A stretch of 64,000 nucleotides of DNA, taken from assembly GCA_043803685.1 (NCBI GenBank), contig JAZDJU010000031.1, positions 85,301 through 149,300 of the forward strand, written 5' to 3'. Source of the stretch: Candidatus Omnitrophota bacterium. Lineage in GTDB: Bacteria > Omnitrophota > Omnitrophia > Omnitrophales > Aquincolibacteriaceae. Of the stretch, positions 1-64,000 are shown in pieces. The notes beneath the pieces are model-generated. The model saw nothing but the letters and a program-made list of their open reading frames with translations. It made no database searches and had not been told where the DNA came from. The first letter of the stretch is position 1. The number at the start of each line of letters is the position of its first letter. The translations under genes and the position numbers were made by a program.

Positions 1-65
1 CGGAATTTGCGCTAGATAAAGATGAAGGTTACGATCGGATGCGGTTTCTTGCGCTTGAAGAAGGG

Positions 66-494
66 ATGAGACGCGAAACACTGGAATATTATGCGAATGC
101 TTATCAGGCTGCCGGAGAATCGGGAGTACGCGCGCTTTCTTACAAGAAAAAGATGCCGGAAAGCATCCGAGCCGAAGCCGTTAAGGCCGTGAATGAATTT
201 CTTCTCAACCGTCTTCCCAAAAATCTCCCTGCCGGAACAATCTGGTTCCAGTCCGTTGCCAAGGACAACCATATCACCGCACTTGAGAAGCGGCCTTTGT
301 TCAGTGCCCCTAAACAGTCCTCAGCTATTGAAATTTTTCAGATTCGGTATACCGATTACGATCAGCGGTGGCACCTTTACTGGAAGCGCGCTTCAGGGAA
401 ATGGTGGCCCTACATCGGGAAAAAAGAGATGAAATCCGTTAAAGATTGCCTTCGTGAAGTAACGGACGATGATTCAGGATGTTTTCGGGGTTGA
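66..494 (+). CDS. DUF3024-like hypothetical protein
   Basis: ORF 39..494; ATG at 66 follows a purine-rich RBS. C-terminal 'QIRY..YDQRWHLYWKRASGKWWPY...DDDSGCF.G' matches the DUF3024 pattern. Confidence 0.6.
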   Translation: MRRETLEYYANAYQAAGESGVRALSYKKKMPESIRAEAVKAVNEFLLNRLPKNLPAGTIWFQSVAKDNHITALEKRPLFSAPKQSSAIEIFQIRYTDYDQRWHLYWKRASGKWWPYIGKKEMKSVKDCLREVTDDDSGCFRG

Positions 495-507
495 GCCCAA
501 CATTACC

Positions 508-540
508 GTTTCAAACTGCAAATTCTCCTCGAGCCAGTAT
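508..540. repeat. 33-bp direct repeat, copy 1 (copy 2 at 2028..2060)
   Basis: GTTTCAAACTG(C/T)AAATTCTCCTCGAGCCAGTAT, 32/33 identical. Both copies resume with GAAATGTTCC; copy 1 has a TCCGCC...GGCGGA hairpin in between. Confidence 0.9.
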
Positions 541-650
541 TTCTCTCCGCCACAATGCACTGGACGGATCCGTCCTTCGGCGGAGAAATGTTCCTGTGTT
601 TTATGACCAAAGCGGGGAAATTTGGGGGTCCAAAGCACTGAGAACAGGGC

Positions 651-679
651 TTGATGCTGACGTATAACAATGTTATATT
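651..679 (+). promoter_or_regulatory. sigma70 promoter with overlapping operator palindrome for the TA operon
   Basis: TTGATG-N17-TATATT; palindrome TATAACA-A-TGTTATA at 663..677; GGAGG RBS before the ATG at 701. Confidence 0.65.
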
Positions 680-700
680 TTCAATAATTGGAGGTGGATC

Positions 701-919
701 ATGACAGTGCTTAAGGCTTTCCGGTTACCGGTTCCGTTGACCAAACGATTGGCGCGGCTTGCAAAAGCAACGCACCGCAGTGAAAGATTTTATGTCGCTG
801 CGGCCTTGCAATACTATCTTGAAAATTACGTGGATGCGCAGATCGCCAAAGACCGTTTTCAGGATCCGGGCTCCAAGGTGATTTCCGGGACAGAATTGAG
901 AGCGCGGCTTGGCTTATAA
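701..919 (+). CDS. RHH-type (RelB/CopG-like) antitoxin
   Basis: 72 aa, N-terminal beta-strand 'AFRLP' followed by helices; overlaps the downstream RelE-like gene. Confidence 0.75.
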   Translation: MTVLKAFRLPVPLTKRLARLAKATHRSERFYVAAALQYYLENYVDAQIAKDRFQDPGSKVISGTELRARLGL

Positions 920-1169
920 GGTTGTTTATCTCGATCAGGTTGAGAAGGACCTGAGAACTCTTGATAAGGCGACTGCCCGTAAGATCCTGAACCGGATCGA
1001 GACCTACCTTGTTCAAGATCCCAAAGAACTGGGCAAAGCCCTGACGGGCGAATTTCGCGGGTATTGGCGCTACCGGTGGGGTGATTACCGCGTCATTTAC
1101 AAGATCGTTGAGCACGAGATCCTGATCTATATTCTCAGGATCGGGCATCGTAAGGACATCTACGAGTGA
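909..1169 (+). CDS. RelE/ParE family toxin
   Basis: 86 aa with 'GKALTGEFRGYWRYRWGDYRVIY...ILRIGHRKDIY'. Confidence 0.9.
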   Translation: MAYKVVYLDQVEKDLRTLDKATARKILNRIETYLVQDPKELGKALTGEFRGYWRYRWGDYRVIYKIVEHEILIYILRIGHRKDIYE

Positions 1170-1243
1170 ACGGCTACGAGAACGGCGAAAACGGTACCGG
1201 ATTCTTAGGAATCATATCGTGAAAAACAAAGATCAGGACTCAA

Positions 1244-1996
1244 ATGACTGATTCCAGCGTGATCCCCATTGTCCATGATTTCAGCAAGTTGCTTCAATAT
1301 GCCGCTGAAAAGAAACCGGCGCTGACGCCGTCTCAGGGGCTAATTCCGTTGAAACATGTCAGGGCAATGATGGATGGGTTCATGGTCAAAGAGCCTCATG
1401 AGCATATTTACGGCGACACGGTTTTTAAAAAGCGGGATGAAATGGAATATGAGAGGTTTTATTTTCTCGATCTCTTAGCGGTAGACGGCGAATTTCTTAA
1501 AATCACGGGACGGAATACTCTTGTCAAGGGACCGGGTTGGAATATTTTTTTTGCTGTTCGCCCGGAAGAGCGAGGATTTCTGCTATTTCATTCCTTTCGA
1601 TACAGCTTTTCCATGGATGGATGGTTATCAAGGGGCCCAGATTTTGGCGAGCAACTGGAGGAAAATTCGGAGAAGATCTGGCAAAAGATGCTGCCATGGG
1701 CCAGTCGTGAGACTGTAGAATGGCAACCCTGGGCGGAAGAGCTTCTCCGAAGCTGTGCCCTCCGCTGGAATTCACCCGACCAGAGCTGTGCAAAGGACCT
1801 CGCCACTTGGGCGTTAGAGTACTGTCTTATCAAACCTCTCGAATACTTTGGATTGGTTATTGCAGACAGAAATGAGGGAAAGTTCGCCAGATTGAAGTCT
1901 TTTCGCTTAAAGCCGGCCGGATGCGAGTATTTCGGAAGAATGGCAACAAAATCCGGCCATTTCGTCGCCACTTTACCGCCCTTCTCTTTGAACTAG
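1244..1996 (+). CDS. hypothetical protein
   Basis: 250-aa ORF with an AGGA RBS; family not recognised. Confidence 0.7.
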   Translation: MTDSSVIPIVHDFSKLLQYAAEKKPALTPSQGLIPLKHVRAMMDGFMVKEPHEHIYGDTVFKKRDEMEYERFYFLDLLAVDGEFLKITGRNTLVKGPGWNIFFAVRPEERGFLLFHSFRYSFSMDGWLSRGPDFGEQLEENSEKIWQKMLPWASRETVEWQPWAEELLRSCALRWNSPDQSCAKDLATWALEYCLIKPLEYFGLVIADRNEGKFARLKSFRLKPAGCEYFGRMATKSGHFVATLPPFSLN

Positions 1997-2027
1997 TTTT
2001 TGCTTGGTTTATTTTCCAAGCTCAACA

Positions 2028-2060
2028 GTTTCAAACTGTAAATTCTCCTCGAGCCAGTAT
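2028..2060. repeat. 33-bp direct repeat, copy 2
   Basis: See 508..540. Confidence 0.9.
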
Positions 2061-2073
2061 CGCTCGAAATGTT

Positions 2074-2175
2074 CCCCCGCTACCAATTTACGAAAAGACC
2101 GTCGGAGAAATCCGGCGGTCTTTTTTTATGTAAATTGGTAGCGGGGGCAGCCTGCCTGCCGCGGGCAGGGATTTG
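2074..2175. other. palindrome of tRNA-Met(i)-like 3' ends (att-like remnant)
   Basis: CCCCCGCTACCAATTTAC (2074-2091) is inverted at 2130-2147. Removing the REP-like insert 2151-2169 restores the reverse complement of CAAATCCTGCCCCCGCTACCA. Confidence 0.55.
2093..2127 (+). terminator. intrinsic terminator
   Basis: AAAAGACCGTCGGA-GAAA-TCCGGCGGTCTTTT stem-loop with a T-tract. Confidence 0.7.
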
Positions 2176-2190
2176 GCGCCCTTCGCTTTG

Positions 2191-3097
2191 CAGGGTAACC
2201 TTTTTTGTTCTCACTTCCGGTCCCATAGGTAAAAGAATCCCCAAAGCAATACACAAGAAAGGCGCCATCGTTGATATTCTTTGCCGCTCCTAATTCCTTG
2301 TGATAGAAGGAACCCGCGATCCTGAGACCGATCTCGATCATGACAAGGCACAACAGTACAGTGATCAGACTTATCAAAAGGCCGTGAATGAACAGCTCCA
2401 GGATCTTTGTAACAAACAATATCCTGGCAAGAACACAAAGATCGTCAACTTTGGGATACCGGGGTCGAATTCCAGGCAAGCCTTCAATTATTTCAAACAC
2501 GTTCTGACTTCCGGTGACTACGCGAGACCGAACGCCGTTATTTTAATGACGGAAATGAATGACTGGTAGAATATTGTGGATAATAACGAAGCCTTTTTGC
2601 GGTATAAGCCGAATCCTTTTTTGGCAAAATGCTACATGATGCTGATCCATTCCAGGGTCTTCAAGTTATTAACGTTGCGCTTCGCTCCGCGCAACACCCT
2701 TGCAGGGACTCATTTCAACTCCCGAACTGCTATCGCAAACGCTGATGCCCCCGGGGCGCGAAAGCGGCTGGGGGATAAATACCTGGATACCGTTCGTGTT
2801 GTTTTTGAGCGAAATGTGAATGATTTTATTAATTTTGCCCGGAGCGCAGGTGCCGACGTCCTATTTTCTCAATATCCCACGGGATCTTTGTTTGATCTCA
2901 GCCTCAAGCGCATTGCTAGAACAAAAAACGTCACAACGATTTATAACCAAAAGAGGTTTAAGGGACTTTTATCGAAGGATCGACGGGACGAATATTTTTC
3001 GGCGAGCTGTTCTTACTCTCATCCTAACGATAAGGGATACGCCATGATGGCGGAGGAAACCCTAGCGACTCTTGAAAGAAAATGGAAGTGGACGTGA
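2191..3097 (+). pseudogene. SGNH/GDSL hydrolase pseudogene (5' part inverted, internal TAG)
   Basis: TM helix and GDSFTYG block I are on the minus strand (2390->2191). NFGIPG, MND and HPN blocks are on the plus strand. In-frame TAG at 2567-2569. Confidence 0.75.
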
Positions 3098-3409
3098 CAA
3101 TGCTTAAGAGCGACCCTTGCTCCTGGCTCCCTCACAATCCAAAGGCAGCAGATTTCCCATGGGATTTCCTCCGGCCGAAAATCCCTGCGAACCGCAGCCC
3201 CTCAAGAACTCGCGAGCGCAGTGAAGACATTTGTTTCAAATTAGCCCCCGCTACCATTTGTAAAATGAAGAGCCGCTATCTATTGCAAGCGAAAATCAGA
3301 AGCTTTGTTTTCTGACATTGAACGACCTATCGCCCAATCTTGAGACATGGTCCCTAATAACATTTTCGGGTCAGGATCAATAGAATCACCATTTCATTGA
3401 ATTTCAGGT

Positions 3410-4507
3410 TCATTTCAGAAGATTGTGTCTTTCGAGTTCGAAAAGCATTGCCTTTGCGATTAGGCCATGCCCAAATTCATTCGGATGGCACCTGTCTTCA
3501 GGATAATCCGCAAGTTGCAAGGAGCCCGCAGAGATGCCTTTTGCTTTGTAATATGAAACCATATAGAAATAATCAAAATCGAACGTTTGAGCGATATCGG
3601 CAAATTGATGGTCGTTGGGAGATTCGCTATAAAGCAAAATGGGATGGATGCAAATCAAAAACCCAAAACCGTATCGTTTCTTCAATTGACTGATTTCGCG
3701 AAATCCTCGACAAATGTTTTCCATATTTTTATCAACCACTAGAGGGTCGGAAACGCTAGCCATTCTTGACAGGTCGACTCTCGCTTGAAAATATGCGAGC
3801 CGGGTTACTATAAAAAGATACAGTTTCGACCGGTAGAGCACATTCCTTTCAAACACGCGGAGGAATGAATGACGCTTGGACACGTACTTCCTGACAAGGG
3901 AAATTTGCTGCGCCTCGGTAAGATGGTTATAGTTCCCTTGGAACAAGAGATCGACGCCAGGAATGCGTTCATTATCATTAAAGAACATATTCAATATGAC
4001 AATATCCGGATCGTAAGGCAGCACTTTTTCTTTTAAGATTTCCACCTCGGCTTCTAAATTATATCCTCCCACGCCGAAGTTCATCACCTCATACCTTTGA
4101 GGGGATCCCCGATCCTGTTCTCGTCTATTTAATAAGTCCTCCAGCTTATCAGAGAAGTTTCTTTTCGCCGGAACGTTTTCGCCTTTAGTGATGGAGTCTC
4201 CGAGCATTGCAATCCTAATTAAACCTTTCGGTTTTTCTAAGACAAAATCCGCATCATTAAATCCCTGCTGATTGACTTTGACCGTGCCCACAATAAAATT
4301 GGGCAAATATTCGTATACTATTTTAGGATTTTCAACAAAGCGAAGAATGCCTGATGGACGAATGACCTCAGGGGCGAGCTCAAACTTCCGGAGGATATAC
4401 TCTGAAAGGCAAAGGCCAACGGCTAAAGAAATAGCCAAAAGAATCAGATTGAGTCTTATAGACGACTCTTTAGGATTCAAAGAAGCCACAGGTATTTCCT
4501 CTTCCAA
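3410..4507 (-). CDS. membrane-anchored SGNH/GDSL hydrolase
   Basis: LGDSIT, NFGVGGY, FFND and D.CHPN motifs; N-terminal TM. The RBS-linked ATG at 4514 is 1 nt out of frame, so the start is uncertain or there is a frameshift. Confidence 0.8.
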   Translation of the reverse strand: MEEEIPVASLNPKESSIRLNLILLAISLAVGLCLSEYILRKFELAPEVIRPSGILRFVENPKIVYEYLPNFIVGTVKVNQQGFNDADFVLEKPKGLIRIAMLGDSITKGENVPAKRNFSDKLEDLLNRREQDRGSPQRYEVMNFGVGGYNLEAEVEILKEKVLPYDPDIVILNMFFNDNERIPGVDLLFQGNYNHLTEAQQISLVRKYVSKRHSFLRVFERNVLYRSKLYLFIVTRLAYFQARVDLSRMASVSDPLVVDKNMENICRGFREISQLKKRYGFGFLICIHPILLYSESPNDHQFADIAQTFDFDYFYMVSYYKAKGISAGSLQLADYPEDRCHPNEFGHGLIAKAMLFELERHNLLK

Positions 4508-4609
4508 AGGTCATAAAACTCCCCTCCGTGCGTAACGCGGTAACTTCTTCCACTTCGAAGACAGGAGACGACGGTTGTAAAGGCCGATCCAAGCGGATAT
4601 TTCCTGGCA

Positions 4610-4715
4610 GAAATTTTCCGCATAAATTCACATTTGTATTCGATACTATAGGCGTTGTGAACTAGCCGGTCAAGAAACGCATACGAAAGCGTCGGATTCC
4701 CGAGGACCTCATGCC
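4610..4715 (-). pseudogene. istB: IS21-family IstB ATPase C-terminal relic
   Basis: 'HEVLGNPTLSYAFLDRLVHNAYSIEYKCEFMRK' resembles the IstB C-terminus (..DPTLADAILDRLVHNA..I.LKGESMR). Confidence 0.65.
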
Positions 4716-4837
4716 CGTCTTTGACCGGATGTGGGCTCACCTTCCATCAACTTTAAAATGTATTCCTACTGGCCTTTTTGGCTTATACGGGTAGAATGTC
4801 TCCCTCAAATTCACTCATATCCATCAAAGGAGCTACC

Positions 4838-5791
4838 ATGTACAGGGAACAGATCAAGGTGTTGGATTGCACGATCCGCGACGGCGGACTGATGAACAAC
4901 CACGATTTCGACGACCGCTTCGTCCGCGCGATCTTCAAGGCAGTCTCGGAGGCCGGGATCGACTATATGGAGATCGGCTACAAGAACTCCAAAAAACTTT
5001 TCCCCGGGGACAAGTACGGCGCCTGGAAGTTCTGCTCCGACGAGGACATCCTCAAGGTCACCGACGGGATTCCCTCGAAGACGAAGATCTCGGTCATGGT
5101 GGACGTGGACCGCGTGGACCTGAATGACATCAAACCCCGGAAAGAAAGTCCCGTGACCATGATCCGCACGGCGTGCTACGTCAAGGATGTCGACAAAGCG
5201 ATCGCGCTGGCCAACCATTTCGCGGACAAAGGTTACGAGACCGCTGTCAATCTCATGGCGATCTCGAAGGTGCTTGAGGTGGAGCTGAACGAATGTCTGG
5301 CCCAGCTCGAAAAAGAATGCAAGTGCAACGTGGTATACCTGGTCGATTCGAACGGTTCGCTTTATCAGGAAACCGTGGAGTATCTGATCAAGAAAGCCAA
5401 GAGCATCATCAAGACCAAAGAAGTCGGAATCCACGCGCATAACAATCAGCAGTTGGCCTTCGGTAACACGATCGAAGCGATCATCCATAACGCCAACTAC
5501 CTCGACAGTACGATCTTCGGCATGGGCCGCGCGGCCGGCAATTGCCCGACGGAGCTCCTCCTCGGTTTCCTGAAAAACCCGAAGTTCGACATCCGCCCGA
5601 TCCTGGACGTGATCTCCAAGGAAATGATCCCCCTTAGCAAAAAAGTCGAGTGGGGTTACGTGATCCCCCACGCGATCACCGGGATCCTGGACGAGCACCC
5701 CAAGTCCGCGTTGGAACTCCGCGAAAGCGACCAGAAGGACAACTACCGGGAATTCTACGATAGTTTCGCCGGGAGCTCCGAGGTCGAATAA
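4838..5791 (+). CDS. DRE-TIM metallolyase (HMGL-like / 4-hydroxy-2-oxovalerate aldolase-like)
   Basis: LDCTIRDGG, HAHNN and GMGRAAGNCPTE motifs; AAAGGAG RBS before the ATG at 4838. Confidence 0.8.
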   Translation: MYREQIKVLDCTIRDGGLMNNHDFDDRFVRAIFKAVSEAGIDYMEIGYKNSKKLFPGDKYGAWKFCSDEDILKVTDGIPSKTKISVMVDVDRVDLNDIKPRKESPVTMIRTACYVKDVDKAIALANHFADKGYETAVNLMAISKVLEVELNECLAQLEKECKCNVVYLVDSNGSLYQETVEYLIKKAKSIIKTKEVGIHAHNNQQLAFGNTIEAIIHNANYLDSTIFGMGRAAGNCPTELLLGFLKNPKFDIRPILDVISKEMIPLSKKVEWGYVIPHAITGILDEHPKSALELRESDQKDNYREFYDSFAGSSEVE

Positions 5792-6415
5792 GTGGATCTT
5801 GAACGGTTCCGCTCAAAGCCCCTCCTCGGGATCTTGCGCGGGATCACACCTTCGGAATTGGATCCCCTGTTCGAGACGATCGTAGTAAGCGGTCTTGAGA
5901 CCGTCGAGATCACGATGAATACCGAAGGCGCGACCGGGCTCATCAAGAGCGCGGTCAAACATTTCGGCAGCCAACTCATGATCGGCGCGGGCACCGTCCT
6001 GACTCTAAAAGACCTCCAAAGCGCGCTTCGTGCCGGCGCGACCTTCATCGTCAGTCCCGTGGTTGTCCCGCCCGTGATCGAATACTGCGTCAAACGCAAG
6101 ATCCCCGTTTTCCCGGGAGCACTTACCCCTCAGGAGATCTATCAGGCCTGGCAGGCCGGAGCGACCATGGTCAAGGTGTTCCCTGCCGGTTGTTTCGGCC
6201 CGGATTATTTCAAGGAGATCCAAGGCCCGTTCCCCAAGATCAAGCTTCTGGCGTGCGGTGGCGTGACGCCTGAGAATCTTCCGGTCTATTTCAAGAATGG
6301 GGCGAGCGCGGCCGCTATCGGAGGAAGTGTTTTCCGGAAAGAGTGGCTCGGCGCAAAGAAGTTCCACCTGATACGCGCCAAGATCCAGACATATTTAAAA
6401 GCTCTGGGTCATTAA
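5792..6415 (+). CDS. eda: KDPG/KHG aldolase
   Basis: GILRG, EITM, IGAGTV, FIVSP, KVFPA and GGVT motifs. Confidence 0.85.
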   Translation: MDLERFRSKPLLGILRGITPSELDPLFETIVVSGLETVEITMNTEGATGLIKSAVKHFGSQLMIGAGTVLTLKDLQSALRAGATFIVSPVVVPPVIEYCVKRKIPVFPGALTPQEIYQAWQAGATMVKVFPAGCFGPDYFKEIQGPFPKIKLLACGGVTPENLPVYFKNGASAAAIGGSVFRKEWLGAKKFHLIRAKIQTYLKALGH

Positions 6416-6431
6416 TCCCTAAGGGATTTTC

Positions 6432-6502
6432 GTGTCAAAGTATCAGGGTATCAGAGTGTCAAATTCCCGCTTTGACACGTTGAAACTTTGACACTCGGAC
6501 AC
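6432..6502. repeat. octamer-repeat hairpin (family A)
   Basis: 4x GTRTCANN, loop, 4x NNTGAYAC; lies between convergent genes. Confidence 0.85.
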
Positions 6503-6541
6503 TTCTCTCAGCATTTCTTGCGGGGCTTGGGGCGGGATCTT

Positions 6542-7297
6542 TTACTTTACCGCCTTCACGAGGACCATTTTCATGGTGTCCCAAATATCATCCTCTTTCC
6601 ATTGCACGTCATGCCTGGCTTTAAAAGCTTCTGAGGCGTTTGTATAAACGGCCCTGATCTTCAACCTGGCGTCCTCCCCGATGGCGCCGTGGTCGGTCCA
6701 CTGATCGATCGATTCCCTTGTAAGATATTCGGAGGATTGAATGGCCTTAAAACCCTGCCCCCTCAGCAGACGTGAAAAGTCGTCGGGCATAAAGAAATTC
6801 TTGCGGGAAGGGTTCCGGAGTTTTTGGATCAGGAACGTCTCATCCTTATCCTCCTCGCCATAGGCCGTAAGATGCGCCAGGACCACGCGCCCGCCGGGCT
6901 TCAAAACTCTGTGTATTTGCGCAAGGACGGCGCTCAATTCCATGAATTGCAGCCCCTGGCGGCACACGCAGACATCGAACGTATCATTTTCGAAAGGCAA
7001 CTTTTCGGCAGACGTCAGGACGATCTTGTCCGCGTGGGGCCGGGCCTGCGCCACCATCTCCTGGCAAATATCCACCCCCACCACCTGCTGGACCCGGCCA
7101 TGAAATGCCTGCGCGATCTTCCCCGTTCCAATCGCAAGATCAAGAACGCAGGCTTCCGGTCCGGCATCCGCCTGTTCCCGGATCTTTTCAATGAGCGCGG
7201 TATCCTCGACCCATCGGGAGGACTGATCGTATTTCGCGGCCCTTTTGATAAAATGGTCCCGGGCCGTTTCAGAGGCCGGGACATTTTCAGGACTCAT
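6542..7297 (-). CDS. class I SAM-dependent methyltransferase
   Basis: VLDLAIGTG, GVDIC, AEKLPF and RVLKPGG motifs. Confidence 0.9.
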   Translation of the reverse strand: MSPENVPASETARDHFIKRAAKYDQSSRWVEDTALIEKIREQADAGPEACVLDLAIGTGKIAQAFHGRVQQVVGVDICQEMVAQARPHADKIVLTSAEKLPFENDTFDVCVCRQGLQFMELSAVLAQIHRVLKPGGRVVLAHLTAYGEEDKDETFLIQKLRNPSRKNFFMPDDFSRLLRGQGFKAIQSSEYLTRESIDQWTDHGAIGEDARLKIRAVYTNASEAFKARHDVQWKEDDIWDTMKMVLVKAVK

Positions 7298-8702
7298 AGC
7301 AAGACTCCCGCTCTTTGGTGATGCTCCAGACCTGATGGAAATAATCCCTCAGCGTCTCTTCACTCAGGTCCGTCAGGTTGATGATCTCATCATCGTGATC
7401 GCTCACCTTCCTCAGGGAAAGCATCTTCAGGAACGCGAGCGTGTCCGTGATCTTCCCAGTCTTGACCCCGTAGTGATAGAGACTTGTTCCCGGAAAAGGA
7501 ACGAGATATTTGACCAACGGCAGGAACCGGCTCTTTTTGATGAAGGCGACCATCTCCTTGAGGGATCGTTCCGTCTCGCCGTACAAGCCGACGATAAAAA
7601 GCCCGCGTACGGCCAACCCCCGGTCCTGGGCAACTTTGACGGCGTGATCGATCTCCCGGACCTTGATATTCTTCCGGTTCTGGTCCAGGACATGCTGGTC
7701 ACAGGATTCGATGCCGAACCATATCCCCAGGCATCCCGTCTCTTTCAGGACCGCGACCAACTTCTCCGTGACTTTTTGCACGCGGGCGAAACAATGATAC
7801 CGGACCCCATGCTTCTTCAGGATCTTGCAGATCCCGATGGCGCGTTCTTCAATGACGTTGAACGTAAGATCGTTCAGCCAGGTGTAGTCAAAACCGGTCT
7901 CTTTTTTTAAGTGCGCGACCTCCTCTTCGAACCGTTCAAGGCTTTTGAGCCTGAGACCCGGGATCGTTTTAAAGCAGAACGAGCATTCCTGAGGGCAACC
8001 TCTCATCGAAGAGATCAGGATCTGGCCGTTCTTGAGGATCTCGTCGTAATTCGGCCAGACGGTATAATCCAGATGCGGCAGGTTATCGAGGTCCTTGATC
8101 TGAGGTCTCGGCGGGTTGATCACGACCTTCCCATTGTCTTTATACGCCATCCCCTTGATCGTTTTGAACGCCACCATGCCGGACCGGAAATATTCCTGAA
8201 GAAATTCAATGAGCGTGAGTTCACCCTCTCCGAGGATCGCACAATCGGCCTCGGTATGCTTAAGCAGAACCTCGGGCAGCGACGTCACGAGCGGCCCCCC
8301 GAAGAAGATCCCTTTCTCGGGATAGCGTGCCTTGATCGCGCGCGTGATCTCCTGAAGGAAAATGAACGAATCACAATAGGTGGCGATCCCCACAATGTGC
8401 GCGTCCTTAACGCCCTCGAGGACCCATCGCTCATGATCGCTTTTCAGGCGGCAATCGATGACCTTTAAGGAATAGCCCATTTTTTTGATCACGGTGGCAA
8501 TATACGTAAAGCCCTCAAAGGGGCCGGTGACCAAAAATTCCCGGCCGGGGGTCGGGATCTGGGGAGAAGGCGGCACGATTAGAACGACAGTTCCGTGTTT
8601 CCGCACAACCGCTGCCGAACGGGAAATGCTCCTTAAGACGTCTTCCTGGGGGTCCGTGTCATGAGACAAGTAATAGTTGGATGGAGGCAAGGACGTCGTC
8701 AT
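7287..8702 (-). CDS. cobalamin-binding radical SAM enzyme
   Basis: B12-binding N-domain (GGPLVT, GEGE), RGCPQECSFC, FGIES. ATG at 8702 preferred; GTG at 8768 is the alternative. Confidence 0.9.
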   Translation of the reverse strand: MTTSLPPSNYYLSHDTDPQEDVLRSISRSAAVVRKHGTVVLIVPPSPQIPTPGREFLVTGPFEGFTYIATVIKKMGYSLKVIDCRLKSDHERWVLEGVKDAHIVGIATYCDSFIFLQEITRAIKARYPEKGIFFGGPLVTSLPEVLLKHTEADCAILGEGELTLIEFLQEYFRSGMVAFKTIKGMAYKDNGKVVINPPRPQIKDLDNLPHLDYTVWPNYDEILKNGQILISSMRGCPQECSFCFKTIPGLRLKSLERFEEEVAHLKKETGFDYTWLNDLTFNVIEERAIGICKILKKHGVRYHCFARVQKVTEKLVAVLKETGCLGIWFGIESCDQHVLDQNRKNIKVREIDHAVKVAQDRGLAVRGLFIVGLYGETERSLKEMVAFIKKSRFLPLVKYLVPFPGTSLYHYGVKTGKITDTLAFLKMLSLRKVSDHDDEIINLTDLSEETLRDYFHQVWSITKERESCYES

Positions 8703-8777
8703 AAGGCACTTTCCGGAACATGCCCCGCGCAGGGTACGCGCAAGGACAACCTGTCTGTGATCATACACACTCCGAAG

Positions 8778-10250
8778 TTAGGAATTCGGGACTCCCTGAC
8801 CGCAAGGGTGCAAAAGCGTTTTGAACTTTTTCGGCTTTAAAAAATAATAGTTAACGGGATTGGAATAATCGTACGGCCGCACTTCGATCTGGCGATTGAT
8901 CATCCGGTAGGCCCGGCGCAGATCTTTTTCAGGAAGGTCCGTAAAGTTCAGTATCTTATCATCTTCCACGGAACGCTCCCGTGCCAGGAAATACAAGTGC
9001 GCGACCTCATCCTTGATAATGCCCCGCTTGAGGGCATCGTAATAAAGCGGTGTTCCCGGAAGCGCGGACATATATTTGACCCGCGTCACTTCTTTGAATT
9101 TCCCGCAAAAAGCGACCGTTCTTTTAAGGCTTGCGGCGGTCTCCCCCGGGCCGCCAAGGATAAAGAGCCCGCCAATCTTCAGTCCCGCCTGCCGCGTCAG
9201 CGTGATCGCCTTGATGATCTGGCTTTGGGACACCTTCTTCCTGAAATAATCCAGGATCTTATCGGTGATGGATTCAAACCCGTACATAACGATGTCGCAG
9301 CCGCATTCCCGCATATGACGCAAGATCTTTAGATCGATGCCGTCGACCCGTGTAAAACAGCTCCAGCGAAAGTCGATCCCCTTGAACGCTTCCTCCATTA
9401 ATGTGTGAACGCGGGTCCTGGAGTCAATAAAGGTCAGATCGCTCCACCAGACATAACGGTAGCCGTATTGCTTGAGATGTAGCAGCTCCGCCCGGACCCT
9501 CCCGGGCGACTTGTGACGAAGAAGAGGCATGGCCCTGAAACAGAACGTGCAACGGCCGGGACACCCGCGGCTGGAGGTCATGTAGATCTCTGGGACGATG
9601 CCTGTCTTTTGAACGAGCGGCCAGACTGAAAAGTCCTGGAATGGAACGGCATCGAGATCATGCATTTGGGGCCGCCGGGGATTGATCTGCGTCTTCCCTC
9701 CGGCATCCTTCCAGGCGAGGCCGAGGATATCCTTTGAACCCGGAGCGTTCTTTCTTTTCATCAGAAGATCGAACAATTCGATCGTGGTCAATTCCCCTTC
9801 GCCGATCACGGAATAATCCGCCAACGTTTGATCCATGATCAGGCGCGGCACGGATGTCACCAGAGGACCTCCCAGGATCACGGGCCTCTTGGGATCCTCT
9901 TCCTTGGCGATCTCGATCGCCCGTTTCAAAAAAGGGAAACTGTCTTCATAGGCTGCGGCCATCACGACATCAAAGGGCTTGAACGCCCCTTGCGCCAAAG
10001 CCTCTGGATCAGAATCCTCTCTCTGATCCAGAATCGCCACATCACAACCAAGACCTTTCAGTACCGCTGCAATAATGGACGGACCCTCGAAAGGGGCTTC
10101 GTGCACGAATTCCCATCCGTGAGGAACCACGAAACACGAAGGAGGGACAAGGATCGCTACCTTGATTCGATGTCGCCGTGCGGGAGCGGTCGCGTGGGCG
10201 ATCTTCCACAACCGGCCGTAAGTGGGAGAAGCGTCAGGACGATCGTTCAT
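8778..10250 (-). CDS. cobalamin-binding radical SAM enzyme
   Basis: GGPLVT, GEGE, SRGCPGRCTFC, YGFES; the ATG at 10250 overlaps the upstream stop (ATGA). Confidence 0.9.
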   Translation of the reverse strand: MNDRPDASPTYGRLWKIAHATAPARRHRIKVAILVPPSCFVVPHGWEFVHEAPFEGPSIIAAVLKGLGCDVAILDQREDSDPEALAQGAFKPFDVVMAAAYEDSFPFLKRAIEIAKEEDPKRPVILGGPLVTSVPRLIMDQTLADYSVIGEGELTTIELFDLLMKRKNAPGSKDILGLAWKDAGGKTQINPRRPQMHDLDAVPFQDFSVWPLVQKTGIVPEIYMTSSRGCPGRCTFCFRAMPLLRHKSPGRVRAELLHLKQYGYRYVWWSDLTFIDSRTRVHTLMEEAFKGIDFRWSCFTRVDGIDLKILRHMRECGCDIVMYGFESITDKILDYFRKKVSQSQIIKAITLTRQAGLKIGGLFILGGPGETAASLKRTVAFCGKFKEVTRVKYMSALPGTPLYYDALKRGIIKDEVAHLYFLARERSVEDDKILNFTDLPEKDLRRAYRMINRQIEVRPYDYSNPVNYYFLKPKKFKTLLHPCGQGVPNS

Positions 10251-10978
10251 AAGGATGCTCTGAGGACGACCCAGTGCCAATCCTCAAAAACCTCTCCGTG
10301 GGTCTCTTCGACATAGTGCCATTTCTTATAAGCCGCCGGCGCGCCCGCCACCGCGGCAATGACCTTCCTCCGGACCTCCAGCGATAATTCCGGCGCATGG
10401 TCCATCCACTTCGTGATGGACTCGCGGACCTTCAAGGTCTTCGTCTCCTGGACGCGGAACCCGGCCTCCGTTAATTCCCCGGCAAGCGCCTCGGCCGTAT
10501 AGAACTTCAAAAGAAGCGCCTGCTTCATCCGGTGGATCTCGGCAAGCCACGCCGCATCCTCATCGGAAAATGGGACCGTGAGGCTTACCACAAAGATCCC
10601 TCCGGGGGCCAGGACCCTGGCGATCTCGGCCAGAACTTCTTTCACATTCAAGAATTGGAACGCTTGGCGGCAGACGACCAATCCGAACGCTGCGCTTTCG
10701 AACGGCAGTTTTTCAGCCCTGCCTTCCGAGACGGAAAAATAGCCGGACGCAACCCGGACCATGTCGGCACAGATATCAAGTCCCCGGACGTCCCACCCCA
10801 CCGCCTTCATGGCGCGCCCGATCTGTCCCGTCCCGCAACACAGGTCCAACGCTTTGCCCGACGGTTTTCCGGCCAGGTCCACATGGGCTCGGATCAGCGC
10901 TGGATTCGAGATCCAGTTTGCGGAGATATCAAAATCCGAAGAACGGACCGAAAATTGATCTTTTAATTTTTTATCCAT
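10247..10978 (-). CDS. class I SAM-dependent methyltransferase
   Basis: ALDLCCGTG, GLDIC, AEKLPF; paralogous to 6542..7297 (shared VCRQ and RESI motifs). Confidence 0.9.
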   Translation of the reverse strand: MDKKLKDQFSVRSSDFDISANWISNPALIRAHVDLAGKPSGKALDLCCGTGQIGRAMKAVGWDVRGLDICADMVRVASGYFSVSEGRAEKLPFESAAFGLVVCRQAFQFLNVKEVLAEIARVLAPGGIFVVSLTVPFSDEDAAWLAEIHRMKQALLLKFYTAEALAGELTEAGFRVQETKTLKVRESITKWMDHAPELSLEVRRKVIAAVAGAPAAYKKWHYVEETHGEVFEDWHWVVLRASL

Positions 10979-10997
10979 ATTGAAATGCCTTTTGTGT

Positions 10998-11876
10998 TTA
11001 TCCTCTCGCCAGAACGCCCGTCATGCAAGCCAGCCCGCCTCCGGCATTCACGTACTGGGTGGTCGGCACTTCCGCCGCGACCTTGATGCCAAGTCGTTCG
11101 TAGGTCTTTTTTGTCCGTTCGCAACCTGCCGTCATCAGAATGACCTCGGGTTTCAGAACGACGAAATTCATGGCATGCTTGTTCCTTATTCCGGCATCGG
11201 CCGGAATCAAGGTCGTCTTTATCCCGCGATCCTTCAACAACTTGAGCGTTCCGGAACCCAAGGAACCTTTTTTCACGAAAGCCCTGCCTTTCGCCACGAA
11301 TTGGAGAGCGCCCAGAAGATGCAGCCCCCTGCACGGCGCCGGAACGGGAACGCATTCGACGTGATCTCGCTTTAACTCCTTCGCGACCTGGCAGAATCCT
11401 TCCTCATTCGTCCTTTTCCCAACGCCGACCAGGACGAGCCCCGGATGCACCCATAAAGCATCGGCGCCTTCAAAGGTCGCGGGACTCCGGAGGGTTTTCC
11501 GGATACGGATCCCCGCTGCGGCGATAGCTTGCTGGACATAACGGACCTCGCCGCGCCTCACTTGGGAGAACATGCTCGCCATGATGGCTCCACGCGGCGT
11601 CATAAAAAAAGCATCCCGGGTGAACATGAGATTGAAAAGATGACGGTTGTCGGAATTTTCCGCTTGAGCCGGATCCATGACGAACACTTTTATTTTCAAT
11701 TTCTTGTACATGGCAACGATGCTTTCGAATTCCGTTCTCATGACCAAATAACGGATCTTTTTCAAATAAAGGACTTTTCGGGGATCATGGGCATGCTCGA
11801 TCCAGGGATGCGGCGGGCATAACAATACCGCACGCAACGGCTTCCACTCAGCATCCACGGCGTAGTGCGTCATCAC
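10998..11876 (-). CDS. amidinotransferase / arginine deiminase / DDAH superfamily enzyme
   Basis: FTRD, FEGAD, LHL and C-terminal GGGLACMT (catalytic Cys). Confidence 0.85.
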   Translation of the reverse strand: MMTHYAVDAEWKPLRAVLLCPPHPWIEHAHDPRKVLYLKKIRYLVMRTEFESIVAMYKKLKIKVFVMDPAQAENSDNRHLFNLMFTRDAFFMTPRGAIMASMFSQVRRGEVRYVQQAIAAAGIRIRKTLRSPATFEGADALWVHPGLVLVGVGKRTNEEGFCQVAKELKRDHVECVPVPAPCRGLHLLGALQFVAKGRAFVKKGSLGSGTLKLLKDRGIKTTLIPADAGIRNKHAMNFVVLKPEVILMTAGCERTKKTYERLGIKVAAEVPTTQYVNAGGGLACMTGVLARG

Positions 11877-13282
11877 AACCAGTTTTCCATATCCTGGGGA
11901 TCATACCCAAGTTGGGCGCTCATCTCGTTCATGGGAGGAGTTTTCACAACAGATGTCAAGGCTTTACCCCGTTTTTTCCATCTAAAAAAACTGGGCGCTT
12001 CCGTCGCGTGCACCACACGCAGCAGATCCAGCTTCAACCCCTTCAGAAACTCCCGCTCCACACCCAGGAAATCCACGATCTTCTCCATCTCGCCCATACG
12101 AGTTCTCAGATCCTCAAGAATGTTCTCGCACTTCACCACGCAATAGGCTTTTTTCTTCGTATTCAAATAGGCTCTGATGGCTGTATGAGCAGAATGCCAT
12201 TGAAAGGCGCAGACCTCCTCCAGGGGGCGTTGCGAATAGTCCTGCCAGCCAGGAGGCAGTTCGAAATTCCACCACCACTTCCCCCACTCATACTTATCGG
12301 AATATCCCTGAATCCCGAGCTTTTCAAAGGCGTGCCCGTTCTTATTTTGGTCCAGGAAGATCTTCAAATTATGGGAAAAGAAACCTCGATGCATCCACCC
12401 ATCGCACAGACCGTTGACCGAAGCGGCCGGATTTCTCGTGAGATGGATGATCTTGATCGCGGCCTGGGGCATAAGCGACTCGATCAACGGCAGCCGGTAA
12501 CAATCCAGCGAAGTCTTTAAAAGCAACGTTTTGTCCGACAGATCGGCCCTACATGCCTTCCTCCTCGGCGATAGTAATATGAAAGGAGGCTCTTCAACCG
12601 CCAGGCAGGCATCCGGCGGCCCGGACGGGACCGGAAGACCCGGAAACTTCCCTGCGATCCTTTCCGCGGGGATATCGTAATAATATGGATCGATCTCGCT
12701 ATAGTCGCGCTTGAGGAGCCAAAGAAGTTCAAGATAAAAGGTCTCTTTGCAAAATTCCGGGTGAGACTTTCTCACGGTATCGAAGGCCTGTCGGATCCGA
12801 TCGCTGAGGATATCCAGAGAAAAACGGATCCCGGGCCATTGCAAAGGAAAACGCAATGTCAGATCATCCCAATACACCTCTGCGATTTTTTGATCCGTAA
12901 AGATATCCCCATGTAGCTCCGTGAAAGCAAAATCACTCAAGAGATCGCGGGATAACCCCGGAAGATAGGGGTCCGCCCCCATAAGCCCTTCCGGGACTTC
13001 GTCGGAACCGAACGTGTCATCCAACAATCTGTTCAGCTTGTAGAAGGGAACGTTCTCTCCGCTCAAGGAATAAAAAGACGGGATGTCTTTGAGGATCGAA
13101 AACAACAGGCTGGAGCCCGACCGGGAGGAGGAAGCAATGATGACAACGTTCTTCACATCCCGGAGCGAAGCGGTGAAACCGATCCTTCCGGGATCCTTGC
13201 GCTGGATTCCCTCCAGGACTGTCTCCCGGAAACGGATGATGTCTTGGATGCGCTCCCTGGCTTCGTTGACCCATGTCTTCAT
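11873..13282 (-). CDS. PAPS-dependent sulfotransferase with large insertion
   Basis: 5'-PSB loop SSSRSGSSLL; 3'-PB motif HLTRNPAASVNG. Confidence 0.8.
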   Translation of the reverse strand: MKTWVNEARERIQDIIRFRETVLEGIQRKDPGRIGFTASLRDVKNVVIIASSSRSGSSLLFSILKDIPSFYSLSGENVPFYKLNRLLDDTFGSDEVPEGLMGADPYLPGLSRDLLSDFAFTELHGDIFTDQKIAEVYWDDLTLRFPLQWPGIRFSLDILSDRIRQAFDTVRKSHPEFCKETFYLELLWLLKRDYSEIDPYYYDIPAERIAGKFPGLPVPSGPPDACLAVEEPPFILLSPRRKACRADLSDKTLLLKTSLDCYRLPLIESLMPQAAIKIIHLTRNPAASVNGLCDGWMHRGFFSHNLKIFLDQNKNGHAFEKLGIQGYSDKYEWGKWWWNFELPPGWQDYSQRPLEEVCAFQWHSAHTAIRAYLNTKKKAYCVVKCENILEDLRTRMGEMEKIVDFLGVEREFLKGLKLDLLRVVHATEAPSFFRWKKRGKALTSVVKTPPMNEMSAQLGYDPQDMENWL

Positions 13283-14295
13283 TTTAAAGCCCGTAGTTTG
13301 AGGGACTTCAGGAATACAAATTTTCTGAACCTTAGAAAATTATTTCTATCGGTAAAAAGATGCCGGACCTGCACGATCAGCATTAAAAACATCTCCTCGA
13401 TCAAATACACCCCCTTGAACCGCGTCTTCTTCGCACGCGCCTCTTCTGAAGAGCAAGGAGGGGTTGTCAGCGCATAAGAGAAACGGCTCAACTCCAGGCC
13501 CGCGATCGCCTCGAACAGTTCTATTTCGTCTTTTCTCAGTTCTTTTTTATATTTTTCGAAGTTATCTTTCAGGATCGGGCTGGACGTATTTTGCCACGCC
13601 GCGCTCAGACGGCCGCTTTTCCGGGCTTCTTCGGTATCAAAAAACCGGAGCATCCCTTCCTCAAAGGGCTCGCCCAGGAACGAACATATCGCCGCCACCG
13701 TTTCACGGGACTGGCGCAAAAGGTCCTCATACCGGACGAGAAGCATTGCGTCCTTTCGAAGCGTGTTGAGCCACCGAATGCCGAGCTGCTGCTCCTTCGC
13801 CCACAGCTGCGCCGTAAAATAAACGCTGTAGTGGCTGAAGATGCTTTTTTTCGCGGACGCTGCGACATCCCGGCCGTCACGCACCATATAAATAAATTTG
13901 GCTGAAGGATAATTACGCCGGATCAACTCGATGTGATGGATCATGAAGGTGCTCTTACAGGCCCATCGCTCCTTCCCAGCATGTTCAAGATACTGATCAT
14001 AGACAGCAAAATAAATGTGGATTAGATCTCTTTCGCGAGCATTAAGGAATATCTTCTCCTCATCAATCTCAAAGCCCCAGGGATAGGGATGAAGCCGGAC
14101 GCTCGTCGCCACATCCTTGATAAGCCGCTTGAAGTTAACATCCTTGGACAGATCGGAATAAAGCGGTTCCAACCTTGAGAAATTCTTCATGATATGCGGC
14201 GGATGAGGGACTGCGATGTGGGGATGTGAATTGAGGATGAGTCTGAGAAGATTCGTACCGGAGCGTTCTGTGCCTACAATGAAGATGGGATCCAT
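13279..14295 (-). CDS. PAPS-dependent sulfotransferase
   Basis: FIVGTERSGTNLL, MVRDGRDVAAS and VRYEDL motifs. Confidence 0.9.
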   Translation of the reverse strand: MDPIFIVGTERSGTNLLRLILNSHPHIAVPHPPHIMKNFSRLEPLYSDLSKDVNFKRLIKDVATSVRLHPYPWGFEIDEEKIFLNARERDLIHIYFAVYDQYLEHAGKERWACKSTFMIHHIELIRRNYPSAKFIYMVRDGRDVAASAKKSIFSHYSVYFTAQLWAKEQQLGIRWLNTLRKDAMLLVRYEDLLRQSRETVAAICSFLGEPFEEGMLRFFDTEEARKSGRLSAAWQNTSSPILKDNFEKYKKELRKDEIELFEAIAGLELSRFSYALTTPPCSSEEARAKKTRFKGVYLIEEMFLMLIVQVRHLFTDRNNFLRFRKFVFLKSLKLRALK

Positions 14296-14543
14296 TTTTC
14301 AAGAACGCCGGTGCGGCAAAACAACCTTCTCCAGTTAATGGTACCTCTGTTCAAGAAAAACGGTCACGTGCCGGAATCACTCCCTTTGAACCTCTTTCTC
14401 TCAAACGGCGGATCGTCAGACCTTTAGGAACGTAGTGCAAGTACGGTGTGATTATACCTCTGTCGGCATGAGCAAACCAGCCAAGTTTCTGAATAATCCA
14501 GAAATTTCGCACATCCCGTCCGACAAAACACGCCCATCGTCTA

Positions 14544-16553
14544 TCAGCGTTTTTTGCGGGAAGGACGCGATGTTTTCTTGGGAGCTGTTGTGCCCGCTCC
14601 TTCGATCCGGCGGATCTCGTCACGGTAGCGGGCGGCCTTGTCGAACTCAAGAGCCCGGGCACAGGCTTCCATCCGGGTCTTGAGAAAAGCGAGGTAGTTC
14701 TTGGCCTCATATTCCTTGCCGGATTCGTGGACCACATCGTGGACGAATTCTTCGGCTTTTTTCCATTGTTCGATCCCGTCCTTGATCTCCTTCTTGATCG
14801 ACACCGGCGTGATCTTGTGCTCCACGTTGTAATCCGCCTGAACCTTGCGACGGCGCGCGGTCTCTTCGATCGCGCGTTTCATGGAATCCGTGACCTTGTC
14901 CCCGTACATAATCACCTTGCCGTTGATGTGGCGCGCGGCACGACCCGCGATCTGAATGAGTGAAACGTCACTCCGGAGAAAGCCTTCCTTATCCGCGTCC
15001 AGCACGACCACGAGCGACACTTCCGGCAGGTCCAGCCCCTCGCGCAGAAGGTTCACGCCGATCACGCAATCGTATTTCTTGAGACGGAAATCGCGGAGGA
15101 TCTCGACCCTCTCGAACGCGTCGAACTCGGAGTGGATATAATTCACCTTGATCCCGAGCTCCTTTAAGTACCGGCTCAGGTCCTCCGCCATTTTCTTGGT
15201 GAGCGTCGTCACGATCGTCCGCTCCGATTTCGCCGCCCTCGCTCTCACCTCAGCGATCAGGTCGTCGATCTGTCCCTCGGATTTTCGCACCTCGATCTCG
15301 GGATCCATGAGTCCCGTCGGACGGATCACTTGCTCCGCGACTTCTTTCACGCGTCCCAGCTCGTAAGGCCCCGGCGTCGCGGAAACGTAAAGACACTTGC
15401 TCAATTTGGCCTCAAATTCCGGCCACTTGAGCGGCCGGTTGTCCATCGCCGAGGGCAGGCGAAACCCGTGGTCGACCAGGACTTTCTTGCGCGAGGCGTC
15501 CCCGTTGAACATCCCGCGGACCTGCGGCACGCTCTGATGCGATTCGTCGATAATGACGAGAAAATCCTTCGGAAAATAATCCATAAGCGTGTAAGGCGTA
15601 GAACCCGCGGTACGGCCGGAAAGATGTCTCGAATAATTTTCGACGCCGGAGCAATAGCCGACTTCCTTGAGCATCTCCAGATCATATTGCGTGCGCGACT
15701 CGAGACGTTTGGCCTCCAGGTCCCGGCCTTCGGCGGTGAGTCTCTTGACGTGTTCTTTCATTTCCGCTTCGATCGACACGATCGCAGCCTCGAGTCGTTC
15801 CCCCGGCGTCACGAAATGCTTGGCGGGATAGATCGCGAGCTTTTCGATCTCCCGGATCGCCGTCAACTTGATAGGTTCCAGGAGCGCGATCCGTTCGATC
15901 ACTTCTGTGCCAAAGTCGATCCGGTACGGGTTCTGTCCGTACGACGGAAACAGGTCGATCCTGCCGCCGCGCACGCGGAACGTCCCGCGACGGAGCTCCG
16001 TATCCACCCTTTCGTATTGAAGACTGATCAGACTCGACAGGAATTTGTCGCGGTCCGCGGCCTCCCCCTTCACGATCGTGACGAGAAGTCCCTCCCAGTC
16101 CTCCGGCGCGCCGAGGCCGTAGATACACGAGACGCTTGAGACGATGATGCAGTCCTTGCGCGAAAGAATGGAACTGGTCGCGGAAAGGCGCAGGCGGTCG
16201 AGGTCTTCATTGATCGACGCGTCCTTCTCGATATAGGTGTCCGTGTGCGGGATGTACGCCTCCGGCTGGTAATAATCATAATAGGAAACAAAATACTCAA
16301 CGGCGTTCCCGGGAAAGAATTCCTTGAGCTCGGAGTAAAGCTGCGCGGCGAGGGTCTTGTTGTGAGAAATGAGGAGCGTGGGAAGTCCGAGCCGGGCGAT
16401 CACGTGCGCCATGGTGAACGTCTTGCCGGAACCGATGACGCCTTTGAGGACCTGCTCCCGGGCTCCCGCCTCGAAGCCCTGAACAAGTTTTTCGATCGCC
16501 TGCGGCTGATCTCCCTTAGGACTCATCGATGAAACCAGCCTAAAATCTGACAT
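14544..16553 (-). CDS. uvrB: excinuclease ABC subunit B
   Basis: GDQPQAI, HNKTLAAQLY, YFVSYYDYYQPEAY, DESH, C-terminal UVR domain. Confidence 0.97.
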   Translation of the reverse strand: MSDFRLVSSMSPKGDQPQAIEKLVQGFEAGAREQVLKGVIGSGKTFTMAHVIARLGLPTLLISHNKTLAAQLYSELKEFFPGNAVEYFVSYYDYYQPEAYIPHTDTYIEKDASINEDLDRLRLSATSSILSRKDCIIVSSVSCIYGLGAPEDWEGLLVTIVKGEAADRDKFLSSLISLQYERVDTELRRGTFRVRGGRIDLFPSYGQNPYRIDFGTEVIERIALLEPIKLTAIREIEKLAIYPAKHFVTPGERLEAAIVSIEAEMKEHVKRLTAEGRDLEAKRLESRTQYDLEMLKEVGYCSGVENYSRHLSGRTAGSTPYTLMDYFPKDFLVIIDESHQSVPQVRGMFNGDASRKKVLVDHGFRLPSAMDNRPLKWPEFEAKLSKCLYVSATPGPYELGRVKEVAEQVIRPTGLMDPEIEVRKSEGQIDDLIAEVRARAAKSERTIVTTLTKKMAEDLSRYLKELGIKVNYIHSEFDAFERVEILRDFRLKKYDCVIGVNLLREGLDLPEVSLVVVLDADKEGFLRSDVSLIQIAGRAARHINGKVIMYGDKVTDSMKRAIEETARRRKVQADYNVEHKITPVSIKKEIKDGIEQWKKAEEFVHDVVHESGKEYEAKNYLAFLKTRMEACARALEFDKAARYRDEIRRIEGAGTTAPKKTSRPSRKKR

Positions 16554-16593
16554 GTCGGGACCTTTCCGCCAGCGACGTGCGTGTCCGGAACGC

Positions 16594-17427
16594 TTAATCG
16601 ATCAGGAGCGAGAAATCGACGGCCTTCACGGAATGGGTAAGCGAACCCACGGAGATGGTATCGACCCCGGCTGCGGCAAACCTGCGAACGTTCTCGATCG
16701 TAATACCGCCGGAGGCTTCCAGAAGAACGCCCGGGGCTTCCTTGCGCACGATCTCGACCGCGCGCTTGGCGGCTTTCGGCGAAAAATTATCAAGGAGAAT
16801 GACCCTGGGGCGAAGACCGATCGCCTCCCAGAGTTCGCCATGGCTCCGGACCTCGATCTCGAATTTGCCCGGATGCTGACGGAGTTTTTTCAGATCGCCG
16901 TGAATGCGGTGGTTCTCTTTGATGAAAATGAATTCGTCGAGACCCTGTCGGTGGTTCCGCCCCCCCCCCACCTGCACCGCCACCTTTTCCAACTCGCGCC
17001 AAAGGGGTGTTGTTTTTCGGGTGTCGAGAATAAGCGCGGGATAATTTTTGACGCGCTTCACGAACTGACGCGTCTTGGTCGCGATCCCCGAAAGATGACC
17101 AATGAAATTCACGAGCGTTCGCTCGGCCTTGAGGATCGAACGGATGTTCCCGTGCATCTTGAAAACGACCTTGCCGGGACGGAGCTTACCGCCGTTATGC
17201 ACGCGGAATTCCAGTTTCACCTTCGGGTCCACGAGATTGAAGATCTCCCGAACGAGCCGTTCGCCGCAGAAAATGCCGCGGGCCTTGGCGATCACGCGGG
17301 CGTCACCGCGAGCGTGAGACGGGATCAAAAGGTCGGAGGTCACGTCCCCGCGACCGATGTCCTCGTGAAGCGCTTCTTTGAGAAAACCGAGCGTGCGACG
17401 AGACACCGGCAACGGGTGTCCGGGCAA
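16594..17427 (-). CDS. nadC: nicotinate-nucleotide pyrophosphorylase
   Basis: EDIGRGDVT, DTRKTTP, IKENH, LLDN, EASGGI. The TTG start at 17427 is inferred. Confidence 0.92.
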   Translation of the reverse strand: MPGHPLPVSRRTLGFLKEALHEDIGRGDVTSDLLIPSHARGDARVIAKARGIFCGERLVREIFNLVDPKVKLEFRVHNGGKLRPGKVVFKMHGNIRSILKAERTLVNFIGHLSGIATKTRQFVKRVKNYPALILDTRKTTPLWRELEKVAVQVGGGRNHRQGLDEFIFIKENHRIHGDLKKLRQHPGKFEIEVRSHGELWEAIGLRPRVILLDNFSPKAAKRAVEIVRKEAPGVLLEASGGITIENVRRFAAAGVDTISVGSLTHSVKAVDFSLLID

Positions 17428-17434
17428 ACCGCCT

Positions 17435-20281
17435 TCAGAAACTGGTGAGCTGGGTCCTGTAGGATAGGAGAAGCTTTTTGGCATCGGCGAGTTTTTCTTT
17501 CTCTTTTTCAAGGATCTCTTTCGGCGCTTTTTCCGCGAAAGAAGGGTTCTCAACTTTTTTACGGATATTCTCGATCCACTGTTCGGTCTCCTGGATCTTT
17601 TTCTGGAGGCGTTTCTTTTCCTCTTCCGGGTCCAGGATCCCCTCGAGCGAGATAAAAACATCGAAGGCCGCGAAGGAATTGGCCGCCATCGCACCTTTCT
17701 TGGTGAACTCACGGACACACTGGAGCTCCGCGAGCCGGCCGAGCACTTTCACTTCACGTTCGAACGCGCGAAGCGTCTCGAGCGTCCCCTGTTCCTTGCA
17801 CACGATCACGGCGTTCAATTTATCAGTGGGCGCGATCTGGAAGCGGACCCGGAGGTCACGGATCCCAGTCACGGCGTCCTGCAAAAATCCGACGGCCTTC
17901 TGCGCTTCTTCGTCGTAGAATTTCCTTGTTCCCTCGATCGGCCAACCGGCAAACATAACAGTTTCATGCCAGGTCTTGCCGTCCGAGGCCTTGGACTTGA
18001 ACGTCTGCCAGATCTCCTCGGTAATGAACGGCATGAAAGGATGCAAAAGCCGCAGGGTCCTCTCCGTCACAAAGAAAAGGACTTGCTGAGTCTGAAGCTT
18101 GAGCTGCGCTTGCCCGCCAGAGCTGTGTGGTGGGGCATCCGAAGACTGGATCATGGGTTTCGCAAGCTCGATATACCAATCGCAAAGATCGTCCCATACA
18201 AAATGGTAGAGTTCGGTCGCCGCCTGCGCGAGGCCGAACTGGGCAAGATATTTCTCGATCACCGCGGCTTTTTCTTCGAAACGCGAAAGGATCCAGCGGC
18301 TTGGAAGCGATAGCGAACTCTTCTCGAACTGCGCGGGATCGGTGGAGGCGCCTTCAAATCCTTCAAGCTGCATCAGCACGAATCGGCAGGCGTTCCAGAC
18401 CTTGTTCGCGAAGTTCCGGCCCACCTCAAACTTTTCGCGCGAGAGGTACACGTCCTGCGCCGAAAGCATCACGAGACTGTAGCGAAGGGCGTCAGCCCCC
18501 ATCTCCTCGATCACCTCGAGCGGGTCGATGGAATTCCCAAGCGATTTCGACATCTTGAGGCCGCTCGCCGCGCGGACCGTGCCGTGAATATTGATCTGGG
18601 TGAACGGGACCTCCCCCATGAACTCGAGCCCCGCCATGATCATGCGCGCCACCCAGAAGAAAATGATCTCGGGGGCGGTCACAAGATCCGAGGTCGGATA
18701 GAATTTCTTCAGATCCTCGGTCTTGGCGGGCCAACCCAGCGTCGAGAACGGCCAGAGCCAGCTCGAGAACCAGGTATCGAGCACATCCTCGTCACGCTTG
18801 ATGTCCTTAGAACCACAGTGCGGACATTGCGTGATATCTTCTCGAGAAACGATGACTCCGTTAGACTTCAGACTGCAGACTTCAGACTGCAGGCTTTTTT
18901 CTGTGGTCTGGGGTCTAGAGTCTGTGGTCTTTCTAGTTTGGAGCTGTTCGCATTTTGAACAGTACCAAACTGGAATTTGATGCCCCCACCAGATCTGGCG
19001 GGAGATGCACCAATCGCGGATGCCACCGAGCCAGTTCAGATAGACCTTGGTCCAGCGGTCCGGAAAGAAAACCGTTTTCCCCTCGGCGTGCGCCTTGAGG
19101 GCCTTCTCGGCCAGGGGCTGCATCTTCACGAACCATTGCTTCGAAAGATACGGCTCCACCACAGTGTCGCAACGGTAGCAGTGCCCGACCGCGTGAAGGT
19201 GTGAATCGCGCCGGACAAAAAGCCCTTGTTCTTCCAGGTCCTGCAAAACTTTCTTGCGGGCCTCGAAACGGTCCATGCCTTTGTAAGGGCCGCCGTGTTC
19301 GTTGATCTTGGCGTCCGGCGTCATCACGTTGATCTGCTCGAGTTTGTGACGGTGCCCCATCGCAAAGTCATTGGGATCATGCGCGGGCGTCACTTTCACG
19401 ATCCCGGTCCCGAACTCGGGATCGACGAATTCATCGGCGATCACCACGATCTCGCGATTCACCAAAGGAAGCAGGACTTTTTTCCCGATCAGATGCTGAT
19501 AGCGCGGATCCTTCGGATGCACCGCGACCGCCGTATCGCCCAGCATCGTCTCGGGCCGCGTCGTTGCGACCACGATGTGGTCCTCACCCATTTTTTCGTA
19601 AGGACCGCTCTTCCCCACAACAGGATATTTGATGTGATAGAGCCCGCCCTGCACGTCCTTGTGAGCGGCTTCCTCATCCGAAAGCGCGGTCTGGCAACGC
19701 GGGCACCAGTTGATGATATAATTCCCACGATAAATAAGCCCGCGTTCATAAAGCGTGACGAACGCTTCACGCACGGCCTTGGAAAGTCCTTCGTCCATTG
19801 TAAAACGTTCGCGCGTCCAGTCGCAGGAAGCGCCAAGACGGCGGAGCTGACGCGTAATGGTCGAGCCGTGCTCGTGTTTCCATTTCCAAACCTCTTGGAG
19901 GAAGGCTTCACGCCCGAGGTCCCAGCGGGTCTTCTTTTCCTTGGCGAGTTTCTTTTCCACCACGTTCTGCGTCGCGATCCCCGCGTGATCGACCCCGGGA
20001 ATCCAAAGCGCGTCCCGGCCCTTCATGCGGTTCCAGCGAACGAGAATATCCTGAATAGCGTTGTTGAGCGCGTGCCCCATGTGCAGGATCCCCGTCACGT
20101 TCGGAGGAGGGATGACGATGACGTAAGGATGGGGAACGGGGAACGAGGAACGGGGAACTCTCTTAGGGTCTGTTGTCTGAGTGACGAAGTCACTCGCGGG
20201 ACGGAAATACCCCTTGAATTCCCAAAGGGTGTACCACTTCGTCTCTACCTGCTTGGAGTTGTATTGTTTTTCTAATTCCAT
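17435..20281 (-). CDS. valS: valyl-tRNA synthetase (with three repeat-derived in-frame insertions)
   Basis: PPPNVTGILHMGH, DWCISRQIWWGH, DTWFSS, KMSKS, C-terminal coiled coil. Confidence 0.97.
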   Translation of the reverse strand: MELEKQYNSKQVETKWYTLWEFKGYFRPASDFVTQTTDPKRVPRSSFPVPHPYVIVIPPPNVTGILHMGHALNNAIQDILVRWNRMKGRDALWIPGVDHAGIATQNVVEKKLAKEKKTRWDLGREAFLQEVWKWKHEHGSTITRQLRRLGASCDWTRERFTMDEGLSKAVREAFVTLYERGLIYRGNYIINWCPRCQTALSDEEAAHKDVQGGLYHIKYPVVGKSGPYEKMGEDHIVVATTRPETMLGDTAVAVHPKDPRYQHLIGKKVLLPLVNREIVVIADEFVDPEFGTGIVKVTPAHDPNDFAMGHRHKLEQINVMTPDAKINEHGGPYKGMDRFEARKKVLQDLEEQGLFVRRDSHLHAVGHCYRCDTVVEPYLSKQWFVKMQPLAEKALKAHAEGKTVFFPDRWTKVYLNWLGGIRDWCISRQIWWGHQIPVWYCSKCEQLQTRKTTDSRPQTTEKSLQSEVCSLKSNGVIVSREDITQCPHCGSKDIKRDEDVLDTWFSSWLWPFSTLGWPAKTEDLKKFYPTSDLVTAPEIIFFWVARMIMAGLEFMGEVPFTQINIHGTVRAASGLKMSKSLGNSIDPLEVIEEMGADALRYSLVMLSAQDVYLSREKFEVGRNFANKVWNACRFVLMQLEGFEGASTDPAQFEKSSLSLPSRWILSRFEEKAAVIEKYLAQFGLAQAATELYHFVWDDLCDWYIELAKPMIQSSDAPPHSSGGQAQLKLQTQQVLFFVTERTLRLLHPFMPFITEEIWQTFKSKASDGKTWHETVMFAGWPIEGTRKFYDEEAQKAVGFLQDAVTGIRDLRVRFQIAPTDKLNAVIVCKEQGTLETLRAFEREVKVLGRLAELQCVREFTKKGAMAANSFAAFDVFISLEGILDPEEEKKRLQKKIQETEQWIENIRKKVENPSFAEKAPKEILEKEKEKLADAKKLLLSYRTQLTSF
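18109..18134. repeat. REP-like CCTGCCCGCC...GGCGGG element inside valS
   Basis: 23/26 identical to the intergenic copies at 43635-43660 and 45139-45164. Confidence 0.8.
18863..18930. repeat. heptamer-repeat hairpin (AGACT family) inside valS
   Basis: AGACTTC/AGACTGC x4, followed by the inverse GTCT-type units. Confidence 0.85.
20131..20181. repeat. heptamer repeats (GGGGAAC x4 plus GTCT units) inside valS
   Basis: GGGGAAC GGGGAAC GAGGAAC GGGGAAC; related units occur intergenically at 20288, 27170 and 29732. Confidence 0.8.
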
Positions 20282-20339
20282 ATTTTTCGGGAAACGGGTA
20301 ATGGGTAACGGTGAACGACAGACTTTTCGTTCCCCGGTT

Positions 20340-21911
20340 TTATCCTTTATGCAGTTTATACTCGATGGCTTCAACGAGGGCCTTCCAACTGGCCTCGATG
20401 ATGTTCTCGTGAACGCCCACCGTCGTCCAGGACTTGTCCTTGTCCTGGAATTCGATGAAGACACGCACCTTGGCCGCCGTTCCGGCCTCGGAATTGACGA
20501 CGCGCACTTTATAATCCGTCAGATGGATCTCGGCGATCGACGGAAACGAGCGGCCGAGCGCCTTGCGAAGCGCGGAATCGAGCGCGTTCACGGGGCCGTC
20601 CCCTTCCGCGGACTCGAAATGTTCCTCGCCCTTGGCCAGGATCTTGACGTCCGCGATGGAACGCGGAACGCCCTTGCCAATATTCTCGGTCCGGACCGAA
20701 ATGTCTTCGACCTTGAAGAACGGTTTGAATTTTCCGAGCAGTCGCTGCACCAAAAGCTCGAAGCTTGCTTCCGCGGCCTCGAATTGGTAACCTTCGTGCT
20801 CAAGTTTCTGGATCTCCGTCAGGATCTTCGCGGCTTCGGGAGAATCCTTCAGGAACTTGAGCTCCAGTTCCTGAGCCTTGATCATGATGTTCGTTTTACC
20901 GCCAAGCTCCGAAACAAGATAGCGACGATAATTGCCGAGGGCCTGGGGTTCCACGTGCTCGTAGGTCCTCGCGTTCTTCATCATCGCGTTGATGTGGACG
21001 CCACCTTTATGAGCGAACGCGGAGCGACCCGTGAACGGCTGGTGATTCAAGAGCGGCATATTGCAGACCTCTGCCACATAATGCGAAAGAGGGGTCAACT
21101 CTTTCATCTTTTTCGCCAGAAAACACGGCACCTTCATCTTGAACTGAAGGTCCGGTATGATGCTCATGAGATTCGCGTTCCCGCAGCGCTCTCCGTAACC
21201 GTTGATGGTGCCCTGCACAAGGACGCAACCTTCGCCAACCGCTTGAACGGAATTAGCAACCGCAAGCTCCGAATCGTTGTGACAATGGATCCCAAGCGGA
21301 GTCTTCAGGGTACGTTTCACCTTCAGGATGGCATGACGGATCTCATGCGGTAAACTTCCGCCGTTCGTATCGCAAAGCGTAAGGTTGTCGGCTCCGGCCT
21401 TGGCGGCCTGCCGAAGCGCTTGCAGGGCATATTCCGGGTTCGCCTTGAAACCATCGAAGAAATGCTCCGCGTCAAAGATCACCTCGATCTTCCGGTCCTT
21501 GAGATAGGCAACCGTCTCGTAGATCATCAGAAGGTTCTCTTTGAGCGTTGTCTTGAAAACCTCCGTCACGTGCATGTCCCAGGATTTCCCGAACACCGTC
21601 ACAACTTTTGTGCCAGCCTCGAGCAGCGCCTTGATCTGCGGATCCTCTTTGACCTTCACGTGGGCCCGGCGCGTGGAACCGAACGCCGCGATCTTCGCCT
21701 TCCGGATCCCGGCCTTCTTCACCATCGTGAAAAATTCCATATCCTTGGGATTCGAGCCCGGCCATCCACCTTCGATGTAGTGGATCCCGAATTGGTCGAG
21801 CCGCTTCGCGATCAGGACCTTGTCGTGCGAAGACAGACTGATGCCCTCAGCTTGGGAGCCGTCACGGAGTGTCGTGTCGTAAAAGAATATCTTTTTTTGT
21901 TTTGCAGTCAT
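20340..21911 (-). CDS. cimA: citramalate synthase
   Basis: YDTTLRDGSQAEG, EGGWPGSNPKD, DAEHFFDG, HKGGVH, C-terminal LeuA dimer domain. Confidence 0.9.
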   Translation of the reverse strand: MTAKQKKIFFYDTTLRDGSQAEGISLSSHDKVLIAKRLDQFGIHYIEGGWPGSNPKDMEFFTMVKKAGIRKAKIAAFGSTRRAHVKVKEDPQIKALLEAGTKVVTVFGKSWDMHVTEVFKTTLKENLLMIYETVAYLKDRKIEVIFDAEHFFDGFKANPEYALQALRQAAKAGADNLTLCDTNGGSLPHEIRHAILKVKRTLKTPLGIHCHNDSELAVANSVQAVGEGCVLVQGTINGYGERCGNANLMSIIPDLQFKMKVPCFLAKKMKELTPLSHYVAEVCNMPLLNHQPFTGRSAFAHKGGVHINAMMKNARTYEHVEPQALGNYRRYLVSELGGKTNIMIKAQELELKFLKDSPEAAKILTEIQKLEHEGYQFEAAEASFELLVQRLLGKFKPFFKVEDISVRTENIGKGVPRSIADVKILAKGEEHFESAEGDGPVNALDSALRKALGRSFPSIAEIHLTDYKVRVVNSEAGTAAKVRVFIEFQDKDKSWTTVGVHENIIEASWKALVEAIEYKLHKG

Positions 21912-21933
21912 AAAAAGTTCCCTGAACAACAAC

Positions 21934-22007
21934 GTATCAGGGTATCAAAGTGTCCGAGTGTCATATTTTTAACGCTTTGACACGTTGATACTTTGACACA
22001 TTGACAC
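21934..22007. repeat. octamer-repeat hairpin (family A)
   Basis: GTATCAGG GTATCAAA GTGTCCGA GTGTCATA...TTTGACAC GTTGATAC TTTGACAC ATTGACAC; abuts the lysC stop. Confidence 0.85.
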
Positions 22008-23225
22008 TTATTTCTTGCCAAGCCCAAACGCCTTGTGGATCACTTTCGCGGCGAGCTTGCCCTTATCGCCGGCGACGACGACTGAGATCTTGATCTCCGA
22101 AGTCGAGATCATATCGATATTGATCTTGTTCTTGGCCAGGGTCGAGAACATCTTGGACGCGATACCGGAATGAGAACGCATCCCGATCCCGACCACGCTG
22201 ACCTTCGCGACGTTCTCGTCGCAGGTGACGTTCGTGGCGCCAACCTTCTTCATGGCCGCCTTGACGACCTTCATGGCCTTCACGAGCTCGTTCTTGAAGA
22301 CGGTAAAAGAGATGTCGGTGGAATTCGTCTGCGTTTTGTTCTGAATGATCATATCCACGTTCACGTTCGCGTCCGCCAGGGTCTGGAAGACCTTGGCCGC
22401 CACGCCCGGGCGGTCCGAAACGCGGAACAGAGTGATCTTCGCCTCATCTTCAGCTAACGCGACACCGCTTACAACGACTTCTTCCATGGCCTTATTCTCC
22501 TTCGTGATAAGAGTTCCTTTGTGGTCGTTCTGGGAATTGCAGACCCAAATCGGCATGTTGAATTTTTTTCCGACTTCGATCGAACGCGAGTGCATGACTT
22601 TCGCCCCGAGCGACGCGAGCTCGAGGATCTCGTCATAGGTGACCTGATTCATTTTTTGCGCGTCCGGGATCACGCGCGGATCCGCGGTGTAGATCCCGTC
22701 CACGTCCGTGTAGATCTCGCAATGTTTTGCCTTGAGGGCCACCGCCAACGCCACAGCGGTCAGGTCCGAACCGCCGCGCCCGAGCGTCGTGATCTCGCCC
22801 GAGGGCGTCTGCCCCTGGAACCCGGCCACGATCACGATCTTTCCTGCGGACAACGCTTTCTTAATACGGTCCGCGCTAATGTTCTGGATCCGGGCCTTGC
22901 TGTGGAATTCGTCCGTGATGGTCCCCACTTGCGAACCCGTGAACGAGACCGCCTCGTGTCCCAATTTCTGGACCGCCATCGCCAAAAGCGCGATCGAGAC
23001 CTGTTCCCCCGTCGAGAGAAGCATGTCCATTTCCCGGTCCTGAGGATCCTTGTTGATCTGATCGGCGAGCGTGATCAGGTCATCGGTCATGTCGCCCATG
23101 GCAGAAACCACCACCACGACCTTGTTCCCGGCTTTCTTGGTCTTGATCACACGTTGAGCGACCCTCAGGATCTTTTCCGCATTGGCGACCGAAGAGCCGC
23201 CGTACTTCTGAACAATAAGTGACAT
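22008..23225 (-). CDS. lysC: aspartokinase
   Basis: VQKYGGSS, TTLGRGGSD, two ACT domains; AGGAGG RBS. Confidence 0.95.
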   Translation of the reverse strand: MSLIVQKYGGSSVANAEKILRVAQRVIKTKKAGNKVVVVVSAMGDMTDDLITLADQINKDPQDREMDMLLSTGEQVSIALLAMAVQKLGHEAVSFTGSQVGTITDEFHSKARIQNISADRIKKALSAGKIVIVAGFQGQTPSGEITTLGRGGSDLTAVALAVALKAKHCEIYTDVDGIYTADPRVIPDAQKMNQVTYDEILELASLGAKVMHSRSIEVGKKFNMPIWVCNSQNDHKGTLITKENKAMEEVVVSGVALAEDEAKITLFRVSDRPGVAAKVFQTLADANVNVDMIIQNKTQTNSTDISFTVFKNELVKAMKVVKAAMKKVGATNVTCDENVAKVSVVGIGMRSHSGIASKMFSTLAKNKINIDMISTSEIKISVVVAGDKGKLAAKVIHKAFGLGKK

Positions 23226-23265
23226 CTGAATAGTCCTCCTCAAATAATTTATACGCTGATCACCT

Positions 23266-23334
23266 GATGGAGGAAGGAGGATGGCGGAGGGCGTCAAAGT
23301 CTTTACTCCAACCGCCATCCACCATCCGTCATCC
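23266..23334. repeat. heptamer-repeat hairpin (GATGGAG / CCATC family)
   Basis: GATGGAG GAAGGAG GATGGCG ... CGCCATC CACCATC CGTCATC. Confidence 0.7.
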
Positions 23335-23341
23335 TTGGGCG

Positions 23342-24547
23342 TTACCCCGCCTTCGCCATAAAAAAAGGCATCAGCTCCGTGGTTTTAATGAATTTCAGCT
23401 CGGAGGTCTTGGCCGCGATCTCCGAGAAGCGCTCGATCTCGTCGGGCATGACGTTCTTGCCCGTAACGGCGAACGGCACGCTATCGCGGACGATCTCTCT
23501 CATCTTCCAAAGCGTCGCGTGCCCCGGCGTGACCAGAAGACGGGATTCCTTGGAACGTTCGAGGTATTTCTTGATCTTGGAGAGCACGAAGAAATCGATC
23601 CCCTCGATCGCCGCGACCTTGTTCTTCACATCCCCGGTCCGGGACGCGACCTCGGGCGTGTGGAGGTGGAGACACACAAAATCTTTTTCTTCCAGCGCGT
23701 CAATCGCCACTTTGGAGATCTTGTCGTAGAAAGCCGACGGTTCCTCGCCCTCTTCCTTGACGTCCATCACCGTGAACCCGGTGAGCCGGCCCAGTCCCCG
23801 GGCATATTCGCGCGCGGAGACCATCGCGCCGCCGGCGACATCGAAACATTCGCGGAAAGGCTTGAGGGACGGTTTTTTTCCCTGTCCCCAGAGCCAGATC
23901 ATGTTCGCGGGATTCTCACCGAGATCCACGCGCACCTGGTTGATCTCGTGGTCCTGCAGAAGCAGCCTTGCATCGTACATCAATTTCCGCATCAATTCGT
24001 CACCCGGTCCGCGCGGCAGAACGTCTTCGATCTTCTCGCCAACCACACTTTCCGGCGCCTGGGTCTTCGCGGACAGCGCTTCGTACCCGTTCGCGTCCTT
24101 GATCACCGCAAGATGCCGGTACCCGGAGCTCGAAAAGAACCGCACAAAATCGCTCGCAACCTTTTTATTCATGAAATTGATGAGCGCCTTGGCCTCTTTC
24201 GTGCTCAGATCGCCAGCGGTCGGATCGGCGAGCGTCCCCGCGGCCTCCGTGATAAAATTCATGCAGAACGCGACTTCCTTGTCGTCGAGCGTCAGCTCTT
24301 TGTCAGCAGCCTCGAGCGGTCCCCGGCCCGTGTAGAGTTTCGACGCGTCGTAACCCAAAAGATTGAACAGGCTCACGTCCGCGGAAGCAGGCAAACGGTC
24401 GGACACGAGCTTCGCCGTCCCCACTTTACCGTTCTTCGCAAAGAAATTGAGATTCGGGACTTTTGCCACTTCGAGAGGTGTCTTGCCTCCGAGTTCCTCG
24501 GTCGGATGATCCGCAGCACCGGCGAGAACTATAACGATCGATTTCAT
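23342..24547 (-). CDS. apgM: ApgM-type phosphoglycerate mutase / proposed homoserine kinase homolog with degenerate active site
   Basis: LGGKTPLE, YTGRGPLEAA, YRHL, NPANMIWLWGQG; metal ligands substituted (see findings). Confidence 0.85.
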   Translation of the reverse strand: MKSIVIVLAGAADHPTEELGGKTPLEVAKVPNLNFFAKNGKVGTAKLVSDRLPASADVSLFNLLGYDASKLYTGRGPLEAADKELTLDDKEVAFCMNFITEAAGTLADPTAGDLSTKEAKALINFMNKKVASDFVRFFSSSGYRHLAVIKDANGYEALSAKTQAPESVVGEKIEDVLPRGPGDELMRKLMYDARLLLQDHEINQVRVDLGENPANMIWLWGQGKKPSLKPFRECFDVAGGAMVSAREYARGLGRLTGFTVMDVKEEGEEPSAFYDKISKVAIDALEEKDFVCLHLHTPEVASRTGDVKNKVAAIEGIDFFVLSKIKKYLERSKESRLLVTPGHATLWKMREIVRDSVPFAVTGKNVMPDEIERFSEIAAKTSELKFIKTTELMPFFMAKAG

Positions 24548-25614
24548 CGGATCACCTCCTTGACAGCATCAAGCGTGGACGGGACCTTGAAAACCGGGTC
24601 CTCGAAACTGAGCGCGAAATCAGGGTCCTTCAAACCCGCTCCCGTGAGGGTGATCACGATGCGGGATCCTTCCTTGAAAAATCCTTTGCGGGCGAGGTTG
24701 ATCACACCCGCGACCGGCGCGACACTAGCCGGCTCCGCGAAAACGCCTTCGCGCTCCGCGATAAAGCGATACGCCTTCGTGATCTCTTCGTCCGTCACAC
24801 TATCGATCAACCCGCCCGATTCATCGCGCGCGGCAACCGCGCCCTGCCAGCTCGCGGGATTTCCGATACGGATCGCGGTCGCGAGCGTTTCCGGCTTTTC
24901 CACCGGATGCCCGAGCACGATCGGCGCCGAGCCCGCGGCCTGAAAACCGAGCATCTTCGGCAACGTCTCCGACTTCCCCACTTTTTTATATTCCTTGTAA
25001 CCCTTCCAGTAGGCGGTGATGTTCCCCGCATTCCCGACCGGGATCGCGTGATATTCCGGCGCGTCCCCGAGATCGTCCACGATCTCAAAGGCCCCCGTCT
25101 TCTGTCCTTCGATCCGGTACGGATTGATGGAATTCACCAGAGTGATCTTACCTTCCGCCGTGATTTCCTTCACAAGCTCGAGGGCTTTGTCAAAATTCCC
25201 CTCGATCATGATCACTTTCGCGCCGTAGCGGTACGCCTGAAGGAGTTTTCCTTTGGCGATCTTACCTTCAGGGATCAACACATAACATTTCAACCCGCAC
25301 CGGGCCGCGTAGGCCGCAGCGGAGGCGGAGGTATTTCCGGTCGAGGCGCACATCACAGCCTTCGATCCCGCTTCAACCGCCTTCGAGATCGCCATCGTCA
25401 TTCCGCGATCCTTGAAAGAACCGGTCGGGTTCAGACCTTCGAACTTGTAATAGATCCGGACATTCTTCAGCCCGAGCTCCCGGGGCAAAGCCTCCGCGAG
25501 AATAAGCGGCGTGTTGCCTTCATTGAGCGAAACGATGGGAGTCTTGTCCGTGACCGGAAGATACTCCTGGTAACGTTCGATGATCCCGATCTTCTTAACC
25601 GCGTATTTTCCCAT
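24544..25614 (-). CDS. thrC: threonine synthase
   Basis: EGLNPTGSFKDRG (PLP Lys), CASTGNTS, PVGNAGN. Confidence 0.95.
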   Translation of the reverse strand: MGKYAVKKIGIIERYQEYLPVTDKTPIVSLNEGNTPLILAEALPRELGLKNVRIYYKFEGLNPTGSFKDRGMTMAISKAVEAGSKAVMCASTGNTSASAAAYAARCGLKCYVLIPEGKIAKGKLLQAYRYGAKVIMIEGNFDKALELVKEITAEGKITLVNSINPYRIEGQKTGAFEIVDDLGDAPEYHAIPVGNAGNITAYWKGYKEYKKVGKSETLPKMLGFQAAGSAPIVLGHPVEKPETLATAIRIGNPASWQGAVAARDESGGLIDSVTDEEITKAYRFIAEREGVFAEPASVAPVAGVINLARKGFFKEGSRIVITLTGAGLKDPDFALSFEDPVFKVPSTLDAVKEVIR

Positions 25615-25683
25615 AAAATTTGATTCCGTTATTTCCAGATTCGCTTTTTTTTTCTTCCACCAACTCCGAAACTGAATCCTTCC

Positions 25684-25757
25684 GTATCAAAGTATCACAG
25701 TGTCACAGTATCAGGGTTTGAGCACCTTGACACTTTGAGACTCTGACACCCCGACAC
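25684..25757. repeat. octamer-repeat hairpin (family A)
   Basis: 4x GTRTCANN, loop, 4x ..GACAC units between hom and thrC. Confidence 0.85.
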
Positions 25758-25765
25758 TTATTTCC

Positions 25766-27061
25766 CTACGCCTCTTCGATACGGATGACCTGAGTACGTC
25801 CCTTGATGCAGGACATGCCGTCGATCTCGCGGATCGCGGCTCTCAGATCTTTTTCGTGCGTGTCATGGGTCAAGAGGATGAGCGGCACCACGCGCCCGGC
25901 GCTGCGTTCGCGCTGCATCACGTCCGAGATGCTAATCTTGTATTTACCGAGGATCTTCGAGATATTCGCGAGCACGCTGGGTTTGTCGATCACGTAAAAC
26001 CGCAGGTAATAACGCGACAGGATCGAAAAAATACTTCTCACCGGCAAGGTCTTCCCGAGCGCCCGGACCATGAAAGAGTCCTCGATCGGCCCGACAGCCC
26101 CGGCCTTGGCGATATCCACCAGGTCCGCGATCACGGCGCTTGCCGTAGGATGCGGTCCGGCCCCGCGGCCGTAAAAAAGAACGTCGCCCACTTCATCGCC
26201 GCGCATCAGGATCGCGTTGAACGACCCGTTCACGTTCGCGAGGATGTGCGAATTCGGGAGAAGCGTCGGTTGAACACGCGCCTCCATCCCCTCGCCCGAA
26301 CGTTTGGCGATCGCGAGCAGTTTGATCGTGTATCCGAATTCCTTAGCGAAGGCGATGTCATCGCTTGAGATCTCGGTGATCCCTTCGCAGTAAATGTCCT
26401 TGAATTTCACTTTCCCGCCGAACGCGAAACGCGCGAGGATCGCAAGCTTGTGCGCGGCATCGTGCCCGCTCACGTCGAGAAAAGGATTCGCCTCGGCAAA
26501 ACCCAGCTTCTGGGCGCCGGCCAGGGCTTCCGCGAAGCTCACACCCTTGGCGGTCATCTGGGTCAGAATATAGTTCGTGGTCCCGTTGATAATGGCATGC
26601 ATCGAATCGATGCGGTTCGCCACAAGGCCTTCGCGAAGCGCCTTGATACACGGGATGCCACCGCCCACGCTTGCCTCGAAACACAACCAGCGTTTCATCC
26701 GGTGCGCGAGCTCAAAGATCTCATCGCCATACTCGGCCAGAAGGGCCTTGTTCGCCGTCACCACATGCTTGCCGTTCTTCAGGGCTTCCTTGATCAATTG
26801 ACGGGCGATCGTCGTACCCCCGATCAGCTCGACCACCACGTCGATGGACGGGTCCCGCACGACCTCAAAAGCGTCCTTGGTCAGAATGTTTTTCGGAGGA
26901 CGGACTTTTTTGTTCCGCTCGGGATATTTCTCCGCGATCAGCGCAAGCTCGAAGGACACGCCGAGCTGGCGCGCGAACGAAGCCTTCTTCGCCGTAAGGA
27001 TCTCATAGAGTCCGGTCCCGATCTGTCCTAGCCCGAGAAGTCCGATCCTGATCTTTTTCAT
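25766..27061 (-). CDS. hom: homoserine dehydrogenase
   Basis: GLGQIG, VVTANK, FEASVGGGIP, NGTTNYIL, C-terminal ACT domain. Confidence 0.95.
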   Translation of the reverse strand: MKKIRIGLLGLGQIGTGLYEILTAKKASFARQLGVSFELALIAEKYPERNKKVRPPKNILTKDAFEVVRDPSIDVVVELIGGTTIARQLIKEALKNGKHVVTANKALLAEYGDEIFELAHRMKRWLCFEASVGGGIPCIKALREGLVANRIDSMHAIINGTTNYILTQMTAKGVSFAEALAGAQKLGFAEANPFLDVSGHDAAHKLAILARFAFGGKVKFKDIYCEGITEISSDDIAFAKEFGYTIKLLAIAKRSGEGMEARVQPTLLPNSHILANVNGSFNAILMRGDEVGDVLFYGRGAGPHPTASAVIADLVDIAKAGAVGPIEDSFMVRALGKTLPVRSIFSILSRYYLRFYVIDKPSVLANISKILGKYKISISDVMQRERSAGRVVPLILLTHDTHEKDLRAAIREIDGMSCIKGRTQVIRIEEA

Positions 27062-27406
27062 GGTGTCCCTCGTTCAAACATCCTAAGTTCAATAGTAGTA
27101 AAACCTTAACAAGGCAGGGAGTATAACTTACATCAGATGAAAAATCAAACAGGCCTTCCTCATAAAATCCGGGAAACGTTCCTCGGGGAACGCAGGCATT
27201 TTTTCCGTCCGCTTCCCGTTCCCCGCTCCCCGGGATCGTGTATTTTCCACTTACTTTACTTTAGAACCTGTTGATGTATACTAGCCTTGTCTTACATTCT
27301 TTTCTTGAATGGCGACAAGGCTTGCCCCAATTTCAACTTCGTTAAAATTGATAAGAATTGGGACTAGCGTTGCTTTTTCGGGAAAATCTCAACGGAGAGG
27401 TCCAAA

Positions 27407-27832
27407 ATGAATAAGAAATTGATTCCCGCCCTTGTCCTTATCTCAGCGATCACCGGCTTCGGCATGGCGCGATCCGGTCAATACGACGAAGACGCGCGCG
27501 CGCAGGAAAAGATCCAGAAACAAATGGATGTAGAAACAGCGACGCCGGAGGAACGTCACCCCATGAAGAATTTCGCGACGGGCGTCAAAGAAGTCACCTA
27601 TGACAACGTCCGGGACACCTTAAGTGATACCGCCAAGGGAACCGCCCATGAGAAGCCGATCGTCGGAACTCTCGACGGAACCCAGCAGGCCGGCGAAAAA
27701 GTGGTCGATAACACCATCAAAGGCGTCAAGAAGGTTGCGTCCCTCGGTTACGCGAAAGACGACAGCTATGAGATCGCCCAACCTGAAAAAGGTTCCGGCG
27801 AAGCCGCCAAGATCAAGCTCTTCAAGTTCTGA
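27407..27832 (+). CDS. secreted hypothetical protein
   Basis: 141 aa with a signal peptide; GGAGAGG RBS. Confidence 0.7.
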   Translation: MNKKLIPALVLISAITGFGMARSGQYDEDARAQEKIQKQMDVETATPEERHPMKNFATGVKEVTYDNVRDTLSDTAKGTAHEKPIVGTLDGTQQAGEKVVDNTIKGVKKVASLGYAKDDSYEIAQPEKGSGEAAKIKLFKF

Positions 27833-27833
27833 T

Positions 27834-27947
27834 CAGACTACAGTCGTTAGACTGCAGCATTTAAAAAATAGGGGTCGTCACCGTTTTTCTAAAAAGGTGA
27901 CGACCCCTTCTTTATTATTAAGTCTGTAGTCTCTGGTCTGAAGTCTG
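27834..27947. repeat. nested hairpin: heptamer arms enclosing a 13-bp perfect IR; probable bidirectional terminator
   Basis: CAGACTA-type arms around AGGGGTCGTCACC...GGTGACGACCCCT (27870-27908), between convergent genes. Confidence 0.75.
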
Positions 27948-27954
27948 AGGCCTA

Positions 27955-29718
27955 TTAAAGATTGAATTGCAGATCGTAAAGCTTCTTGTACATCCCGCCC
28001 AAGCGCAAAAGGAACTCGTTCGTCCCCTGCTGGACGATCTGTCCTTTGTCCATGACAAGAATGCGGTCGGCCTTTTGGATGGTGGAAAGACGGTGCGCGA
28101 TCACGAACACCGTGCGATCCTTCATGAGATTCTCCAAAGCGCTCTGAACTTCTTTCTCGCTTTGCGTATCAAGATGCGAGGTCGCCTCGTCGAGGATCAG
28201 GATCGGCGGATCCTTGAGGAGCGCCCGTGCGATCGCGATGCGCTGACGCTCGCCGCCGGATAGTTTGAGCCCCCTGTCCCCTAGCGGCGTGTCGTAGCCT
28301 AGTGGAAGCGCTTCGATAAAATGATCGGCGTAGGCGATCTCGGCCGCCCGCTTCACATCTTCGATGCTCGCGTCCGGACGCCCGTAAGCGATATTCTCGC
28401 GGATCGTGCAATTAAAAAGCACCGTTTCCTGCGACACGATTCCGATCATGCCACGCAAAGAATGAAGCGTCAGGTCCCGGACATCCCTGCCGTTGATCTT
28501 GATCACACCCTGGACAGGATCATAGAAGCGAAGGAGCAGGTTCACGAGTGTGGTCTTGCCGGAACCGCTCGCTCCCACGAACGCGACCACTTCATTGTGC
28601 TTGGCTTTAAGCTCGATGTCCTTGAGCACCCACTTCTCCGGCTCATAGCAGAAACTCACATGCTCGTAACTGACCTCGCGGACCGGCTCTGAAAAAACAA
28701 GGGCTCCGGGCTTGTTGTGTATCGTGGGCTTCGCGTCCAGTACCTCAAAAATGCGCTGTCCCGAAGCGATCGATTGCTGGATCGTACTGTTCACCTTGCT
28801 GATCTTTTTGAGAGGCTCGTAACAAACATAGAGCGAAATAAAAAAAGCCGCGAACCGTTCCGGCGACAGGTATTGCATCCCGTACCACACCGCGAACGCG
28901 GCCCCGATCGATCCGATCACTTCGATCAACGGACGCTGGATGATCGTGACCTTGATGGTCTTTCTGAAAAATTTAAAAACGCTGTCATTGATCTCCTCGA
29001 AACGACGGATCTCCCGCTCCTCGCTCGTAAAGGCCTTCACAATGTGAGCCCCGGCGAGGGTTTCGCCGATAAAAGACGTAATGTCCCCCGTGCGCTCCTG
29101 CATTTTTTTCGTCAGTTTGCGAAGCTGCTTGCCCAAAAGCACGATGGGGATCGCCACGAGCGGAAAGATCAGGATCGCGATGAGCGCGTATTTCCCGCCC
29201 CACATAAAGATGAAGGGAATGTTGAAGAGAATGACGAGCGGTTGCTTGACGAGGTCCGTGATCACGTCCGTGATCGCGCCCTGGATCTGGCCGACATCGT
29301 TCGTAATACGGGAGAGGAAATCCCCGGTGCGGCCTTTGGCATAAAAATCATGCGAGAGATAGACGAGGTGGCGGTAGAGGTCGTCCCGGACTTTGCGAAC
29401 GGCCAGGATCCCCACATTGGCCATGTGATAGTTCGACACGTAATCAAAAAAACCGCGCAAAAGGAACACGCTCACCAGGATCACCGGGATCCAGATCATG
29501 GGGACAGCCACAGAGGTCAACTGGGGGAAATATTTTGAAAGGTAAGGGATATTGTCGACGACGACCTGGCTCTTCTGAAAGAACCCTTTCGTGATCACAT
29601 AGAGCGCCACCGAGACCAGCGCGTTCGCCATCGAAAAGGCCAGCATGCACGCGAAGGCAATGGCCAGACGCCAGCGGTACGGCTTCACATAAGTCAGCAG
29701 TCTTTTATAAATGTCCAT
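27955..29718 (-). CDS. msbA: lipid A flippase-like ABC transporter
   Basis: ABC TMD plus GASGSGKT, LSGGERQR and ILDEATS; located next to lpxB. Confidence 0.85.
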   Translation of the reverse strand: MDIYKRLLTYVKPYRWRLAIAFACMLAFSMANALVSVALYVITKGFFQKSQVVVDNIPYLSKYFPQLTSVAVPMIWIPVILVSVFLLRGFFDYVSNYHMANVGILAVRKVRDDLYRHLVYLSHDFYAKGRTGDFLSRITNDVGQIQGAITDVITDLVKQPLVILFNIPFIFMWGGKYALIAILIFPLVAIPIVLLGKQLRKLTKKMQERTGDITSFIGETLAGAHIVKAFTSEEREIRRFEEINDSVFKFFRKTIKVTIIQRPLIEVIGSIGAAFAVWYGMQYLSPERFAAFFISLYVCYEPLKKISKVNSTIQQSIASGQRIFEVLDAKPTIHNKPGALVFSEPVREVSYEHVSFCYEPEKWVLKDIELKAKHNEVVAFVGASGSGKTTLVNLLLRFYDPVQGVIKINGRDVRDLTLHSLRGMIGIVSQETVLFNCTIRENIAYGRPDASIEDVKRAAEIAYADHFIEALPLGYDTPLGDRGLKLSGGERQRIAIARALLKDPPILILDEATSHLDTQSEKEVQSALENLMKDRTVFVIAHRLSTIQKADRILVMDKGQIVQQGTNEFLLRLGGMYKKLYDLQFNL

Positions 29719-29907
29719 AATCCTCCCGGATCGGGGAATGGGAAACGGGTCACGGGGAACGATGACGTTCAACGTTGGCCGCTGCACGGCTCCCTGTGAA
29801 ACAAGGGAGCACACTGTAACATATTCGTTGACACTCCTCAAGGTTATGATTTAAGCTTCCCGATCGCTATTTTTTCCTGATAACTCATGAAATACAAAGG
29901 AGTTAGG

Positions 29908-30873
29908 ATGCCAACACCTCTAAAGGTCGGCGTGGTCGGCGTAGGACATCTCGGTAAGGAGCACGCCCGGATCTATCGCGATCTCCCCGAGGCCGAACTC
30001 GTCGGGATCTCGGACATGGACCCCGCCAAAGAGGACAAGGCCAAGGAACTCGGGACCGTCTATTACAAAGACTTCCGGGACCTTCTGGGCAAAGTCGAGG
30101 CCGTGAGCATCGCGACCCCGACCTCCACCCATTACGCGGTCGCCAAGGAATTTCTCAAAGCTGGCATTCACACCTTGATCGAAAAACCCATTACGCTCAA
30201 ACTCGACGAGGCCGATGAACTTTTGGAGCTCTCGCGCAAAAATAATTGCGCCCTGCAAGTCGGACATATCGAACGTCATAATCCCGGATTCAGACGCATC
30301 GAGGAGATCGCGAAGAACATCCGCTTCTTCGAGATCCACCGCCTCGGCCCCTTCACCGGCCGCATCAATGACTGCGGCGTGGTGCTTGATCTCATGATCC
30401 ACGACCTCGACATCGTGCTCGGGCTCATGAAATCCGAAGTTGTGAGTTTCGACGCCGTCGGCGTGAACGTGCTCACCCCGTTCGAGGACATCGCGAACGT
30501 CCGTATGAAATTCAAGAACGGCGCCGTGGCCGACATCACGGCTTCGCGTCTCACCTTCGAAAAACAGCGCAAGATCCGCATCTTCCAGGAAGACGCTTAT
30601 ATCTCGCTCGATTACGGCGCGCAAAGCTGCAAGATCTTCCGCAAGAACGGCACGGAGATCGCCCAGGAGATCGTGGACATCGAAAAAGCGGAACCCCTGA
30701 AAGAAGAGCTGAAATTCTTTATCTCGAATATCCAGACCGGAAAAAGTCCGGGGCATCCCGACACCGCGGCCCGTGACGCGCTGAAGCTCGCGCTCGAGAT
30801 CGCGCACAGGGTCCAGACAGAACACCCCAAGCCGAGTGTGCCCCTCCAGGATCCTGTCGCCAAGAAACAATGA
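29908..30873 (+). CDS. Gfo/Idh/MocA oxidoreductase, GnnA-like
   Basis: GVGHLG, EKP, GHIER, DLMIHDLD; directly upstream of lpxB. Confidence 0.8.
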   Translation: MPTPLKVGVVGVGHLGKEHARIYRDLPEAELVGISDMDPAKEDKAKELGTVYYKDFRDLLGKVEAVSIATPTSTHYAVAKEFLKAGIHTLIEKPITLKLDEADELLELSRKNNCALQVGHIERHNPGFRRIEEIAKNIRFFEIHRLGPFTGRINDCGVVLDLMIHDLDIVLGLMKSEVVSFDAVGVNVLTPFEDIANVRMKFKNGAVADITASRLTFEKQRKIRIFQEDAYISLDYGAQSCKIFRKNGTEIAQEIVDIEKAEPLKEELKFFISNIQTGKSPGHPDTAARDALKLALEIAHRVQTEHPKPSVPLQDPVAKKQ

Positions 30874-30901
30874 CCTCACAAAAAGCCACACACCACGGTA
30901 A

Positions 30902-30969
30902 GTGTCATGGTATCAAGGTGTCAAAGTATCAAATCTTTGACACGTTGACACTTTTGACACTATTGACAC
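30902..30969. repeat. octamer-repeat hairpin (family A)
   Basis: GTGTCATG GTATCAAG GTGTCAAA GTATCAAA tc TTTGACAC GTTGACAC ... Confidence 0.85.
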
Positions 30970-30979
30970 GATAAAAATT

Positions 30980-32143
30980 ATGTCTAAAAAAATCTTCCTT
31001 GTTGCTTGCGAAGCCTCGGGCGACCTCCACGGCGCTCATCTGATCGACGAGATCCGGGAACTTTCCCCCGACACGGTTTTTTGCGGCGTGGGTGGCGCCA
31101 AGATGCAGGCCACCGGCATGCAGATCTTCAACGACATGACGAAGATCTTGGCCCTGGGTTTGGGCGATGTCCTCCGGAATTACTTCAAGTACCTCAAGAT
31201 CTTTAATGAGACGATCGAGAACATCCGCCGCGAGAAACCTGACGCTGTGGTCGTGATCGATTCCCCGGCCTTCAATCTCCGGCTCGCGAAAAAGATCTCG
31301 GCTCTCGCGCCCGTCCTCTATTACATCTCCCCGCAGCTCTGGGCCTGGGGCAAGCGCCGGATCCACATCGTGAAAAAACACATCCGCGAAATGCTCGTGA
31401 TCCTGCCGTTCGAGAAGGATTTCTATGAGAAGGAAGGGGTCGCCGTCAAGTTCGTGGGACATCCCCTGCTCGATGCGATCCCGGAACTTCCGGCCGCTGC
31501 AACCCTTCGCGCCGGGATCGGGATCACTCCGAACCAGAAAGCCATCGGACTTTTCTCGGGCTCGCGGGAAAAAGAAGTGAAACGCATCCTGCCGATCATG
31601 CTCCGGGCGGCTGTTCATCTTCAGAAAGAATTCCCCGAAGCCGTCTTTTTCATTTCAAAATCCTCGAACGTGCGCCCTGAAGTTTATGACGCGCTCCTTC
31701 AAGGTCAGTCCCTTGTGACGCAATGTCCGGCTGTTCCTTTTTATGAACTGGTCAAAGCGATGGATTTCGCTTACGTGGCCTCCGGGACCGCGACGCTTGA
31801 GACCGCGCTTATCGGGACCCCGTTCTTTCTTCTCTATAAGGCTAGCTGGTCGACCTATTTCCTCGGCAAGCGCCTCATCAAAGTCCCCTACCTCGGACTC
31901 GTGAACCTTCTCGCGGACACCCGCGTGATTCCCGAGTTCATCCAGCAGGACGCCCACCCCGAAACACTCGCCCATGAAGCCAGGGTTTTTCTCCGAAGCC
32001 CGGAACTCCAGCAGAAGATGAAAGAGGAGTTCCGTCAGGTGAGGGAAAAACTCGGAGAAAAAGGCGCGAGCGCGCGAGCCGCCCGGGAAGTGACGGATTT
32101 TCTGGAGAATCCAGAAAAAAATCGTCATCCCCGAACGCTCTAA
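30980..32143 (+). CDS. lpxB: lipid-A-disaccharide synthase
   Basis: EASGDLHG, IDSPAFN, SPQLWAW, FVGHPL, GSR, SGTATLE. Confidence 0.95.
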   Translation: MSKKIFLVACEASGDLHGAHLIDEIRELSPDTVFCGVGGAKMQATGMQIFNDMTKILALGLGDVLRNYFKYLKIFNETIENIRREKPDAVVVIDSPAFNLRLAKKISALAPVLYYISPQLWAWGKRRIHIVKKHIREMLVILPFEKDFYEKEGVAVKFVGHPLLDAIPELPAAATLRAGIGITPNQKAIGLFSGSREKEVKRILPIMLRAAVHLQKEFPEAVFFISKSSNVRPEVYDALLQGQSLVTQCPAVPFYELVKAMDFAYVASGTATLETALIGTPFFLLYKASWSTYFLGKRLIKVPYLGLVNLLADTRVIPEFIQQDAHPETLAHEARVFLRSPELQQKMKEEFRQVREKLGEKGASARAAREVTDFLENPEKNRHPRTL

Positions 32144-32196
32144 TCGGGGATCCATCGCTCTGGATTCCGGCTCGCGCTTCGCTTGGCCGGAATGAC
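32124..32196. repeat. REP doublet (GTCAT...GGATCC / GGATTCC...AATGAC)
   Basis: Two hairpins closed by GTCAT/ATGAC; it supplies the last codons of lpxB. Confidence 0.75.
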
Positions 32197-32254
32197 AAAT
32201 TCTCCAATCTACAGCCTAAGGTCTGTTGTCTATTCCTTAGTTTCCCCTCAAAAA

Positions 32255-35200
32255 CTAGAAAAGCGAAAATCCGTAAAGCTTCATATCGAGAGAGGACGAA
32301 CCGGTCCCTTCCGTAACGAAAACGATCTCATCCACCAGCGGATATCCCGAAAGAATGAGGTCCGTATTGACCGTCTTGACAGCTCCTCCGGTATTTTGCA
32401 GGTTCAGATATTGCGTTTTTACAATGATCAAATTACCAAAACTATCTCTCGCTTTATATTCGATCCTCGCATTGGGCACCGGCGTCAAAGAAGAATAACT
32501 GATCTGGAGCTGGCGAACATTGATGGAAAGATCATTAGTGATCGCCGCGACGCCCATGCCTTGAAAATTGCTGCTCGTAAGATGAAGGGCCCCTGAATCC
32601 CAACTCGCAGCGGCATTGCCTCCGTTCAGGGCAAACGTGGCGATCGGCCCTTTCAAGAGATCCGTCCCAAGGACATGATTGACGGAGAAATTCACGACCG
32701 TTCGATTTCCCGCCAGATCAGATTCTTCGATCGTAAGCGTATTCGCGCCTGTCACGAGATCCGTAAAAGTTTTCTGTTTTAGCGAACCGTCTAGAGTGTA
32801 ATTCACCGTAATAGAAGACGAGGCGATCATCGCCGGAGTCCCGGGATCCAGTACCACGACGGGAGCAACGGTATCCACCGTCACCTGATGGGTCACCGTG
32901 GTTGAATTCCCGGCCAGATCCTTCTCCGTAATGGATAACGTATTCGATCCTTCCGGAAGATCTGTAAAAAGTTTCGTCTTCGAAACTCCATCCACCGTGT
33001 AACTCACTGTCAGCGTCTTCGCCTTGATCAGGCCCGGGATCCCAGCATCCAGCACCACCACGGGGGGCGTGAAATCATTCTTGGGGATCTGTCTCATTTC
33101 ACCCCCAGTACTGATCACCCCCATCATATCGCCGTAGGCGTACCACAGTTCGACCTCATCCGATCCATTGAGACTCATCCCGCTCAGGATGTTCCCTTCA
33201 TAAAGACGAACCACTTCCCTTCCCGGGCGGAGATAATTCATTTCCGTGAACCATTCATTGATTGGACCGCTACCCGTCATTTTATAATACGCGTGAAACC
33301 CAATAGCGAGATTTCCGCCACGCGTGTAAATGAGATGGTATACGGGGGCTACCGGCATGGAAAGCAACTGCAGATCCGCCACATTCACCTGCGGCGCGTA
33401 CTGCAGCAATAATGCCTCCAGATCCCCTCCCGTGTACTCCACGCCCACTTCCACTCCCGCAGGCGGCACAAAGCGGGCGGCGGGCACGAGCGTCATGCTG
33501 GTGATCTTGTCGTTCGGATATCCCTGCGCGTCCGGGAACAGAACCACGGCATCGGTAATGTACCAGTAAAGATAGCTTTCGGGGATCGTGATCACGTACT
33601 CGCCGGGACCGGACTCCGTCGCCGGAAGGTCAAATTGAACACTGTAGGCCGGATCATTGCTCCCCGCGTGCTTCAGCTCAAGCTTCACGCCCGTGACCGG
33701 CGTTGAAGACTGATAGGTGATACGCAATTCGCGGTCGGAGGCCCGGACAGCTTCAGGAAGGTGCCAGGCGGTCCCTTTGAACCCGTTCCATTCGAAATTA
33801 CCGCTCGTCCCGCTCGTGAGCGAGACCGGTGTCTGCGGATCCCAGATCGACTCGAGTTTCGATGTCAGCCCTTTATTTTCGAGATACCGGGTCATGGAAG
33901 CTCCTCCGGTCCCGGCCATCCCGAGCGTAAACGAAACCACGTTGTTGAATACCTGCTCTTTGACCACTTTGCCCGAACTCATGTTGATACCTTCCCAGAG
34001 ACCGTGGCTTGTAATGAGCTCCGGATGCTCATTGATCAATCGCTGCAATAAGGCTTCGACCCCCTCAGGACGGAACATGTACGCCGCCCCCAGGTTGTAT
34101 GTCGAAGGCGTGGTCTCCGAGACCCCGTTCATGGCGATCTCGTTAATGCCAAGCGAAAAGTTATATTGAATGCGGTCCGTATCGATGCTGTAGAACGTGA
34201 GGTCAAGCGGCCCGCTACCTTCGGAAGTCACGAAAACCACTTCGCTCAGATCGCCCAATACGCCGCTCTCGGGCAACTGAAGCGAAAGCGTGCGCACTTC
34301 CCCTCCTGTATTTTCCAGCGTCAGGTCCTGCACATACACGGTCGTCAGCACACCATCGATCTTCTGTTTGAATTCCAGCCTCGCGTTCGGCACCGCCGTC
34401 TGAGAAGAATACCGGATCTGCAACGCCGACCCTTCGAGCACGTACTTGCTGTTGTCGGTAAAAGCAACGCCGATTCCATTCGTGCTTCCGGCCGTCAGGT
34501 GAAAACTGCCGTCAGCCCCATAGCTCGGATTCACTACGTCCCCCTGCCAGCTGAATGCACTGACAGAGCCGCTCAAAAGATCATAAGAACCCACGTCATA
34601 GCTCGCCGACAAAAGCCCCGGCTGGTTGTTACGCTGAGCGTAATCGAGTTGCACGTCCGTGTAGGTCTCGAGCATCGCACGCAGATCCGGATCATCCGCT
34701 TCCGGCAACAAGAGCGCCGGCCAGTACATCTGGAAAGCACCGCTGAAAGGCTCAACAACGGTTCGGGTACTGCCGTCCTGCATCGCGTAGTCGCTGACCG
34801 AGAAATAAAGCTTATTGTAAACACTCGCCGGAAACGCGTCGCCGTACTGCAAGATGAGGAAGAGGAGCGGACCCATACTTTCCGCTCCAAAAAGATCGAC
34901 CGTCCCTTCCAGGTGACCATCCGAGATCACCATCGTCCGGGCGAACGTCTGGTTCGCGGCGTTATACATGGCCACGTAGCCTGGCCGCTGGTTCTCAATG
35001 AAAGCGTCGATCTTGTCCAGAATGCCGCCGGAAGCGTGGACCGTCGCGTTGCCCGAAAGCGACGCGTCCAGGAGCGCGCCGTAAGCGACCGCAAGTCCCG
35101 CCGTCATGTTCGTGTTGTCCTCGAAACTGACCTGGCGGCCGTAAAGATCGTCCATCCTTTCCCAGTCACCGTTGTAATAGCCGAGCCAGGGCAATAATCC

Positions 35201-38200
35201 CTGGTAGCCCAGCCTCTGTTGATCTTCGAGCAGATGGGTCATCATCACATCAAGCCGGCGGATCGCTTCCGCTTTTGAGATGGTAGAGGTCACAAGATCT
35301 CCCGCGGCGATCGTGGCGAGCAGATTCGCGTAAAACCCGAAGTTGGAGGGCTGAGTGATGCGGCGCTGGAGCCACCCCTCGAGCGGATATTCATGAGTCG
35401 ATTCGACAAGGCCAAAATCGGTCTCTAAATAAAGCATGTTGATCTGCGTCAAAAGGTCGGCAGCGGTCGTGATCTCCCTGGGAATGGCCCGGTAAACAAC
35501 AGCCCCGCGATCCTGCGCCGGATCTTGCCAAGCAACCTCCCCGTAATGAGCGGCCACAAAAGTTCCCGCGGTCTGCCAAACGCCTGAGCCATCGTCAAAC
35601 TGAACCTCGTAACGGACTCCGCGCATCGCCTGATCGATCTTAAGCGACCACTGGTTCGCGGCGCTCGGGACCTGCGTGATCACGGGTTCGACGAACCGGA
35701 TCGCGGGCAGTTCCGGCAGGATCTCAAGCGTATTAAGATCAAAGCGAACGGTACGGATCGAACCGTCATCTTCACGGACTGTGTAAGTCGCGATATTGTT
35801 CTGATACGTAACCGAAGTGGCAGCTCCATCGAACGTGATGTTCTGGTTTACGAGGAATGTTTTATTGAACGTTAGCGAATCAAGACCGAGCGCGAGGACT
35901 GTCTGGCCTCCCGGCGCAACAACCGCATCGACCAGTGTAAAAGTCCCGCCCGCCGCACCCGGCGTTTCATTCCCGAGACTTACGGTCCGAACGGCAGACG
36001 AATAATCGTTCCCTCCATACAAGCTATAGATATGGGCGTAGTACTGGCCCGAGGTCTGGTCATATTCCGGCTGAACCGCGAGGGACAGCACGTCGTTGCG
36101 ATAAAACCCGGTTCCGGGAGTCACGAGCGTTAAATAGAAACTCGAAATAAATTCCGGGTTGAACGTGCTGATGCGGATCCCTGTGGAGGTGCGGATCACC
36201 GTGCCGCTGGGATAGGTCCAGTCCGTTTTGAGCATGACGTAATTGCTGTAATAGAGGATCTGCGTCAGATCGCCTGCGACAGTCTGGGCCGTCCAGGGCT
36301 CACCGATCCGTTCCACGCGCGCCGTCCCTCCGCCTTCGTAGATCACTTTGCTACCATCCGGCGTCACGTCAAAGGTATCGGGAACGTCTCCGGCGCCGGA
36401 ATAAAGAAGCGTGATCCCGCCGCTCGGAATATATTTCAGTTCGAGCCGGGAAATATCGCCGTCCTGTATCACGCGGAAAGCGAAATTCGCGTTAGAGGTC
36501 GCCGGGACCCAAGGCGCCGCGGGAGGAATATCCACGAGGATCGAATCGGTAAAAACCTCTGAGATCAGCCCCGCCTTGTCCATGAGCTGGCAATGCACTT
36601 GCCGCGCACCGTTCCCCTCAGGAAGCGTGAACGACTGCGTTTCGCTGAACGCCGTCCACTCCGACCAGATTGTTCCTTGATCGGTGGAAAAACGGACCTG
36701 ATCGACGCCTGAACCGGCATCGGAACCAGTCAAACTGAAGGTCACTTCCGAAGACGTTGATGTCGAAGCGCCGTCATTGATCGAAAGCGTACCGACGGGC
36801 TTCACCGTATCCAAAAGCACGGTCACAGACGCGGACTCCGACCATTTTCCGGACCTATCCTGGAATTTCACATACATTTTTTTGAGACCATCGCTTGCCG
36901 AAAAGATGACCGGCATGGAAGTGGCGTATGCCTGAGCCGCAGACCAATTGAGCCCATCCCCAGAAAAACTCATCTGGCTCACCCCGGAACCGGCATCCGT
37001 TGCTGACAAATCCATCGTGGCAGCACTTTGCGTAATATACTGGGCACCCCCGTTGATCTTGATCGTTCCGGTGGGCGGCAGCGTGTCCAGAATGATGGAC
37101 TTCGAATAAACCGCACTGGCGTTCCCGGCCTTGTCGTAATACTTCACAAAAACTTGCTTAGCCCCGTCCCCGTCCGTCAGAGTGAACGTCTTGGATGTTG
37201 CGTAAGCAACGGGCGTTGCCCAGTTCGTTCCATCTATCGAAAAACTCATCTTGCTTATGCCGCTCCGGCTGTCCGTCCCGGAGAGATTGAGCGTCACCGT
37301 CTGCGAAGAGGCATACACGGCACCCGAATTGATATTGAGCGAACCCGTCGGCGCTACCGTGTCCAAAGTCACGGTCACGGATGTCACCGCGGACCACCTG
37401 CCGACCTTGTCCTGGAATTTCACATACACTTTCTTCGCTCCATCGCCGGTCGCAAACGTCCACGCTTTTTGCGCCGCATAACTCTCCGCCGTAGTCCACG
37501 TCGTTCCGTTCGACGAAAAACTCATTTTACTTAGCCCCGAACCCGCGTCGGTTGCGGCAAGGTCCAGCGTCACGGCGGTCTGATTGATGTAGGTAGTCCC
37601 GCCGTTCACCTTGACCGTCCCCGCAGGAGGAAGCGTGTCCAGAATGATGGACTTCGAATAAACGGCGCTCACGTTCCCGGCTTTGTCGTAGTACTTCACA
37701 TAAACGGTCTTGTTGCCATCGCCGGAAGGAAGCGTGAATGTTTTTGAAGTCGCGTAGGCCACGGCCGAACTCCAGGTCGTGCCATTCGTCGAAAAACTCA
37801 TCTTAGAGATCCCGCTTCCGGAATCCGCGCCGGAGAGGTTCAAGGTCACGGCCGTGGAAGTGGCGTAAAGAGCCCCTGAGTTAATATTGACCGCGCCTGT
37901 CGGAGGCGTTGTATCCAGAAGGATCGACCTGGAATACACAGCGCTGGCATTTCCGGCCTTGTCGTAATACTTCACATAAACTTTTTTAGTCCCATCCCCG
38001 TCCGCCAGAGTGAACGACTTGGAAGTCGCGTAAGCGACGGGTGTGGTCCAGTTCGTCCCATCCGTCGAAAAACTCATCGTGTTTATGCCACTCCGGCTGT
38101 CCGTCCCGGTAAGATTCAACGTCACCGTCTGCACCGCGGTATAAAGCGCTCCCGAATTGATATTGATCGTTCCGGTCGGCTTGACCGTATCCAAAGTGAC

Positions 38201-39640
38201 GGTGACCGATGCGGCAGAAGACCACCTGCCGACCTTATCCTGGAATTTCACATACACTTTCTTCGCTCCGTCGCCGATCGCGAACGTCCACGCTTTTGTT
38301 GCGGCGTAGTTCTCCGCCGTGGTCCATGTCGTTCCGTTCGTCGAAAAGCTCATTTGGCTGAGTCCCGAGCCCGCATCGGTAGCCGAGAGAGTCAGTGTCG
38401 TGGCAGTCTGATTAATGTAGGAGGCCCCACCATTCACCTTGACCGTCCCCACAGGCGGAAGCGTGTCCAGCATGATCGAACTCGAGAACGGTTCGCTCTC
38501 ATTCCCGGCTTTATCGTAATACTTTACGTAAACGGTCTTGCTGCCATCGCCGGAAGGAAGCGAGTAAGTTTTTGAGGTCGCGTAGGCCACGGGCGCACTC
38601 CAGGTCGTACCGTTCGTCGAAAAACTCATGCTGCCGATCTCACTCCCGCTGGCTGTTGCCGAAAGATTCAAGAGAACGATTTGTGACGTCGTGTAAACAG
38701 CGCCCGAGTTGATAGTGATCGTTCCGGTCACAGGAGGGATCAGTTCGTCGTAGGTGATCTTCAGTCTTGCGTTGGCGAGTTGGATCTTGGGTATCGCGCC
38801 GTCCGGCGCGGCAGAAAAACCCGTCCAGGTTTTTCCGGAACGAAGATCACTAAGAACGGCTTGTGTGACGTCCGCAGAGATCGTCTGTGAAACGTTCCTT
38901 GCGAATGACTTTTGAGTCATGCTTGCCGCTAGGGTGGAGACCCCGGTGTAATGCTTCGCGGCTCCGCCGGACAAGGTGGGATAAAGCCCGTCTTCGTTCG
39001 CTTGCATATCATAGATCGAAAAGTTATAAGCCCCTGTCGTAGTCGAAACAGCGTCAAAAACGAGCTCGACCTTCCGGATCTTCTCGATATCGGCCCCCGC
39101 CGCGGACCATTCAACAAGGCTGACTTCCATGAATGCCCGGTAGTTGGACAGATCATAGACGGGTCCGGTTCTCTGAATGAATGCCCCATCCCGGTAATAA
39201 TAACTGGTGTAATAGACCGGATTCCCGTAGGAATCAGGGTAATAATGCCCACTCAGAGCCTGAACCGTTTTCGAACTCACCGCTCGGAGCTCCAGGGATA
39301 CCTCCCGGAAAAGTGGCGCTAGCTCACTCATCGTAGCTGCGGGAGCCTGGATGCTGGGGGGTACGGCACTATCTTTCGAAAGACCACTGGCCGCTGATAA
39401 GGGGAAACTTGACTGAACCGCTACTCCCGAAGGAATATCATTCTCTAAAACTGGAGGAACCTGCGCATTCGCCTGCTCCAGCGTCATGGCCGGCACGAAT
39501 TGCTGCGTTTCGTTCAGGACCCATTCACTGCCGGCCGCGAAGGAAACAGGCACAGAGATCCCGCTGAAAATAAAGCAAAGGGTTGTCGAAAGCGCGACAA
39601 GCTTGAAAGAGGATCGCTTCACTGGGAAGGAATGCTTCAC
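32255..39640 (-). CDS. giant secreted protein: 8 Ig-like repeats, GH144/glucoamylase-like barrel, 3 CBM-like modules
   Basis: GTG start with GGAGG RBS, signal peptide, DTxPPxG repeats; TQPSNFGFY, GLLPW and FSGAFQMYWPAL motifs. Confidence 0.8.
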   Translation of the reverse strand: MKHSFPVKRSSFKLVALSTTLCFIFSGISVPVSFAAGSEWVLNETQQFVPAMTLEQANAQVPPVLENDIPSGVAVQSSFPLSAASGLSKDSAVPPSIQAPAATMSELAPLFREVSLELRAVSSKTVQALSGHYYPDSYGNPVYYTSYYYRDGAFIQRTGPVYDLSNYRAFMEVSLVEWSAAGADIEKIRKVELVFDAVSTTTGAYNFSIYDMQANEDGLYPTLSGGAAKHYTGVSTLAASMTQKSFARNVSQTISADVTQAVLSDLRSGKTWTGFSAAPDGAIPKIQLANARLKITYDELIPPVTGTITINSGAVYTTSQIVLLNLSATASGSEIGSMSFSTNGTTWSAPVAYATSKTYSLPSGDGSKTVYVKYYDKAGNESEPFSSSIMLDTLPPVGTVKVNGGASYINQTATTLTLSATDAGSGLSQMSFSTNGTTWTTAENYAATKAWTFAIGDGAKKVYVKFQDKVGRWSSAASVTVTLDTVKPTGTININSGALYTAVQTVTLNLTGTDSRSGINTMSFSTDGTNWTTPVAYATSKSFTLADGDGTKKVYVKYYDKAGNASAVYSRSILLDTTPPTGAVNINSGALYATSTAVTLNLSGADSGSGISKMSFSTNGTTWSSAVAYATSKTFTLPSGDGNKTVYVKYYDKAGNVSAVYSKSIILDTLPPAGTVKVNGGTTYINQTAVTLDLAATDAGSGLSKMSFSSNGTTWTTAESYAAQKAWTFATGDGAKKVYVKFQDKVGRWSAVTSVTVTLDTVAPTGSLNINSGAVYASSQTVTLNLSGTDSRSGISKMSFSIDGTNWATPVAYATSKTFTLTDGDGAKQVFVKYYDKAGNASAVYSKSIILDTLPPTGTIKINGGAQYITQSAATMDLSATDAGSGVSQMSFSGDGLNWSAAQAYATSMPVIFSASDGLKKMYVKFQDRSGKWSESASVTVLLDTVKPVGTLSINDGASTSTSSEVTFSLTGSDAGSGVDQVRFSTDQGTIWSEWTAFSETQSFTLPEGNGARQVHCQLMDKAGLISEVFTDSILVDIPPAAPWVPATSNANFAFRVIQDGDISRLELKYIPSGGITLLYSGAGDVPDTFDVTPDGSKVIYEGGGTARVERIGEPWTAQTVAGDLTQILYYSNYVMLKTDWTYPSGTVIRTSTGIRISTFNPEFISSFYLTLVTPGTGFYRNDVLSLAVQPEYDQTSGQYYAHIYSLYGGNDYSSAVRTVSLGNETPGAAGGTFTLVDAVVAPGGQTVLALGLDSLTFNKTFLVNQNITFDGAATSVTYQNNIATYTVREDDGSIRTVRFDLNTLEILPELPAIRFVEPVITQVPSAANQWSLKIDQAMRGVRYEVQFDDGSGVWQTAGTFVAAHYGEVAWQDPAQDRGAVVYRAIPREITTAADLLTQINMLYLETDFGLVESTHEYPLEGWLQRRITQPSNFGFYANLLATIAAGDLVTSTISKAEAIRRLDVMMTHLLEDQQRLGYQGLLPWLGYYNGDWERMDDLYGRQVSFEDNTNMTAGLAVAYGALLDASLSGNATVHASGGILDKIDAFIENQRPGYVAMYNAANQTFARTMVISDGHLEGTVDLFGAESMGPLLFLILQYGDAFPASVYNKLYFSVSDYAMQDGSTRTVVEPFSGAFQMYWPALLLPEADDPDLRAMLETYTDVQLDYAQRNNQPGLLSASYDVGSYDLLSGSVSAFSWQGDVVNPSYGADGSFHLTAGSTNGIGVAFTDNSKYVLEGSALQIRYSSQTAVPNARLEFKQKIDGVLTTVYVQDLTLENTGGEVRTLSLQLPESGVLGDLSEVVFVTSEGSGPLDLTFYSIDTDRIQYNFSLGINEIAMNGVSETTPSTYNLGAAYMFRPEGVEALLQRLINEHPELITSHGLWEGINMSSGKVVKEQVFNNVVSFTLGMAGTGGASMTRYLENKGLTSKLESIWDPQTPVSLTSGTSGNFEWNGFKGTAWHLPEAVRASDRELRITYQSSTPVTGVKLELKHAGSNDPAYSVQFDLPATESGPGEYVITIPESYLYWYITDAVVLFPDAQGYPNDKITSMTLVPAARFVPPAGVEVGVEYTGGDLEALLLQYAPQVNVADLQLLSMPVAPVYHLIYTRGGNLAIGFHAYYKMTGSGPINEWFTEMNYLRPGREVVRLYEGNILSGMSLNGSDEVELWYAYGDMMGVISTGGEMRQIPKNDFTPPVVVLDAGIPGLIKAKTLTVSYTVDGVSKTKLFTDLPEGSNTLSITEKDLAGNSTTVTHQVTVDTVAPVVVLDPGTPAMIASSSITVNYTLDGSLKQKTFTDLVTGANTLTIEESDLAGNRTVVNFSVNHVLGTDLLKGPIATFALNGGNAAASWDSGALHLTSSNFQGMGVAAITNDLSINVRQLQISYSSLTPVPNARIEYKARDSFGNLIIVKTQYLNLQNTGGAVKTVNTDLILSGYPLVDEIVFVTEGTGSSSLDMKLYGFSLF
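36531..38740 (-). repeat. eight tandem ~93-aa Ig-like coding repeats of two subtypes (A-B-A-A-B-A-B-A')
   Basis: Type A: INSG...YYDKAGN. Type B: VNGG...FQDKVGRW. Confidence 0.9.
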
Positions 39641-39773
39641 GGGGAACCTCCACTCTGTTTTCTATTCGAATCAGCTTTTTTAGCCTATTTTTTGCAGCAG
39701 GAGAAGCAGAAGCTAGCTCTCCAAGTCTCGATTAAATTTTTAACTGGGAACTTGGACTGCTCACACCAAGCTT

Positions 39774-40157
39774 TTATTTTTTTAAAGGAGTAGAGGGTGC
39801 GAGCTGCCACGGGAATTCTGGCTCGAGGATGGGCTTATAAGAACACGGCCAAGGGAACGGGAAAGTCACCATTTCATAAATTCCCACGCTAGCGCGACCT
39901 ACGGCATAAAGAGAACCGCGACATAATCCTGCGACCCAACTCGGAGGAAATGTGTCCGTGCGGACTTCCTTGGAGAGTTCATTCGAGATCTCGAACGGGC
40001 AGAGGGCCACGTTCAGAAATCCGCGCTGGAGCTTCCGGAGAGACGTTCCCTCCCCCTGGATCTGGGCTTCAGGGGCGACTTCCCCCGCCGCCATCACGGG
40101 AAGCGAGAACGCCAGAAGCACGAACAACGCGATCAGGACCGTATAGAGTCTCTTCAT
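39774..40157 (-). CDS. exosortase-associated TIGR04073-like protein
   Basis: KLQRGFLNV...P.EI and GR...GIYEMVTFPFP...PILEPE. Confidence 0.75.
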   Translation of the reverse strand: MKRLYTVLIALFVLLAFSLPVMAAGEVAPEAQIQGEGTSLRKLQRGFLNVALCPFEISNELSKEVRTDTFPPSWVAGLCRGSLYAVGRASVGIYEMVTFPFPWPCSYKPILEPEFPWQLAPSTPLKK

Positions 40158-40198
40158 AACGCGGTTAATCTAACATTGAAGGCAAAACAACGCCAGCT

Positions 40199-40257
40199 AG
40201 AAATTACATTAACGGCCACGCGCCACGATACACGCTTTCCCCTCGCCCTTGGCCCGC
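40199..40257. repeat. ~60-bp dispersed repeat (partner at 63107..63166)
   Basis: AGAAATTAYATT...GCCACGYGCCACGATMCACG...GCCCYTGGCYCGC; 33/43 identical in the core. Confidence 0.65.
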
Positions 40258-40302
40258 TCCTGCCCGCCGAAGCAGTGAGGCGGGAACGGGCAATCTTTTG
40301 AT

Positions 40303-40337
40303 GCCTGTCCCCTTTTGGGTGACTGTCTCCTGTCTTA
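40303..40337. repeat. 35-bp direct repeat (partner at 43281..43315)
   Basis: GCCTGTCCCCTTTTGGGTGACTGTCWCCTGTCTTA, 34/35 identical. Confidence 0.9.
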
Positions 40338-40511
40338 CCTGTCTTTGCAGTTCTCTGGACAACCTAACTCCGAAGGAATATGCTCAGACGAACGCAAACC
40401 AACCCTCCGAAACACTAACTTAGCATTGGCACAATGAACGGGGGGAGGTCAGCGGATCCCTATGATTCAAAGGTCGATTCATAATTTGCCTCTATAAACG
40501 ATGGAGATCAT

Positions 40512-41411
40512 ATGAAGCAACGCAGGATCTTTAGGCTCGTACTTTCAACATTGCTTTTGATAGGTGGGCTTGGGCTTTCGCTTGTCCTTGCGCAGGCGGG
40601 TCCTGATCAGAGCATTGAGAGGGTCAAAACAGCGACTTCTGCTGACGGCACAGCGATCCATTATTACGAGCATGGGCAAGAGGGGCCGACACTTGTGTTT
40701 GTTCACGGATGGATTTGTGACGCAAGCTACTGGAGAGAGCAAGTCGAGTATTTCAAGAAGAAGTATCACATGGTTCTGATCGATCTGGCTGGGCATGGTC
40801 GTTCCGGGAGTGAGCGTGAGAATTACACCATGGAAACCTTTGGCCAGGATGTGAAAGCTGTTGTCGAAAGTGTCGGGGCAAAGAAGGTAGTCTTGATCGG
40901 TCATTCCATGGGTGCCCTTGTGATCGCACAGGCGGCTCTCTTGATGCCAGAGAAGGCGATGGGATTGGTCGCGGTGGATGACCTTCAGAACGTAGAGTAT
41001 CCCCTGGGAGAAACACAGTTCAAGGAGATGACCACGCCCTTCAAAAAAGATTTCAAACAGGGCGTCAGAGATTTCGTCACAGATATGCTGCGTTCTGACA
41101 ACTCGCCTGTCAATGAATGGGTGATCTCGGATATGTCTTTGGCTGATCCCAAGGTTGCGCTCAACGCAATGAACGGATCTTTAGGCGGGTATCTGACAGG
41201 TGATGTAGCCAAGTTGTTTGATGGATTGGATGTTCCGGTGGTGGCTGTGAATAGCGACCTTTGGCCAACCGATGTCGAAGCGAACAGACGGCATATAAAA
41301 GATTTTGAGCTGATCGAGTTGGACGGACTGGATCATTTTCTGATGCTTAAAGCGCCTGAGCGTTTTAACCCTGCGCTTGAACAAGCTGTTAAAATGATAC
41401 TTAAGAAATAA
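40512..41411 (+). CDS. secreted alpha/beta hydrolase
   Basis: Signal peptide, VHGW, DLAGHG, GHSMG nucleophile, DHF His. Confidence 0.9.
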   Translation: MKQRRIFRLVLSTLLLIGGLGLSLVLAQAGPDQSIERVKTATSADGTAIHYYEHGQEGPTLVFVHGWICDASYWREQVEYFKKKYHMVLIDLAGHGRSGSERENYTMETFGQDVKAVVESVGAKKVVLIGHSMGALVIAQAALLMPEKAMGLVAVDDLQNVEYPLGETQFKEMTTPFKKDFKQGVRDFVTDMLRSDNSPVNEWVISDMSLADPKVALNAMNGSLGGYLTGDVAKLFDGLDVPVVAVNSDLWPTDVEANRRHIKDFELIELDGLDHFLMLKAPERFNPALEQAVKMILKK

Positions 41412-41474
41412 ACAAAACGGGACGTCCGGCGGGAGACGTTAGGGTTTAGCTCCTCCCCGCAAGCTGCAGCCAGC

Positions 41475-41726
41475 TTACAAATGGAATTGGCTTTTTTTGC
41501 GCTCGAGGGTACGCTGGAATTTGTCTTCGACGTCCTGGATCGAATCCTTCAACGCTGCGAAGATCTTCGCCACCTGGTCGCCATTATAAGAATACTGGGA
41601 GGTCGCCAGATTCCCGATCAGGCGGATCTTATCGAGCGTCGCCGCGACTCTCTGCTCCGCCAACCGCTTGAACCGCGCTTCCTTGGATTCATTAGGTACG
41701 TTGCTTGCGTCTTCATTTTCTTCCAC
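41475..41726 (-). CDS. small alpha-helical hypothetical protein
   Basis: 83 aa, AAAGGAG RBS. The 'RFKRLAE.RV...IRLIGNL...YSY..DQV.KIF' pattern is recalled from mobile-element hypotheticals. Confidence 0.75.
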   Translation of the reverse strand: MEENEDASNVPNESKEARFKRLAEQRVAATLDKIRLIGNLATSQYSYNGDQVAKIFAALKDSIQDVEDKFQRTLERKKSQFHL

Positions 41727-41799
41727 GTGAGTCTCCTTTATGGATCCGCTTCTTAGCCGGGACCGCTGTAAAATATCACACCCGATCGTGCCCTGAAAA

Positions 41800-42107
41800 C
41801 AGAAAAGGCTTAGCGATGGGGTCAGGAAGCTTGGGCCTCACTACTTGCCAAGCGCATCAACCCAAAGCTAAGCCTACCGCTGAGACCGCTGGAAGGGCGC
41901 TCGCTTCCTCACCCCCGGCCCTGAGGACCGTGGCCAGTCGCGCGTACTTTCTGGCGTCAGCGATCTCAAAAAACGTAAGCCCAAGATCGGCGCCCCGCTT
42001 TGATCGCGGTCAAGCCAGCCGTAACTCAGGCTCCGTACGACGCCAAGAGGGTCCCGGTTCCGTCGGGGGTTCATCGCCCCCAAGCCAGATCCACCATCTC
42101 TTGGCCT
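41800..42107 (-). ncRNA. candidate ~305-nt structured RNA / attenuator (unassigned)
   Basis: Upstream promoter, multiple nested stems with G-U pairs specific to the minus strand, terminal hairpin followed by a U-tract. Confidence 0.5.
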
Positions 42108-42113
42108 GATCTG

Positions 42114-42142
42114 ACTGTAGCCGACGAGTGTTCAAAAAGCAA
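42114..42142 (-). promoter_or_regulatory. sigma70-like promoter
   Basis: TTGCTT-N17-TACAGT on the minus strand. Confidence 0.5.
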
Positions 42143-42171
42143 GACCCCCGCGAAAAATAGGTGAAATATTT

Positions 42172-43089
42172 TCAGCAACAACAGGTGTTTGGTGGACGAT
42201 CGACAAAGGAGATCCCGGCAAAACGCCGGCGAATGCCGCGCTCAAAAGTCCCGGCCGCGTGTCCGAAAATAATCGCCAAACCATGCCGCATGCCCGGCGC
42301 GATCTTGTATCTTTCCCTGAACTCCCGACTCGTATGAGCCAGCATGGGAACCACCGTTCCGATCATACACGAACCAAGACCCAGGCTTTCCGCAGCGATC
42401 ATGGCATAAGTACACGCGATCCCGGCGTCGGCCGGATCTTCGGAACACGCAAAGATCATCGCGAGCGGCGCATCGTAAAACATGAGGTCCTTCCCCTGTG
42501 CTCGACCGTGGGTGAGTTCCTTATAGATCGGCACGACCAACTCACGCATACTGCGGTGCTCTTCTTTCGACATAAAAGGACGCAGCAGCCAGACACCGGC
42601 TTTCGAGAATAACCATGACATTTTCCTCACAGCGTCCAGGAAATCGAAAGCAAAGGAACGGACCGCTTCCTTGCCGTCGAGAACAACGACCTTCACAGTC
42701 GAGGGCGGAAGACCCGCAGGGGCCTGCTGTGCGGCTTCAAGGATCTTTTCCGTGATGTCACGCGAAACCGGTTGATCCGAAAACTTACGAACGCTCCGCC
42801 GTGATACCAAAAGGCGGAACAAGGCGTCATAGGTCGGGGGTTTCTCCTTGGAAAAGCGGAGTACATCCTGCCGTCCGATCCCCTCCGCTTCCACATGAAT
42901 GGCTTCCACAGGACAAATGGCCGCGCAATGACCACACGTGAGACATCCCCAGGAATCTTTCTTCCCGCCCCTCACCTTAACCGATTCCAATTCAAGATAG
43001 GCGGTGGGACAGCCTTCCACACACAACCCGCAAAGATTACATTGATCATTGACGATGATCTCTACTTTTTTTCCGTAAATCGTCGGCAT
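42172..43089 (-). CDS. nitroreductase with N-terminal 2x[4Fe-4S] domain
   Basis: CNLCGLC...CP, CLTCGHC...CP, RRSVRKF, AESLGLGSC. Confidence 0.9.
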   Translation of the reverse strand: MPTIYGKKVEIIVNDQCNLCGLCVEGCPTAYLELESVKVRGGKKDSWGCLTCGHCAAICPVEAIHVEAEGIGRQDVLRFSKEKPPTYDALFRLLVSRRSVRKFSDQPVSRDITEKILEAAQQAPAGLPPSTVKVVVLDGKEAVRSFAFDFLDAVRKMSWLFSKAGVWLLRPFMSKEEHRSMRELVVPIYKELTHGRAQGKDLMFYDAPLAMIFACSEDPADAGIACTYAMIAAESLGLGSCMIGTVVPMLAHTSREFRERYKIAPGMRHGLAIIFGHAAGTFERGIRRRFAGISFVDRPPNTCCC

Positions 43090-43247
43090 GCGATCCCCCC
43101 TTCGTTCCCCAAAGATCCTGAAAAAGAATTCCGTCCGCTGTGCATTTTAAAATATCCCCTGTTCCATAGCTACCATTTGTTCTTTCGCCTCCCGTTCCGT
43201 TCATGTATACGGGACGGCGTCTGATTTACTGCTAAGAGGCAACGCAA

Positions 43248-43294
43248 AAAAGGGGACAGGCTACTTTTTGAAAAAAAGTAGCCTGTCCCCTTTT
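43248..43294. repeat. 22-bp perfect inverted repeat (REP-like)
   Basis: AAAAGGGGACAGGCTACTTTTT-gaa-AAAAAGTAGCCTGTCCCCTTTT. Confidence 0.9.
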
Positions 43295-43325
43295 GGGTGA
43301 CTGTCACCTGTCTTAACCGGCGTCT

Positions 43326-43448
43326 TTAACGTCTGAGATACGTCACTGTGACGGTGGGAGCGTCGGACGAAAGCGATGCCGCAAAAGCATCCGCGACCCA
43401 CACGCTACAAGCCGCCAAAACGAGTAAAAACACGACTATCTTCTTCAT
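43326..43448 (-). CDS. 40-aa signal-peptide ORF (possibly truncated gene)
   Basis: AAAGGA RBS; MKKIVVFLLVLAACSVWVADAFAASLSSDAPTVTVTYLRR*. Not in the ORF track. Confidence 0.5.
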   Translation of the reverse strand: MKKIVVFLLVLAACSVWVADAFAASLSSDAPTVTVTYLRR

Positions 43449-43564
43449 GGATTCCTTTGATTCAGACTTAATGGGATTTCCCTAAAAAACAAGGAGGGAG
43501 TTAAGCCGTCGGAAAGATGCCCTACGAAGTTCCTTCTGTCAAGGGTACCAAGACAAGACGCCTG

Positions 43565-43674
43565 TCCCGTGTGAAGACGAGACCTTCAAGGTCTCGCGAG
43601 CCTGCCAGAAACATGGGGTTCAGGCCTTTCGGCGCCTGCCCGCCAGCGCTGTGTGGCGGGACTGTCACCTGTCT
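43565..43674. repeat. 110-bp direct repeat, copy 1
   Basis: Near-identical to 45069..45178; contains a GAGAC/GTCTC hairpin, a CCTGCCCGCC REP and GACTGTCACCTGTCT. Confidence 0.9.
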
Positions 43675-43781
43675 TTATTCGATTTTAAGCCGACTTTGGC
43701 CGCGCGGCCAAAGTTGTCCCACCCCATCACTCCATTGGATCTAACGCCTCCCTGCGGACGGCGGCCGGTTTATTCACTTTC

Positions 43782-44414
43782 TCAGCGTATAAAGTTTGTG
43801 AAGATACGTTCTTCTCTCTCCGGGAAAGGGATCCCGGCCTTGGTTCCCGCCTCTTTACATTTCAAGAACCACGCCATATTTCTCCCCAAGGTGCGCATCG
43901 TCTGCAAACCCTCCAGATCTTTTCGGACATCGTCGGGAGTGTGCCCGTGGACCATGTTCCAATATTGAGATGAGATGACCGGCATCTGTGAGATGGTGAA
44001 ATATTTGTTGAGTTGGTCGAATGTCGCCGTCGTCCCGGCTCTTCGGGCAGAGACAACGGCAGCGGCTGGTTTTAAATAAAAGGACTGCCTTCCGGAGAGG
44101 AGGTCTGCAAAGAACACGCGATCCATAAAGGAGGTGATGGCGCCGCCCGCAGACGCATAATGCACGGGAGAACCGAACACAAACCCATCCGCGTTTTTAG
44201 CGATATCCAGAAAATCATTCACCCGGTCGGAAAAAACACAACGCTTCAGCTCCGCGCATTTCCGGCAAGCGATGCATCCGGACAAAGGCGTTCTGCCGAT
44301 TTGAAATATTTCCGTTTCAACCCCGCCGGCATTCAATGTTTTCGCCACTTCCTCCAATGCCGTATAAGTACATCCCTTTTCATTCGGACTTCCATTCACT
44401 AACAATACTTTCAT
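43782..44414 (-). CDS. iron-sulfur flavoprotein / NADPH-dependent FMN reductase family
   Basis: NGSP, CIACRKC.....C, GSPVHY, RRAG. Confidence 0.88.
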   Translation of the reverse strand: MKVLLVNGSPNEKGCTYTALEEVAKTLNAGGVETEIFQIGRTPLSGCIACRKCAELKRCVFSDRVNDFLDIAKNADGFVFGSPVHYASAGGAITSFMDRVFFADLLSGRQSFYLKPAAAVVSARRAGTTATFDQLNKYFTISQMPVISSQYWNMVHGHTPDDVRKDLEGLQTMRTLGRNMAWFLKCKEAGTKAGIPFPEREERIFTNFIR

Positions 44415-44463
44415 GTAGGCTCCTTTGCGCGCGCTTGCCGGTGTTGCCTATGAAGTGGATACC

Positions 44464-45063
44464 TTATTTCACCATCTTTATTTCACGCAACCATTCAGAC
44501 ACTTTGGACTGAGCAGATCTTACAGTTCTTCCACGGACCGCAAGACCGTCGAGAAGAGTCGATCTGGGGCAAAGCTGCGACAGATCAAAGACACTTTGTC
44601 CCAATCCGCTCCCTTCGTGCGTACAAAAAGGCACGAGGGTTTTTCCCGAAAGGTCATGTTTTGACAAAAAAGCTTTCACGGCCATCGGATAAGTTTCCCA
44701 CCAACTCGGGTAGCCGATAAAGATCACATCATAGGCATTGACGTCTTGAACGTCGGATCGAAGTTCCGGCCGAAAGTCGGAATGGAGTTCTTTTTTTGCT
44801 TGTTCAACGAGATCATCATAATTCTCCGTGTAAGGAGCCACCGTCTGGATCTCGAAAATATCCCCGCCAACCCTCTCGTGGATCTGACTCGCGATCTCGC
44901 GGGTATTCCCCGTATGCGAAAAATAAGCGATCAACACCTTTCTCGTATTCCCGGTCCCATGATCGAATTTTTCTTCCTTGGCGGCGAAGCTTACTGGGCT
45001 CGCCGCGGCTATCAGCATCAAGAACGTCATGATCATCGGACATGCTAGCTTCAATCTCTTCAT
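44464..45063 (-). CDS. secreted flavodoxin
   Basis: Signal peptide, YFSHTGNT, GYPSWW, FCTHEGSG. Confidence 0.88.
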   Translation of the reverse strand: MKRLKLACPMIMTFLMLIAAASPVSFAAKEEKFDHGTGNTRKVLIAYFSHTGNTREIASQIHERVGGDIFEIQTVAPYTENYDDLVEQAKKELHSDFRPELRSDVQDVNAYDVIFIGYPSWWETYPMAVKAFLSKHDLSGKTLVPFCTHEGSGLGQSVFDLSQLCPRSTLLDGLAVRGRTVRSAQSKVSEWLREIKMVK

Positions 45064-45068
45064 AGTTC

Positions 45069-45178
45069 TCCCGTGCGAAGACGAGACCTCAAAGTCTCGC
45101 GAGCCTGCCAGAAACATCGGTTTCAGGCCTTTTCGGTGCCTGCCCGCCAGCGCTGTGTGGCGGGACTGTCACCTGTCT
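45069..45178. repeat. 110-bp direct repeat, copy 2
   Basis: See 43565..43674. Confidence 0.9.
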
Positions 45179-45204
45179 CTGTATTGTCACCTGCCTTGGC
45201 AGAA

Positions 45205-45936
45205 TTAAATATCCCTAAATGTAAAAAACGGCAATCTCACCTTACTCATACCGGGCACAACCAATGTCGTTTTTTCCATGTCTTTTAAGCTTTTTACTCC
45301 TAAATAATTCCTATGGAATAGAGCTAAATAATGACCAAAAAATCGCTGCATGCATTTTGTAATCCTTAGTATTTCTTCGAAGATTTGGTTGGAAGCTTGT
45401 TGTAAATTTTTGTTATGAAATTTTTTCATCATTGCCATTAACAGCATATGCTCACCTAGCTGATAAAAACAGTTGCCCTGGGCCTCATTCAAGTAGATTT
45501 CAAATTCGCCATACTCCTTCAGAGAAGCTAGCTCTTCTTCAACAACGTTTGGGTCCAAGTGATAAGCGAATTCATTTCGAATCGTTTCGATTATGTTAGA
45601 GCCCTTAAAATAAGCCTTAATTTCTTTTTCTTCTTTTATTTGGTATTTAATACCCATTTTCCTTGAATAAAACCCCGATCGGATTAACTGCCAACCCTCA
45701 TACAGCAACCCCGCCAGATTGCGCATTATGAAAGTCGTCTGGATATGCCCTGCGCTCAATTTCAGCTTGCCTCTTCTAGGGCTGCGAAAAGAATACAAAA
45801 GAAGTTTTTGACTAATTCCTACATCTGTCAAAAAATTCATCGCTCTTATATAGAAAATACGTTCATCTTTCGGGCATTTGGAAAAACGCTTTTTTGAAAT
45901 TTTGATTTTATATATATCAATTTTATTAGAAGCCAT
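45205..45936 (-). CDS. AT-rich helical protein with HEPN-like RxxxxxH motif
   Basis: IRNEFAYH; markedly AT-rich compared with the flanks. Confidence 0.55.
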   Translation of the reverse strand: MASNKIDIYKIKISKKRFSKCPKDERIFYIRAMNFLTDVGISQKLLLYSFRSPRRGKLKLSAGHIQTTFIMRNLAGLLYEGWQLIRSGFYSRKMGIKYQIKEEKEIKAYFKGSNIIETIRNEFAYHLDPNVVEEELASLKEYGEFEIYLNEAQGNCFYQLGEHMLLMAMMKKFHNKNLQQASNQIFEEILRITKCMQRFFGHYLALFHRNYLGVKSLKDMEKTTLVVPGMSKVRLPFFTFRDI

Positions 45937-46305
45937 TCAAAGAATTACCCCAATGTATTTTCAAATAAGAAGGAATTTCTTCTCAAAAAAAGGGCCCTAT
46001 TTCAAACAGCAACCAGGACGCCATCCCGAGGAAGAGGTTAACTTACCCCCGTACAAACAACATCAAGCCCAAAATAGAAATAGCATCTAGGGATAGTGTT
46101 GGGCAAAGTATACGCCTCTTGTTAATTTCCGACTATATTTCTTCGTGGAGGCGAAAAGCGGGGTGAGACACGCTAAGGAGGCCGAGAGCCAGGGTTTTTC
46201 ATCGAGGCCGACGCTCGCGAGTGCGGTCATGCCTCGGTGGGGCATGACAAACGTTGGCGAGACACACTTTTCGCCGAAGCGTTTTGCTTTGGGAAAACGT
46301 CTGGA

Positions 46306-47733
46306 TCAGACTTTTAGCGAAGCGTTGATGGCTTGAGCGGCTTGGCGGCCCTGGTTGATGGCCCATACGACAAGCGAGGCGCCGCGCACCGAGTCCCCTG
46401 CCGCGAAAACGCCGGGCACCGGGGTCGCGTAGTTGCCGTTCGTCTGGATGTTGCCGCGGTTGTCGAACGGAACGCCGAGTTCTGCGAGGAACTTCGCGTG
46501 CTCGACGTGCACAAAACCCATCGCGAGAAGCACCAGATCCGCCTGCAAAACGAACGCGGAGCCGGGAACTTCCTTCATCGCGTATTGTCCCGTCGCCTTA
46601 TCCATCGTCCACTCAACGCGCATGCAATGGACTTCGTGGACCTTGCCGTCTTTCCCCTTGATCTCCTTGGTCGTGATCGACCAGTCCCGCTCGCAGCCCT
46701 CTTCATGCGAGGTCGACGTGCGGAGGATCGTGGGCCAGTTCGGCCAAACAGGATTCGACGATTCTTTCCATTCCCGGGGTTTCGGAAGGATCTCGAATTG
46801 ATAAACTTTCTTGGCGCCCTGACGGTTGGACGTGCCCACGCAGTCAGAACCCGTGTCACCGCCGCCGATCACAAGCACGGTTTTCCCTTTAGCGGAAATA
46901 ACCTCGGAGGGCTTCACTTCGCCCGAGACAGCCTTGTTCGAGAGCGTCAGGAAATCCATCGCGTAGTGCACGCCCGAAAGTTCGCGGCCCGGAACCTTGA
47001 GGTCACGCGGCGCACCGGCGCCCATCGTAAGAAGGACAACGTCGAAATTCTTCTTCAGGTCCTTCGCGGAGATCTTCACGCCTACTTCTGTATTCACTTC
47101 AAAGCGGACGCCCTCGGCCTTCATCTGTTCGATGCGGCGGTCGAGGACCCATTTCTCAAGCTTGAAATCCGGGATCCCGAAACGCAGGAGCCCGCCGATC
47201 TTCGAGGACTTCTCAAAAAGCGTGACCGTATGCCCGGCGCGACGGAGCTGCTGGGCCGCGGCAAGTCCGGCAGGTCCAGAACCGACGACGGCAATTTTCT
47301 TCCCCGTTTCCTTCGCGGGCGGCTGGGGCTTCACCCAACCTTCGGCGAACGCCTTTTCGATAATGGAGCATTCGAGCTGTTCGATCGTGACCGGCGCGAC
47401 ATTGATCGCGAGCGTGCAAGCGGCTTCGCAAGGGGCCGGGCAGATCCGTCCCGTCACTTCCGGAAGATTGTTCGTGAGCGACAAACGCTCGTAGGCGTCG
47501 TGCCACTGACCGCGGAACACGGCGTCGTTCCACTCGGGAATCAGGTTCGAAATGGGACAGCCGACCGCGTGGCAAAAAGGAATACCGCAATCCATGCAGC
47601 GGGCACCCTGTTTCTGGAGATCCTCGGCGGGAAGCGGCTGAGGGATCTCTTTATAGTCTTTCAGGCGCTCGGCGACGGGCCGCTTCGTTGAAAGGGTGCG
47701 ATTGAACTCTAAAAAGCCGTCTGGTTTTCCCAT
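46306..47733 (-). CDS. gltD: glutamate synthase small subunit
   Basis: RCMDCGIPFCH, GSGPAG, GGGDTGSDC; start MGKP preferred. Confidence 0.95.
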   Translation of the reverse strand: MGKPDGFLEFNRTLSTKRPVAERLKDYKEIPQPLPAEDLQKQGARCMDCGIPFCHAVGCPISNLIPEWNDAVFRGQWHDAYERLSLTNNLPEVTGRICPAPCEAACTLAINVAPVTIEQLECSIIEKAFAEGWVKPQPPAKETGKKIAVVGSGPAGLAAAQQLRRAGHTVTLFEKSSKIGGLLRFGIPDFKLEKWVLDRRIEQMKAEGVRFEVNTEVGVKISAKDLKKNFDVVLLTMGAGAPRDLKVPGRELSGVHYAMDFLTLSNKAVSGEVKPSEVISAKGKTVLVIGGGDTGSDCVGTSNRQGAKKVYQFEILPKPREWKESSNPVWPNWPTILRTSTSHEEGCERDWSITTKEIKGKDGKVHEVHCMRVEWTMDKATGQYAMKEVPGSAFVLQADLVLLAMGFVHVEHAKFLAELGVPFDNRGNIQTNGNYATPVPGVFAAGDSVRGASLVVWAINQGRQAAQAINASLKV

Positions 47734-47810
47734 ATCAGTGCCGTTCTCCATCTGATTTTAGGGGTCAACGGTACAAGACCGCAACCCTTTCAAATCAATA
47801 AAATGCGGTA

Positions 47811-50800
47811 TTAGTTAAAGACCTCTTCTGTCATTTCTACGGATTCTGAATTTTTCATCTGGCGTTCTTTCATCTTGGCCAAGGCCTTCTTGTAGTCCAT
47901 CGGCATGACCTTCACGAAACGCGGGAGCATCTCTTCCCAACTCGCGAGGATCGTCTTGGCCTGCTGACTGCCCGTGAACTTCACGTGGCGCTCGATCGCG
48001 GTCTTGAGGAATTCCCGGTCGGACTTCTCCGTCACGGGCTCGAGGTCCACCATCTCGAGGTTACAACGCGTATCAAAAAGTTCATTCTCGTCAAGCACAT
48101 AGGCGATCCAGCCGCTCATGCCCGCTGCAAAATTCACGCCGGTCTGGCCCAGGATCACCACGCGGCCTCCGGTCATGTATTCGCAGCCGTGGTCCCCCAC
48201 GCCTTCGACCACCGCGATCGCGCCACTGTTACGGACGCAGAACCTCACGCCCGCGCGGCCGTGGATGTAAGCCTCGCCACTTGTGGCGCCAAACAGGTTC
48301 ACGTTCCCGGTGATGATGTTGTCCTGCGGACGGAATGTTGCGGCCTTGGGCGGATACACGATCAACCGTCCTCCCGAAAGCCCCTTCCCGAAATAGTCGT
48401 TCGCATCGCCTTCGAGTTCGAAGGTCACGCCACGTGCGAGAAATGCGCCGAAACTCTGACCGGCCGATCCCTCGAACTTGATCTTGATCGTGTCTTCCGC
48501 AAGACCTTTCTGGCCGTAGCGTCTCGAGATCTCGTAGCTTAAGGTCGTCCCGACCGTGCGGTTGCAGTTCTTGATCTTCTGCGTGATCACCACAGGTTTC
48601 TGGGATTCGAGCGCGGGCTGGGCCTTCTTGATGAGCTCCTCATCGAGCGAAAGTGAAAAATCGTGGACCTGCTTCGTCACGCAACGGATCGATCCGCCGC
48701 GAGGCGCTTCGATCACGGCGAGGACTTTCGAGAAATCGAGGCCCTGCGCCTTGTAATGGTCGACCGCTTCGAGAACCTCGAGCTTGTCCACACGCCCGAC
48801 CATCTCCTCGAACTTTTTGAAACCGAGCTCCGCCATGAGTTCGCGCACTTCCTGCGCGATGAACTTCATGAAATTCATGATGTGTTCCGGTTTCCCTGTA
48901 AAACGTTTGCGGAGTTCCGGGTTCTGCGTCGCGATGCCCACGGGACAGGTGTTCAGATGGCACTTGCGCATGATAATGCAGCCCATCGTCACGAGACTCG
49001 TCGTCCCGAAACCGAATTCCTCGGCGCCGAGCAGCGCGCCGATCACCACGTCGCGGCCGGTCTTGATCTGGCCGTCCACCTGGACGCGGATCCGGTCGCG
49101 GAGCTTGTTCATGACGAGCACCTGCTGGGTCTCGGCGAGGCCGATCTCCCACGGGGACCCCGCATACTTGATCGAAGAAAGAGGTGACGCGCCCGTGCCG
49201 CCATCGTGGCCGCTGATCAGGACCATATCGGCCTTCCCTTTGGCAACACCTGCGGCGACCGTGCCGACGCCCACTTCCGAGACAAGTTTCACGGAAATGC
49301 GCGCTTCGGGGTTCGAGTTCTTGAGATCGAAGATGAGCTGAGCCAAGTCTTCGATCGAATAAATGTCGTGGTGCGGCGGCGGCGAAATAAGCATGACACC
49401 CGCCGTGGAGTGACGCACGCGCGCGATCTGCTCGTCCACTTTATGACCGGGAAGCTGTCCGCCTTCGCCCGGTTTTGCGCCCTGCGCCATCTTGATCTGA
49501 AGTTCGGAGGAATTGGCGAGGTAATGACTCGTCACACCGAAACGCCCTGAAGCGACCTGCTTCACGGAACTCTTGCTGGAATCTCCGTTCGGAAGCGGTT
49601 GGTAACGGGCCGCATCCTCGCCGCCTTCGCCAGAGTTACTGCCGGCACCGAGACGGTTCATGGCAATCGCCATCGTCTCGTGGGCTTCCTTACTGATCGA
49701 ACCGAAGGACATGGCGGAAGTGACGAACCGCTTGACGATGCTGTCCACCGATTCTACTTCTTCAATGGGAATGGACGGCCCTTTCTTCATCTTGAAAAGG
49801 CCACGGAGCGTGCACAGGTTCTTGCTGATGTCGTTCACTTCGGAGGAATACTTCTTGAAAACGCTGTAATCCCCTTCCCGGACCGACTTCTGGAGATTGA
49901 TGACAGCTTGGGGCGAGAAAAGGTGCTTCTCGGAATTCACGCGGTAGTAATAATTGCCGCCAGAATCCAGATCCTCAACACTCGCCTGAGATTCCTGAAA
50001 GGCCGCCTTGAAGCGTTCGAGCGTTTCCCGCTCAACCACTTCGATCCCGATGCCGCGAATGCGCGAGGACGTTCCCGTAAAATAGGCTTCGAGGAACTCG
50101 TCGTTCAATCCCACGGCCTCGAAAATTTGAGCGCCGCGGTAACTGCGGATCGTGGAAATGCCCATCTTGGACATGACCTTGAGAAGTCCTTTTTTGATCG
50201 CGGCGATGTAATTCTCGACCGCGGCTTCGAGCGTCATCGAGGCGGGTAAATGCCCGCGACGCTTGAGGTCGGTCAGGCTTTCGAAAACAAGATACGGATT
50301 GATGGCGTCCACGCCGTAACCCACGAGACACGCGAAATGCTGCACTTCACGCGCTTCGCCGGTCTCGAGAACAATGCCTCCCAAGTGGCGTTTCCCTTTC
50401 CGGATCAGATATTGATGGACCGCGGAACCGGCCAAGAGCGCCGGGATCGGGGCTTTTCCCGGACCGGCATCCCGGTCACTCAGGATCACGAGCGAATTGC
50501 CTTCATCGAGTTTCTGTTCCACAAGCGAGCAGAGCGCATCCACCGCTTTGGCGAGACTGCCCGCGGCGCCCGTAGCGTCAAAAAGCATCGGGACGGTGCA
50601 GACACGGAAGGTGGCCAAGGTTGAGGTTTTCAAACGATCAATGTCATCGTTCGTGAGGACCGGGTGCGAGAGCTTGAGCTGATGGCAATGTTTCGGCGTC
50701 TCGTCCAGGAGATTCCCCTGGCGGCCCACGAAACTCATGAGCGACATCACAAGGTTCTCGCGATACGGATCGATCGGAGGGTTCGTGACCTGCGCGAAAA

Positions 50801-52334
50801 GTTGTCTAAAATAATTGTAAAGAAGCTGGGAGCGCTTTGAAAGGATCGCGAGCGCGGCGTCGTTCCCCATCGACCCGATCGGTTCCTGGGCGTTCTCGGC
50901 CATCGGAAGCAGGATCAGTTTCTCATCCTCGAGCGTGTAGCCGAACATGCGCTGACGGAGCGCGAGCGTTTTCTCGTCCACTTCCACCGGCCCCGGCACC
51001 TGTAACAATCCTTTAAGTTCGATGCGGTTCTCTTCAAGCCATCGGCGGTACGGCTTGCTCCGGGCGATCCCGGACTTGATCTCGTGATCTTTCATCACGC
51101 GCTTCGTCGCCGTGTCCACCAAAAGAATTTTACCAGGCGTGAGCATCCCTTTTTCCTGGACGTCCGAAGGATCGATCTCAACCACACCGGCTTCCGAGGC
51201 CAATACCAGGATCCCGCTTTTCGTGATGGTGTATCGCGCGGGACGAAGACCGTTCCGGTCGAGGATCGCGCCGACCTTCGTTCCGTCCGTGAACGCGACA
51301 GCGGCAGGACCGTCCCACGGTTCCATGATCGCGGAATGATATTCAAAGAAAGCGCGCTTGGCTTCGCTGATATGGTATTTCACGCCGAACGCTTCGGGGA
51401 CCATCATCATGATCGCGTGTTCCATTGAGCGACCGCCCAACGTCAGAAGCTCAAAGGCATTATCAAAGATGCCGGAGTCGCTCAAATCAGGATTGATGAC
51501 TGGCAGAAGTTTCTTGATCTCGGGACCGAAGAGGTCGGTGGAAAGTCTTCCTTCGCGGGCGGCCATCTTGTTGATGTTGCCGCGCAGAGTATTGATCTCG
51601 CCGTTGTGCGCCACAAAATGGAACGGATGCGCCAGGGCCCAGGATGGGAACGTGTTCGTCGAGTAGCGCTGGTGCACGACGGCGATGGCGCTGACGAGGT
51701 CTTCGTCCATCAGGTCGGTGAAGAAATGATCGAACTGGGGCGCCGCGAACATGCCTTTATAGACCATCGTACGCGTGGAAAGGGACGGAATATAGAAATC
51801 CTCGATCGCCCATCCGAGTTTCGCGGCTTCGTTCTCAAGGACTTTCCGGAGGATATAAAGACGGCGTTCCAGGGCCAACCCTTCGAGTCCGTCATAAGAA
51901 ACAAAGACCTGCCAGATGGACGGCATCACGTCCCGCGCCATTTCACCGAGACAATCGGGCGCGATCGGCACTTCACGCCATCCAAGGATCTTGCCGCCTT
52001 CCTTGGCGGTCTGTTCGGCGATCATCTTCCGGGCACGTTCGGCATCCTTCGCCACTTTCGGGAGAAAGAGCATCCCCGCGCCATACTTTCCTTCCGCCGG
52101 CAGCTGGAATTTCAGGACCTTCGCAAAGAACTTGTGCGGTAGTTGAAGCAGCATCCCGGCGCCGTCACCCGTCTTCAGGTCGCCCCCCACCGCGCCGCGA
52201 TGAACAAGGTTCTTCAGGATCTGGACGCCATCACGGACGATCTGGTGGGTCCGGGTTCCGTCGATCTTGACAATAAAGCCGACGCCGCACGCGTCATGTT
52301 CCATGCTAGGGTGATAGAGGCCTTGGGCTTTCAT
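47811..52334 (-). CDS. gltB: glutamate synthase large subunit
   Basis: HDACGVG, HQRYSTNT, QGAKPGEGG, CHLNTCPVG, GXGXG domain. Confidence 0.97.
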   Translation of the reverse strand: MKAQGLYHPSMEHDACGVGFIVKIDGTRTHQIVRDGVQILKNLVHRGAVGGDLKTGDGAGMLLQLPHKFFAKVLKFQLPAEGKYGAGMLFLPKVAKDAERARKMIAEQTAKEGGKILGWREVPIAPDCLGEMARDVMPSIWQVFVSYDGLEGLALERRLYILRKVLENEAAKLGWAIEDFYIPSLSTRTMVYKGMFAAPQFDHFFTDLMDEDLVSAIAVVHQRYSTNTFPSWALAHPFHFVAHNGEINTLRGNINKMAAREGRLSTDLFGPEIKKLLPVINPDLSDSGIFDNAFELLTLGGRSMEHAIMMMVPEAFGVKYHISEAKRAFFEYHSAIMEPWDGPAAVAFTDGTKVGAILDRNGLRPARYTITKSGILVLASEAGVVEIDPSDVQEKGMLTPGKILLVDTATKRVMKDHEIKSGIARSKPYRRWLEENRIELKGLLQVPGPVEVDEKTLALRQRMFGYTLEDEKLILLPMAENAQEPIGSMGNDAALAILSKRSQLLYNYFRQLFAQVTNPPIDPYRENLVMSLMSFVGRQGNLLDETPKHCHQLKLSHPVLTNDDIDRLKTSTLATFRVCTVPMLFDATGAAGSLAKAVDALCSLVEQKLDEGNSLVILSDRDAGPGKAPIPALLAGSAVHQYLIRKGKRHLGGIVLETGEAREVQHFACLVGYGVDAINPYLVFESLTDLKRRGHLPASMTLEAAVENYIAAIKKGLLKVMSKMGISTIRSYRGAQIFEAVGLNDEFLEAYFTGTSSRIRGIGIEVVERETLERFKAAFQESQASVEDLDSGGNYYYRVNSEKHLFSPQAVINLQKSVREGDYSVFKKYSSEVNDISKNLCTLRGLFKMKKGPSIPIEEVESVDSIVKRFVTSAMSFGSISKEAHETMAIAMNRLGAGSNSGEGGEDAARYQPLPNGDSSKSSVKQVASGRFGVTSHYLANSSELQIKMAQGAKPGEGGQLPGHKVDEQIARVRHSTAGVMLISPPPHHDIYSIEDLAQLIFDLKNSNPEARISVKLVSEVGVGTVAAGVAKGKADMVLISGHDGGTGASPLSSIKYAGSPWEIGLAETQQVLVMNKLRDRIRVQVDGQIKTGRDVVIGALLGAEEFGFGTTSLVTMGCIIMRKCHLNTCPVGIATQNPELRKRFTGKPEHIMNFMKFIAQEVRELMAELGFKKFEEMVGRVDKLEVLEAVDHYKAQGLDFSKVLAVIEAPRGGSIRCVTKQVHDFSLSLDEELIKKAQPALESQKPVVITQKIKNCNRTVGTTLSYEISRRYGQKGLAEDTIKIKFEGSAGQSFGAFLARGVTFELEGDANDYFGKGLSGGRLIVYPPKAATFRPQDNIITGNVNLFGATSGEAYIHGRAGVRFCVRNSGAIAVVEGVGDHGCEYMTGGRVVILGQTGVNFAAGMSGWIAYVLDENELFDTRCNLEMVDLEPVTEKSDREFLKTAIERHVKFTGSQQAKTILASWEEMLPRFVKVMPMDYKKALAKMKERQMKNSESVEMTEEVFN

Positions 52335-52346
52335 GATGATTCCTTT

Positions 52347-55300
52347 TTAGGCTTTGGCGTTATGATAACTTTGGATCGACCGGACGTCGAGCTCGTCGTC
52401 ACGAACGGCTTGAAGACCGCGGACCGCCGCGCGCGCGGCGCTCAAGGTCGTAATGCAGGGAATATTGAAGGACACCGCGAGCGACCGGATCTTGCCTTCG
52501 TCCAGCATCGGCCCTTTGCCGACCGGCGTGTTGATAATAAGGTCCATTTTCTTTTCCTTGATCCAGTGCGAAAGGTTCGGGCTCCCCTCGGCCATTTTGA
52601 GGACTTCCTCCGCGGGCACGCCCGCTTCCTTGAGGACCTTCGCCGTTCCCTTGGTCGAAACGATCTTGAGGCCCAGCTTGTGGAACTCCCGGGCGATCTC
52701 GGCGATCTTGGGTTTGTCCGTGTCCTTCACGCTGATAAAGACCGTTCCCTTGCGCGGGATATGCGACATCGCCGCGTCCTGGGATTTATAGAAGGCTTTC
52801 CCGAAATCCTTGTCGATCCCCATGACCTCTCCGGTCGATTTCATTTCCGGGGAAAGGATGATATCCACCCCCGGGAACTTCACGAACGGGAACACGGATT
52901 CCTTCACGGCCACGTGCTTGGGGATGATCTCTTCGGTGAATTTCAATTCCTTGAGCGTTTTCCCGAGCATCAGCTGCGCGGCAAGTTTCGCGAGCGGCAC
53001 ACCGATCGTCTTGCTTACGAAGGGCACTGTCCGGGAAGCGCGCGGATTCACTTCAAGGCAATAGACCTGGTCTTTCTGGATCGCGTACTGCACGTTCATG
53101 AGCCCGACCACGCCGAGCTCCTTGGCGATCTGTTTCGTCTTGTGGACAATTTCTTCCACGATCTCACGCGAGATCGAGAACGGCGGAATGACGGACGCGC
53201 TGTCCCCCGAATGGATACCAGCTTCTTCAATGTGCTCCATCACGGAGCCCACGACCGCGATCTTGCCGTCCGAAATGAGGTCGACGTCCACTTCCGTCGC
53301 GTCCTCCAGAAACTTATCGATCAGGATCGCCTGGTCATCGCTCGCCTCGACCGCCTGCTTCATATATTTCTTGAGCGAGGTCTGGTCGTACACGATCTCC
53401 ATCGCGCGGCCACCCAAGACATACGACGGGCGGATCACGACGGGATAGCCGATCTCTTTGGCGATCTGATGGGCTTCTTCAAGGCTTTTCGCGATCCCGT
53501 TGGCGGGTTGGCGCAGGCCGATCTTCTTCAACAGTTTCTTGAACCGGTCGCGGTCTTCGGCGCGATCGATCGCGTCGACCGAGGTCCCGAGGATCTTCAC
53601 GCCATTGGCGAGAAGCGACTTCGCGAGATTGAGCGGCGTCTGTCCGCCGAGCTGAAGGATCACGCCGACCGGTTTCTCGTTCTCATAGATATTGAGAACG
53701 TCTTCGAGCGTCAAAGGCTCAAAGAAAAGTTTGTCAGAGGTGTCGTAGTCCGTGCTCACGGTCTCGGGATTGGAATTGACCATGATCGTTTCATAGCCCA
53801 TTTTCTTGAGGGCCATGACGGCGTGCACGCAGCAATAATCGAATTCGATCCCCTGCCCGATGCGGTTCGGCCCGCCGCCCAGGATCATGACCTTCTTCTT
53901 GCGGCTGGGGTTCGCTTCATCCTCATCTTCATAAGTCGAATAAAAGTAAGGCGTGTAGGCCTTGAATTCCGCGGCGCAGGTGTCCACCAACTTATAGACC
54001 GGCTTGATCCCGAGATTCTTGCGTTTCTTGCGAACGTCTTTTTCCTGAAGCCCCCAGTAGAACGCAAGCTGGCGATCGGAGAACCCGTACTGCTTGGCTT
54101 GACGCATCAGCGCGTCCTGCTGTTTCGATCTCCCCTGCGCGGCCAGGAGTTCCTTTTCGAGGTCAATGATCTGCTTGAGCTGTTCCAGGAACCACGGATC
54201 GACCCCTGTCTTTTTATAGATCTCCTCGGTGGTGTAGCCGGCGAGGTACGCGTATTTCAAATAGAAGATCCGGTCCTCGCGCGGAACCTTGGCATAAGCG
54301 AAGATCTTTTCGCGGAGTTCCTTATCGTTTGGAACGGTCTTGATGAAGTTCACGTAAGCGTCGCGGGTCTTGAGCACGAGGTCAAAGATCTTGTCCTTGC
54401 CGTCGCCGCCGAACCCAAAGCGTTTTGTCTCAAGCGAGCGCAGGCCTTTCTGGAACGATTCCTTGAACGTGCGGCCGATGGACATCACTTCGCCCACGGA
54501 TTTCATTTGGGTCGTCAGACGATCATCCACGCCCTCGAATTTTTCGAAGGCAAAGCGCGGGATCTTCACAACGCAATAGTCGATCGAAGGTTCGAACGAG
54601 GCCGGTGTGTACTTCGTAATGTCATTGGGGATCTCATCGAGCGTCAGCCCGACGGCGAGCTTGGCCGCGAACTTGGCGATCGGAAATCCCGTGGCTTTGG
54701 AAGCGAGTGCTGACGAACGGGACACGCGAGGGTTCATTTCGATAATGACCATACGGCCCGTCTTGGGGTCGACCGCGAACTGAACGTTGGAACCTCCGGT
54801 CTCGATCCCGATCTCGGACATGACTTTGCGGGCGGCATCGCGCATGCGCTGATACTCCCGGTCCGTCAGGGTCTGCGCCGGCGCCACCGTGATGGAGTCG
54901 CCCGTGTGGACGCCCATCGGATCAAGATTCTCGATCGAGCAGATGACCACGAAATTGTCGTTCTTGTCGCGCATCACCTCGAGCTCGTATTCTTTCCAGC
55001 CCACGATCGATTCCTCGATCAGGATCTCGTGCACGCGGCTGTAATCAAGTCCGGTGCGCGCGGTGGCGCGGAGTTCTTCAAGATTATGGCAAACGCCGCT
55101 TCCGGAACCCCCGAGCGTGAAACTCGCGCGGACGATCACCGGATAACCGATCTTTTCAGCGACCTTTTCGGCTTCTTCCAGGGAATACGCGAAATCGCTT
55201 TTCGGAAGATCCAGACCGATCTTCTGCATCGCGCGCTTGAACTCCTCGCGGTTCTCGGCCTTCTTGATCGCCTCATACTTCGCGCCGATCATCTCGACAT

Positions 55301-55634
55301 TGTGGCGCTGGAAAACGCCCGCTTCATAAGCCTCGACCGCGAGGTTCAGCCCCGTCTGGCCGCCCATGGTCGGCAGGACCGCGTCGGGTTTCTCTTTGAT
55401 GATGACCTTCTCAAGAAATTCCACCGTGAGCGGTTCAATGTAGGTCGCATCCGCGAGATCGGGATCGGTCATGATGGTCGCGGGATTTGAATTGATGAGC
55501 GCGACCTTGTAGCCTTCTTCCTTCAGGGCCTTCACCGCTTGCGCGCCCGAATAATCGAATTCACAGGCCTGGCCGATGATGATAGGCCCCGAGCCGATGA
55601 TCAGGATCTTTTTGATGTCAGTTCGTTTAGGCAT
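52347..55634 (-). CDS. carB: carbamoyl-phosphate synthase large subunit
   Basis: [10 protein letters not shown], duplicated ATP-grasp, MGS domain. Confidence 0.97.
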
Positions 55635-56754
55635 CTTTTTGGTTCTTTTCTATGAGATCGTAGAATCGAGTGAAGAGATAATCGCTATCGTGCGGCCCGG
55701 GAGCGTTCTCGGGATGGTACTGGACGCTGAAGAGCGGGTATTTCTTGTGCTGCAACCCTTCCATCGTCTTGTCGTTCAAATTGATATGGGTGACCTCGAC
55801 CTCCCCTTTCGGAAGCGTGTCGATATTCACCACGAAGTTATGGTTCTGGGAAGTGATCTCGATCTTCCGCGTTTTGAGGTCCATGACCGGCTGGTTGTTG
55901 CCGTGGTGCCCGAACTTGAGTTTCGAGGTCTTGCCCCCAAGCGCCTGCCCGATCATCTGATGCCCGAGGCAGATCCCGAACATCGGCTTTTTCCCGATGA
56001 GTTTTCGAACCGTCTCGACCAGATACTTCACCGCGGAAGGATCTCCGGGACCATTCGCGAGAAAGACTCCGTCCGGCTGGTACGCCAGGATCTCTTCAGC
56101 GGTCGCGGTCGCGGGAACGACCTGGACATGAAAACCATGCTGATTGAGCTTCCGGAGGATGTTCCATTTCGTGCCGCTATCCACAGCCACGACCTTGAAC
56201 TTTTTCTTCTTCGAGTCCCCCCAGGCGAACTCCGCGGGCATGACCTCTTCAAACACATAAGGTTTCTGGCACGTCACTTCCTTCACCAGATCCACGCCTT
56301 CGATGCCCGGGGACTTTTTGGCCTTCTGAACCAGTTTTTTAGGATCAAGTTCGATGGTGGAAATGACCGCCTTCTTCGCGCCGACGGTCCGGAGGTGCTT
56401 CACGAGCTTGCGGGTGTCGATCCCCTGGATGCCGAGGATATTGTATTGCTTGAGGTATTGATCGAGCGTCATCTCGGAGCGGTAATTGCTCACCACCGGA
56501 CTGAGTTCTTTAATGATAAAACCTTCGACCCAGGGCCGGGAAGATTCCACGTCGGCGGTGTTGATGCCGTAGTTGCCGATCAGAGGATAGGTCATGCAGA
56601 CCATCTGTCCTTTATAGGAAGGATCGGTCAGGATCTCTTGATAGCCCGAGAGGCCGGTATTAAAAACGACTTCCCCAAAGGTCTCGCCATCGGCGCCAAA
56701 ACCTTCGCCTTCAAACCACACACCATCCTCGAGCGCTAGTATCGCTTTCTTCAT
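55627..56754 (-). CDS. carA: carbamoyl-phosphate synthase small subunit
   Basis: [29 protein letters not shown]. Confidence 0.97.
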
Positions 56755-56943
56755 GGTTTTACCTGGGGGTAAGTGAATCCGTGGGCTTCCGAACCTGTCA
56801 GAACGCCTTCAAATTGGCGCATAGAATACTTCAGGTTGGCCTAACTGTCCAGAGGTGGATGAACGAAAAATCTGACATGAAAACAGGCGACTTCTTCATT
56901 CCAGACCCGGTCTGGAATGAGGTGGGGTCCTTTCCCCGCCTCT

Positions 56944-57183
56944 TCAGCGGATCTTTCGCCCGAACCGGAATCCCACCAATAGGACGGAAGTCCAGATCGC
57001 GGAAATAAGCAGACGATCTTTGACCGGCTCCCGGACAACGACGAACGATAGAACGCCCGCGATAACTATGAAAATGAAGATCCATTTCGAGAAATTCAGA
57101 TCGATCGCCCGGAACCATGCCAGCCTCAGCCCCACTACGAAGAAAAATATCGAGGCATAAGAGGCGAGAGCGAATTCGGCCAT
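56944..57183 (-). CDS. small 3-TM membrane protein
   Basis: 79 aa, hydrophobic; starts 2 nt after the transporter stop. Confidence 0.5.
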   Translation of the reverse strand: MAEFALASYASIFFFVVGLRLAWFRAIDLNFSKWIFIFIVIAGVLSFVVVREPVKDRLLISAIWTSVLLVGFRFGRKIR

Positions 57184-57184
57184 G

Positions 57185-59218
57185 TTATAGCTTTTCGATC
57201 AGTTCCTTGCCGTCCCAAATGATCCTGATCTTCAAGGGCCGGACCTCATCCGCGGGGGTGACAGAACCCCAGGCGACAGCGATCTCTTCCATTTGCACTT
57301 CGGGAGAGAATCTCTGCGATCTTCCAAGTACGAGTTGTTGGGCTTTCAAGTCGAATGCCACGCGCGCCATGACGTAATAGGCGTCGTTCGTAGGAACTGA
57401 AAGTAAAATGACCGGGCGGCCGACCTTCTCCGCGATAGAAATAACCCGGGTAAAAACTTCCTCTTCCTGCGGATAAGGTTTTTCGAGATCTCCCTCCAAT
57501 TGAAATCCCTTAGCGACTTTTGAAGTCAGGGCGATCACATCGGTCGTGTCAGGATCGACCTCGGCCAGAACGCGCTCCAGATGGATCAGATTGCGCGGCG
57601 ATCTTACGGCCACGACGATCCGGTCCGCCTTCGTACAATGGCACGCCTCGGGAGTGAGAAATTCCATTTCGTTCAGATTCACATGATCGATATGCTGGTG
57701 CGAACCGTCGGCATTTTTTTTATCATGAAGCTCGGGGTGAGCGCGCTGATTGATCTTTTCAGAGACCAGAAAGATGATGAAGAACGCCAATGTGAAAAGG
57801 GACCCTGAAATAGTGGCCACTCTTTTGGTGAGGAGGTTAAGGCAGGCCGTCGCGAAAAGAACGAGGAAGATCGCCACGAGCCCCATAGGGACCTCAAACC
57901 CGAAAAGCCGGATATTCCCGGGGACTCTCCATTCACGAGGAGTTTTATCTTTATATCGCAGCATCAGAACCGCCAGGGATTTAAAAACAAAACTCCAGAT
58001 GACGCCGAAGGCGTAAGCTTCGCCCAGCACATAGACATTGCCGCGACAAATCAATATTGTAAAGATCTGCAGCGCGACGATCAGGTTGATCATCCGGTGG
58101 GAGGTACCGAAACGCGGATGCGGGCGGCGGAGCATTTCAGGAAGGATGCCATCCTCCCCCAACCGGTTCAAAACACCGTTGGAGCCGACAATCGCGGTGT
58201 TCACGGCGCCTGAAAGGATCAAAGCGCCGACAAATACTACAAAGGCCTGGAACAATATCTTCACAGGCGCCGGGCCGACAAGGAACATCGTCAGACCTCC
58301 GATCAAATTATCCGAATACTGCGAAGTCCTGACAGCGTCCGGAATGATCATGACCGCAAAGAAGCTGACCAACGAAGTAAGCAGCATGCTGTAGAGAAAG
58401 ATGATGAATCCGGCTTTTTCAAGGTTTTTGAGCTTAGGCGCCTCCATCTCACGGTAGACCTGCGCGAGCGATTCCTCTCCACTCATCGCGAGAAGCGAAT
58501 GGCCGAACGCGATCGTGATACCGATCATGCCCAGAGGAGCGATCTTTCCACTGAACCCATGAAGCCACCCCAGGGACTCCTGACTAAAAACAGGCGCGAA
58601 AGGCGGAAGATGAAAACCTCTGATCGCCAGGGTCAGGATACTCCAGGCGATCATGATCACCGCCATGACGGTCGTAACCGCCATGATCTTCAAAGCTTTT
58701 CCGCTGGATTCCGGAACCCCTTTAATGTTCTGCCACCAGAAATAAAGAGTGACGGCGATCGCGAAACAGATCGAAAAGATCCCTGGAGGGATATGAAGCG
58801 GGATCTCGAAATGCGGCATGAGCGTGTTCAAAAGCCCTGCCAGATATTGGCCGGCGCAAACAGCGCTGATCGGTCCGGTGAGCACATAGTCAAAGATCAA
58901 AGCGGAAACCGAAAGCTTGGCGAGGGTGCCGCCCATCGCTTCTTTGACGACCCGGTAAACGCCGCCGCGGACGAACATGCTGCACGACTCGATATATACG
59001 GCACGTACCGTATAGGAAAAAAGCATCACCCCCAGAACGAACCAGGGCGCGGCTTTCCCGATAGCCTGTTCCGCGATCCCACCGATGTAATAGGCTGTGG
59101 AAGCCAGATCGCAGAGCACGATCGCTGAAGCACGCCAAAAACTGATGAAGCTGAGCATGGCGGTCGTGACAAGGATGACGTTCCGGGCCGTTTTCTTCTG
59201 TTCGGGGATATTAGGCAT
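57185..59218 (-). CDS. APC-superfamily transporter with C-terminal USP-like domain (possibly KimA-like K+ transporter)
   Basis: About 12 TMs; DLASTAYY, GGVY, DYVLT and SGEES motifs; soluble C-terminal domain. Confidence 0.75.
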   Translation of the reverse strand: MPNIPEQKKTARNVILVTTAMLSFISFWRASAIVLCDLASTAYYIGGIAEQAIGKAAPWFVLGVMLFSYTVRAVYIESCSMFVRGGVYRVVKEAMGGTLAKLSVSALIFDYVLTGPISAVCAGQYLAGLLNTLMPHFEIPLHIPPGIFSICFAIAVTLYFWWQNIKGVPESSGKALKIMAVTTVMAVIMIAWSILTLAIRGFHLPPFAPVFSQESLGWLHGFSGKIAPLGMIGITIAFGHSLLAMSGEESLAQVYREMEAPKLKNLEKAGFIIFLYSMLLTSLVSFFAVMIIPDAVRTSQYSDNLIGGLTMFLVGPAPVKILFQAFVVFVGALILSGAVNTAIVGSNGVLNRLGEDGILPEMLRRPHPRFGTSHRMINLIVALQIFTILICRGNVYVLGEAYAFGVIWSFVFKSLAVLMLRYKDKTPREWRVPGNIRLFGFEVPMGLVAIFLVLFATACLNLLTKRVATISGSLFTLAFFIIFLVSEKINQRAHPELHDKKNADGSHQHIDHVNLNEMEFLTPEACHCTKADRIVVAVRSPRNLIHLERVLAEVDPDTTDVIALTSKVAKGFQLEGDLEKPYPQEEEVFTRVISIAEKVGRPVILLSVPTNDAYYVMARVAFDLKAQQLVLGRSQRFSPEVQMEEIAVAWGSVTPADEVRPLKIRIIWDGKELIEKL

Positions 59219-59301
59219 GAACAGAAATTTACCACGCAAGAGGGACCCAGGAGAGTCAAAAAGGCGTCAAAAATCGACACCTCGGGGTACGGGGAACAGT
59301 A

Positions 59302-60003
59302 CTAGTCTTCGGAGTACAAACGATATCCAACGCCAGGCTCTGTAAGGACATAAGTGGGCTGGTCGGGATCGGGTTCGATCTTGTTGCGCAGATTGCTGAT
59401 CGTGACACGGAGAAGATGAGAAGCGCCTTCCAGCTCTTCCGTTTTATTCCAGACCTCCGCGAGAAGTTGCTTCTGGGTCACCACTTTTCCGGAGTTCATG
59501 ATAAGAACTTTCAAAACTTCGTATTCGGTCGGTGAAAGCTGCAGGGACTTCCCTTTCGACTCGATCTGATGTTGGGCGATATCCACCGAAAGATCACCAG
59601 CTTTAAAAACGGTCGCTCCCGTCTGCGGCACAAGCCTTCGCATGACGGCCCGCAAGCGGGCCAGGAGTTCCCCCGCGCTAAAGGGCTTGGTAAGATAATC
59701 ATCCGCGCCCGCATCGAGCGCCTGGATCTTGTCGGTCTCCTGATCCTTGACGGATAAAATAATGATCGGGGTTTTAGCCCTTTTCCGGATCTCGCGCGTC
59801 ACTTCAAGCCCGTCCATATCGGGTAATCCCAGATCGAGAATGATCACATCCGGATGAAAAGAAACGGCCTCTTCCAGGGCCTCTGAACCATGAGAGGCTT
59901 CCTGGACACTATACCCCTGAGAAACGAGGGCTACTTTAACAAAACGCCTGATCGTTCTTTCGTCGTCGACAATGAGAGCGCGGAGATGATCGTTTTTGCT
60001 CAT
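59302..60003 (-). CDS. kdpE: KdpE-like response regulator
   Basis: VDDE, LDLGLPD, KPF, winged helix, 'LTEPGVGYR'. Confidence 0.85.
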   Translation of the reverse strand: MSKNDHLRALIVDDERTIRRFVKVALVSQGYSVQEASHGSEALEEAVSFHPDVIILDLGLPDMDGLEVTREIRKRAKTPIIILSVKDQETDKIQALDAGADDYLTKPFSAGELLARLRAVMRRLVPQTGATVFKAGDLSVDIAQHQIESKGKSLQLSPTEYEVLKVLIMNSGKVVTQKQLLAEVWNKTEELEGASHLLRVTISNLRNKIEPDPDQPTYVLTEPGVGYRLYSED

Positions 60004-61064
60004 GGTGATCCTAAGGCTAACGGCAAAAGGACCGTGAATACCGCCCCTTTTTTTCCCGGACGGTTTTCAGCCCCTATCTGGCCATGGTGCGCCTCCACGA
60101 TCCCCCTGCAAATGGAAAGGCCCAGCCCTAATCCGCTCACCTGTTTAGGTTTTGAGACCCGGTAAAACTTGTCGAAAATACGTTTGACGTCTTCGGCCAG
60201 GATCCCGGAGCCTTCATCCTCGATCTCGATCTTGACTTGCCAGCCATTCATTTTCGCACGAATACGAACCGGAGCGCCGTCGTCGGAATACTTGAGAGCG
60301 TTGTCGATCAAATTGACGAGCACCTTGACGATCCATGGGAAATCTACCGCTATTTCCGGAAGATCTCGAGGGATCTGGATATCGAGCTTCCGGTTGCCGA
60401 GTTTGGGCTTCAGTTCCTGCAGAGAGACCCCCAGGATATCCCGAAGCTCGCAGGGTTTGGGCGAGATCTTTAACGCTCCCGCTTCCATTCGAGCCATATC
60501 GAGAAGATTCCCGACGATCCTGTTAAGCCGGTTCGATTCTCCGTAAGCGTCCTGAAGAAGTTCCCTCACGGTCTCTTCCCCCAGAGAAGGAGCGTCCTGA
60601 AGAAGCATGCTCACGGAACCTATGATGGAAGAAAGCGGTGTGCGAAGATCGTGCGAGATCGAGTTCAAAAGAGCCGTCTGGAGTTTCTCGGTCGCGCGCA
60701 GAAGCTCAAGCTGCCTTGTTTTCTCAGACTGTTCACGCGACCGGGACATCAACTCGCTCACCACTACACCCACGGTAAGAAGCCCTACGAATGTAAAAAG
60801 ATATTGGATCTGGGAAACGGCGAAGGTCAGATAAGGCGGCACCAGAAAAAAGTCAAAGGCAAGAACCCCCAGCACGGAGGTCGCGATAGCCGGTCCGCGG
60901 CCCCATCGCATGGCAACCACCATCACGATCAGTAAATACAGCATGACAAGGTTCGTCGGCTCAAGATATCTTTTGATGATCTCGCCGAGCATTGTCACAG
61001 CCGCAACCAGGACAAGGCTAAAAAAATAGGGGCGGAGTTTGGGACGTTCCATGACAGGCATCAT
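60000..61064 (-). CDS. kdpD: short KdpD-like histidine kinase (DUF4118 + HisKA + HATPase)
   Basis: FDFFLVPPYLTF, SISHDLRTPL, NLIDNALKY, GLGLGL. Start uncertain. Confidence 0.8.
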   Translation of the reverse strand: MMPVMERPKLRPYFFSLVLVAAVTMLGEIIKRYLEPTNLVMLYLLIVMVVAMRWGRGPAIATSVLGVLAFDFFLVPPYLTFAVSQIQYLFTFVGLLTVGVVVSELMSRSREQSEKTRQLELLRATEKLQTALLNSISHDLRTPLSSIIGSVSMLLQDAPSLGEETVRELLQDAYGESNRLNRIVGNLLDMARMEAGALKISPKPCELRDILGVSLQELKPKLGNRKLDIQIPRDLPEIAVDFPWIVKVLVNLIDNALKYSDDGAPVRIRAKMNGWQVKIEIEDEGSGILAEDVKRIFDKFYRVSKPKQVSGLGLGLSICRGIVEAHHGQIGAENRPGKKGAVFTVLLPLALGSP

Positions 61065-61200
61065 AGCAAAAAACGAGGCCCCTTTTAACGGGATTTTCAT
61101 TTTATTAAATACGGGACGGTGGCCAGTCAATGAAGTTGTTAGCTATCGGTTATTAGCTATTGTCTATAGTCCAGGGTCTTCAGGCTGTCGCTGCAGTCTG

Positions 61201-61536
61201 TCAGATGTTCTTCAAGAACCGCTTGACGTCGTCATGATTGCCGGCAAGGACGAATTCGACGAGGTCCCCTTGCCAGCGGAAAAGTATCCGGGCCTTGATC
61301 CCCTTCCTCACTTCCCAGAAATCGGATCTCAGTCGCTTGAGCCCAAGGCCTTGATAAAGTTGCCGGTCCTGCGAAAGCACGTCGATCAGTTTCGCGGCCG
61401 CGTCCTTAACATCCTCTTTTTCCTGCGAAGAGAAGCTCTCCAAGAGCTGCCGAGCGTGCTGAAATCACATACTTTCAGCGGAGAGAGGAAGGGCTTTCAG
61501 GGAACGTTCGAAAGACGGTTTGAACTCGAACCTCAT
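61201..61536 (-). pseudogene. RelE/ParE-like toxin interrupted by a 57-nt in-frame hairpin insert containing TGA
   Basis: ATGA-coupled to the antitoxin; reads MRFEFKPSFERSLKALP[LSAESM*FQHARQLLESFS]SQEKEDV...GNHDDVKRFL. Confidence 0.7.
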
Positions 61537-61796
61537 AGAGAGGCTAGGCGTTTTTTTGCAGCTTCTCCGGTCGCGTAGACCGCTCCCTTTTCGCACACCA
61601 TCTTTTCAATCTTTTCCCATTCTTTGGAAGTGTAGGGCGACTGCGCGGTCACCTCACAGGGCAGGAGCATGATCCCGTTCTTCGTCACGCTGAAGGCCAC
61701 AGAGGTCCCCTGCTGCAAACCGAGGATCTTGCGGACACTGAGCGGGATCGTCACTTGTCCTTTGGAGGTCATTTTCGTCGTTTCAATGATCGTCAT
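61533..61796 (-). CDS. AbrB/MazE-type antitoxin
   Basis: KMTSKGQVTIPLSVRKILGL swapped-hairpin motif. Confidence 0.88.
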   Translation of the reverse strand: MTIIETTKMTSKGQVTIPLSVRKILGLQQGTSVAFSVTKNGIMLLPCEVTAQSPYTSKEWEKIEKMVCEKGAVYATGEAAKKRLASL

Positions 61797-62248
61797 CGTG
61801 ATCAGTTCCTTATCTTAGCGCGTTAGCACTCTTTTAAAATTGAATTCAGAGGTAAAACAGTACTGCGCCTAAAACAGATCGAAATTGCGGGCACAACAAT
61901 TTCGATCCTGAAGCGGCGCTAGGTATTACTTCCTTACTTCCTGATAATAGGATAACGTCAGGAAGCGCCGAAGTCAAGCCGCTCTCCCTGCTGTCGGTCG
62001 TCGATGCAGGACACGGCTATCTTTGGAGAGTGCCTGCATCGTACTTGCGCGCTGGCGCAAGTGCTGCAGTCTATTTCGTGGAACGGCGGGAAGATCTTTT
62101 GACTTTGCGATCCTGCGTTCCAGGATCAGCGATCGCAAGCCCTTTCCCCTCAAGCACACAACCTTTGGCCAGCGGCTTGCATGGCTTATGGCGCTTCCCG
62201 CAAAACCCCTGCTCTTCATGAGGACATACCCAACCGGTCATTTGTCTT

Positions 62249-62977
62249 TTACCTTTTGAGATACCGTTGGCGTTTCGGCTCGGGGAACCGTTCGATCGCG
62301 TAACGCAACATGGTGCGCGGCATTTTTTGATGATGTTTTTTGAGAAAAGACTCCAGGAGCGGCTCATCCCGCTTCCCGACCTCCCGAAGCGCCCACCCCA
62401 CCGCCTTATGAATGAGATCCTCTTTGTCCTTCAAAAGCATGCGGGCGATCTTGAGAGTCTCCTTGAGATCACGGTCACGGATGTAGCGAAACGTCGCGAG
62501 GACCGCCATCCGTCTCTTCCAAAGACTGCCTGAGCGGGCGAGCGAATACAACGGGGTTTGCTCCTTGCCTCTCAGGAAACCTCCGAGAATGTGGTGCGCG
62601 GATAGATCGATCAGGTCCCAGTTATTAATAAAGGAATGATTTTTCAGATAGATCCGGTAGATCTGGCCCCGGCCCTTTTCATCCGCTGACTGGAATTGGG
62701 AAACAAGGATCAGGAGAGCGACCAGTCTTTCCTCGTGAACGCGCGATCGCAGAAGCTTGACCACTTCCCCCAGAGCCAGATCCCCGAACTCTTTTGCGAC
62801 TATGCGGGAGCAAGGGACCCTGACGCCGATAAAGACATCTCCCTCGCCGTATTCCCCCGGTCCCGTTTTGAAGAACCGCCGCAGCAGCGCAGCCTGTTCT
62901 CGGTCCGCGTACTGCCGCAACCTTTTCCTGATGGCCATCACAGTCATCGGATCACTTGCCCTTCGTTCCTTGTTCAT
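62249..62977 (-). CDS. DNA alkylation repair protein (AlkD-like)
   Basis: FFKTGPGEYGEGD, INNWDLID, DLIHKAVGWALRE, PRTMLRYAIE. Confidence 0.88.
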   Translation of the reverse strand: MNKERRASDPMTVMAIRKRLRQYADREQAALLRRFFKTGPGEYGEGDVFIGVRVPCSRIVAKEFGDLALGEVVKLLRSRVHEERLVALLILVSQFQSADEKGRGQIYRIYLKNHSFINNWDLIDLSAHHILGGFLRGKEQTPLYSLARSGSLWKRRMAVLATFRYIRDRDLKETLKIARMLLKDKEDLIHKAVGWALREVGKRDEPLLESFLKKHHQKMPRTMLRYAIERFPEPKRQRYLKR

Positions 62978-63106
62978 TCATTATCCATAAAGTGACGGGA
63001 CGGCGTCCCATTGGCGCGGAATTCCCGTGGAGATAAGTGATGTGCCTGCTCGGCCGCATCCCAGGCGGTGGCCTGCCCTGCGCAGAGGAGGGGCCCCGAA
63101 ATTACG

Positions 63107-63166
63107 AGAAATTATATTTGCGAGCCACGTGCCACGATCCACGTCTTGTCCCAGCCCCTGGCTCGC
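63107..63166. repeat. ~60-bp dispersed repeat (partner at 40199..40257)
   Basis: See 40199; closed by GCGAGCCA/TGGCTCGC. Confidence 0.65.
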
Positions 63167-63180
63167 GGACGGCGTCCGCG

Positions 63181-63522
63181 TTACGCGAAGGCGGTTTTGA
63201 GCCAAACGTGCGTCGCGGCCGCTTTTTCTTCCCGGCGTCTCGGGTGGATCACGATCTCCACATCCTTATCAAGCGCGTTCAGGATCTCGAACAAATAGTC
63301 CAAAGAGAATGCGCTGAGTTTTCCGTTCACAAGACAGGAAACCTTGGATTGGGGGATCCCAAGAAGTTTGGCCGCCTGTTTTTGCGTCAGGCCACGCTCC
63401 CGGAGGATCTCCGCGATACGGGACATCACCTGCGCGCGGATCTGGACACGCTCCGGATACTCCGCTCCGATATCCGCGAAAACATTCCCGCCCCCTCGCT
63501 GAATTTTTTCTTTTCCGCTCAT
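63181..63522 (-). CDS. XRE/HTH_37 antitoxin (HigA-like)
   Basis: GNVFADIG, GLTQKQAAKLLGIPQSKVS, FSLDYL. Confidence 0.88.
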   Translation of the reverse strand: MSGKEKIQRGGGNVFADIGAEYPERVQIRAQVMSRIAEILRERGLTQKQAAKLLGIPQSKVSCLVNGKLSAFSLDYLFEILNALDKDVEIVIHPRRREEKAAATHVWLKTAFA

Positions 63523-63587
63523 CCCCCGCCGCCTTCCCCGTAATAGATCCTGTAGTCCTCTTCCGCCGCTTGGAGCCTTCTAGTAAT
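63519..63587 (-). pseudogene. 3' remnant of a Gp49/HigB-like toxin
   Basis: ITRRLQAAEEDY...* is ATGA-coupled to the antitoxin; the remainder of the gene is missing. Confidence 0.55.
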
Positions 63588-63605
63588 ATACCATATTTGG
63601 TATAT
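63586..63605. promoter_or_regulatory. operator-like palindrome
   Basis: ATATACCA-tatt-TGGTATAT. Confidence 0.55.
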
Positions 63606-63738
63606 CTGCATACGCTTTAAAAGAAATTGCGGAACGGAAAGAACCTGTACGCTTGAAGCGTAGCGGCAAGGAGAAGGACGGCGTCTCATGGAGCGACGAC
63701 AGAAACATTACGATGGCGTCCGGTTTACTGGTGCTGTT

Positions 63739-63990
63739 CTACTGATATCTTGCGACGTAACGGTCGAGGACTTCGCGGATCATCCGCTGATATTTGGTGT
63801 GAAACTCCTTAGCCTTCCCCCTGAAAAAGTCCACGCTCGCTTTCCTAAGAACGATCGTCACTTTTTCCGTCTCTTCTCCGGAAAATACCAGCTCTTCCGG
63901 CGGAGGCAGAAAATCGGCGATCCGGGTCAGTTTGCCGGAAGGAAAATCCGGGTCCGACGGATCGTCGTCTTTATAAATATCCGCGTTCAA
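63739..63990 (-). CDS. BrnA/CopG-like antitoxin (5' end may lie outside the window)
   Basis: DFLPPPEEL, KVTI.L...SVDFF, YQRMIREVLD.Y. Confidence 0.8.
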   Translation of the reverse strand: MNADIYKDDDPSDPDFPSGKLTRIADFLPPPEELVFSGEETEKVTIVLRKASVDFFRGKAKEFHTKYQRMIREVLDRYVARYQ

Positions 63991-64000
63991 TTTATTTTTT

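Follow-up and report, generated by a model that had tools for sequence, protein, structure and literature searches.

The seven-gene island in the window (the whole stretch of 64,000 nucleotides of Omnitrophota DNA that was analysed) appears on balance, judged from its gene families, to be a reduced form of the gene set that forms the sulfamoyl group of nucleocidin and ascamycin. It probably makes a small molecule bearing a sulfamoyl group, and not the sulfated, guanidinylated and methylated one proposed in an earlier, sequence-only reading of this DNA. The genes, junctions and flanks are:

13279-14295, minus strand: ST1, 338 aa, NucK/AcmK-like PAPS-dependent sulfotransferase
11873-13282, minus strand: ST2, 469 aa, NucO/AcmO-like long sulfotransferase-fold protein
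10998-11876, minus strand: GME (guanidino-modifying enzyme), 292 aa, NucN/AcmN-like Cys hydrolase or transferase of the DDAH/arginine-deiminase fold
10247-10978, minus strand: MT1, 243 aa, class I SAM methyltransferase, nearest to the C-terminal methyltransferase domain of the NucP/AcmP-type fusion
8778-10280, minus strand: RS1, 500 aa, NucJ/AcmJ-like B12-binding radical SAM enzyme
7287-8768, minus strand: RS2, 493 aa, paralogue of RS1, second NucJ-like B12 radical SAM enzyme
6542-7297, minus strand: MT2, 251 aa, NucL/AcmL-like class I SAM methyltransferase
6504-6541, no strand given: left junction, with a brief repeat of the end of uvrB (18/21 nt match to the uvrB 3' end)
14296-14543, minus strand: right junction, spacer of 248 nt separating ST1 from uvrB (from ORF coordinates)
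14544-16553 and 5792-6415: flanking genes uvrB and eda (KDPG aldolase), respectively

The ORF coordinates bore out the gene order and limits described earlier and put all seven genes on the minus strand, with genes that overlap by 4 nt (ST1/ST2 and ST2/GME), 34 nt (MT1/RS1) or 11 nt (RS2/MT2) or lie 19 nt (GME-MT1) and 9 nt (RS1-RS2) apart; the TTG start of RS1 is uncertain. All seven frames are open, and the translations and family alignments confirmed that their catalytic motifs are intact (the SRSGSS loop of ST2, CPGRCTFC in RS1, CPQECSFC in RS2 and GGGLACMTG in GME). As the sequence-only reading had stated, the stretch from uvrB to eda contains, by the ORF list and Pfam, no gene for a PKS, NRPS, glycosyltransferase or transporter, and its picture of a coherent PAPS-dependent operon without a scaffold-building enzyme is supported; nor does the island contain nucleoside-handling, resistance or export genes.

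The cluster is an inserted island, since eda and uvrB adjoin without it at six of the 11 loci compared in relatives, and these six all belong to the genus of the window. Positions 6504-6524 match 14540-14560 at 18 of 21 nt (a score reached by 1 of 500 shuffles), and the reverse complement of this left junction reads KRSRPKPRKKC-stop, the UvrB tail being KKTSRPSRKKR-stop and the uvrB of a congener ending, as read from its sequence, in ...RKKC-stop. In the spacer at 14296-14543 we found neither a sigma-70-like site on the minus strand nor a small ORF that was both plausible and conserved. The island was found in none of the 40 relatives searched in the window's lineage, as would be expected of an accessory trait more than of a core physiological function.

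Each of the seven genes belongs to a family of the nucleocidin (nuc) and ascamycin (acm) clusters, namely K, O, N, L, J or the methyltransferase part of P (Pfam, Foldseek), a kinship read through two actinomycete loci (L110 and L111) and published descriptions, not through the named Nuc and Acm sequences. The strong Sulfotransfer_3 match of ST1 (2.4e-37; Sulfotransfer_1, 5.5e-16) places it with NucK/AcmK, and the Pfam values reported for NucK are near-identical (PMC10946740). ST1 shares 33-35% identity over 334-336 aa (about 1e-60) with the cassette sulfotransferase of L110/L111; its PDB sequence matches were headed by the CurM sulfotransferase (4.8e-11), with TPST1/2 at about 1e-8.

ST2 shows the features of the NucO/AcmO type (about 440-470 aa, a weak Sulfotransfer_3 match and a CurM/Ols-like fold): its Sulfotransfer_3 match (9e-5, aa 251-289) is below the Pfam cut-off, and the top Foldseek matches of its AF2 model (pLDDT 76) are the CurM sulfotransferase 4gbm and the Ols sulfotransferase 4gox. 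NucO is likewise described as a weak Sulfotransfer_3 match with 4GBM and 4GOX as closest folds, and NucK as a strong sulfotransferase (PMC10946740). ST2 is 35% identical to a named Streptomyces sulfotransferase of 442 aa (1e-74) and 33-34% identical to the long sulfotransferase of L110/L111 (to 1.7e-71), its family comprises 269 clusters at E <= 1e-30, and 13 relatives all keep the SRSGSS loop and the RNP motif unchanged. Although the activating sulfotransferases of CurM and olefin synthase are its top structural and profile matches, ST2 differs from them by its low identity (12-13%), its large insertions (469 aa versus domains of about 280 aa) and its location outside any polyketide synthase. 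CurM and Ols sulfotransferases use sulfate as a leaving group, a chemistry that would suit the conversion of a sulfate ester.

The third gene had been called an amidinotransferase, a name that goes no further than the superfamily: by sequence and by structure, GME is closest to DDAH and arginine deiminase. Pfam matched GME to ADI (1.1e-17) and DDAH (1.3e-9), and NCBIfam to dimethylargininase (1.1e-18), with scores of 67.9 and 41.9 bits against cut-offs of 340 and 450; its 14 PDB sequence matches, led by P. aeruginosa DDAH 3rhy (2.4e-9), are all DDAH or arginine dihydrolases, with no amidinotransferase among them. In Foldseek, the AF2 model (pLDDT 94.9) aligned with 3rhy at a TMt of 0.88 and an rmsd of 2.6 A (0.86-0.88 and 2.6-3.1 A when DDAH 1h70 is included), versus a TMt of 0.64 for AGAT 1jdw and 0.66 for SxtG 6u1r. 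Residues D88, R107, E136, R155, H186 and C284 of GME, invariant in 23 relatives, align with D66, R85, E114, R132, H162 and C249 of DDAH, so that GME keeps the Cys-His-Glu triad as well as both arginines that bind the carboxylate, which fits a substrate with a free amino-acid end. DDAH cuts the C-N bond of N-substituted arginines. GME is about 20% identical to DDAH and has R87 in place of DDAH E65; its NCBIfam scores, far below the cut-offs, speak for a DDAH-like protein rather than a DDAH orthologue. Assignment as a true amidinotransferase (AGAT, StrB1, CyrA, SxtG) was rejected, GME having 292 aa versus about 340-420 and being nearer to DDAH by sequence and fold. As a guanidino-superfamily enzyme adjoining a NucO-type gene it corresponds to NucN/AcmN, with 34% identity to its L111 homologue (1e-39) and 31% to the Streptomyces protein encoded beside the 442-aa ST2 homologue (5e-46); these two Streptomyces homologues have consecutive accessions. 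The analogy with saxitoxin and cylindrospermopsin biosynthesis (SxtG/SxtN, CyrA/CyrJ) drawn in the sequence-only reading comes down to superfamily labels: a guanidino-superfamily enzyme accompanies a PAPS sulfotransferase in each case and SxtG 6u1r is among the fold matches of GME, but the island has no PKS or other sxt/cyr genes, and the TMt of GME is 0.88 for DDAH versus 0.64-0.66 for SxtG/AGAT.

The mirror duplication of methyltransferase/radical SAM pairs noted earlier is real (RS1/RS2, 39% identity, 8e-97; MT1/MT2, 33%, 1e-39). RS1 and RS2 have the class B cobalamin radical SAM architecture of QCMT/MgmA 9ccb, AprD4, CysS and TokK, that is, an N-terminal B12-binding domain (Pfam, 6.2e-15 and 1.5e-10, respectively) followed by a CxxxCxxC Radical_SAM core (6.9e-21 and 3e-16), but their E-values against such enzymes are only 1e-13 to 1e-19 (RS1, AprD4 3.3e-14 and the glutamine C-methyltransferase 9ccb 1.1e-13; RS2, 9ccb as best PDB match, 3.9e-19) and they reach no curated NCBIfam family, no family attaining its cut-off with RS1. 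Both are of the NucJ/AcmJ radical SAM type: the enzyme adjoining the ST1 homologue in L110/L111, which carries B12-binding and Radical_SAM domains (Pfam), is 35-37% identical to RS1 over 432-450 aa (1e-90) and 33-34% identical to RS2. The methyltransferases match Methyltransf_11 (Pfam; MT1, 1.4e-18; MT2, 1.1e-21). MT2 shares 46-48% identity (1e-70) with the stand-alone methyltransferase of L110/L111 and thus belongs with NucL/AcmL, and MT1 is closer to the C-terminal part of the GyrB-methyltransferase fusion of these loci (33-34%) than to their stand-alone methyltransferase (28-32%).

For the nucleocidin cluster of Streptomyces calvus and S. virens, sulfamylation is reported to need each of the genes nucI, G, J, K, L, N, O, Q and P, together with the PAPS genes nucA and nucW (PMC10946740). 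The sulfamylation sub-cluster comprises the families nucJ, K, L, N, O and P in nucleocidin and acmH/J, K, L, N, O and P in ascamycin, and Streptomyces knock-outs show that the 5'-O-sulfamoyl group depends on this set (PMC10946740, PMC4257720); an earlier study had tied nucK, nucN and nucO to fluorination, which later knock-outs with complementation contradict (PMC10946740). The acm cluster of Streptomyces sp. JCM9888 is described as acmG-acmQ plus acmA, B and W, with the PAPS genes inside, and its table includes a sulfatase (480 aa), a B12/radical SAM protein (453), an Fe-S oxidoreductase (557), a sulfotransferase (356), a UbiE-like methyltransferase (250), an amidinotransferase (319), a hypothetical protein (444), a 'DNA topoisomerase II' (658) and a rubrerythrin (155) (PMC4257720). 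The families common to acm and the window set have similar lengths (356, 444, 319, 250, 557/453 and 658 aa in acm). With nuc, the island shares a strong sulfotransferase, a long and weakly matching CurM/Ols-like one, a DDAH/amidinotransferase-superfamily enzyme, a SAM methyltransferase, a B12/Fe-S radical SAM enzyme and the dependence on PAPS genes encoded elsewhere. The pathway had been taken as undescribed unless it matched a characterised one; such a match exists in part, with a genetically defined sulfamylation sub-cluster, and it holds for the genetics of that pathway and not for its enzymology. Since the families are those of the sulfamylation set, the expected mark is a sulfamoyl group, calculated at +79 Da.

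The island also departs from both clusters. Compared with nuc, it lacks a gyrase-like domain, a pseudo-rubrerythrin, an adjacent sulfatase or arylsulfatase, and nucleoside, glucosyl and fluorination genes, and has instead two radical SAM paralogues and two stand-alone methyltransferases; its host is an uncultured non-actinomycete, and its identity to the actinomycete cassettes is only 33-48%. Compared with acm, it has equivalents of K, L, N, O, J/H and the methyltransferase of P alone, without alanyl-tRNA-synthetase-like, halogenase or transporter genes. Pfam found no GyrB-like domain in the island, so that the methyltransferase part alone of the NucP/AcmP fusion has a counterpart (MT1). The NucQ/AcmQ pseudo-rubrerythrin is absent from the island, the host genome giving weak generic rubrerythrin matches elsewhere (4e-8 and 2.7e-5), and no sulfatase (NucG) or arylsulfatase (NucI) lies in the island, with four sulfatase-family genes elsewhere in the genome. 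A metallo-beta-lactamase protein of some related loci, which we would guess to be NucI, had no match in the host genome (91% complete). L110 and L111 show the order sulfatase-like match, B12 radical SAM gene, sulfotransferase, methyltransferase, rubrerythrin, GyrB-methyltransferase and long sulfotransferase, with a DDAH-like gene detected in L111 only and not in L110; the sulfatase-like match (tblastn, opposite strand, 26-27% identity) is absent from the Pfam scan of the overlying ORF.

The operon had also been labelled an orphan, wrongly because the gene set recurs widely in other genomes. An ST2 relative is encoded in 244 species-level genome loci from many phyla. Among the best 80 of these, GME is present in 64, ST1 in 54, a methyltransferase in 50 and a radical SAM gene in 41, and all four classes together in 31, which bears out the co-occurrence in other genomes proposed earlier as a check; GME lies directly downstream of ST2 in 56 of the 70 with enough flank. 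The GyrB-methyltransferase fusion (17/80), the pseudo-rubrerythrin (15/80) and sulfatase-family genes (28/80) are also found among these best 80 loci. All seven window families occur in ten other loci; these come from at least four phyla, and one of them (L025) belongs to an isolate, Geobacter sp. OR-1. As in acm, PAPS genes accompany some of the related loci (APS kinase genes in 19 of the best 80; CysD with CysN/C in L066). The earlier call to look for cysDNC was answered in the host's own genome, where contig C69 carries cysD (8941-9618) and, as cysN/C, a frame of 638 aa whose APS kinase domain lies at 11146-11592, providing the PAPS genes that belong to the nuc/acm set.

If the same chemistry operates in this organism, PAPS from cysD and cysN/C would supply activated sulfate, which the NucK-like ST1 would transfer to a hydroxyl group of some small molecule; the acceptor hydroxyl of the known sulfamylation systems is the adenosine 5'-OH. 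The NucO-like ST2, the NucN-like GME and the two methyltransferase/B12 radical SAM pairs would then make a sulfamate (O-SO2-NH2) from this sulfate ester. For the nitrogen, we infer an order of steps in which an arginine guanidino nitrogen would bond to sulfur and the DDAH-type GME would then cut the C-N bond, yielding the sulfamoyl amine and citrulline. The product would most simply be a 5'-O-sulfamoyl nucleoside of the adenosine-sulfamate type, on a presumed nucleoside acceptor. Adenosine-sulfamate nucleosides are AMP mimics that poison aminoacyl-tRNA synthetases, and the lack of a nucleoside-handling, resistance or export gene is odd for the producer of such a general poison. We also know of no chemistry that explains methyltransferase and radical SAM roles in making an S-N bond, and NucG, NucI, NucQ and the gyrase-like domain of NucP, each essential in S. 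calvus, are absent from the island; these points count against sulfamoylation.

With four of the nine Streptomyces sulfamylation functions missing, the island might instead encode a related but different pathway, in which a free arginine-type amino acid or small molecule keeps its sulfate ester(s) and gains C- and N/O-methyls, GME trims or transfers the guanidino group and no sulfamate arises. RS1 and RS2 are indeed nearest to C-methyltransferases such as 9ccb, CysS and TokK, GME keeps the two arginines that hold the amino-acid carboxylate in DDAH, and the ST2-GME pair is also found without radical SAM and methyltransferase genes (L108 and L109, which show only those two genes, and several cyanobacterial and myxobacterial loci). 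We nevertheless consider this pathway unlikely, as the best-understood counterpart of every gene belongs to the sulfamylation set, the partnership holds across architectures, and the literature searched did not link a gene set of this kind to any guanidino metabolite that is both sulfated and methylated. Less probable still is a non-antibiotic role in which the cassette would form or process an S-N species that is either free and inorganic or bound to an amino acid (such as sulfamate itself or N-sulfo-arginine), the Streptomyces nucleoside sulfamates being an offshoot. Its presence in many phyla, among housekeeping genes and without export or resistance genes, a GME that looks built for a free arginine derivative, and the sulfatase-family genes of 28 of the 80 loci, among them a gene of the Desulfuromonadaceae MAG locus L029 with a twin-arginine signal, would agree with such a role, but the absence of the island from all 40 lineage relatives searched suits an accessory trait better, and to our knowledge no free S-N metabolite of that kind, or such a role, has been described.

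A role in modifying a protein or ribosomal peptide after translation, by tyrosine sulfation, arginine deimination and C-methylation, would account for the match of ST1 to tyrosylprotein sulfotransferases (about 1e-8), for the best solved relative of the radical SAM enzymes, which methylates a glutamine of methyl-coenzyme M reductase, and for a sub-threshold NCBIfam match to the RiPP enzyme ApyD. It is very improbable, given that the island contains no precursor-like ORF, protease or transporter and none is conserved among the 80 loci, that GME resembles free-amino-acid enzymes and not peptidyl-arginine deiminases, and that the pathway in which the homologues from Streptomyces work is that of a nucleoside. 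There is a similarly slight chance that this inserted island, devoid of four Streptomyces functions, is a decaying, non-functional remnant of a larger cassette, its seven frames being open with intact catalytic motifs and the same seven families being kept in ten loci from at least four phyla.

Under the preferred reading, sulfamoylation, we regard as possible but doubtful the broader proposal that the seven-gene cassette with two radical SAM enzymes and two methyltransferases is a self-sufficient machine for sulfamate (S-N) bonds across uncultured anaerobes and many phyla. If it were true, sulfamoyl nucleoside antimetabolites, which today are known from just a few Streptomyces, would be weapons in common use among microbes, with the small-celled and possibly host-dependent Omnitrophota among the producers, and the NucK-, NucO-, NucN-, NucJ- and NucL-like core would represent the minimal enzymology, with arginine as nitrogen donor and a DDAH-type release. 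A slimmer, multi-phylum form of the sulfamoylation set could help reveal how the rare sulfamate group arises. As to B12, the host genome carries a cobalamin riboswitch.

The island consists of seven minus-strand genes lying head to tail, flanked by uvrB on one side and by eda, the gene for KDPG aldolase, on the other. They stand exactly at the place given by an earlier sequence-only reading, which had taken them for an orphan tailoring operon making a sulfated, guanidinylated and methylated small molecule, or modifying a glycan, lipid or peptide:

13279-14295, minus strand: ST1, strong sulfotransferase (Pfam, 2.4e-37)
11873-13282, minus strand: ST2, weak sulfotransferase (Pfam, 9e-5)
10998-11876, minus strand: GME, ADI/DDAH-superfamily enzyme (Pfam)
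10247-10978, minus strand: MT1, Methyltransf_11 (Pfam)
8778-10280, minus strand: RS1, B12-binding radical SAM protein (Pfam)
7287-8768, minus strand: RS2, B12-binding radical SAM protein (Pfam)
6542-7297, minus strand: MT2, Methyltransf_11 (Pfam)

Adjacent genes either share 4-34 nt or have 9-19 nt between them. The motifs quoted in that reading were found in the translations, its paralogous pairs in mirror order were confirmed (RS1/RS2 39% identical, MT1/MT2 33% identical), and a Pfam scan agreed with it that no PKS, NRPS, glycosyltransferase or transporter lies between uvrB and eda. The remainder of the 64-kb window carries housekeeping genes, and a promoter and terminator scan gave nothing exceeding chance.

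All seven genes have homologues among the nine Streptomyces sulfamylation genes of the nucleocidin (nuc) and ascamycin (acm) clusters, of which five to six are represented. In a study in which 26 genes of the nucleocidin producer were deleted, the 5'-O-sulfamyl group needed each of nucI, nucG, nucJ, nucK and nucL, and each of nucN, nucO, nucQ and nucP, together with nucA and nucW, which serve the activated sulfate donor PAPS (PMC10946740). The island families and their recurrent neighbours are likewise those of the ascamycin gene table, in the available part of that article (PMC4257720), which lists a sulfatase (acmG), a B12/radical SAM protein (acmH), an 'acylsulfatase' (acmI), an Fe-S oxidoreductase (acmJ), a sulfotransferase (acmK), a UbiE-like methyltransferase (acmL), an amidinotransferase (acmN), a hypothetical protein of 444 aa (acmO), a 'DNA topoisomerase II' of 658 aa (acmP), a rubrerythrin (acmQ) and PAPS genes. 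Like NucO, a low-confidence Sulfotransfer_3 match with 4GBM and 4GOX as its closest folds (PMC10946740), ST2 has a weak Pfam match (aa 251-289) and 4gbm and 4gox at the top of its Foldseek ranking; ST1 resembles NucK (2.4e-37 and 5.5e-16 for ST1, 3.7e-39 and 5.2e-13 for NucK; PMC10946740).

The Nuc and Acm proteins were compared by their published descriptions, and the bridge at sequence level was formed by two actinomycete cassettes, L110 and L111, drawn from a sample of 401 genomes of the order holding an Actinocrinis MAG (L067), seven of which encode an ST2 relative. Both cassettes run in the order sulfatase-like tblastn match (opposite strand), B12 radical SAM protein, sulfotransferase, methyltransferase, rubrerythrin, GyrB-methyltransferase fusion and long sulfotransferase; of the two, only L111 yielded a DDAH-like gene. 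Identity of the sulfatase-like match is 26-27%, and a Pfam scan of the overlying ORF did not show it.

Full-length comparison of island proteins with the actinomycete cassettes (identity; E-value)
RS1 with L110/L111: 35-37%; about 1e-90
RS2 with L110/L111: 33-34%; about 1e-80
ST1 with L110/L111: 33-35%; about 1e-60
MT2 with L110/L111: 46-48%; about 1e-70
ST2 with L110/L111: 33-34%; down to 1.7e-71
GME with L111: 34%; 1e-39

MT1 was 33-34% identical to the methyltransferase domain at the C-terminus of the fusion in these cassettes, slightly above its 28-32% identity to the stand-alone methyltransferase. In Streptomyces griseorubiginosus, a 442-aa sulfotransferase is 35% identical to ST2, and the protein with the adjacent accession, annotated 'DDAH family / amidinotransferase', is 31% identical to GME. 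One 90%-identity cluster mixes 442-aa sulfotransferases with DDAH-family proteins of 323-325 aa whose genes are neighbours in the same Streptomyces genomes, a mixture that probably arose as an artefact where gene calls overlap or are fused in some assembly.

The sequence-only reading had labelled GME an amidinotransferase, a label that gave way to DDAH-like. All 14 PDB sequence matches were DDAH or arginine dihydrolases (best P. aeruginosa DDAH, 2.4e-9), with no amidinotransferase among them. Consistently, the predicted structure (pLDDT 94.9) superposed best on DDAH (TMt 0.88, rmsd 2.6 A), above the values of 0.64-0.66 reached with AGAT and SxtG. In the HMMER alignment, D88, R107, E136, R155, H186 and C284 of GME, invariant in 23 family members, fall on DDAH D66, R85, E114, R132, H162 and C249, the residues that make up the catalytic triad and carboxylate clamp of DDAH. 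Judged by its sequence, GME is DDAH-like rather than a DDAH, because it scores far beneath the curated DDAH cut-offs.

Nor is the operon an orphan, since ST2 relatives and their partner genes recur across many genomes. We found 443 ST2 relatives among the candidates scored in a set of 5.8 billion proteins, 269 clusters at E <= 1e-30 in a library of 1.84 billion representatives, and 244 loci encoding an ST2 relative in one-genome-per-species contigs. By record title, the best 80 of these 244 loci belong to Omnitrophota, Planctomycetes, Elusimicrobia and Bacteroidales; to Geobacter and other Desulfuromonadales, Desulfobulbia, Myxococcota (including Sorangium) and cyanobacteria; and to Gemmatimonadota, Actinomycetota and several proteobacterial groups. 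In a phylum-wide sample of Actinomycetota, 5 of 401 genomes had an ST2 relative, with no full cassette among those examined. The partnership is conserved across phyla and tied to PAPS genes.

Genes found with ST2 relatives (best 80 of 244 loci)
GME: 64/80
ST1: 54/80
Methyltransferase homologue: 50/80
Radical SAM homologue: 41/80
All four of these partner classes: 31/80
None of the four: 8/80
Sulfatase-family genes: 28/80
APS kinase: 19/80
Gyrase-B-like ATPase-methyltransferase fusion: 17/80
Rubrerythrin-like protein: 15/80
Metallo-beta-lactamase protein: 10/80

Of these 80 loci, 70 have sufficient flank, and in 56 of those GME is the gene immediately downstream of ST2; no small gene was conserved across the 80. 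Two architectures could be distinguished in the same best 80 loci. Type A, the form of the window, has radical SAM genes and no GyrB domain (26/80), with at least two radical SAM genes in 12 of the 26, sulfatase genes in 14 and APS kinase in 12. Type B, the form of the actinomycete cassettes, has the GyrB-methyltransferase fusion (17/80, 14 of them with rubrerythrin). All seven window families were present at ten of the 80 loci (L004, L013, L017, L021, L022, L023, L025, L029, L030 and L036), including that of the isolate Geobacter sp. OR-1 (L025). The four genes MT-RS-RS-MT shift together as one block, which in Omnitrophota lies downstream of ST1-ST2-GME and in Geobacterales upstream of it. 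As regards the fusion itself, L041:6823-8832 and L045:7983-9968 join the N-terminal half of gyrase B (HATPase_c and DNA_gyraseB) to Methyltransf_11, and at L111:7814-11095 the fusion and the long sulfotransferase share a single open frame of 1093 aa.

In Omnitrophota the APS kinase frequently carries a fused cytidylyltransferase-like domain and lies between GME and MT1. This 306-aa fusion (L070:12314-13234; equivalents in L002-L004, L006, L008, L009, L012, L014 and L030), found in most Omnitrophota cassettes and absent from the window, may be a compact PAPS synthase; L066 carries CysD and CysN/C. In Geobacterales (L029:12346-19957; equivalent downstream blocks in L013, L015, L023, L025 and L036), behind the cassette come a metallo-beta-lactamase gene, three sulfatase-family genes in tandem and a multihaem cytochrome. 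Of the sulfatase-family proteins of this block, the first has a twin-arginine signal, and no C/S-x-P-x-R motif was seen near the usual place in it. Two unrelated proteobacterial loci (L033, L041) have the cassette beside argJ and secA, an arrangement that may point to arginine/ornithine supply or be synteny by chance.

The sequence-only reading had proposed a check for PAPS-supply genes. On contig C69, the window's own genome (91% complete) carries cysD and a cysN/C-type frame that includes an APS kinase domain, and no PF01747 ATP sulfurylase was found in that genome. We dismissed the idea that the island includes PAPS supply: APS kinase is present in 32 of 41 lineage genomes, so that supply is not specific to the island and did not come with it. 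The check for cobalamin uptake yielded a cobalamin riboswitch on the window's contig, beyond the window itself.

The ST2 search matched 1 of the 41 lineage genomes, the window's own. Among the eda loci of 11 relatives, uvrB directly follows eda, without the cluster, in six (L085-L090), all of the window's own genus; in the other five, uvrB was not in the 1.5-kb flank examined. We therefore regard the cluster as an inserted island. At its left edge (6504-6541), part of the 3' end of uvrB is repeated, briefly and imperfectly, in direct orientation (right copy 14540-14560); the copies match at 18 of 21 nt, a score reached by 1 of 500 shuffles. Read in reverse, the left copy gives a UvrB-like tail, KRSRPKPRKKC-stop, with the RKKC-stop end of a congener's uvrB; the present uvrB ends in RKKR-stop. 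This repeat and the congener-like tail suggest that the island arrived by recombination at the uvrB end. Base composition showed no sign of foreign origin (GC 0.52-0.55 in the island, 0.55-0.57 in the flanks). In a distant Omnitrophota genome (L012; UvrB 58% identical), the cassette likewise lies shortly downstream of uvrB, and the valS side shows the same synteny (in order ValRS, two ORFs, UvrB, one ORF of 255 aa, then ST1-ST2-GME and onward). This could mean that the site is favoured for insertion, or that the position is old and was lost among the congeners of the window's genome.

We consider it a little better than an even bet that the island makes a sulfamate (sulfamoyl) group. ST1 would sulfate an acceptor hydroxyl; nucleocidin is reported to keep its 5'-oxygen (PMC10616807). 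ST2, whose fold is shared with sulfotransferases in which sulfate serves as a leaving group, may help to activate the sulfur, one of arginine's guanidino nitrogens would become bonded to it, and GME would cut the C-N bond, as DDAH does on N-substituted arginines, giving the sulfamoyl amine and citrulline. To our knowledge, the methyltransferase/radical SAM pairs have no convincing role either in this scheme or in the literature on the pathway. The cassette brings along no gene for building an acceptor, so that adenosine would be the simplest candidate for the acceptor in this organism, and the mark to seek would be +79 Da on a nucleoside rather than the +80, +42 and +14 Da shifts of the sequence-only reading.

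The reduced cassette may instead do related but different chemistry, because four functions essential in S. calvus (sulfatase, arylsulfatase, pseudo-rubrerythrin and gyrase-like domain) are absent from the island, which also has no resistance or export gene. Elsewhere in its own genome, rubrerythrin matches were weak only, the metallo-beta-lactamase protein of related loci had no match, and four sulfatase-family genes lie outside the island. A RiPP pathway was left as a minor rival, with no plausible precursor ORF in the 248-nt spacer or the rest of the island.

The gene set is already known genetically, not enzymatically. The available part of a 2021 review called the S-N bond step unknown (PMC9113183), and that of a 2026 review of ascamycin biosynthesis treats the alanylation step only (PMC12945691). 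In literature outside subscription journals, searches by enzyme names gave no account of the cluster, and those for nucleocidin, ascamycin and sulfamates yielded neither a paper solving the S-N step nor, in the text available, a survey of the cassette beyond actinomycetes, except that one article mentions nucleocidin-like clusters, by antiSMASH-type similarity, in Pseudoalteromonas (PMC9966250). Within the range of these searches, neither the reduced type A architecture nor its breadth has been described. Our results place the gene set far beyond actinomycetes, in two architectures, tell a conserved core apart from accessory parts, name a cultured carrier (Geobacter sp. OR-1) and offer the proposed arginine/DDAH-type nitrogen step as a testable idea for sulfamate formation. 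Nucleoside sulfamates are described, in the accessible part of one article, as potent AMP mimics that hijack aminoacyl-tRNA synthetases (PMC7613620).

Elsewhere in the window, the ORF at 32255-39640 (minus strand), 2461 aa long and containing Ig-like domains of bacterial type (Big_13, Big_3_2), probably encodes a giant surface protein, and a low-GC patch at ~43800-46000 (0.447, vs ~0.55 elsewhere) spans FMN-reductase and flavodoxin-like genes and an unassigned 243-aa ORF. The eda-side intergenic region (6440-6500) holds an inverted-orientation array of GTGTCA(A/G)AG / CTTTGACAC words, and a similar array was seen in the eda-uvrB spacer of an island-free congener (L086, ~2160-2260).

Follow-up and report, generated by a model that had tools for sequence, protein, structure and literature searches.

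A structured non-coding RNA of Omnitrophota built around a small four-way junction with predicted kissing loops

Our analyses indicate that the minus strand of the window (the whole 64-kb stretch of DNA that was analysed) very probably carries, from position 42107 to 41796, an independent, free-standing and expressed gene for a structured non-coding RNA of about 310 nt. The functional unit is probably not the whole RNA but a module of 86-95 nt within it, a four-way junction in which two loops kiss; to this core, particular lineages attach decorations of their own, namely the 5' hairpin, the middle domain and the long terminator hairpin. A preliminary description of the locus, whose quoted stretches and helices we could all find by direct reading on the minus strand where it had placed them, had proposed a new structured RNA with its own promoter and intrinsic terminator, and this much is borne out. 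The bacteria of this phylum have not been cultured, are very small and probably depend on hosts, and their RNA biology is, to our knowledge, almost wholly undescribed; among the texts reached by a full-text literature search, no paper on their small or structured RNAs was found.

The RNA gene has its own sigma-70-type promoter and intrinsic terminator. Direct reading of the minus strand gives a -35-like hexamer, TTGCTT (42137-42142), inside a block, GGYCTTSCTTTTTGA, that is conserved among the same-genus homologues (alignment A1), and 17 nt downstream of it a -10-like hexamer, TACAGT (42114-42119), a pair that had been described before; the -10 block is conserved, with TACGGT, TAGGGT or TACAGT at its position in the homologues, and the combination is below the strength of a consensus promoter scan, which called nothing at the locus. 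Two distant forms, L046 and G137, have a stronger promoter immediately before the core (TTGACA-17-TATGCT and TGGTATAAT, respectively), which in both cases ends about 7 nt short of the module. At the other end lies a long terminal hairpin (41806-41875, minus strand), in which AGGCUUAGC/GCUAAGCCU (41875-67 / 41814-06) closes two inner stems (helices 10-12 of the full-length alignment); the helices are 93-100% paired in seven sequences, and their U-A to U-G changes fit only the minus strand. It is followed by the U-tract UUUCUGUUUU (41796-41805), invariant in the seven full-length homologues. Promoter and terminator bound a predicted transcript of about 312 nt (41796-42107, minus strand), the start and end of which are inferred and not mapped. 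Since the flanking genes differ in all eight carrier genomes, the promoter block and the terminator are conserved together with the RNA and the distant forms have strong promoters, we regard the gene as free-standing.

For the full-length RNA, comparative evidence supports the fold. In the seven full-length homologues, which all keep the 5' stem, the GGGG/CCCC cap and the terminal hairpin, pairing extends to 92.4% of 551 cells and falls to 32-52% once the partners are slid, and 14 of the 80 pairs change on both sides, a score attained by none of 500 shuffles. Many conserved G-U pairs are compatible with the minus strand only, a strand preference recognised from the start. The 5' hairpin domain (42042-42105, minus strand) consists of an outer stem, GCCAAGAG/CUCUUGGC (42105-98 / 42049-42), an inner stem and a GGGG/CCCC tip, first written as a GGGGG/CCCCC cap; its helices 1-3 are 94-97% paired in seven sequences and mostly invariant, two pairs changing on both sides. 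The variable middle domain (41968-42041, minus strand) recurs only in G001 and G072, with CCGC/GCGG at the tip of the long hairpin that it forms there, and its position is occupied by a different, longer domain in G019, G011, G006 and L041. Of the multibranch fold proposed for this region, CCGC/GCGG is kept, if invariant, in the three homologues with the same middle domain; AGCC pairs better in them with a distal GGGCUU than with the nearby GGCU.

The novelty of the RNA, which concerns its family and its architecture, is well supported. The 4227 covariance models of Rfam 15 have no match anywhere in the 64-kb window, in line with the earlier failure to recognise a family, and with E values of up to 10, the region 41400-42250 gave no more than two matches, both of which scored 14 bits where the thresholds are 40-44; in six related loci, no Rfam match falls on the module. 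The RNA is non-coding, no reading frame being common to the homologues and each of them having 5-13 indels that are not multiples of three. Folded as a single sequence, the 321-nt stretch has a z of -1.42, with 10 of 100 shuffles equally stable, and its plus strand folds alike (z = -1.44), neither value being significant. Single-sequence stability is no better than chance on either strand, and the comparative data decide. In the 2.89 Mb of the host genome, which is 91% complete, both the DNA search and the covariance model find one copy of the RNA, and a MITE or dispersed repeat, named at the outset as what would undo the proposal, is rejected. The sole flanking inverted repeat is 15 nt long at 87%, with one arm formed by the ribosome-binding site of a neighbouring gene for an 83-aa protein.

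The core module spans 86 nt (41882-41967, minus strand) and matches its covariance model with 70.1 bits (E 3e-16). Its minimum-energy fold yields the same four helices (z = -2.58), into which six divergent modules also fold on their own, with z of -2.6 to -4.1. Among 16 modules (alignment A4, fitted to the model for P1-P4), 91.6% of the positions are paired, against 32-50% when slid, 12 of the 30 pairs change on both sides and none of 500 shuffles attains the score, shuffle controls being inflated by relatedness in a family of about 10 species with an effective sequence number of 2.4. The covariation expected by the preliminary description is thus seen in the core as it is over the full length. 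P1 (41958-41967 with 41882-41891, minus strand; helix 6 of the full-length alignment) closes the module by pairing its 5' strand GAGAUCGCUG with CAGCGGUCUC; it is 9-11 bp long and 90.5% paired in the 16 modules, with four of its ten pairs changing on both sides. Most copies have a U-rich stretch ahead of P1. The P2 hairpin (41933-41955) is formed by GCCAG (41955-51) and CUGGC (41937-33) around loop L2, AAAGUACGCGCGA (41950-38), which opens with an invariant AAA; it is 97.5% paired and appears in compensatory forms as GUCAG/CUGAC in the second copy of G137 and as GCUGC/GCUGC in G001. P3 (41916-41930), CGGUCC-UCA-GGGCCG in the source genome, is a hairpin of variable length and sequence with an unconserved loop of 3-7 nt, and all four of its counted pairs change on both sides. 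The last hairpin, P4 with loop L4 (41892-41915, as P2 and P3 on the minus strand), is ambiguous in the source genome, where either the family-like register GGAAG/CUUCC or, in the minimum-energy fold, GGGGUG/CGCCCU can form; the family consensus is GAAGGA/UCCUUC, and L4 holds a GCG pairing with L2. Both P2 and P4 are conserved as sequence, beyond pairing alone, and few junction bases are invariant: an A and a C in J1/2, the AAA of L2 and one C in J2/3.

P2 and P4 are short hairpins of equal length, and their loops form 3-6 Watson-Crick pairs. This kiss is absent from the model and is still 93.7% paired in the 16 modules, where it covaries through alternatives such as GCCC:GGGC, CGCUU:GAGCG, GUCC:GGGC and CGCUCC:GGGGCG, the two modules of a tandem form using different pairs. 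Cognate L2-L4 duplexes have a mean of -6.2 kcal/mol, against -4.8 for non-cognate ones, and only 6 of 5000 permutations are as good. The conserved and covarying pseudoknot of this RNA is another one than that first proposed, in which segment 41915-03 would pair with 41830-18 as an antiterminator or pseudoknot. The 12/13 complement exists and is not conserved, and the letters of a further proposed helix, CGAUCUUGGG/UUUGAGAUCG (41989-80 / 41970-61), are present yet find no support as a helix. Taken together, these two pairings reach 72.4% against 71.0% in shuffles, of which 78 of 500 attain the value, and both compete with the core helices P1 and P4.

The order of the helices and their linkers of 2, 3-4, 4-7 and 0 nt are those of the tRNA cloverleaf; where tRNA has its D-loop/T-loop elbow, the module has the P2-P4 kiss. 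At the level of secondary structure and loop-loop pairing, the fold is tRNA-like: in this four-way junction, the loops hold helices 2 and 4 together, and no linker separates P4 from P1. As in tRNA and such tRNA-like domains as those of bacterial Y RNA/YrlA and tmRNA, helices 2 and 4 are of equal length and their loops touch, from which we infer a three-dimensional L-shape of the module, with P1 stacking on P4. The likeness is topological only. Unlike tRNA, the module has no D-loop/T-loop consensus, its loop contact being a Watson-Crick kiss of 3-6 bp, and its P1 of 9-11 bp is internal to a longer transcript and without a CCA end, and its P3 loop, at 3-7 nt, is unconserved. ARAGORN finds no tRNA or tmRNA gene in 41000-43000, and the Rfam tRNA and tmRNA models match none of the modules, the same run having found the flanking tRNA in L006 and L034. 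Identity with bacterial Y RNA was rejected as none of the 20 genus genomes has the co-occurring Ro60/Rsr (TROVE) gene, for which the search (PF05731) was positive in the controls Deinococcus and Bacteroides.

Homologues occur in five other species of the genus, one species of the sister genus and one distant Omnitrophota genome, G137. The RNA is found in 6 of 20 genomes of the genus, 7 of 66 of the family and 7 of 96 of the order, with no intermediate scores; in the order of the distant carrier, none of the 38 other genomes has it, a match in G200 (E 7e-4) lying within a coding region and being taken as chance. A model built without them recovered G072, at 82 bits, and the two copies of G137, at 56 and 47 bits. 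The relatives show the core alone (about 105 nt) inside a clamp stem, tandem modules (G010 and L034) or other flanking domains, and the genes themselves are in tandem in G137. The architecture types do not track the RecA tree, which requires five gains or losses, and G006, which has the RNA, and G016, which lacks it, have identical RecA cores. In G005, which also lacks it, the homology to the G006 locus stops at the upstream gene and gives way to a different spacer, with no clean boundary. Among the flanking genes, of which one downstream gene is convergent, no family recurs next to the RNA (66 of 115 ORFs within 7 kb at eight loci, run against Pfam). Genes for alpha/beta hydrolase, SIMPL, Cys-rich-repeat and FMN-reductase proteins recur loosely near it, not adjacent, and one weak, sub-threshold HicA-like ORF lies beside L046. 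An exact-pattern scan of genome contigs gave five loci, four in the Omnitrophota genomes already found; the fifth, in a Planctomycetota MAG, is inside an aldo/keto-reductase-like reading frame and was rejected as chance. A looser scan of metagenome contigs gave 26 loci, of which 22 were given to the covariance model (L037, L043, L048 and L051, left out, scored the same as L022, L041, L021 and L024): the model matched L028, L034 (twice), L035, L041 and L046, and the remaining 17 were set aside as chance matches. We discounted a 26-nt blastn match in G026 and matches with E > 0.3 (G000 contig 80, G014 and a second place in G019). To date, the RNA is known only from Omnitrophota MAGs and unassigned metagenome contigs.

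The RNA is also present in environmental RNA libraries, as the preliminary description would have it transcribed. Parts of the stretch are contained in ten RNA runs, and metatranscriptome contigs from four runs of four studies lie within 41821-42098, with none on 41300-41783 or 42136-42600; in one RNA run of 328 million letters, the depth is about 40. RNA contigs show neither strand, ends nor level and may stem from DNA carry-over; the bare flanks argue against the latter, the uncovered parts of 41300-42600 on their own being no finding. Sediments, rivers and lakes provide evidence that the RNA is highly expressed, the contigs themselves giving no level. The RNA resembles the orphan free-standing non-coding RNAs of bacteria that comparative genomics has catalogued (such as raiA and OLE-type classes), which are likewise structured, abundant in RNA libraries, non-coding and strongly covarying and have genes with an independent promoter and terminator; unlike those in Rfam, it matches none of the 4227 models at E up to 10 and is modular around one small junction.

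The link to the 83-aa gene is tempting but wrong. The preliminary description had seen in the RNA a cis-acting leader or riboswitch of this gene, perhaps an RNA-protein module, switched by 41915-03 pairing with 41830-18, a model in which the protein might also feed back; the terminator does end only 70 nt before the gene, on the same strand of the source genome, and the complement is there. Homologues of the protein (78-86% identical) are, however, found in four of five RNA-bearing genomes searched and lie elsewhere in all four, on another contig or 21 kb off, and the upstream regions of 83-aa homologues, which the description had suggested comparing, lack the RNA and have only the ribosome-binding site in common with the window. 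The protein family is widespread in Omnitrophota and, at 79 clusters, far wider than the RNA, none of the RNA contigs extends from the RNA into the gene or covers any flanking gene, and the alternative pairing, no better than shuffles, is lost in G011 and G006. With downstream genes that differ in eight cases out of eight and no conserved alternative pairing between aptamer and terminator, the leader reading is extremely improbable. We give no more credence to a very divergent housekeeping RNA, SRP or 6S, missed by the Rfam models. In its favour, neither of the SRP models nor the 6S model matches anything in the source genome, 91% complete as it is, and the small-SRP model has a match in just one of the 20 genus genomes; the RNA is also so abundant that it assembles even from small RNA libraries. 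Searching the genome for SRP RNA with three short motifs gave nothing convincing. A housekeeping RNA would be expected in all genomes and not in 6 of 20 of the genus, 7 of 66 of the family and 7 of 96 of the order with nothing intermediate, while the fold has neither the rod-like shape of 6S nor an SRP-type apical hairpin, and the RNase P RNA and tmRNA are located elsewhere in the genome.

Three further readings keep the RNA free-standing. It could be an orphan aptamer on a trans-acting small RNA, in which a metabolite or ion folds or refolds the junction and so alters binding or lifetime; the compact junction, the tertiary lock between the loops and the invariant AAA would suit a ligand, and the two serial modules of G010 and L034 resemble the arrangement in some tandem riboswitches, such as that for glycine. 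In contrast to these, it has no consistent downstream gene, no expression platform or terminator pairing that competes with the aptamer, a constitutive-looking promoter and a fixed terminator, and with only about six unpaired positions invariant and not even a weak match to the Rfam riboswitch models, we consider the aptamer unlikely. A base-pairing regulator, which would free the purine strand of P4 (GAAGGAGG, Shine-Dalgarno-like) or its anti-Shine-Dalgarno-like CCUUCC to pair with ribosome-binding sites or the 3' end of 16S rRNA, draws on the 13 of 15 intact modules that keep an AGGA/GGAG-type purine run paired to CCUUCC/CCUCCC and thus conserve the helix as sequence. Against it, both strands are sequestered in a stable helix of the locked junction, and the fold is kept where G001 has CAAGA/UCUUG instead and the first copy of G137 is weakened, all of which makes this reading quite unlikely. 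The patchy distribution, with its conflicts with the RecA tree, the identical RecA cores of G006 and G016, the lone carrier of its order and the U-rich stretch before P1 in most copies, may suggest a mobile, conflict-system or self-processing RNA: a tRNA-like decoy, a substrate that a nuclease or RNase P cuts, a ribozyme, or the RNA component of an unrecognised defence system or selfish element. But the genes within 7 kb include no recurrent integrase, transposase, reverse transcriptase or toxin gene, ruling against a toxin-antitoxin, retron or transposon unit on the 66 of 115 ORFs at eight loci, the RNA is single-copy, phage and plasmid records have no match to it and viral contigs gave one chance match only (on the contig of L042). 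As the Rfam ribozyme models do not match the RNA either and RNA contigs cross the 5' edge of P1, this origin seems very unlikely to us.

We thus favour, with roughly even confidence, a trans-acting, tRNA-shaped RNA whose fold as a whole is what a partner recognises, this partner most likely being a protein. Action in trans is highly probable by itself; that the partner of the RNA is a protein is a tentative choice, the conservation of P2 and P4 and of a few junction bases not separating a protein from a small ligand, and the neighbourhoods of the eight loci revealed no partner. Under the favoured reading, the folded module would be read as a rigid shape by a cellular factor, perhaps one that normally reads tRNA-like shapes, and the RNA would titrate or scaffold that factor. 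Protein-titrating RNAs of the CsrB/RsmZ kind are similarly abundant, free-standing and terminator-ended, with a unit that is repeated in some lineages; here the units are one or two and not many, and a single GGA-type run lies in a stem and not in hairpin loops. Given the patchy distribution, in 6 of 20 genomes of the genus and 7 of 96 of the order, a housekeeping partner would have to manage without the RNA in most relatives. A bolder version, which we rate as a long shot, has the module imitate the L-shape of tRNA in a minimal, self-locking form, with the Watson-Crick kiss as its D/T-loop elbow and a Shine-Dalgarno/anti-Shine-Dalgarno-like P4: a highly expressed decoy that would titrate or guide a factor of translation or tRNA processing (RNase P, a modification enzyme, a nuclease or the ribosome) and would spread between Omnitrophota lineages as a naked RNA gene. 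Whatever its partner, the module is a small, crystallisable core that occurs naturally in one- and two-module forms, tractable for structure determination and partner hunting alike, and if a tRNA-like shape is indeed what is read, it would represent a new solution to tRNA mimicry.

The predicted RNA of about 310 nt (42107-41796, minus strand) sits in an intergenic stretch between a ferredoxin-nitroreductase gene upstream (42172-43089, minus) and an 83-aa ORF downstream (41475-41726, minus), and our analyses show it to be independent, expressed and structured, its sole universally kept part being a kissing four-way junction. Two very large minus-strand ORFs flank the region, one of 2461 aa (32255-39640) packed with repeated units of ~95 aa and one of 1507 aa (47811-52331). 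The single sequence on its own proves little: every helix listed in the preliminary description can be read directly in the sequence where it had been placed; single-sequence folding gives z = -1.42 for the 321-nt fold versus -1.44 for the opposite strand; and a consensus promoter scan found the RNA's promoter too weak to be called. The assignment to the minus strand is borne out by seven full-length homologues, in which frequent conserved G-U pairs and changes from U-A to U-G fix the orientation. The expectation that no described family would match also held, Rfam 15 giving no gathering-level match across the 64-kb window and, on the RNA region, just two 14-bit matches (E 0.47 and 4.8).

The RNA is a gene of its own and not a leader. 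The 445-nt spacer holding it occurs once in the 2.89-Mb assembly (91% complete), and a DNA search of 60 relatives recovered homologues 69-76% identical in five congeneric species, with no match to the flanking coding DNA. The genomes bearing the RNA are Omnitrophota/Omnitrophica MAGs; both neighbour genes differ in every carrier, and in G001, a carrier of the same genus, the gene downstream is convergent. The RNA homologues have no reading frame in common, and most indels break the frame. The proposed connection with the 83-aa gene is an accident of this one genome, because homologues of the protein lie elsewhere in the carriers, their upstream regions lack the RNA and the family is widespread. 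Homologues 78-86% identical were found in four of the five RNA-bearing genomes searched (none in G010), three on another contig than the RNA and one 21 kb away, and their upstream regions share just a ribosome-binding site with the window. The protein family comprises 79 clusters in Omnitrophota, most of them 70-88% identical; it has no Pfam domain and is only "hypothetical" in the source annotations. An uncharacterised small protein this strongly conserved merits separate study.

Several known identities were considered and rejected. RNase P RNA and tmRNA are both found elsewhere in the same genome, ARAGORN sees neither tRNA nor tmRNA here, and a Y RNA system is ruled out because the genus has no TROVE/Rsr gene. 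6S RNA and both SRP RNA models have no match in the genome, and the small-SRP model matches in one of 20 genus genomes (G008, at a contig end). This near-absence is itself odd, and current models may miss an SRP RNA that has diverged too far in this genus. A housekeeping RNA of the 6S or SRP kind is nevertheless excluded, since the distribution is patchy. Neither Rfam 15 nor the result lists of full-text literature searches point to an earlier description of this RNA.

Parts of the stretch occur in twenty public runs from 16 studies, ten of them RNA libraries from sediment, river, lake, groundwater and peat. Within 41300-42600, four RNA runs from four studies yield contigs confined to 41821-42098, inside the predicted transcript; these contigs carry no strand, end or level information, and DNA carry-over is possible. 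In one RNA run of 328 million letters the contigs reach a word depth of ~40, and one stops at 42096 in letters that we take to be sequencing adapter, a weak hint of an RNA 5' end nearby. Other contigs of this run match the conserved parts alone before diverging, a pattern expected of relatives within the RNA family.

Comparison among relatives shows that what is conserved is a small module and not the whole RNA. G010 carries the central part alone, twice in tandem, and metagenome contigs, searched with a pattern scan followed by an nhmmer and covariance-model filter, added four forms: a further full-length one (L041), a second tandem whose copy 2 is broken off past P3 (L034), a module with terminator hairpin (L035) and a minimal form of ~105 nt (L046), in which the module is simply enclosed by a clamp stem and U-run that come after a TTGACA-17-TATGCT promoter. 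A covariance model built from 12 modules recovered members absent from its training set: G072 of a sister genus at 82 bits, and G137, which belongs to a different order of the phylum, at 56 and 47 bits for two tandem genes. Both of these genes have a TGGTATAAT promoter, the module and a terminator hairpin in turn. Rfam matches the module at none of these related loci. The seven full-length homologues have a 5' hairpin and a long terminal hairpin in common, and their middle domain exists in two versions unrelated to each other, one in G000 (the window's own genome), G001 and G072, the other in G019, G011, G006 and L041. Their full-length structure is 92.4% paired, with 14 of 80 pairs changing on both sides, and none of 500 shuffles reaches its score, the structure having been derived from those same seven sequences.

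The two G137 genes lie within a duplicated unit of ~500 bp (L074 9300-10700), whose spacer contains, on the opposite strand, a 73-92-aa open frame, a candidate gene with no Pfam match. An ORF of 78 aa that converges on the minimal RNA form (L046 96-332, plus strand) has a weak HicA-toxin match (E 8e-5, 23.1 bits, below the Pfam cut-off of 27). In G010 and the related metagenome contig, a long-arm tRNA gene (L006 628-714; L034 495-581) precedes the tandem-module RNA by ~600 nt, with TadA-like deaminase and seryl-tRNA synthetase genes further upstream in G010 (L072 4205-9094).

In the window the module spans 41967-41882 on the minus strand. P1 (GAGAUCGCUG/CAGCGGUCUC) is joined by AC to P2 (GCCAG/CUGGC, with a 13-nt loop beginning AAA), P2 by CAC to the variable hairpin P3, and P3 by a purine-rich linker to P4, which continues into P1 with no linker. 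P4 is GAAGGA/UCCUUC in most members; the window allows two registers, GGAAG/CUUCC or GGGGUG/CGCCCU, the latter in the minimum-energy fold. The same four helices come out when six divergent modules are folded singly (z = -2.6 to -4.1). When 16 modules are aligned with the model as guide, 91.6% of the 453 cells are paired, versus 32-50% once the partners are slid; both sides differ in 12 of 30 pairs, and none of 500 shuffles reaches the covariation score. Clear compensations are seen, among others, in P2 (GUCAG/CUGAC in G137 copy 2, GCUGC/GCUGC in G001) and in P4 (CAAGA/UCUUG in G001). In 13 of 15 intact modules P4 (for instance window 41915-41892 and L006 1560-1582) pairs GAAGGAGG with CCUUCC, resembling a Shine-Dalgarno sequence bound to its anti-Shine-Dalgarno complement; several have the run lengthened to GAAGGAGGUGA, and G001 carries CAAGA/UCUUG in its place.

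A pseudoknot had been predicted, and one is present, albeit a different one. In all 15 intact modules the P2 loop is complementary to the P4 loop over 3-6 pairs, and the pairs alternate (GCCC:GGGC, CGCUU:GAGCG, GUCC:GGGC, CGCUCC:GGGGCG), even between the two modules of a tandem RNA. Though absent from the model, the kiss is 93.7% paired in the alignment of 16 modules. Cognate loop pairs average -6.2 kcal/mol versus -4.8 when re-dealt, with 6 of 5000 permutations as good, a figure that is not a true probability since the sequences are related. The originally suggested CGAUCUUGGG/UUUGAGAUCG helix and switch pairing of 41915-41903 with 41830-41818 compete with P1 and P4 and do not outperform shuffles in the seven full-length sequences, being 72.4% paired versus 71.0% in shuffles, 78 of 500 of which reach that value.

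The module was found in 6 of 20 genomes of the genus, with no intermediate scores, 7 of 66 of the family, 7 of 96 of the order and 8 of 151 in an even phylum sample; in the order of G137 it occurs in 1 of 39, a match in G200 being counted as chance. The RNA family thus described is based on about ten species and unassigned metagenome contigs. On a RecA tree of 22 rows, leaving out G002 and G003 (no match) and G017 (partial match), carriers require five gains or losses, at least four by well-supported branches, and cluster no more than shuffled labels do (103 of 500 shuffles as low). A carrier, G006, and a non-carrier, G016 (87% complete), have identical RecA cores, and the architecture types do not track the tree; with a poorly resolved RecA core, this incongruence is suggestive only. 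Neighbourhoods, viral contigs, phage and plasmid records and an inverted-repeat check gave no sign of phage, plasmid or transposon around the RNA. In G005, which lacks the RNA, the orthologue of the hydrolase gene preceding it in G006 is followed by a ~750-nt spacer (L103 900-1440) unrelated to that of G006. This spacer carries a GC-rich hairpin and U-run of its own and may encode a different small RNA at the corresponding position.

The module is like a tRNA cloverleaf in its helix order and linkers (2, 3-4, 4-7 and 0 nt), its equal P2 and P4 lengths and its loop contact; judging from form, P1-P4 would make one arm of a tRNA-like shape, and the P2-P4 kiss would take the place of the tRNA elbow. 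Searches found no partner. A small ligand seems an unlikely one; base pairing by the Shine-Dalgarno-like strands of P4 appears less probable again, and involvement in processing or in genetic conflict slightly less so still. We tentatively favour a protein over these. The conserved P2 and P4 sequences, the variable P3 and periphery, the natural occurrence of forms with one or two modules, and the high abundance together suggest that the module would be recognised in trans, as a folded unit.
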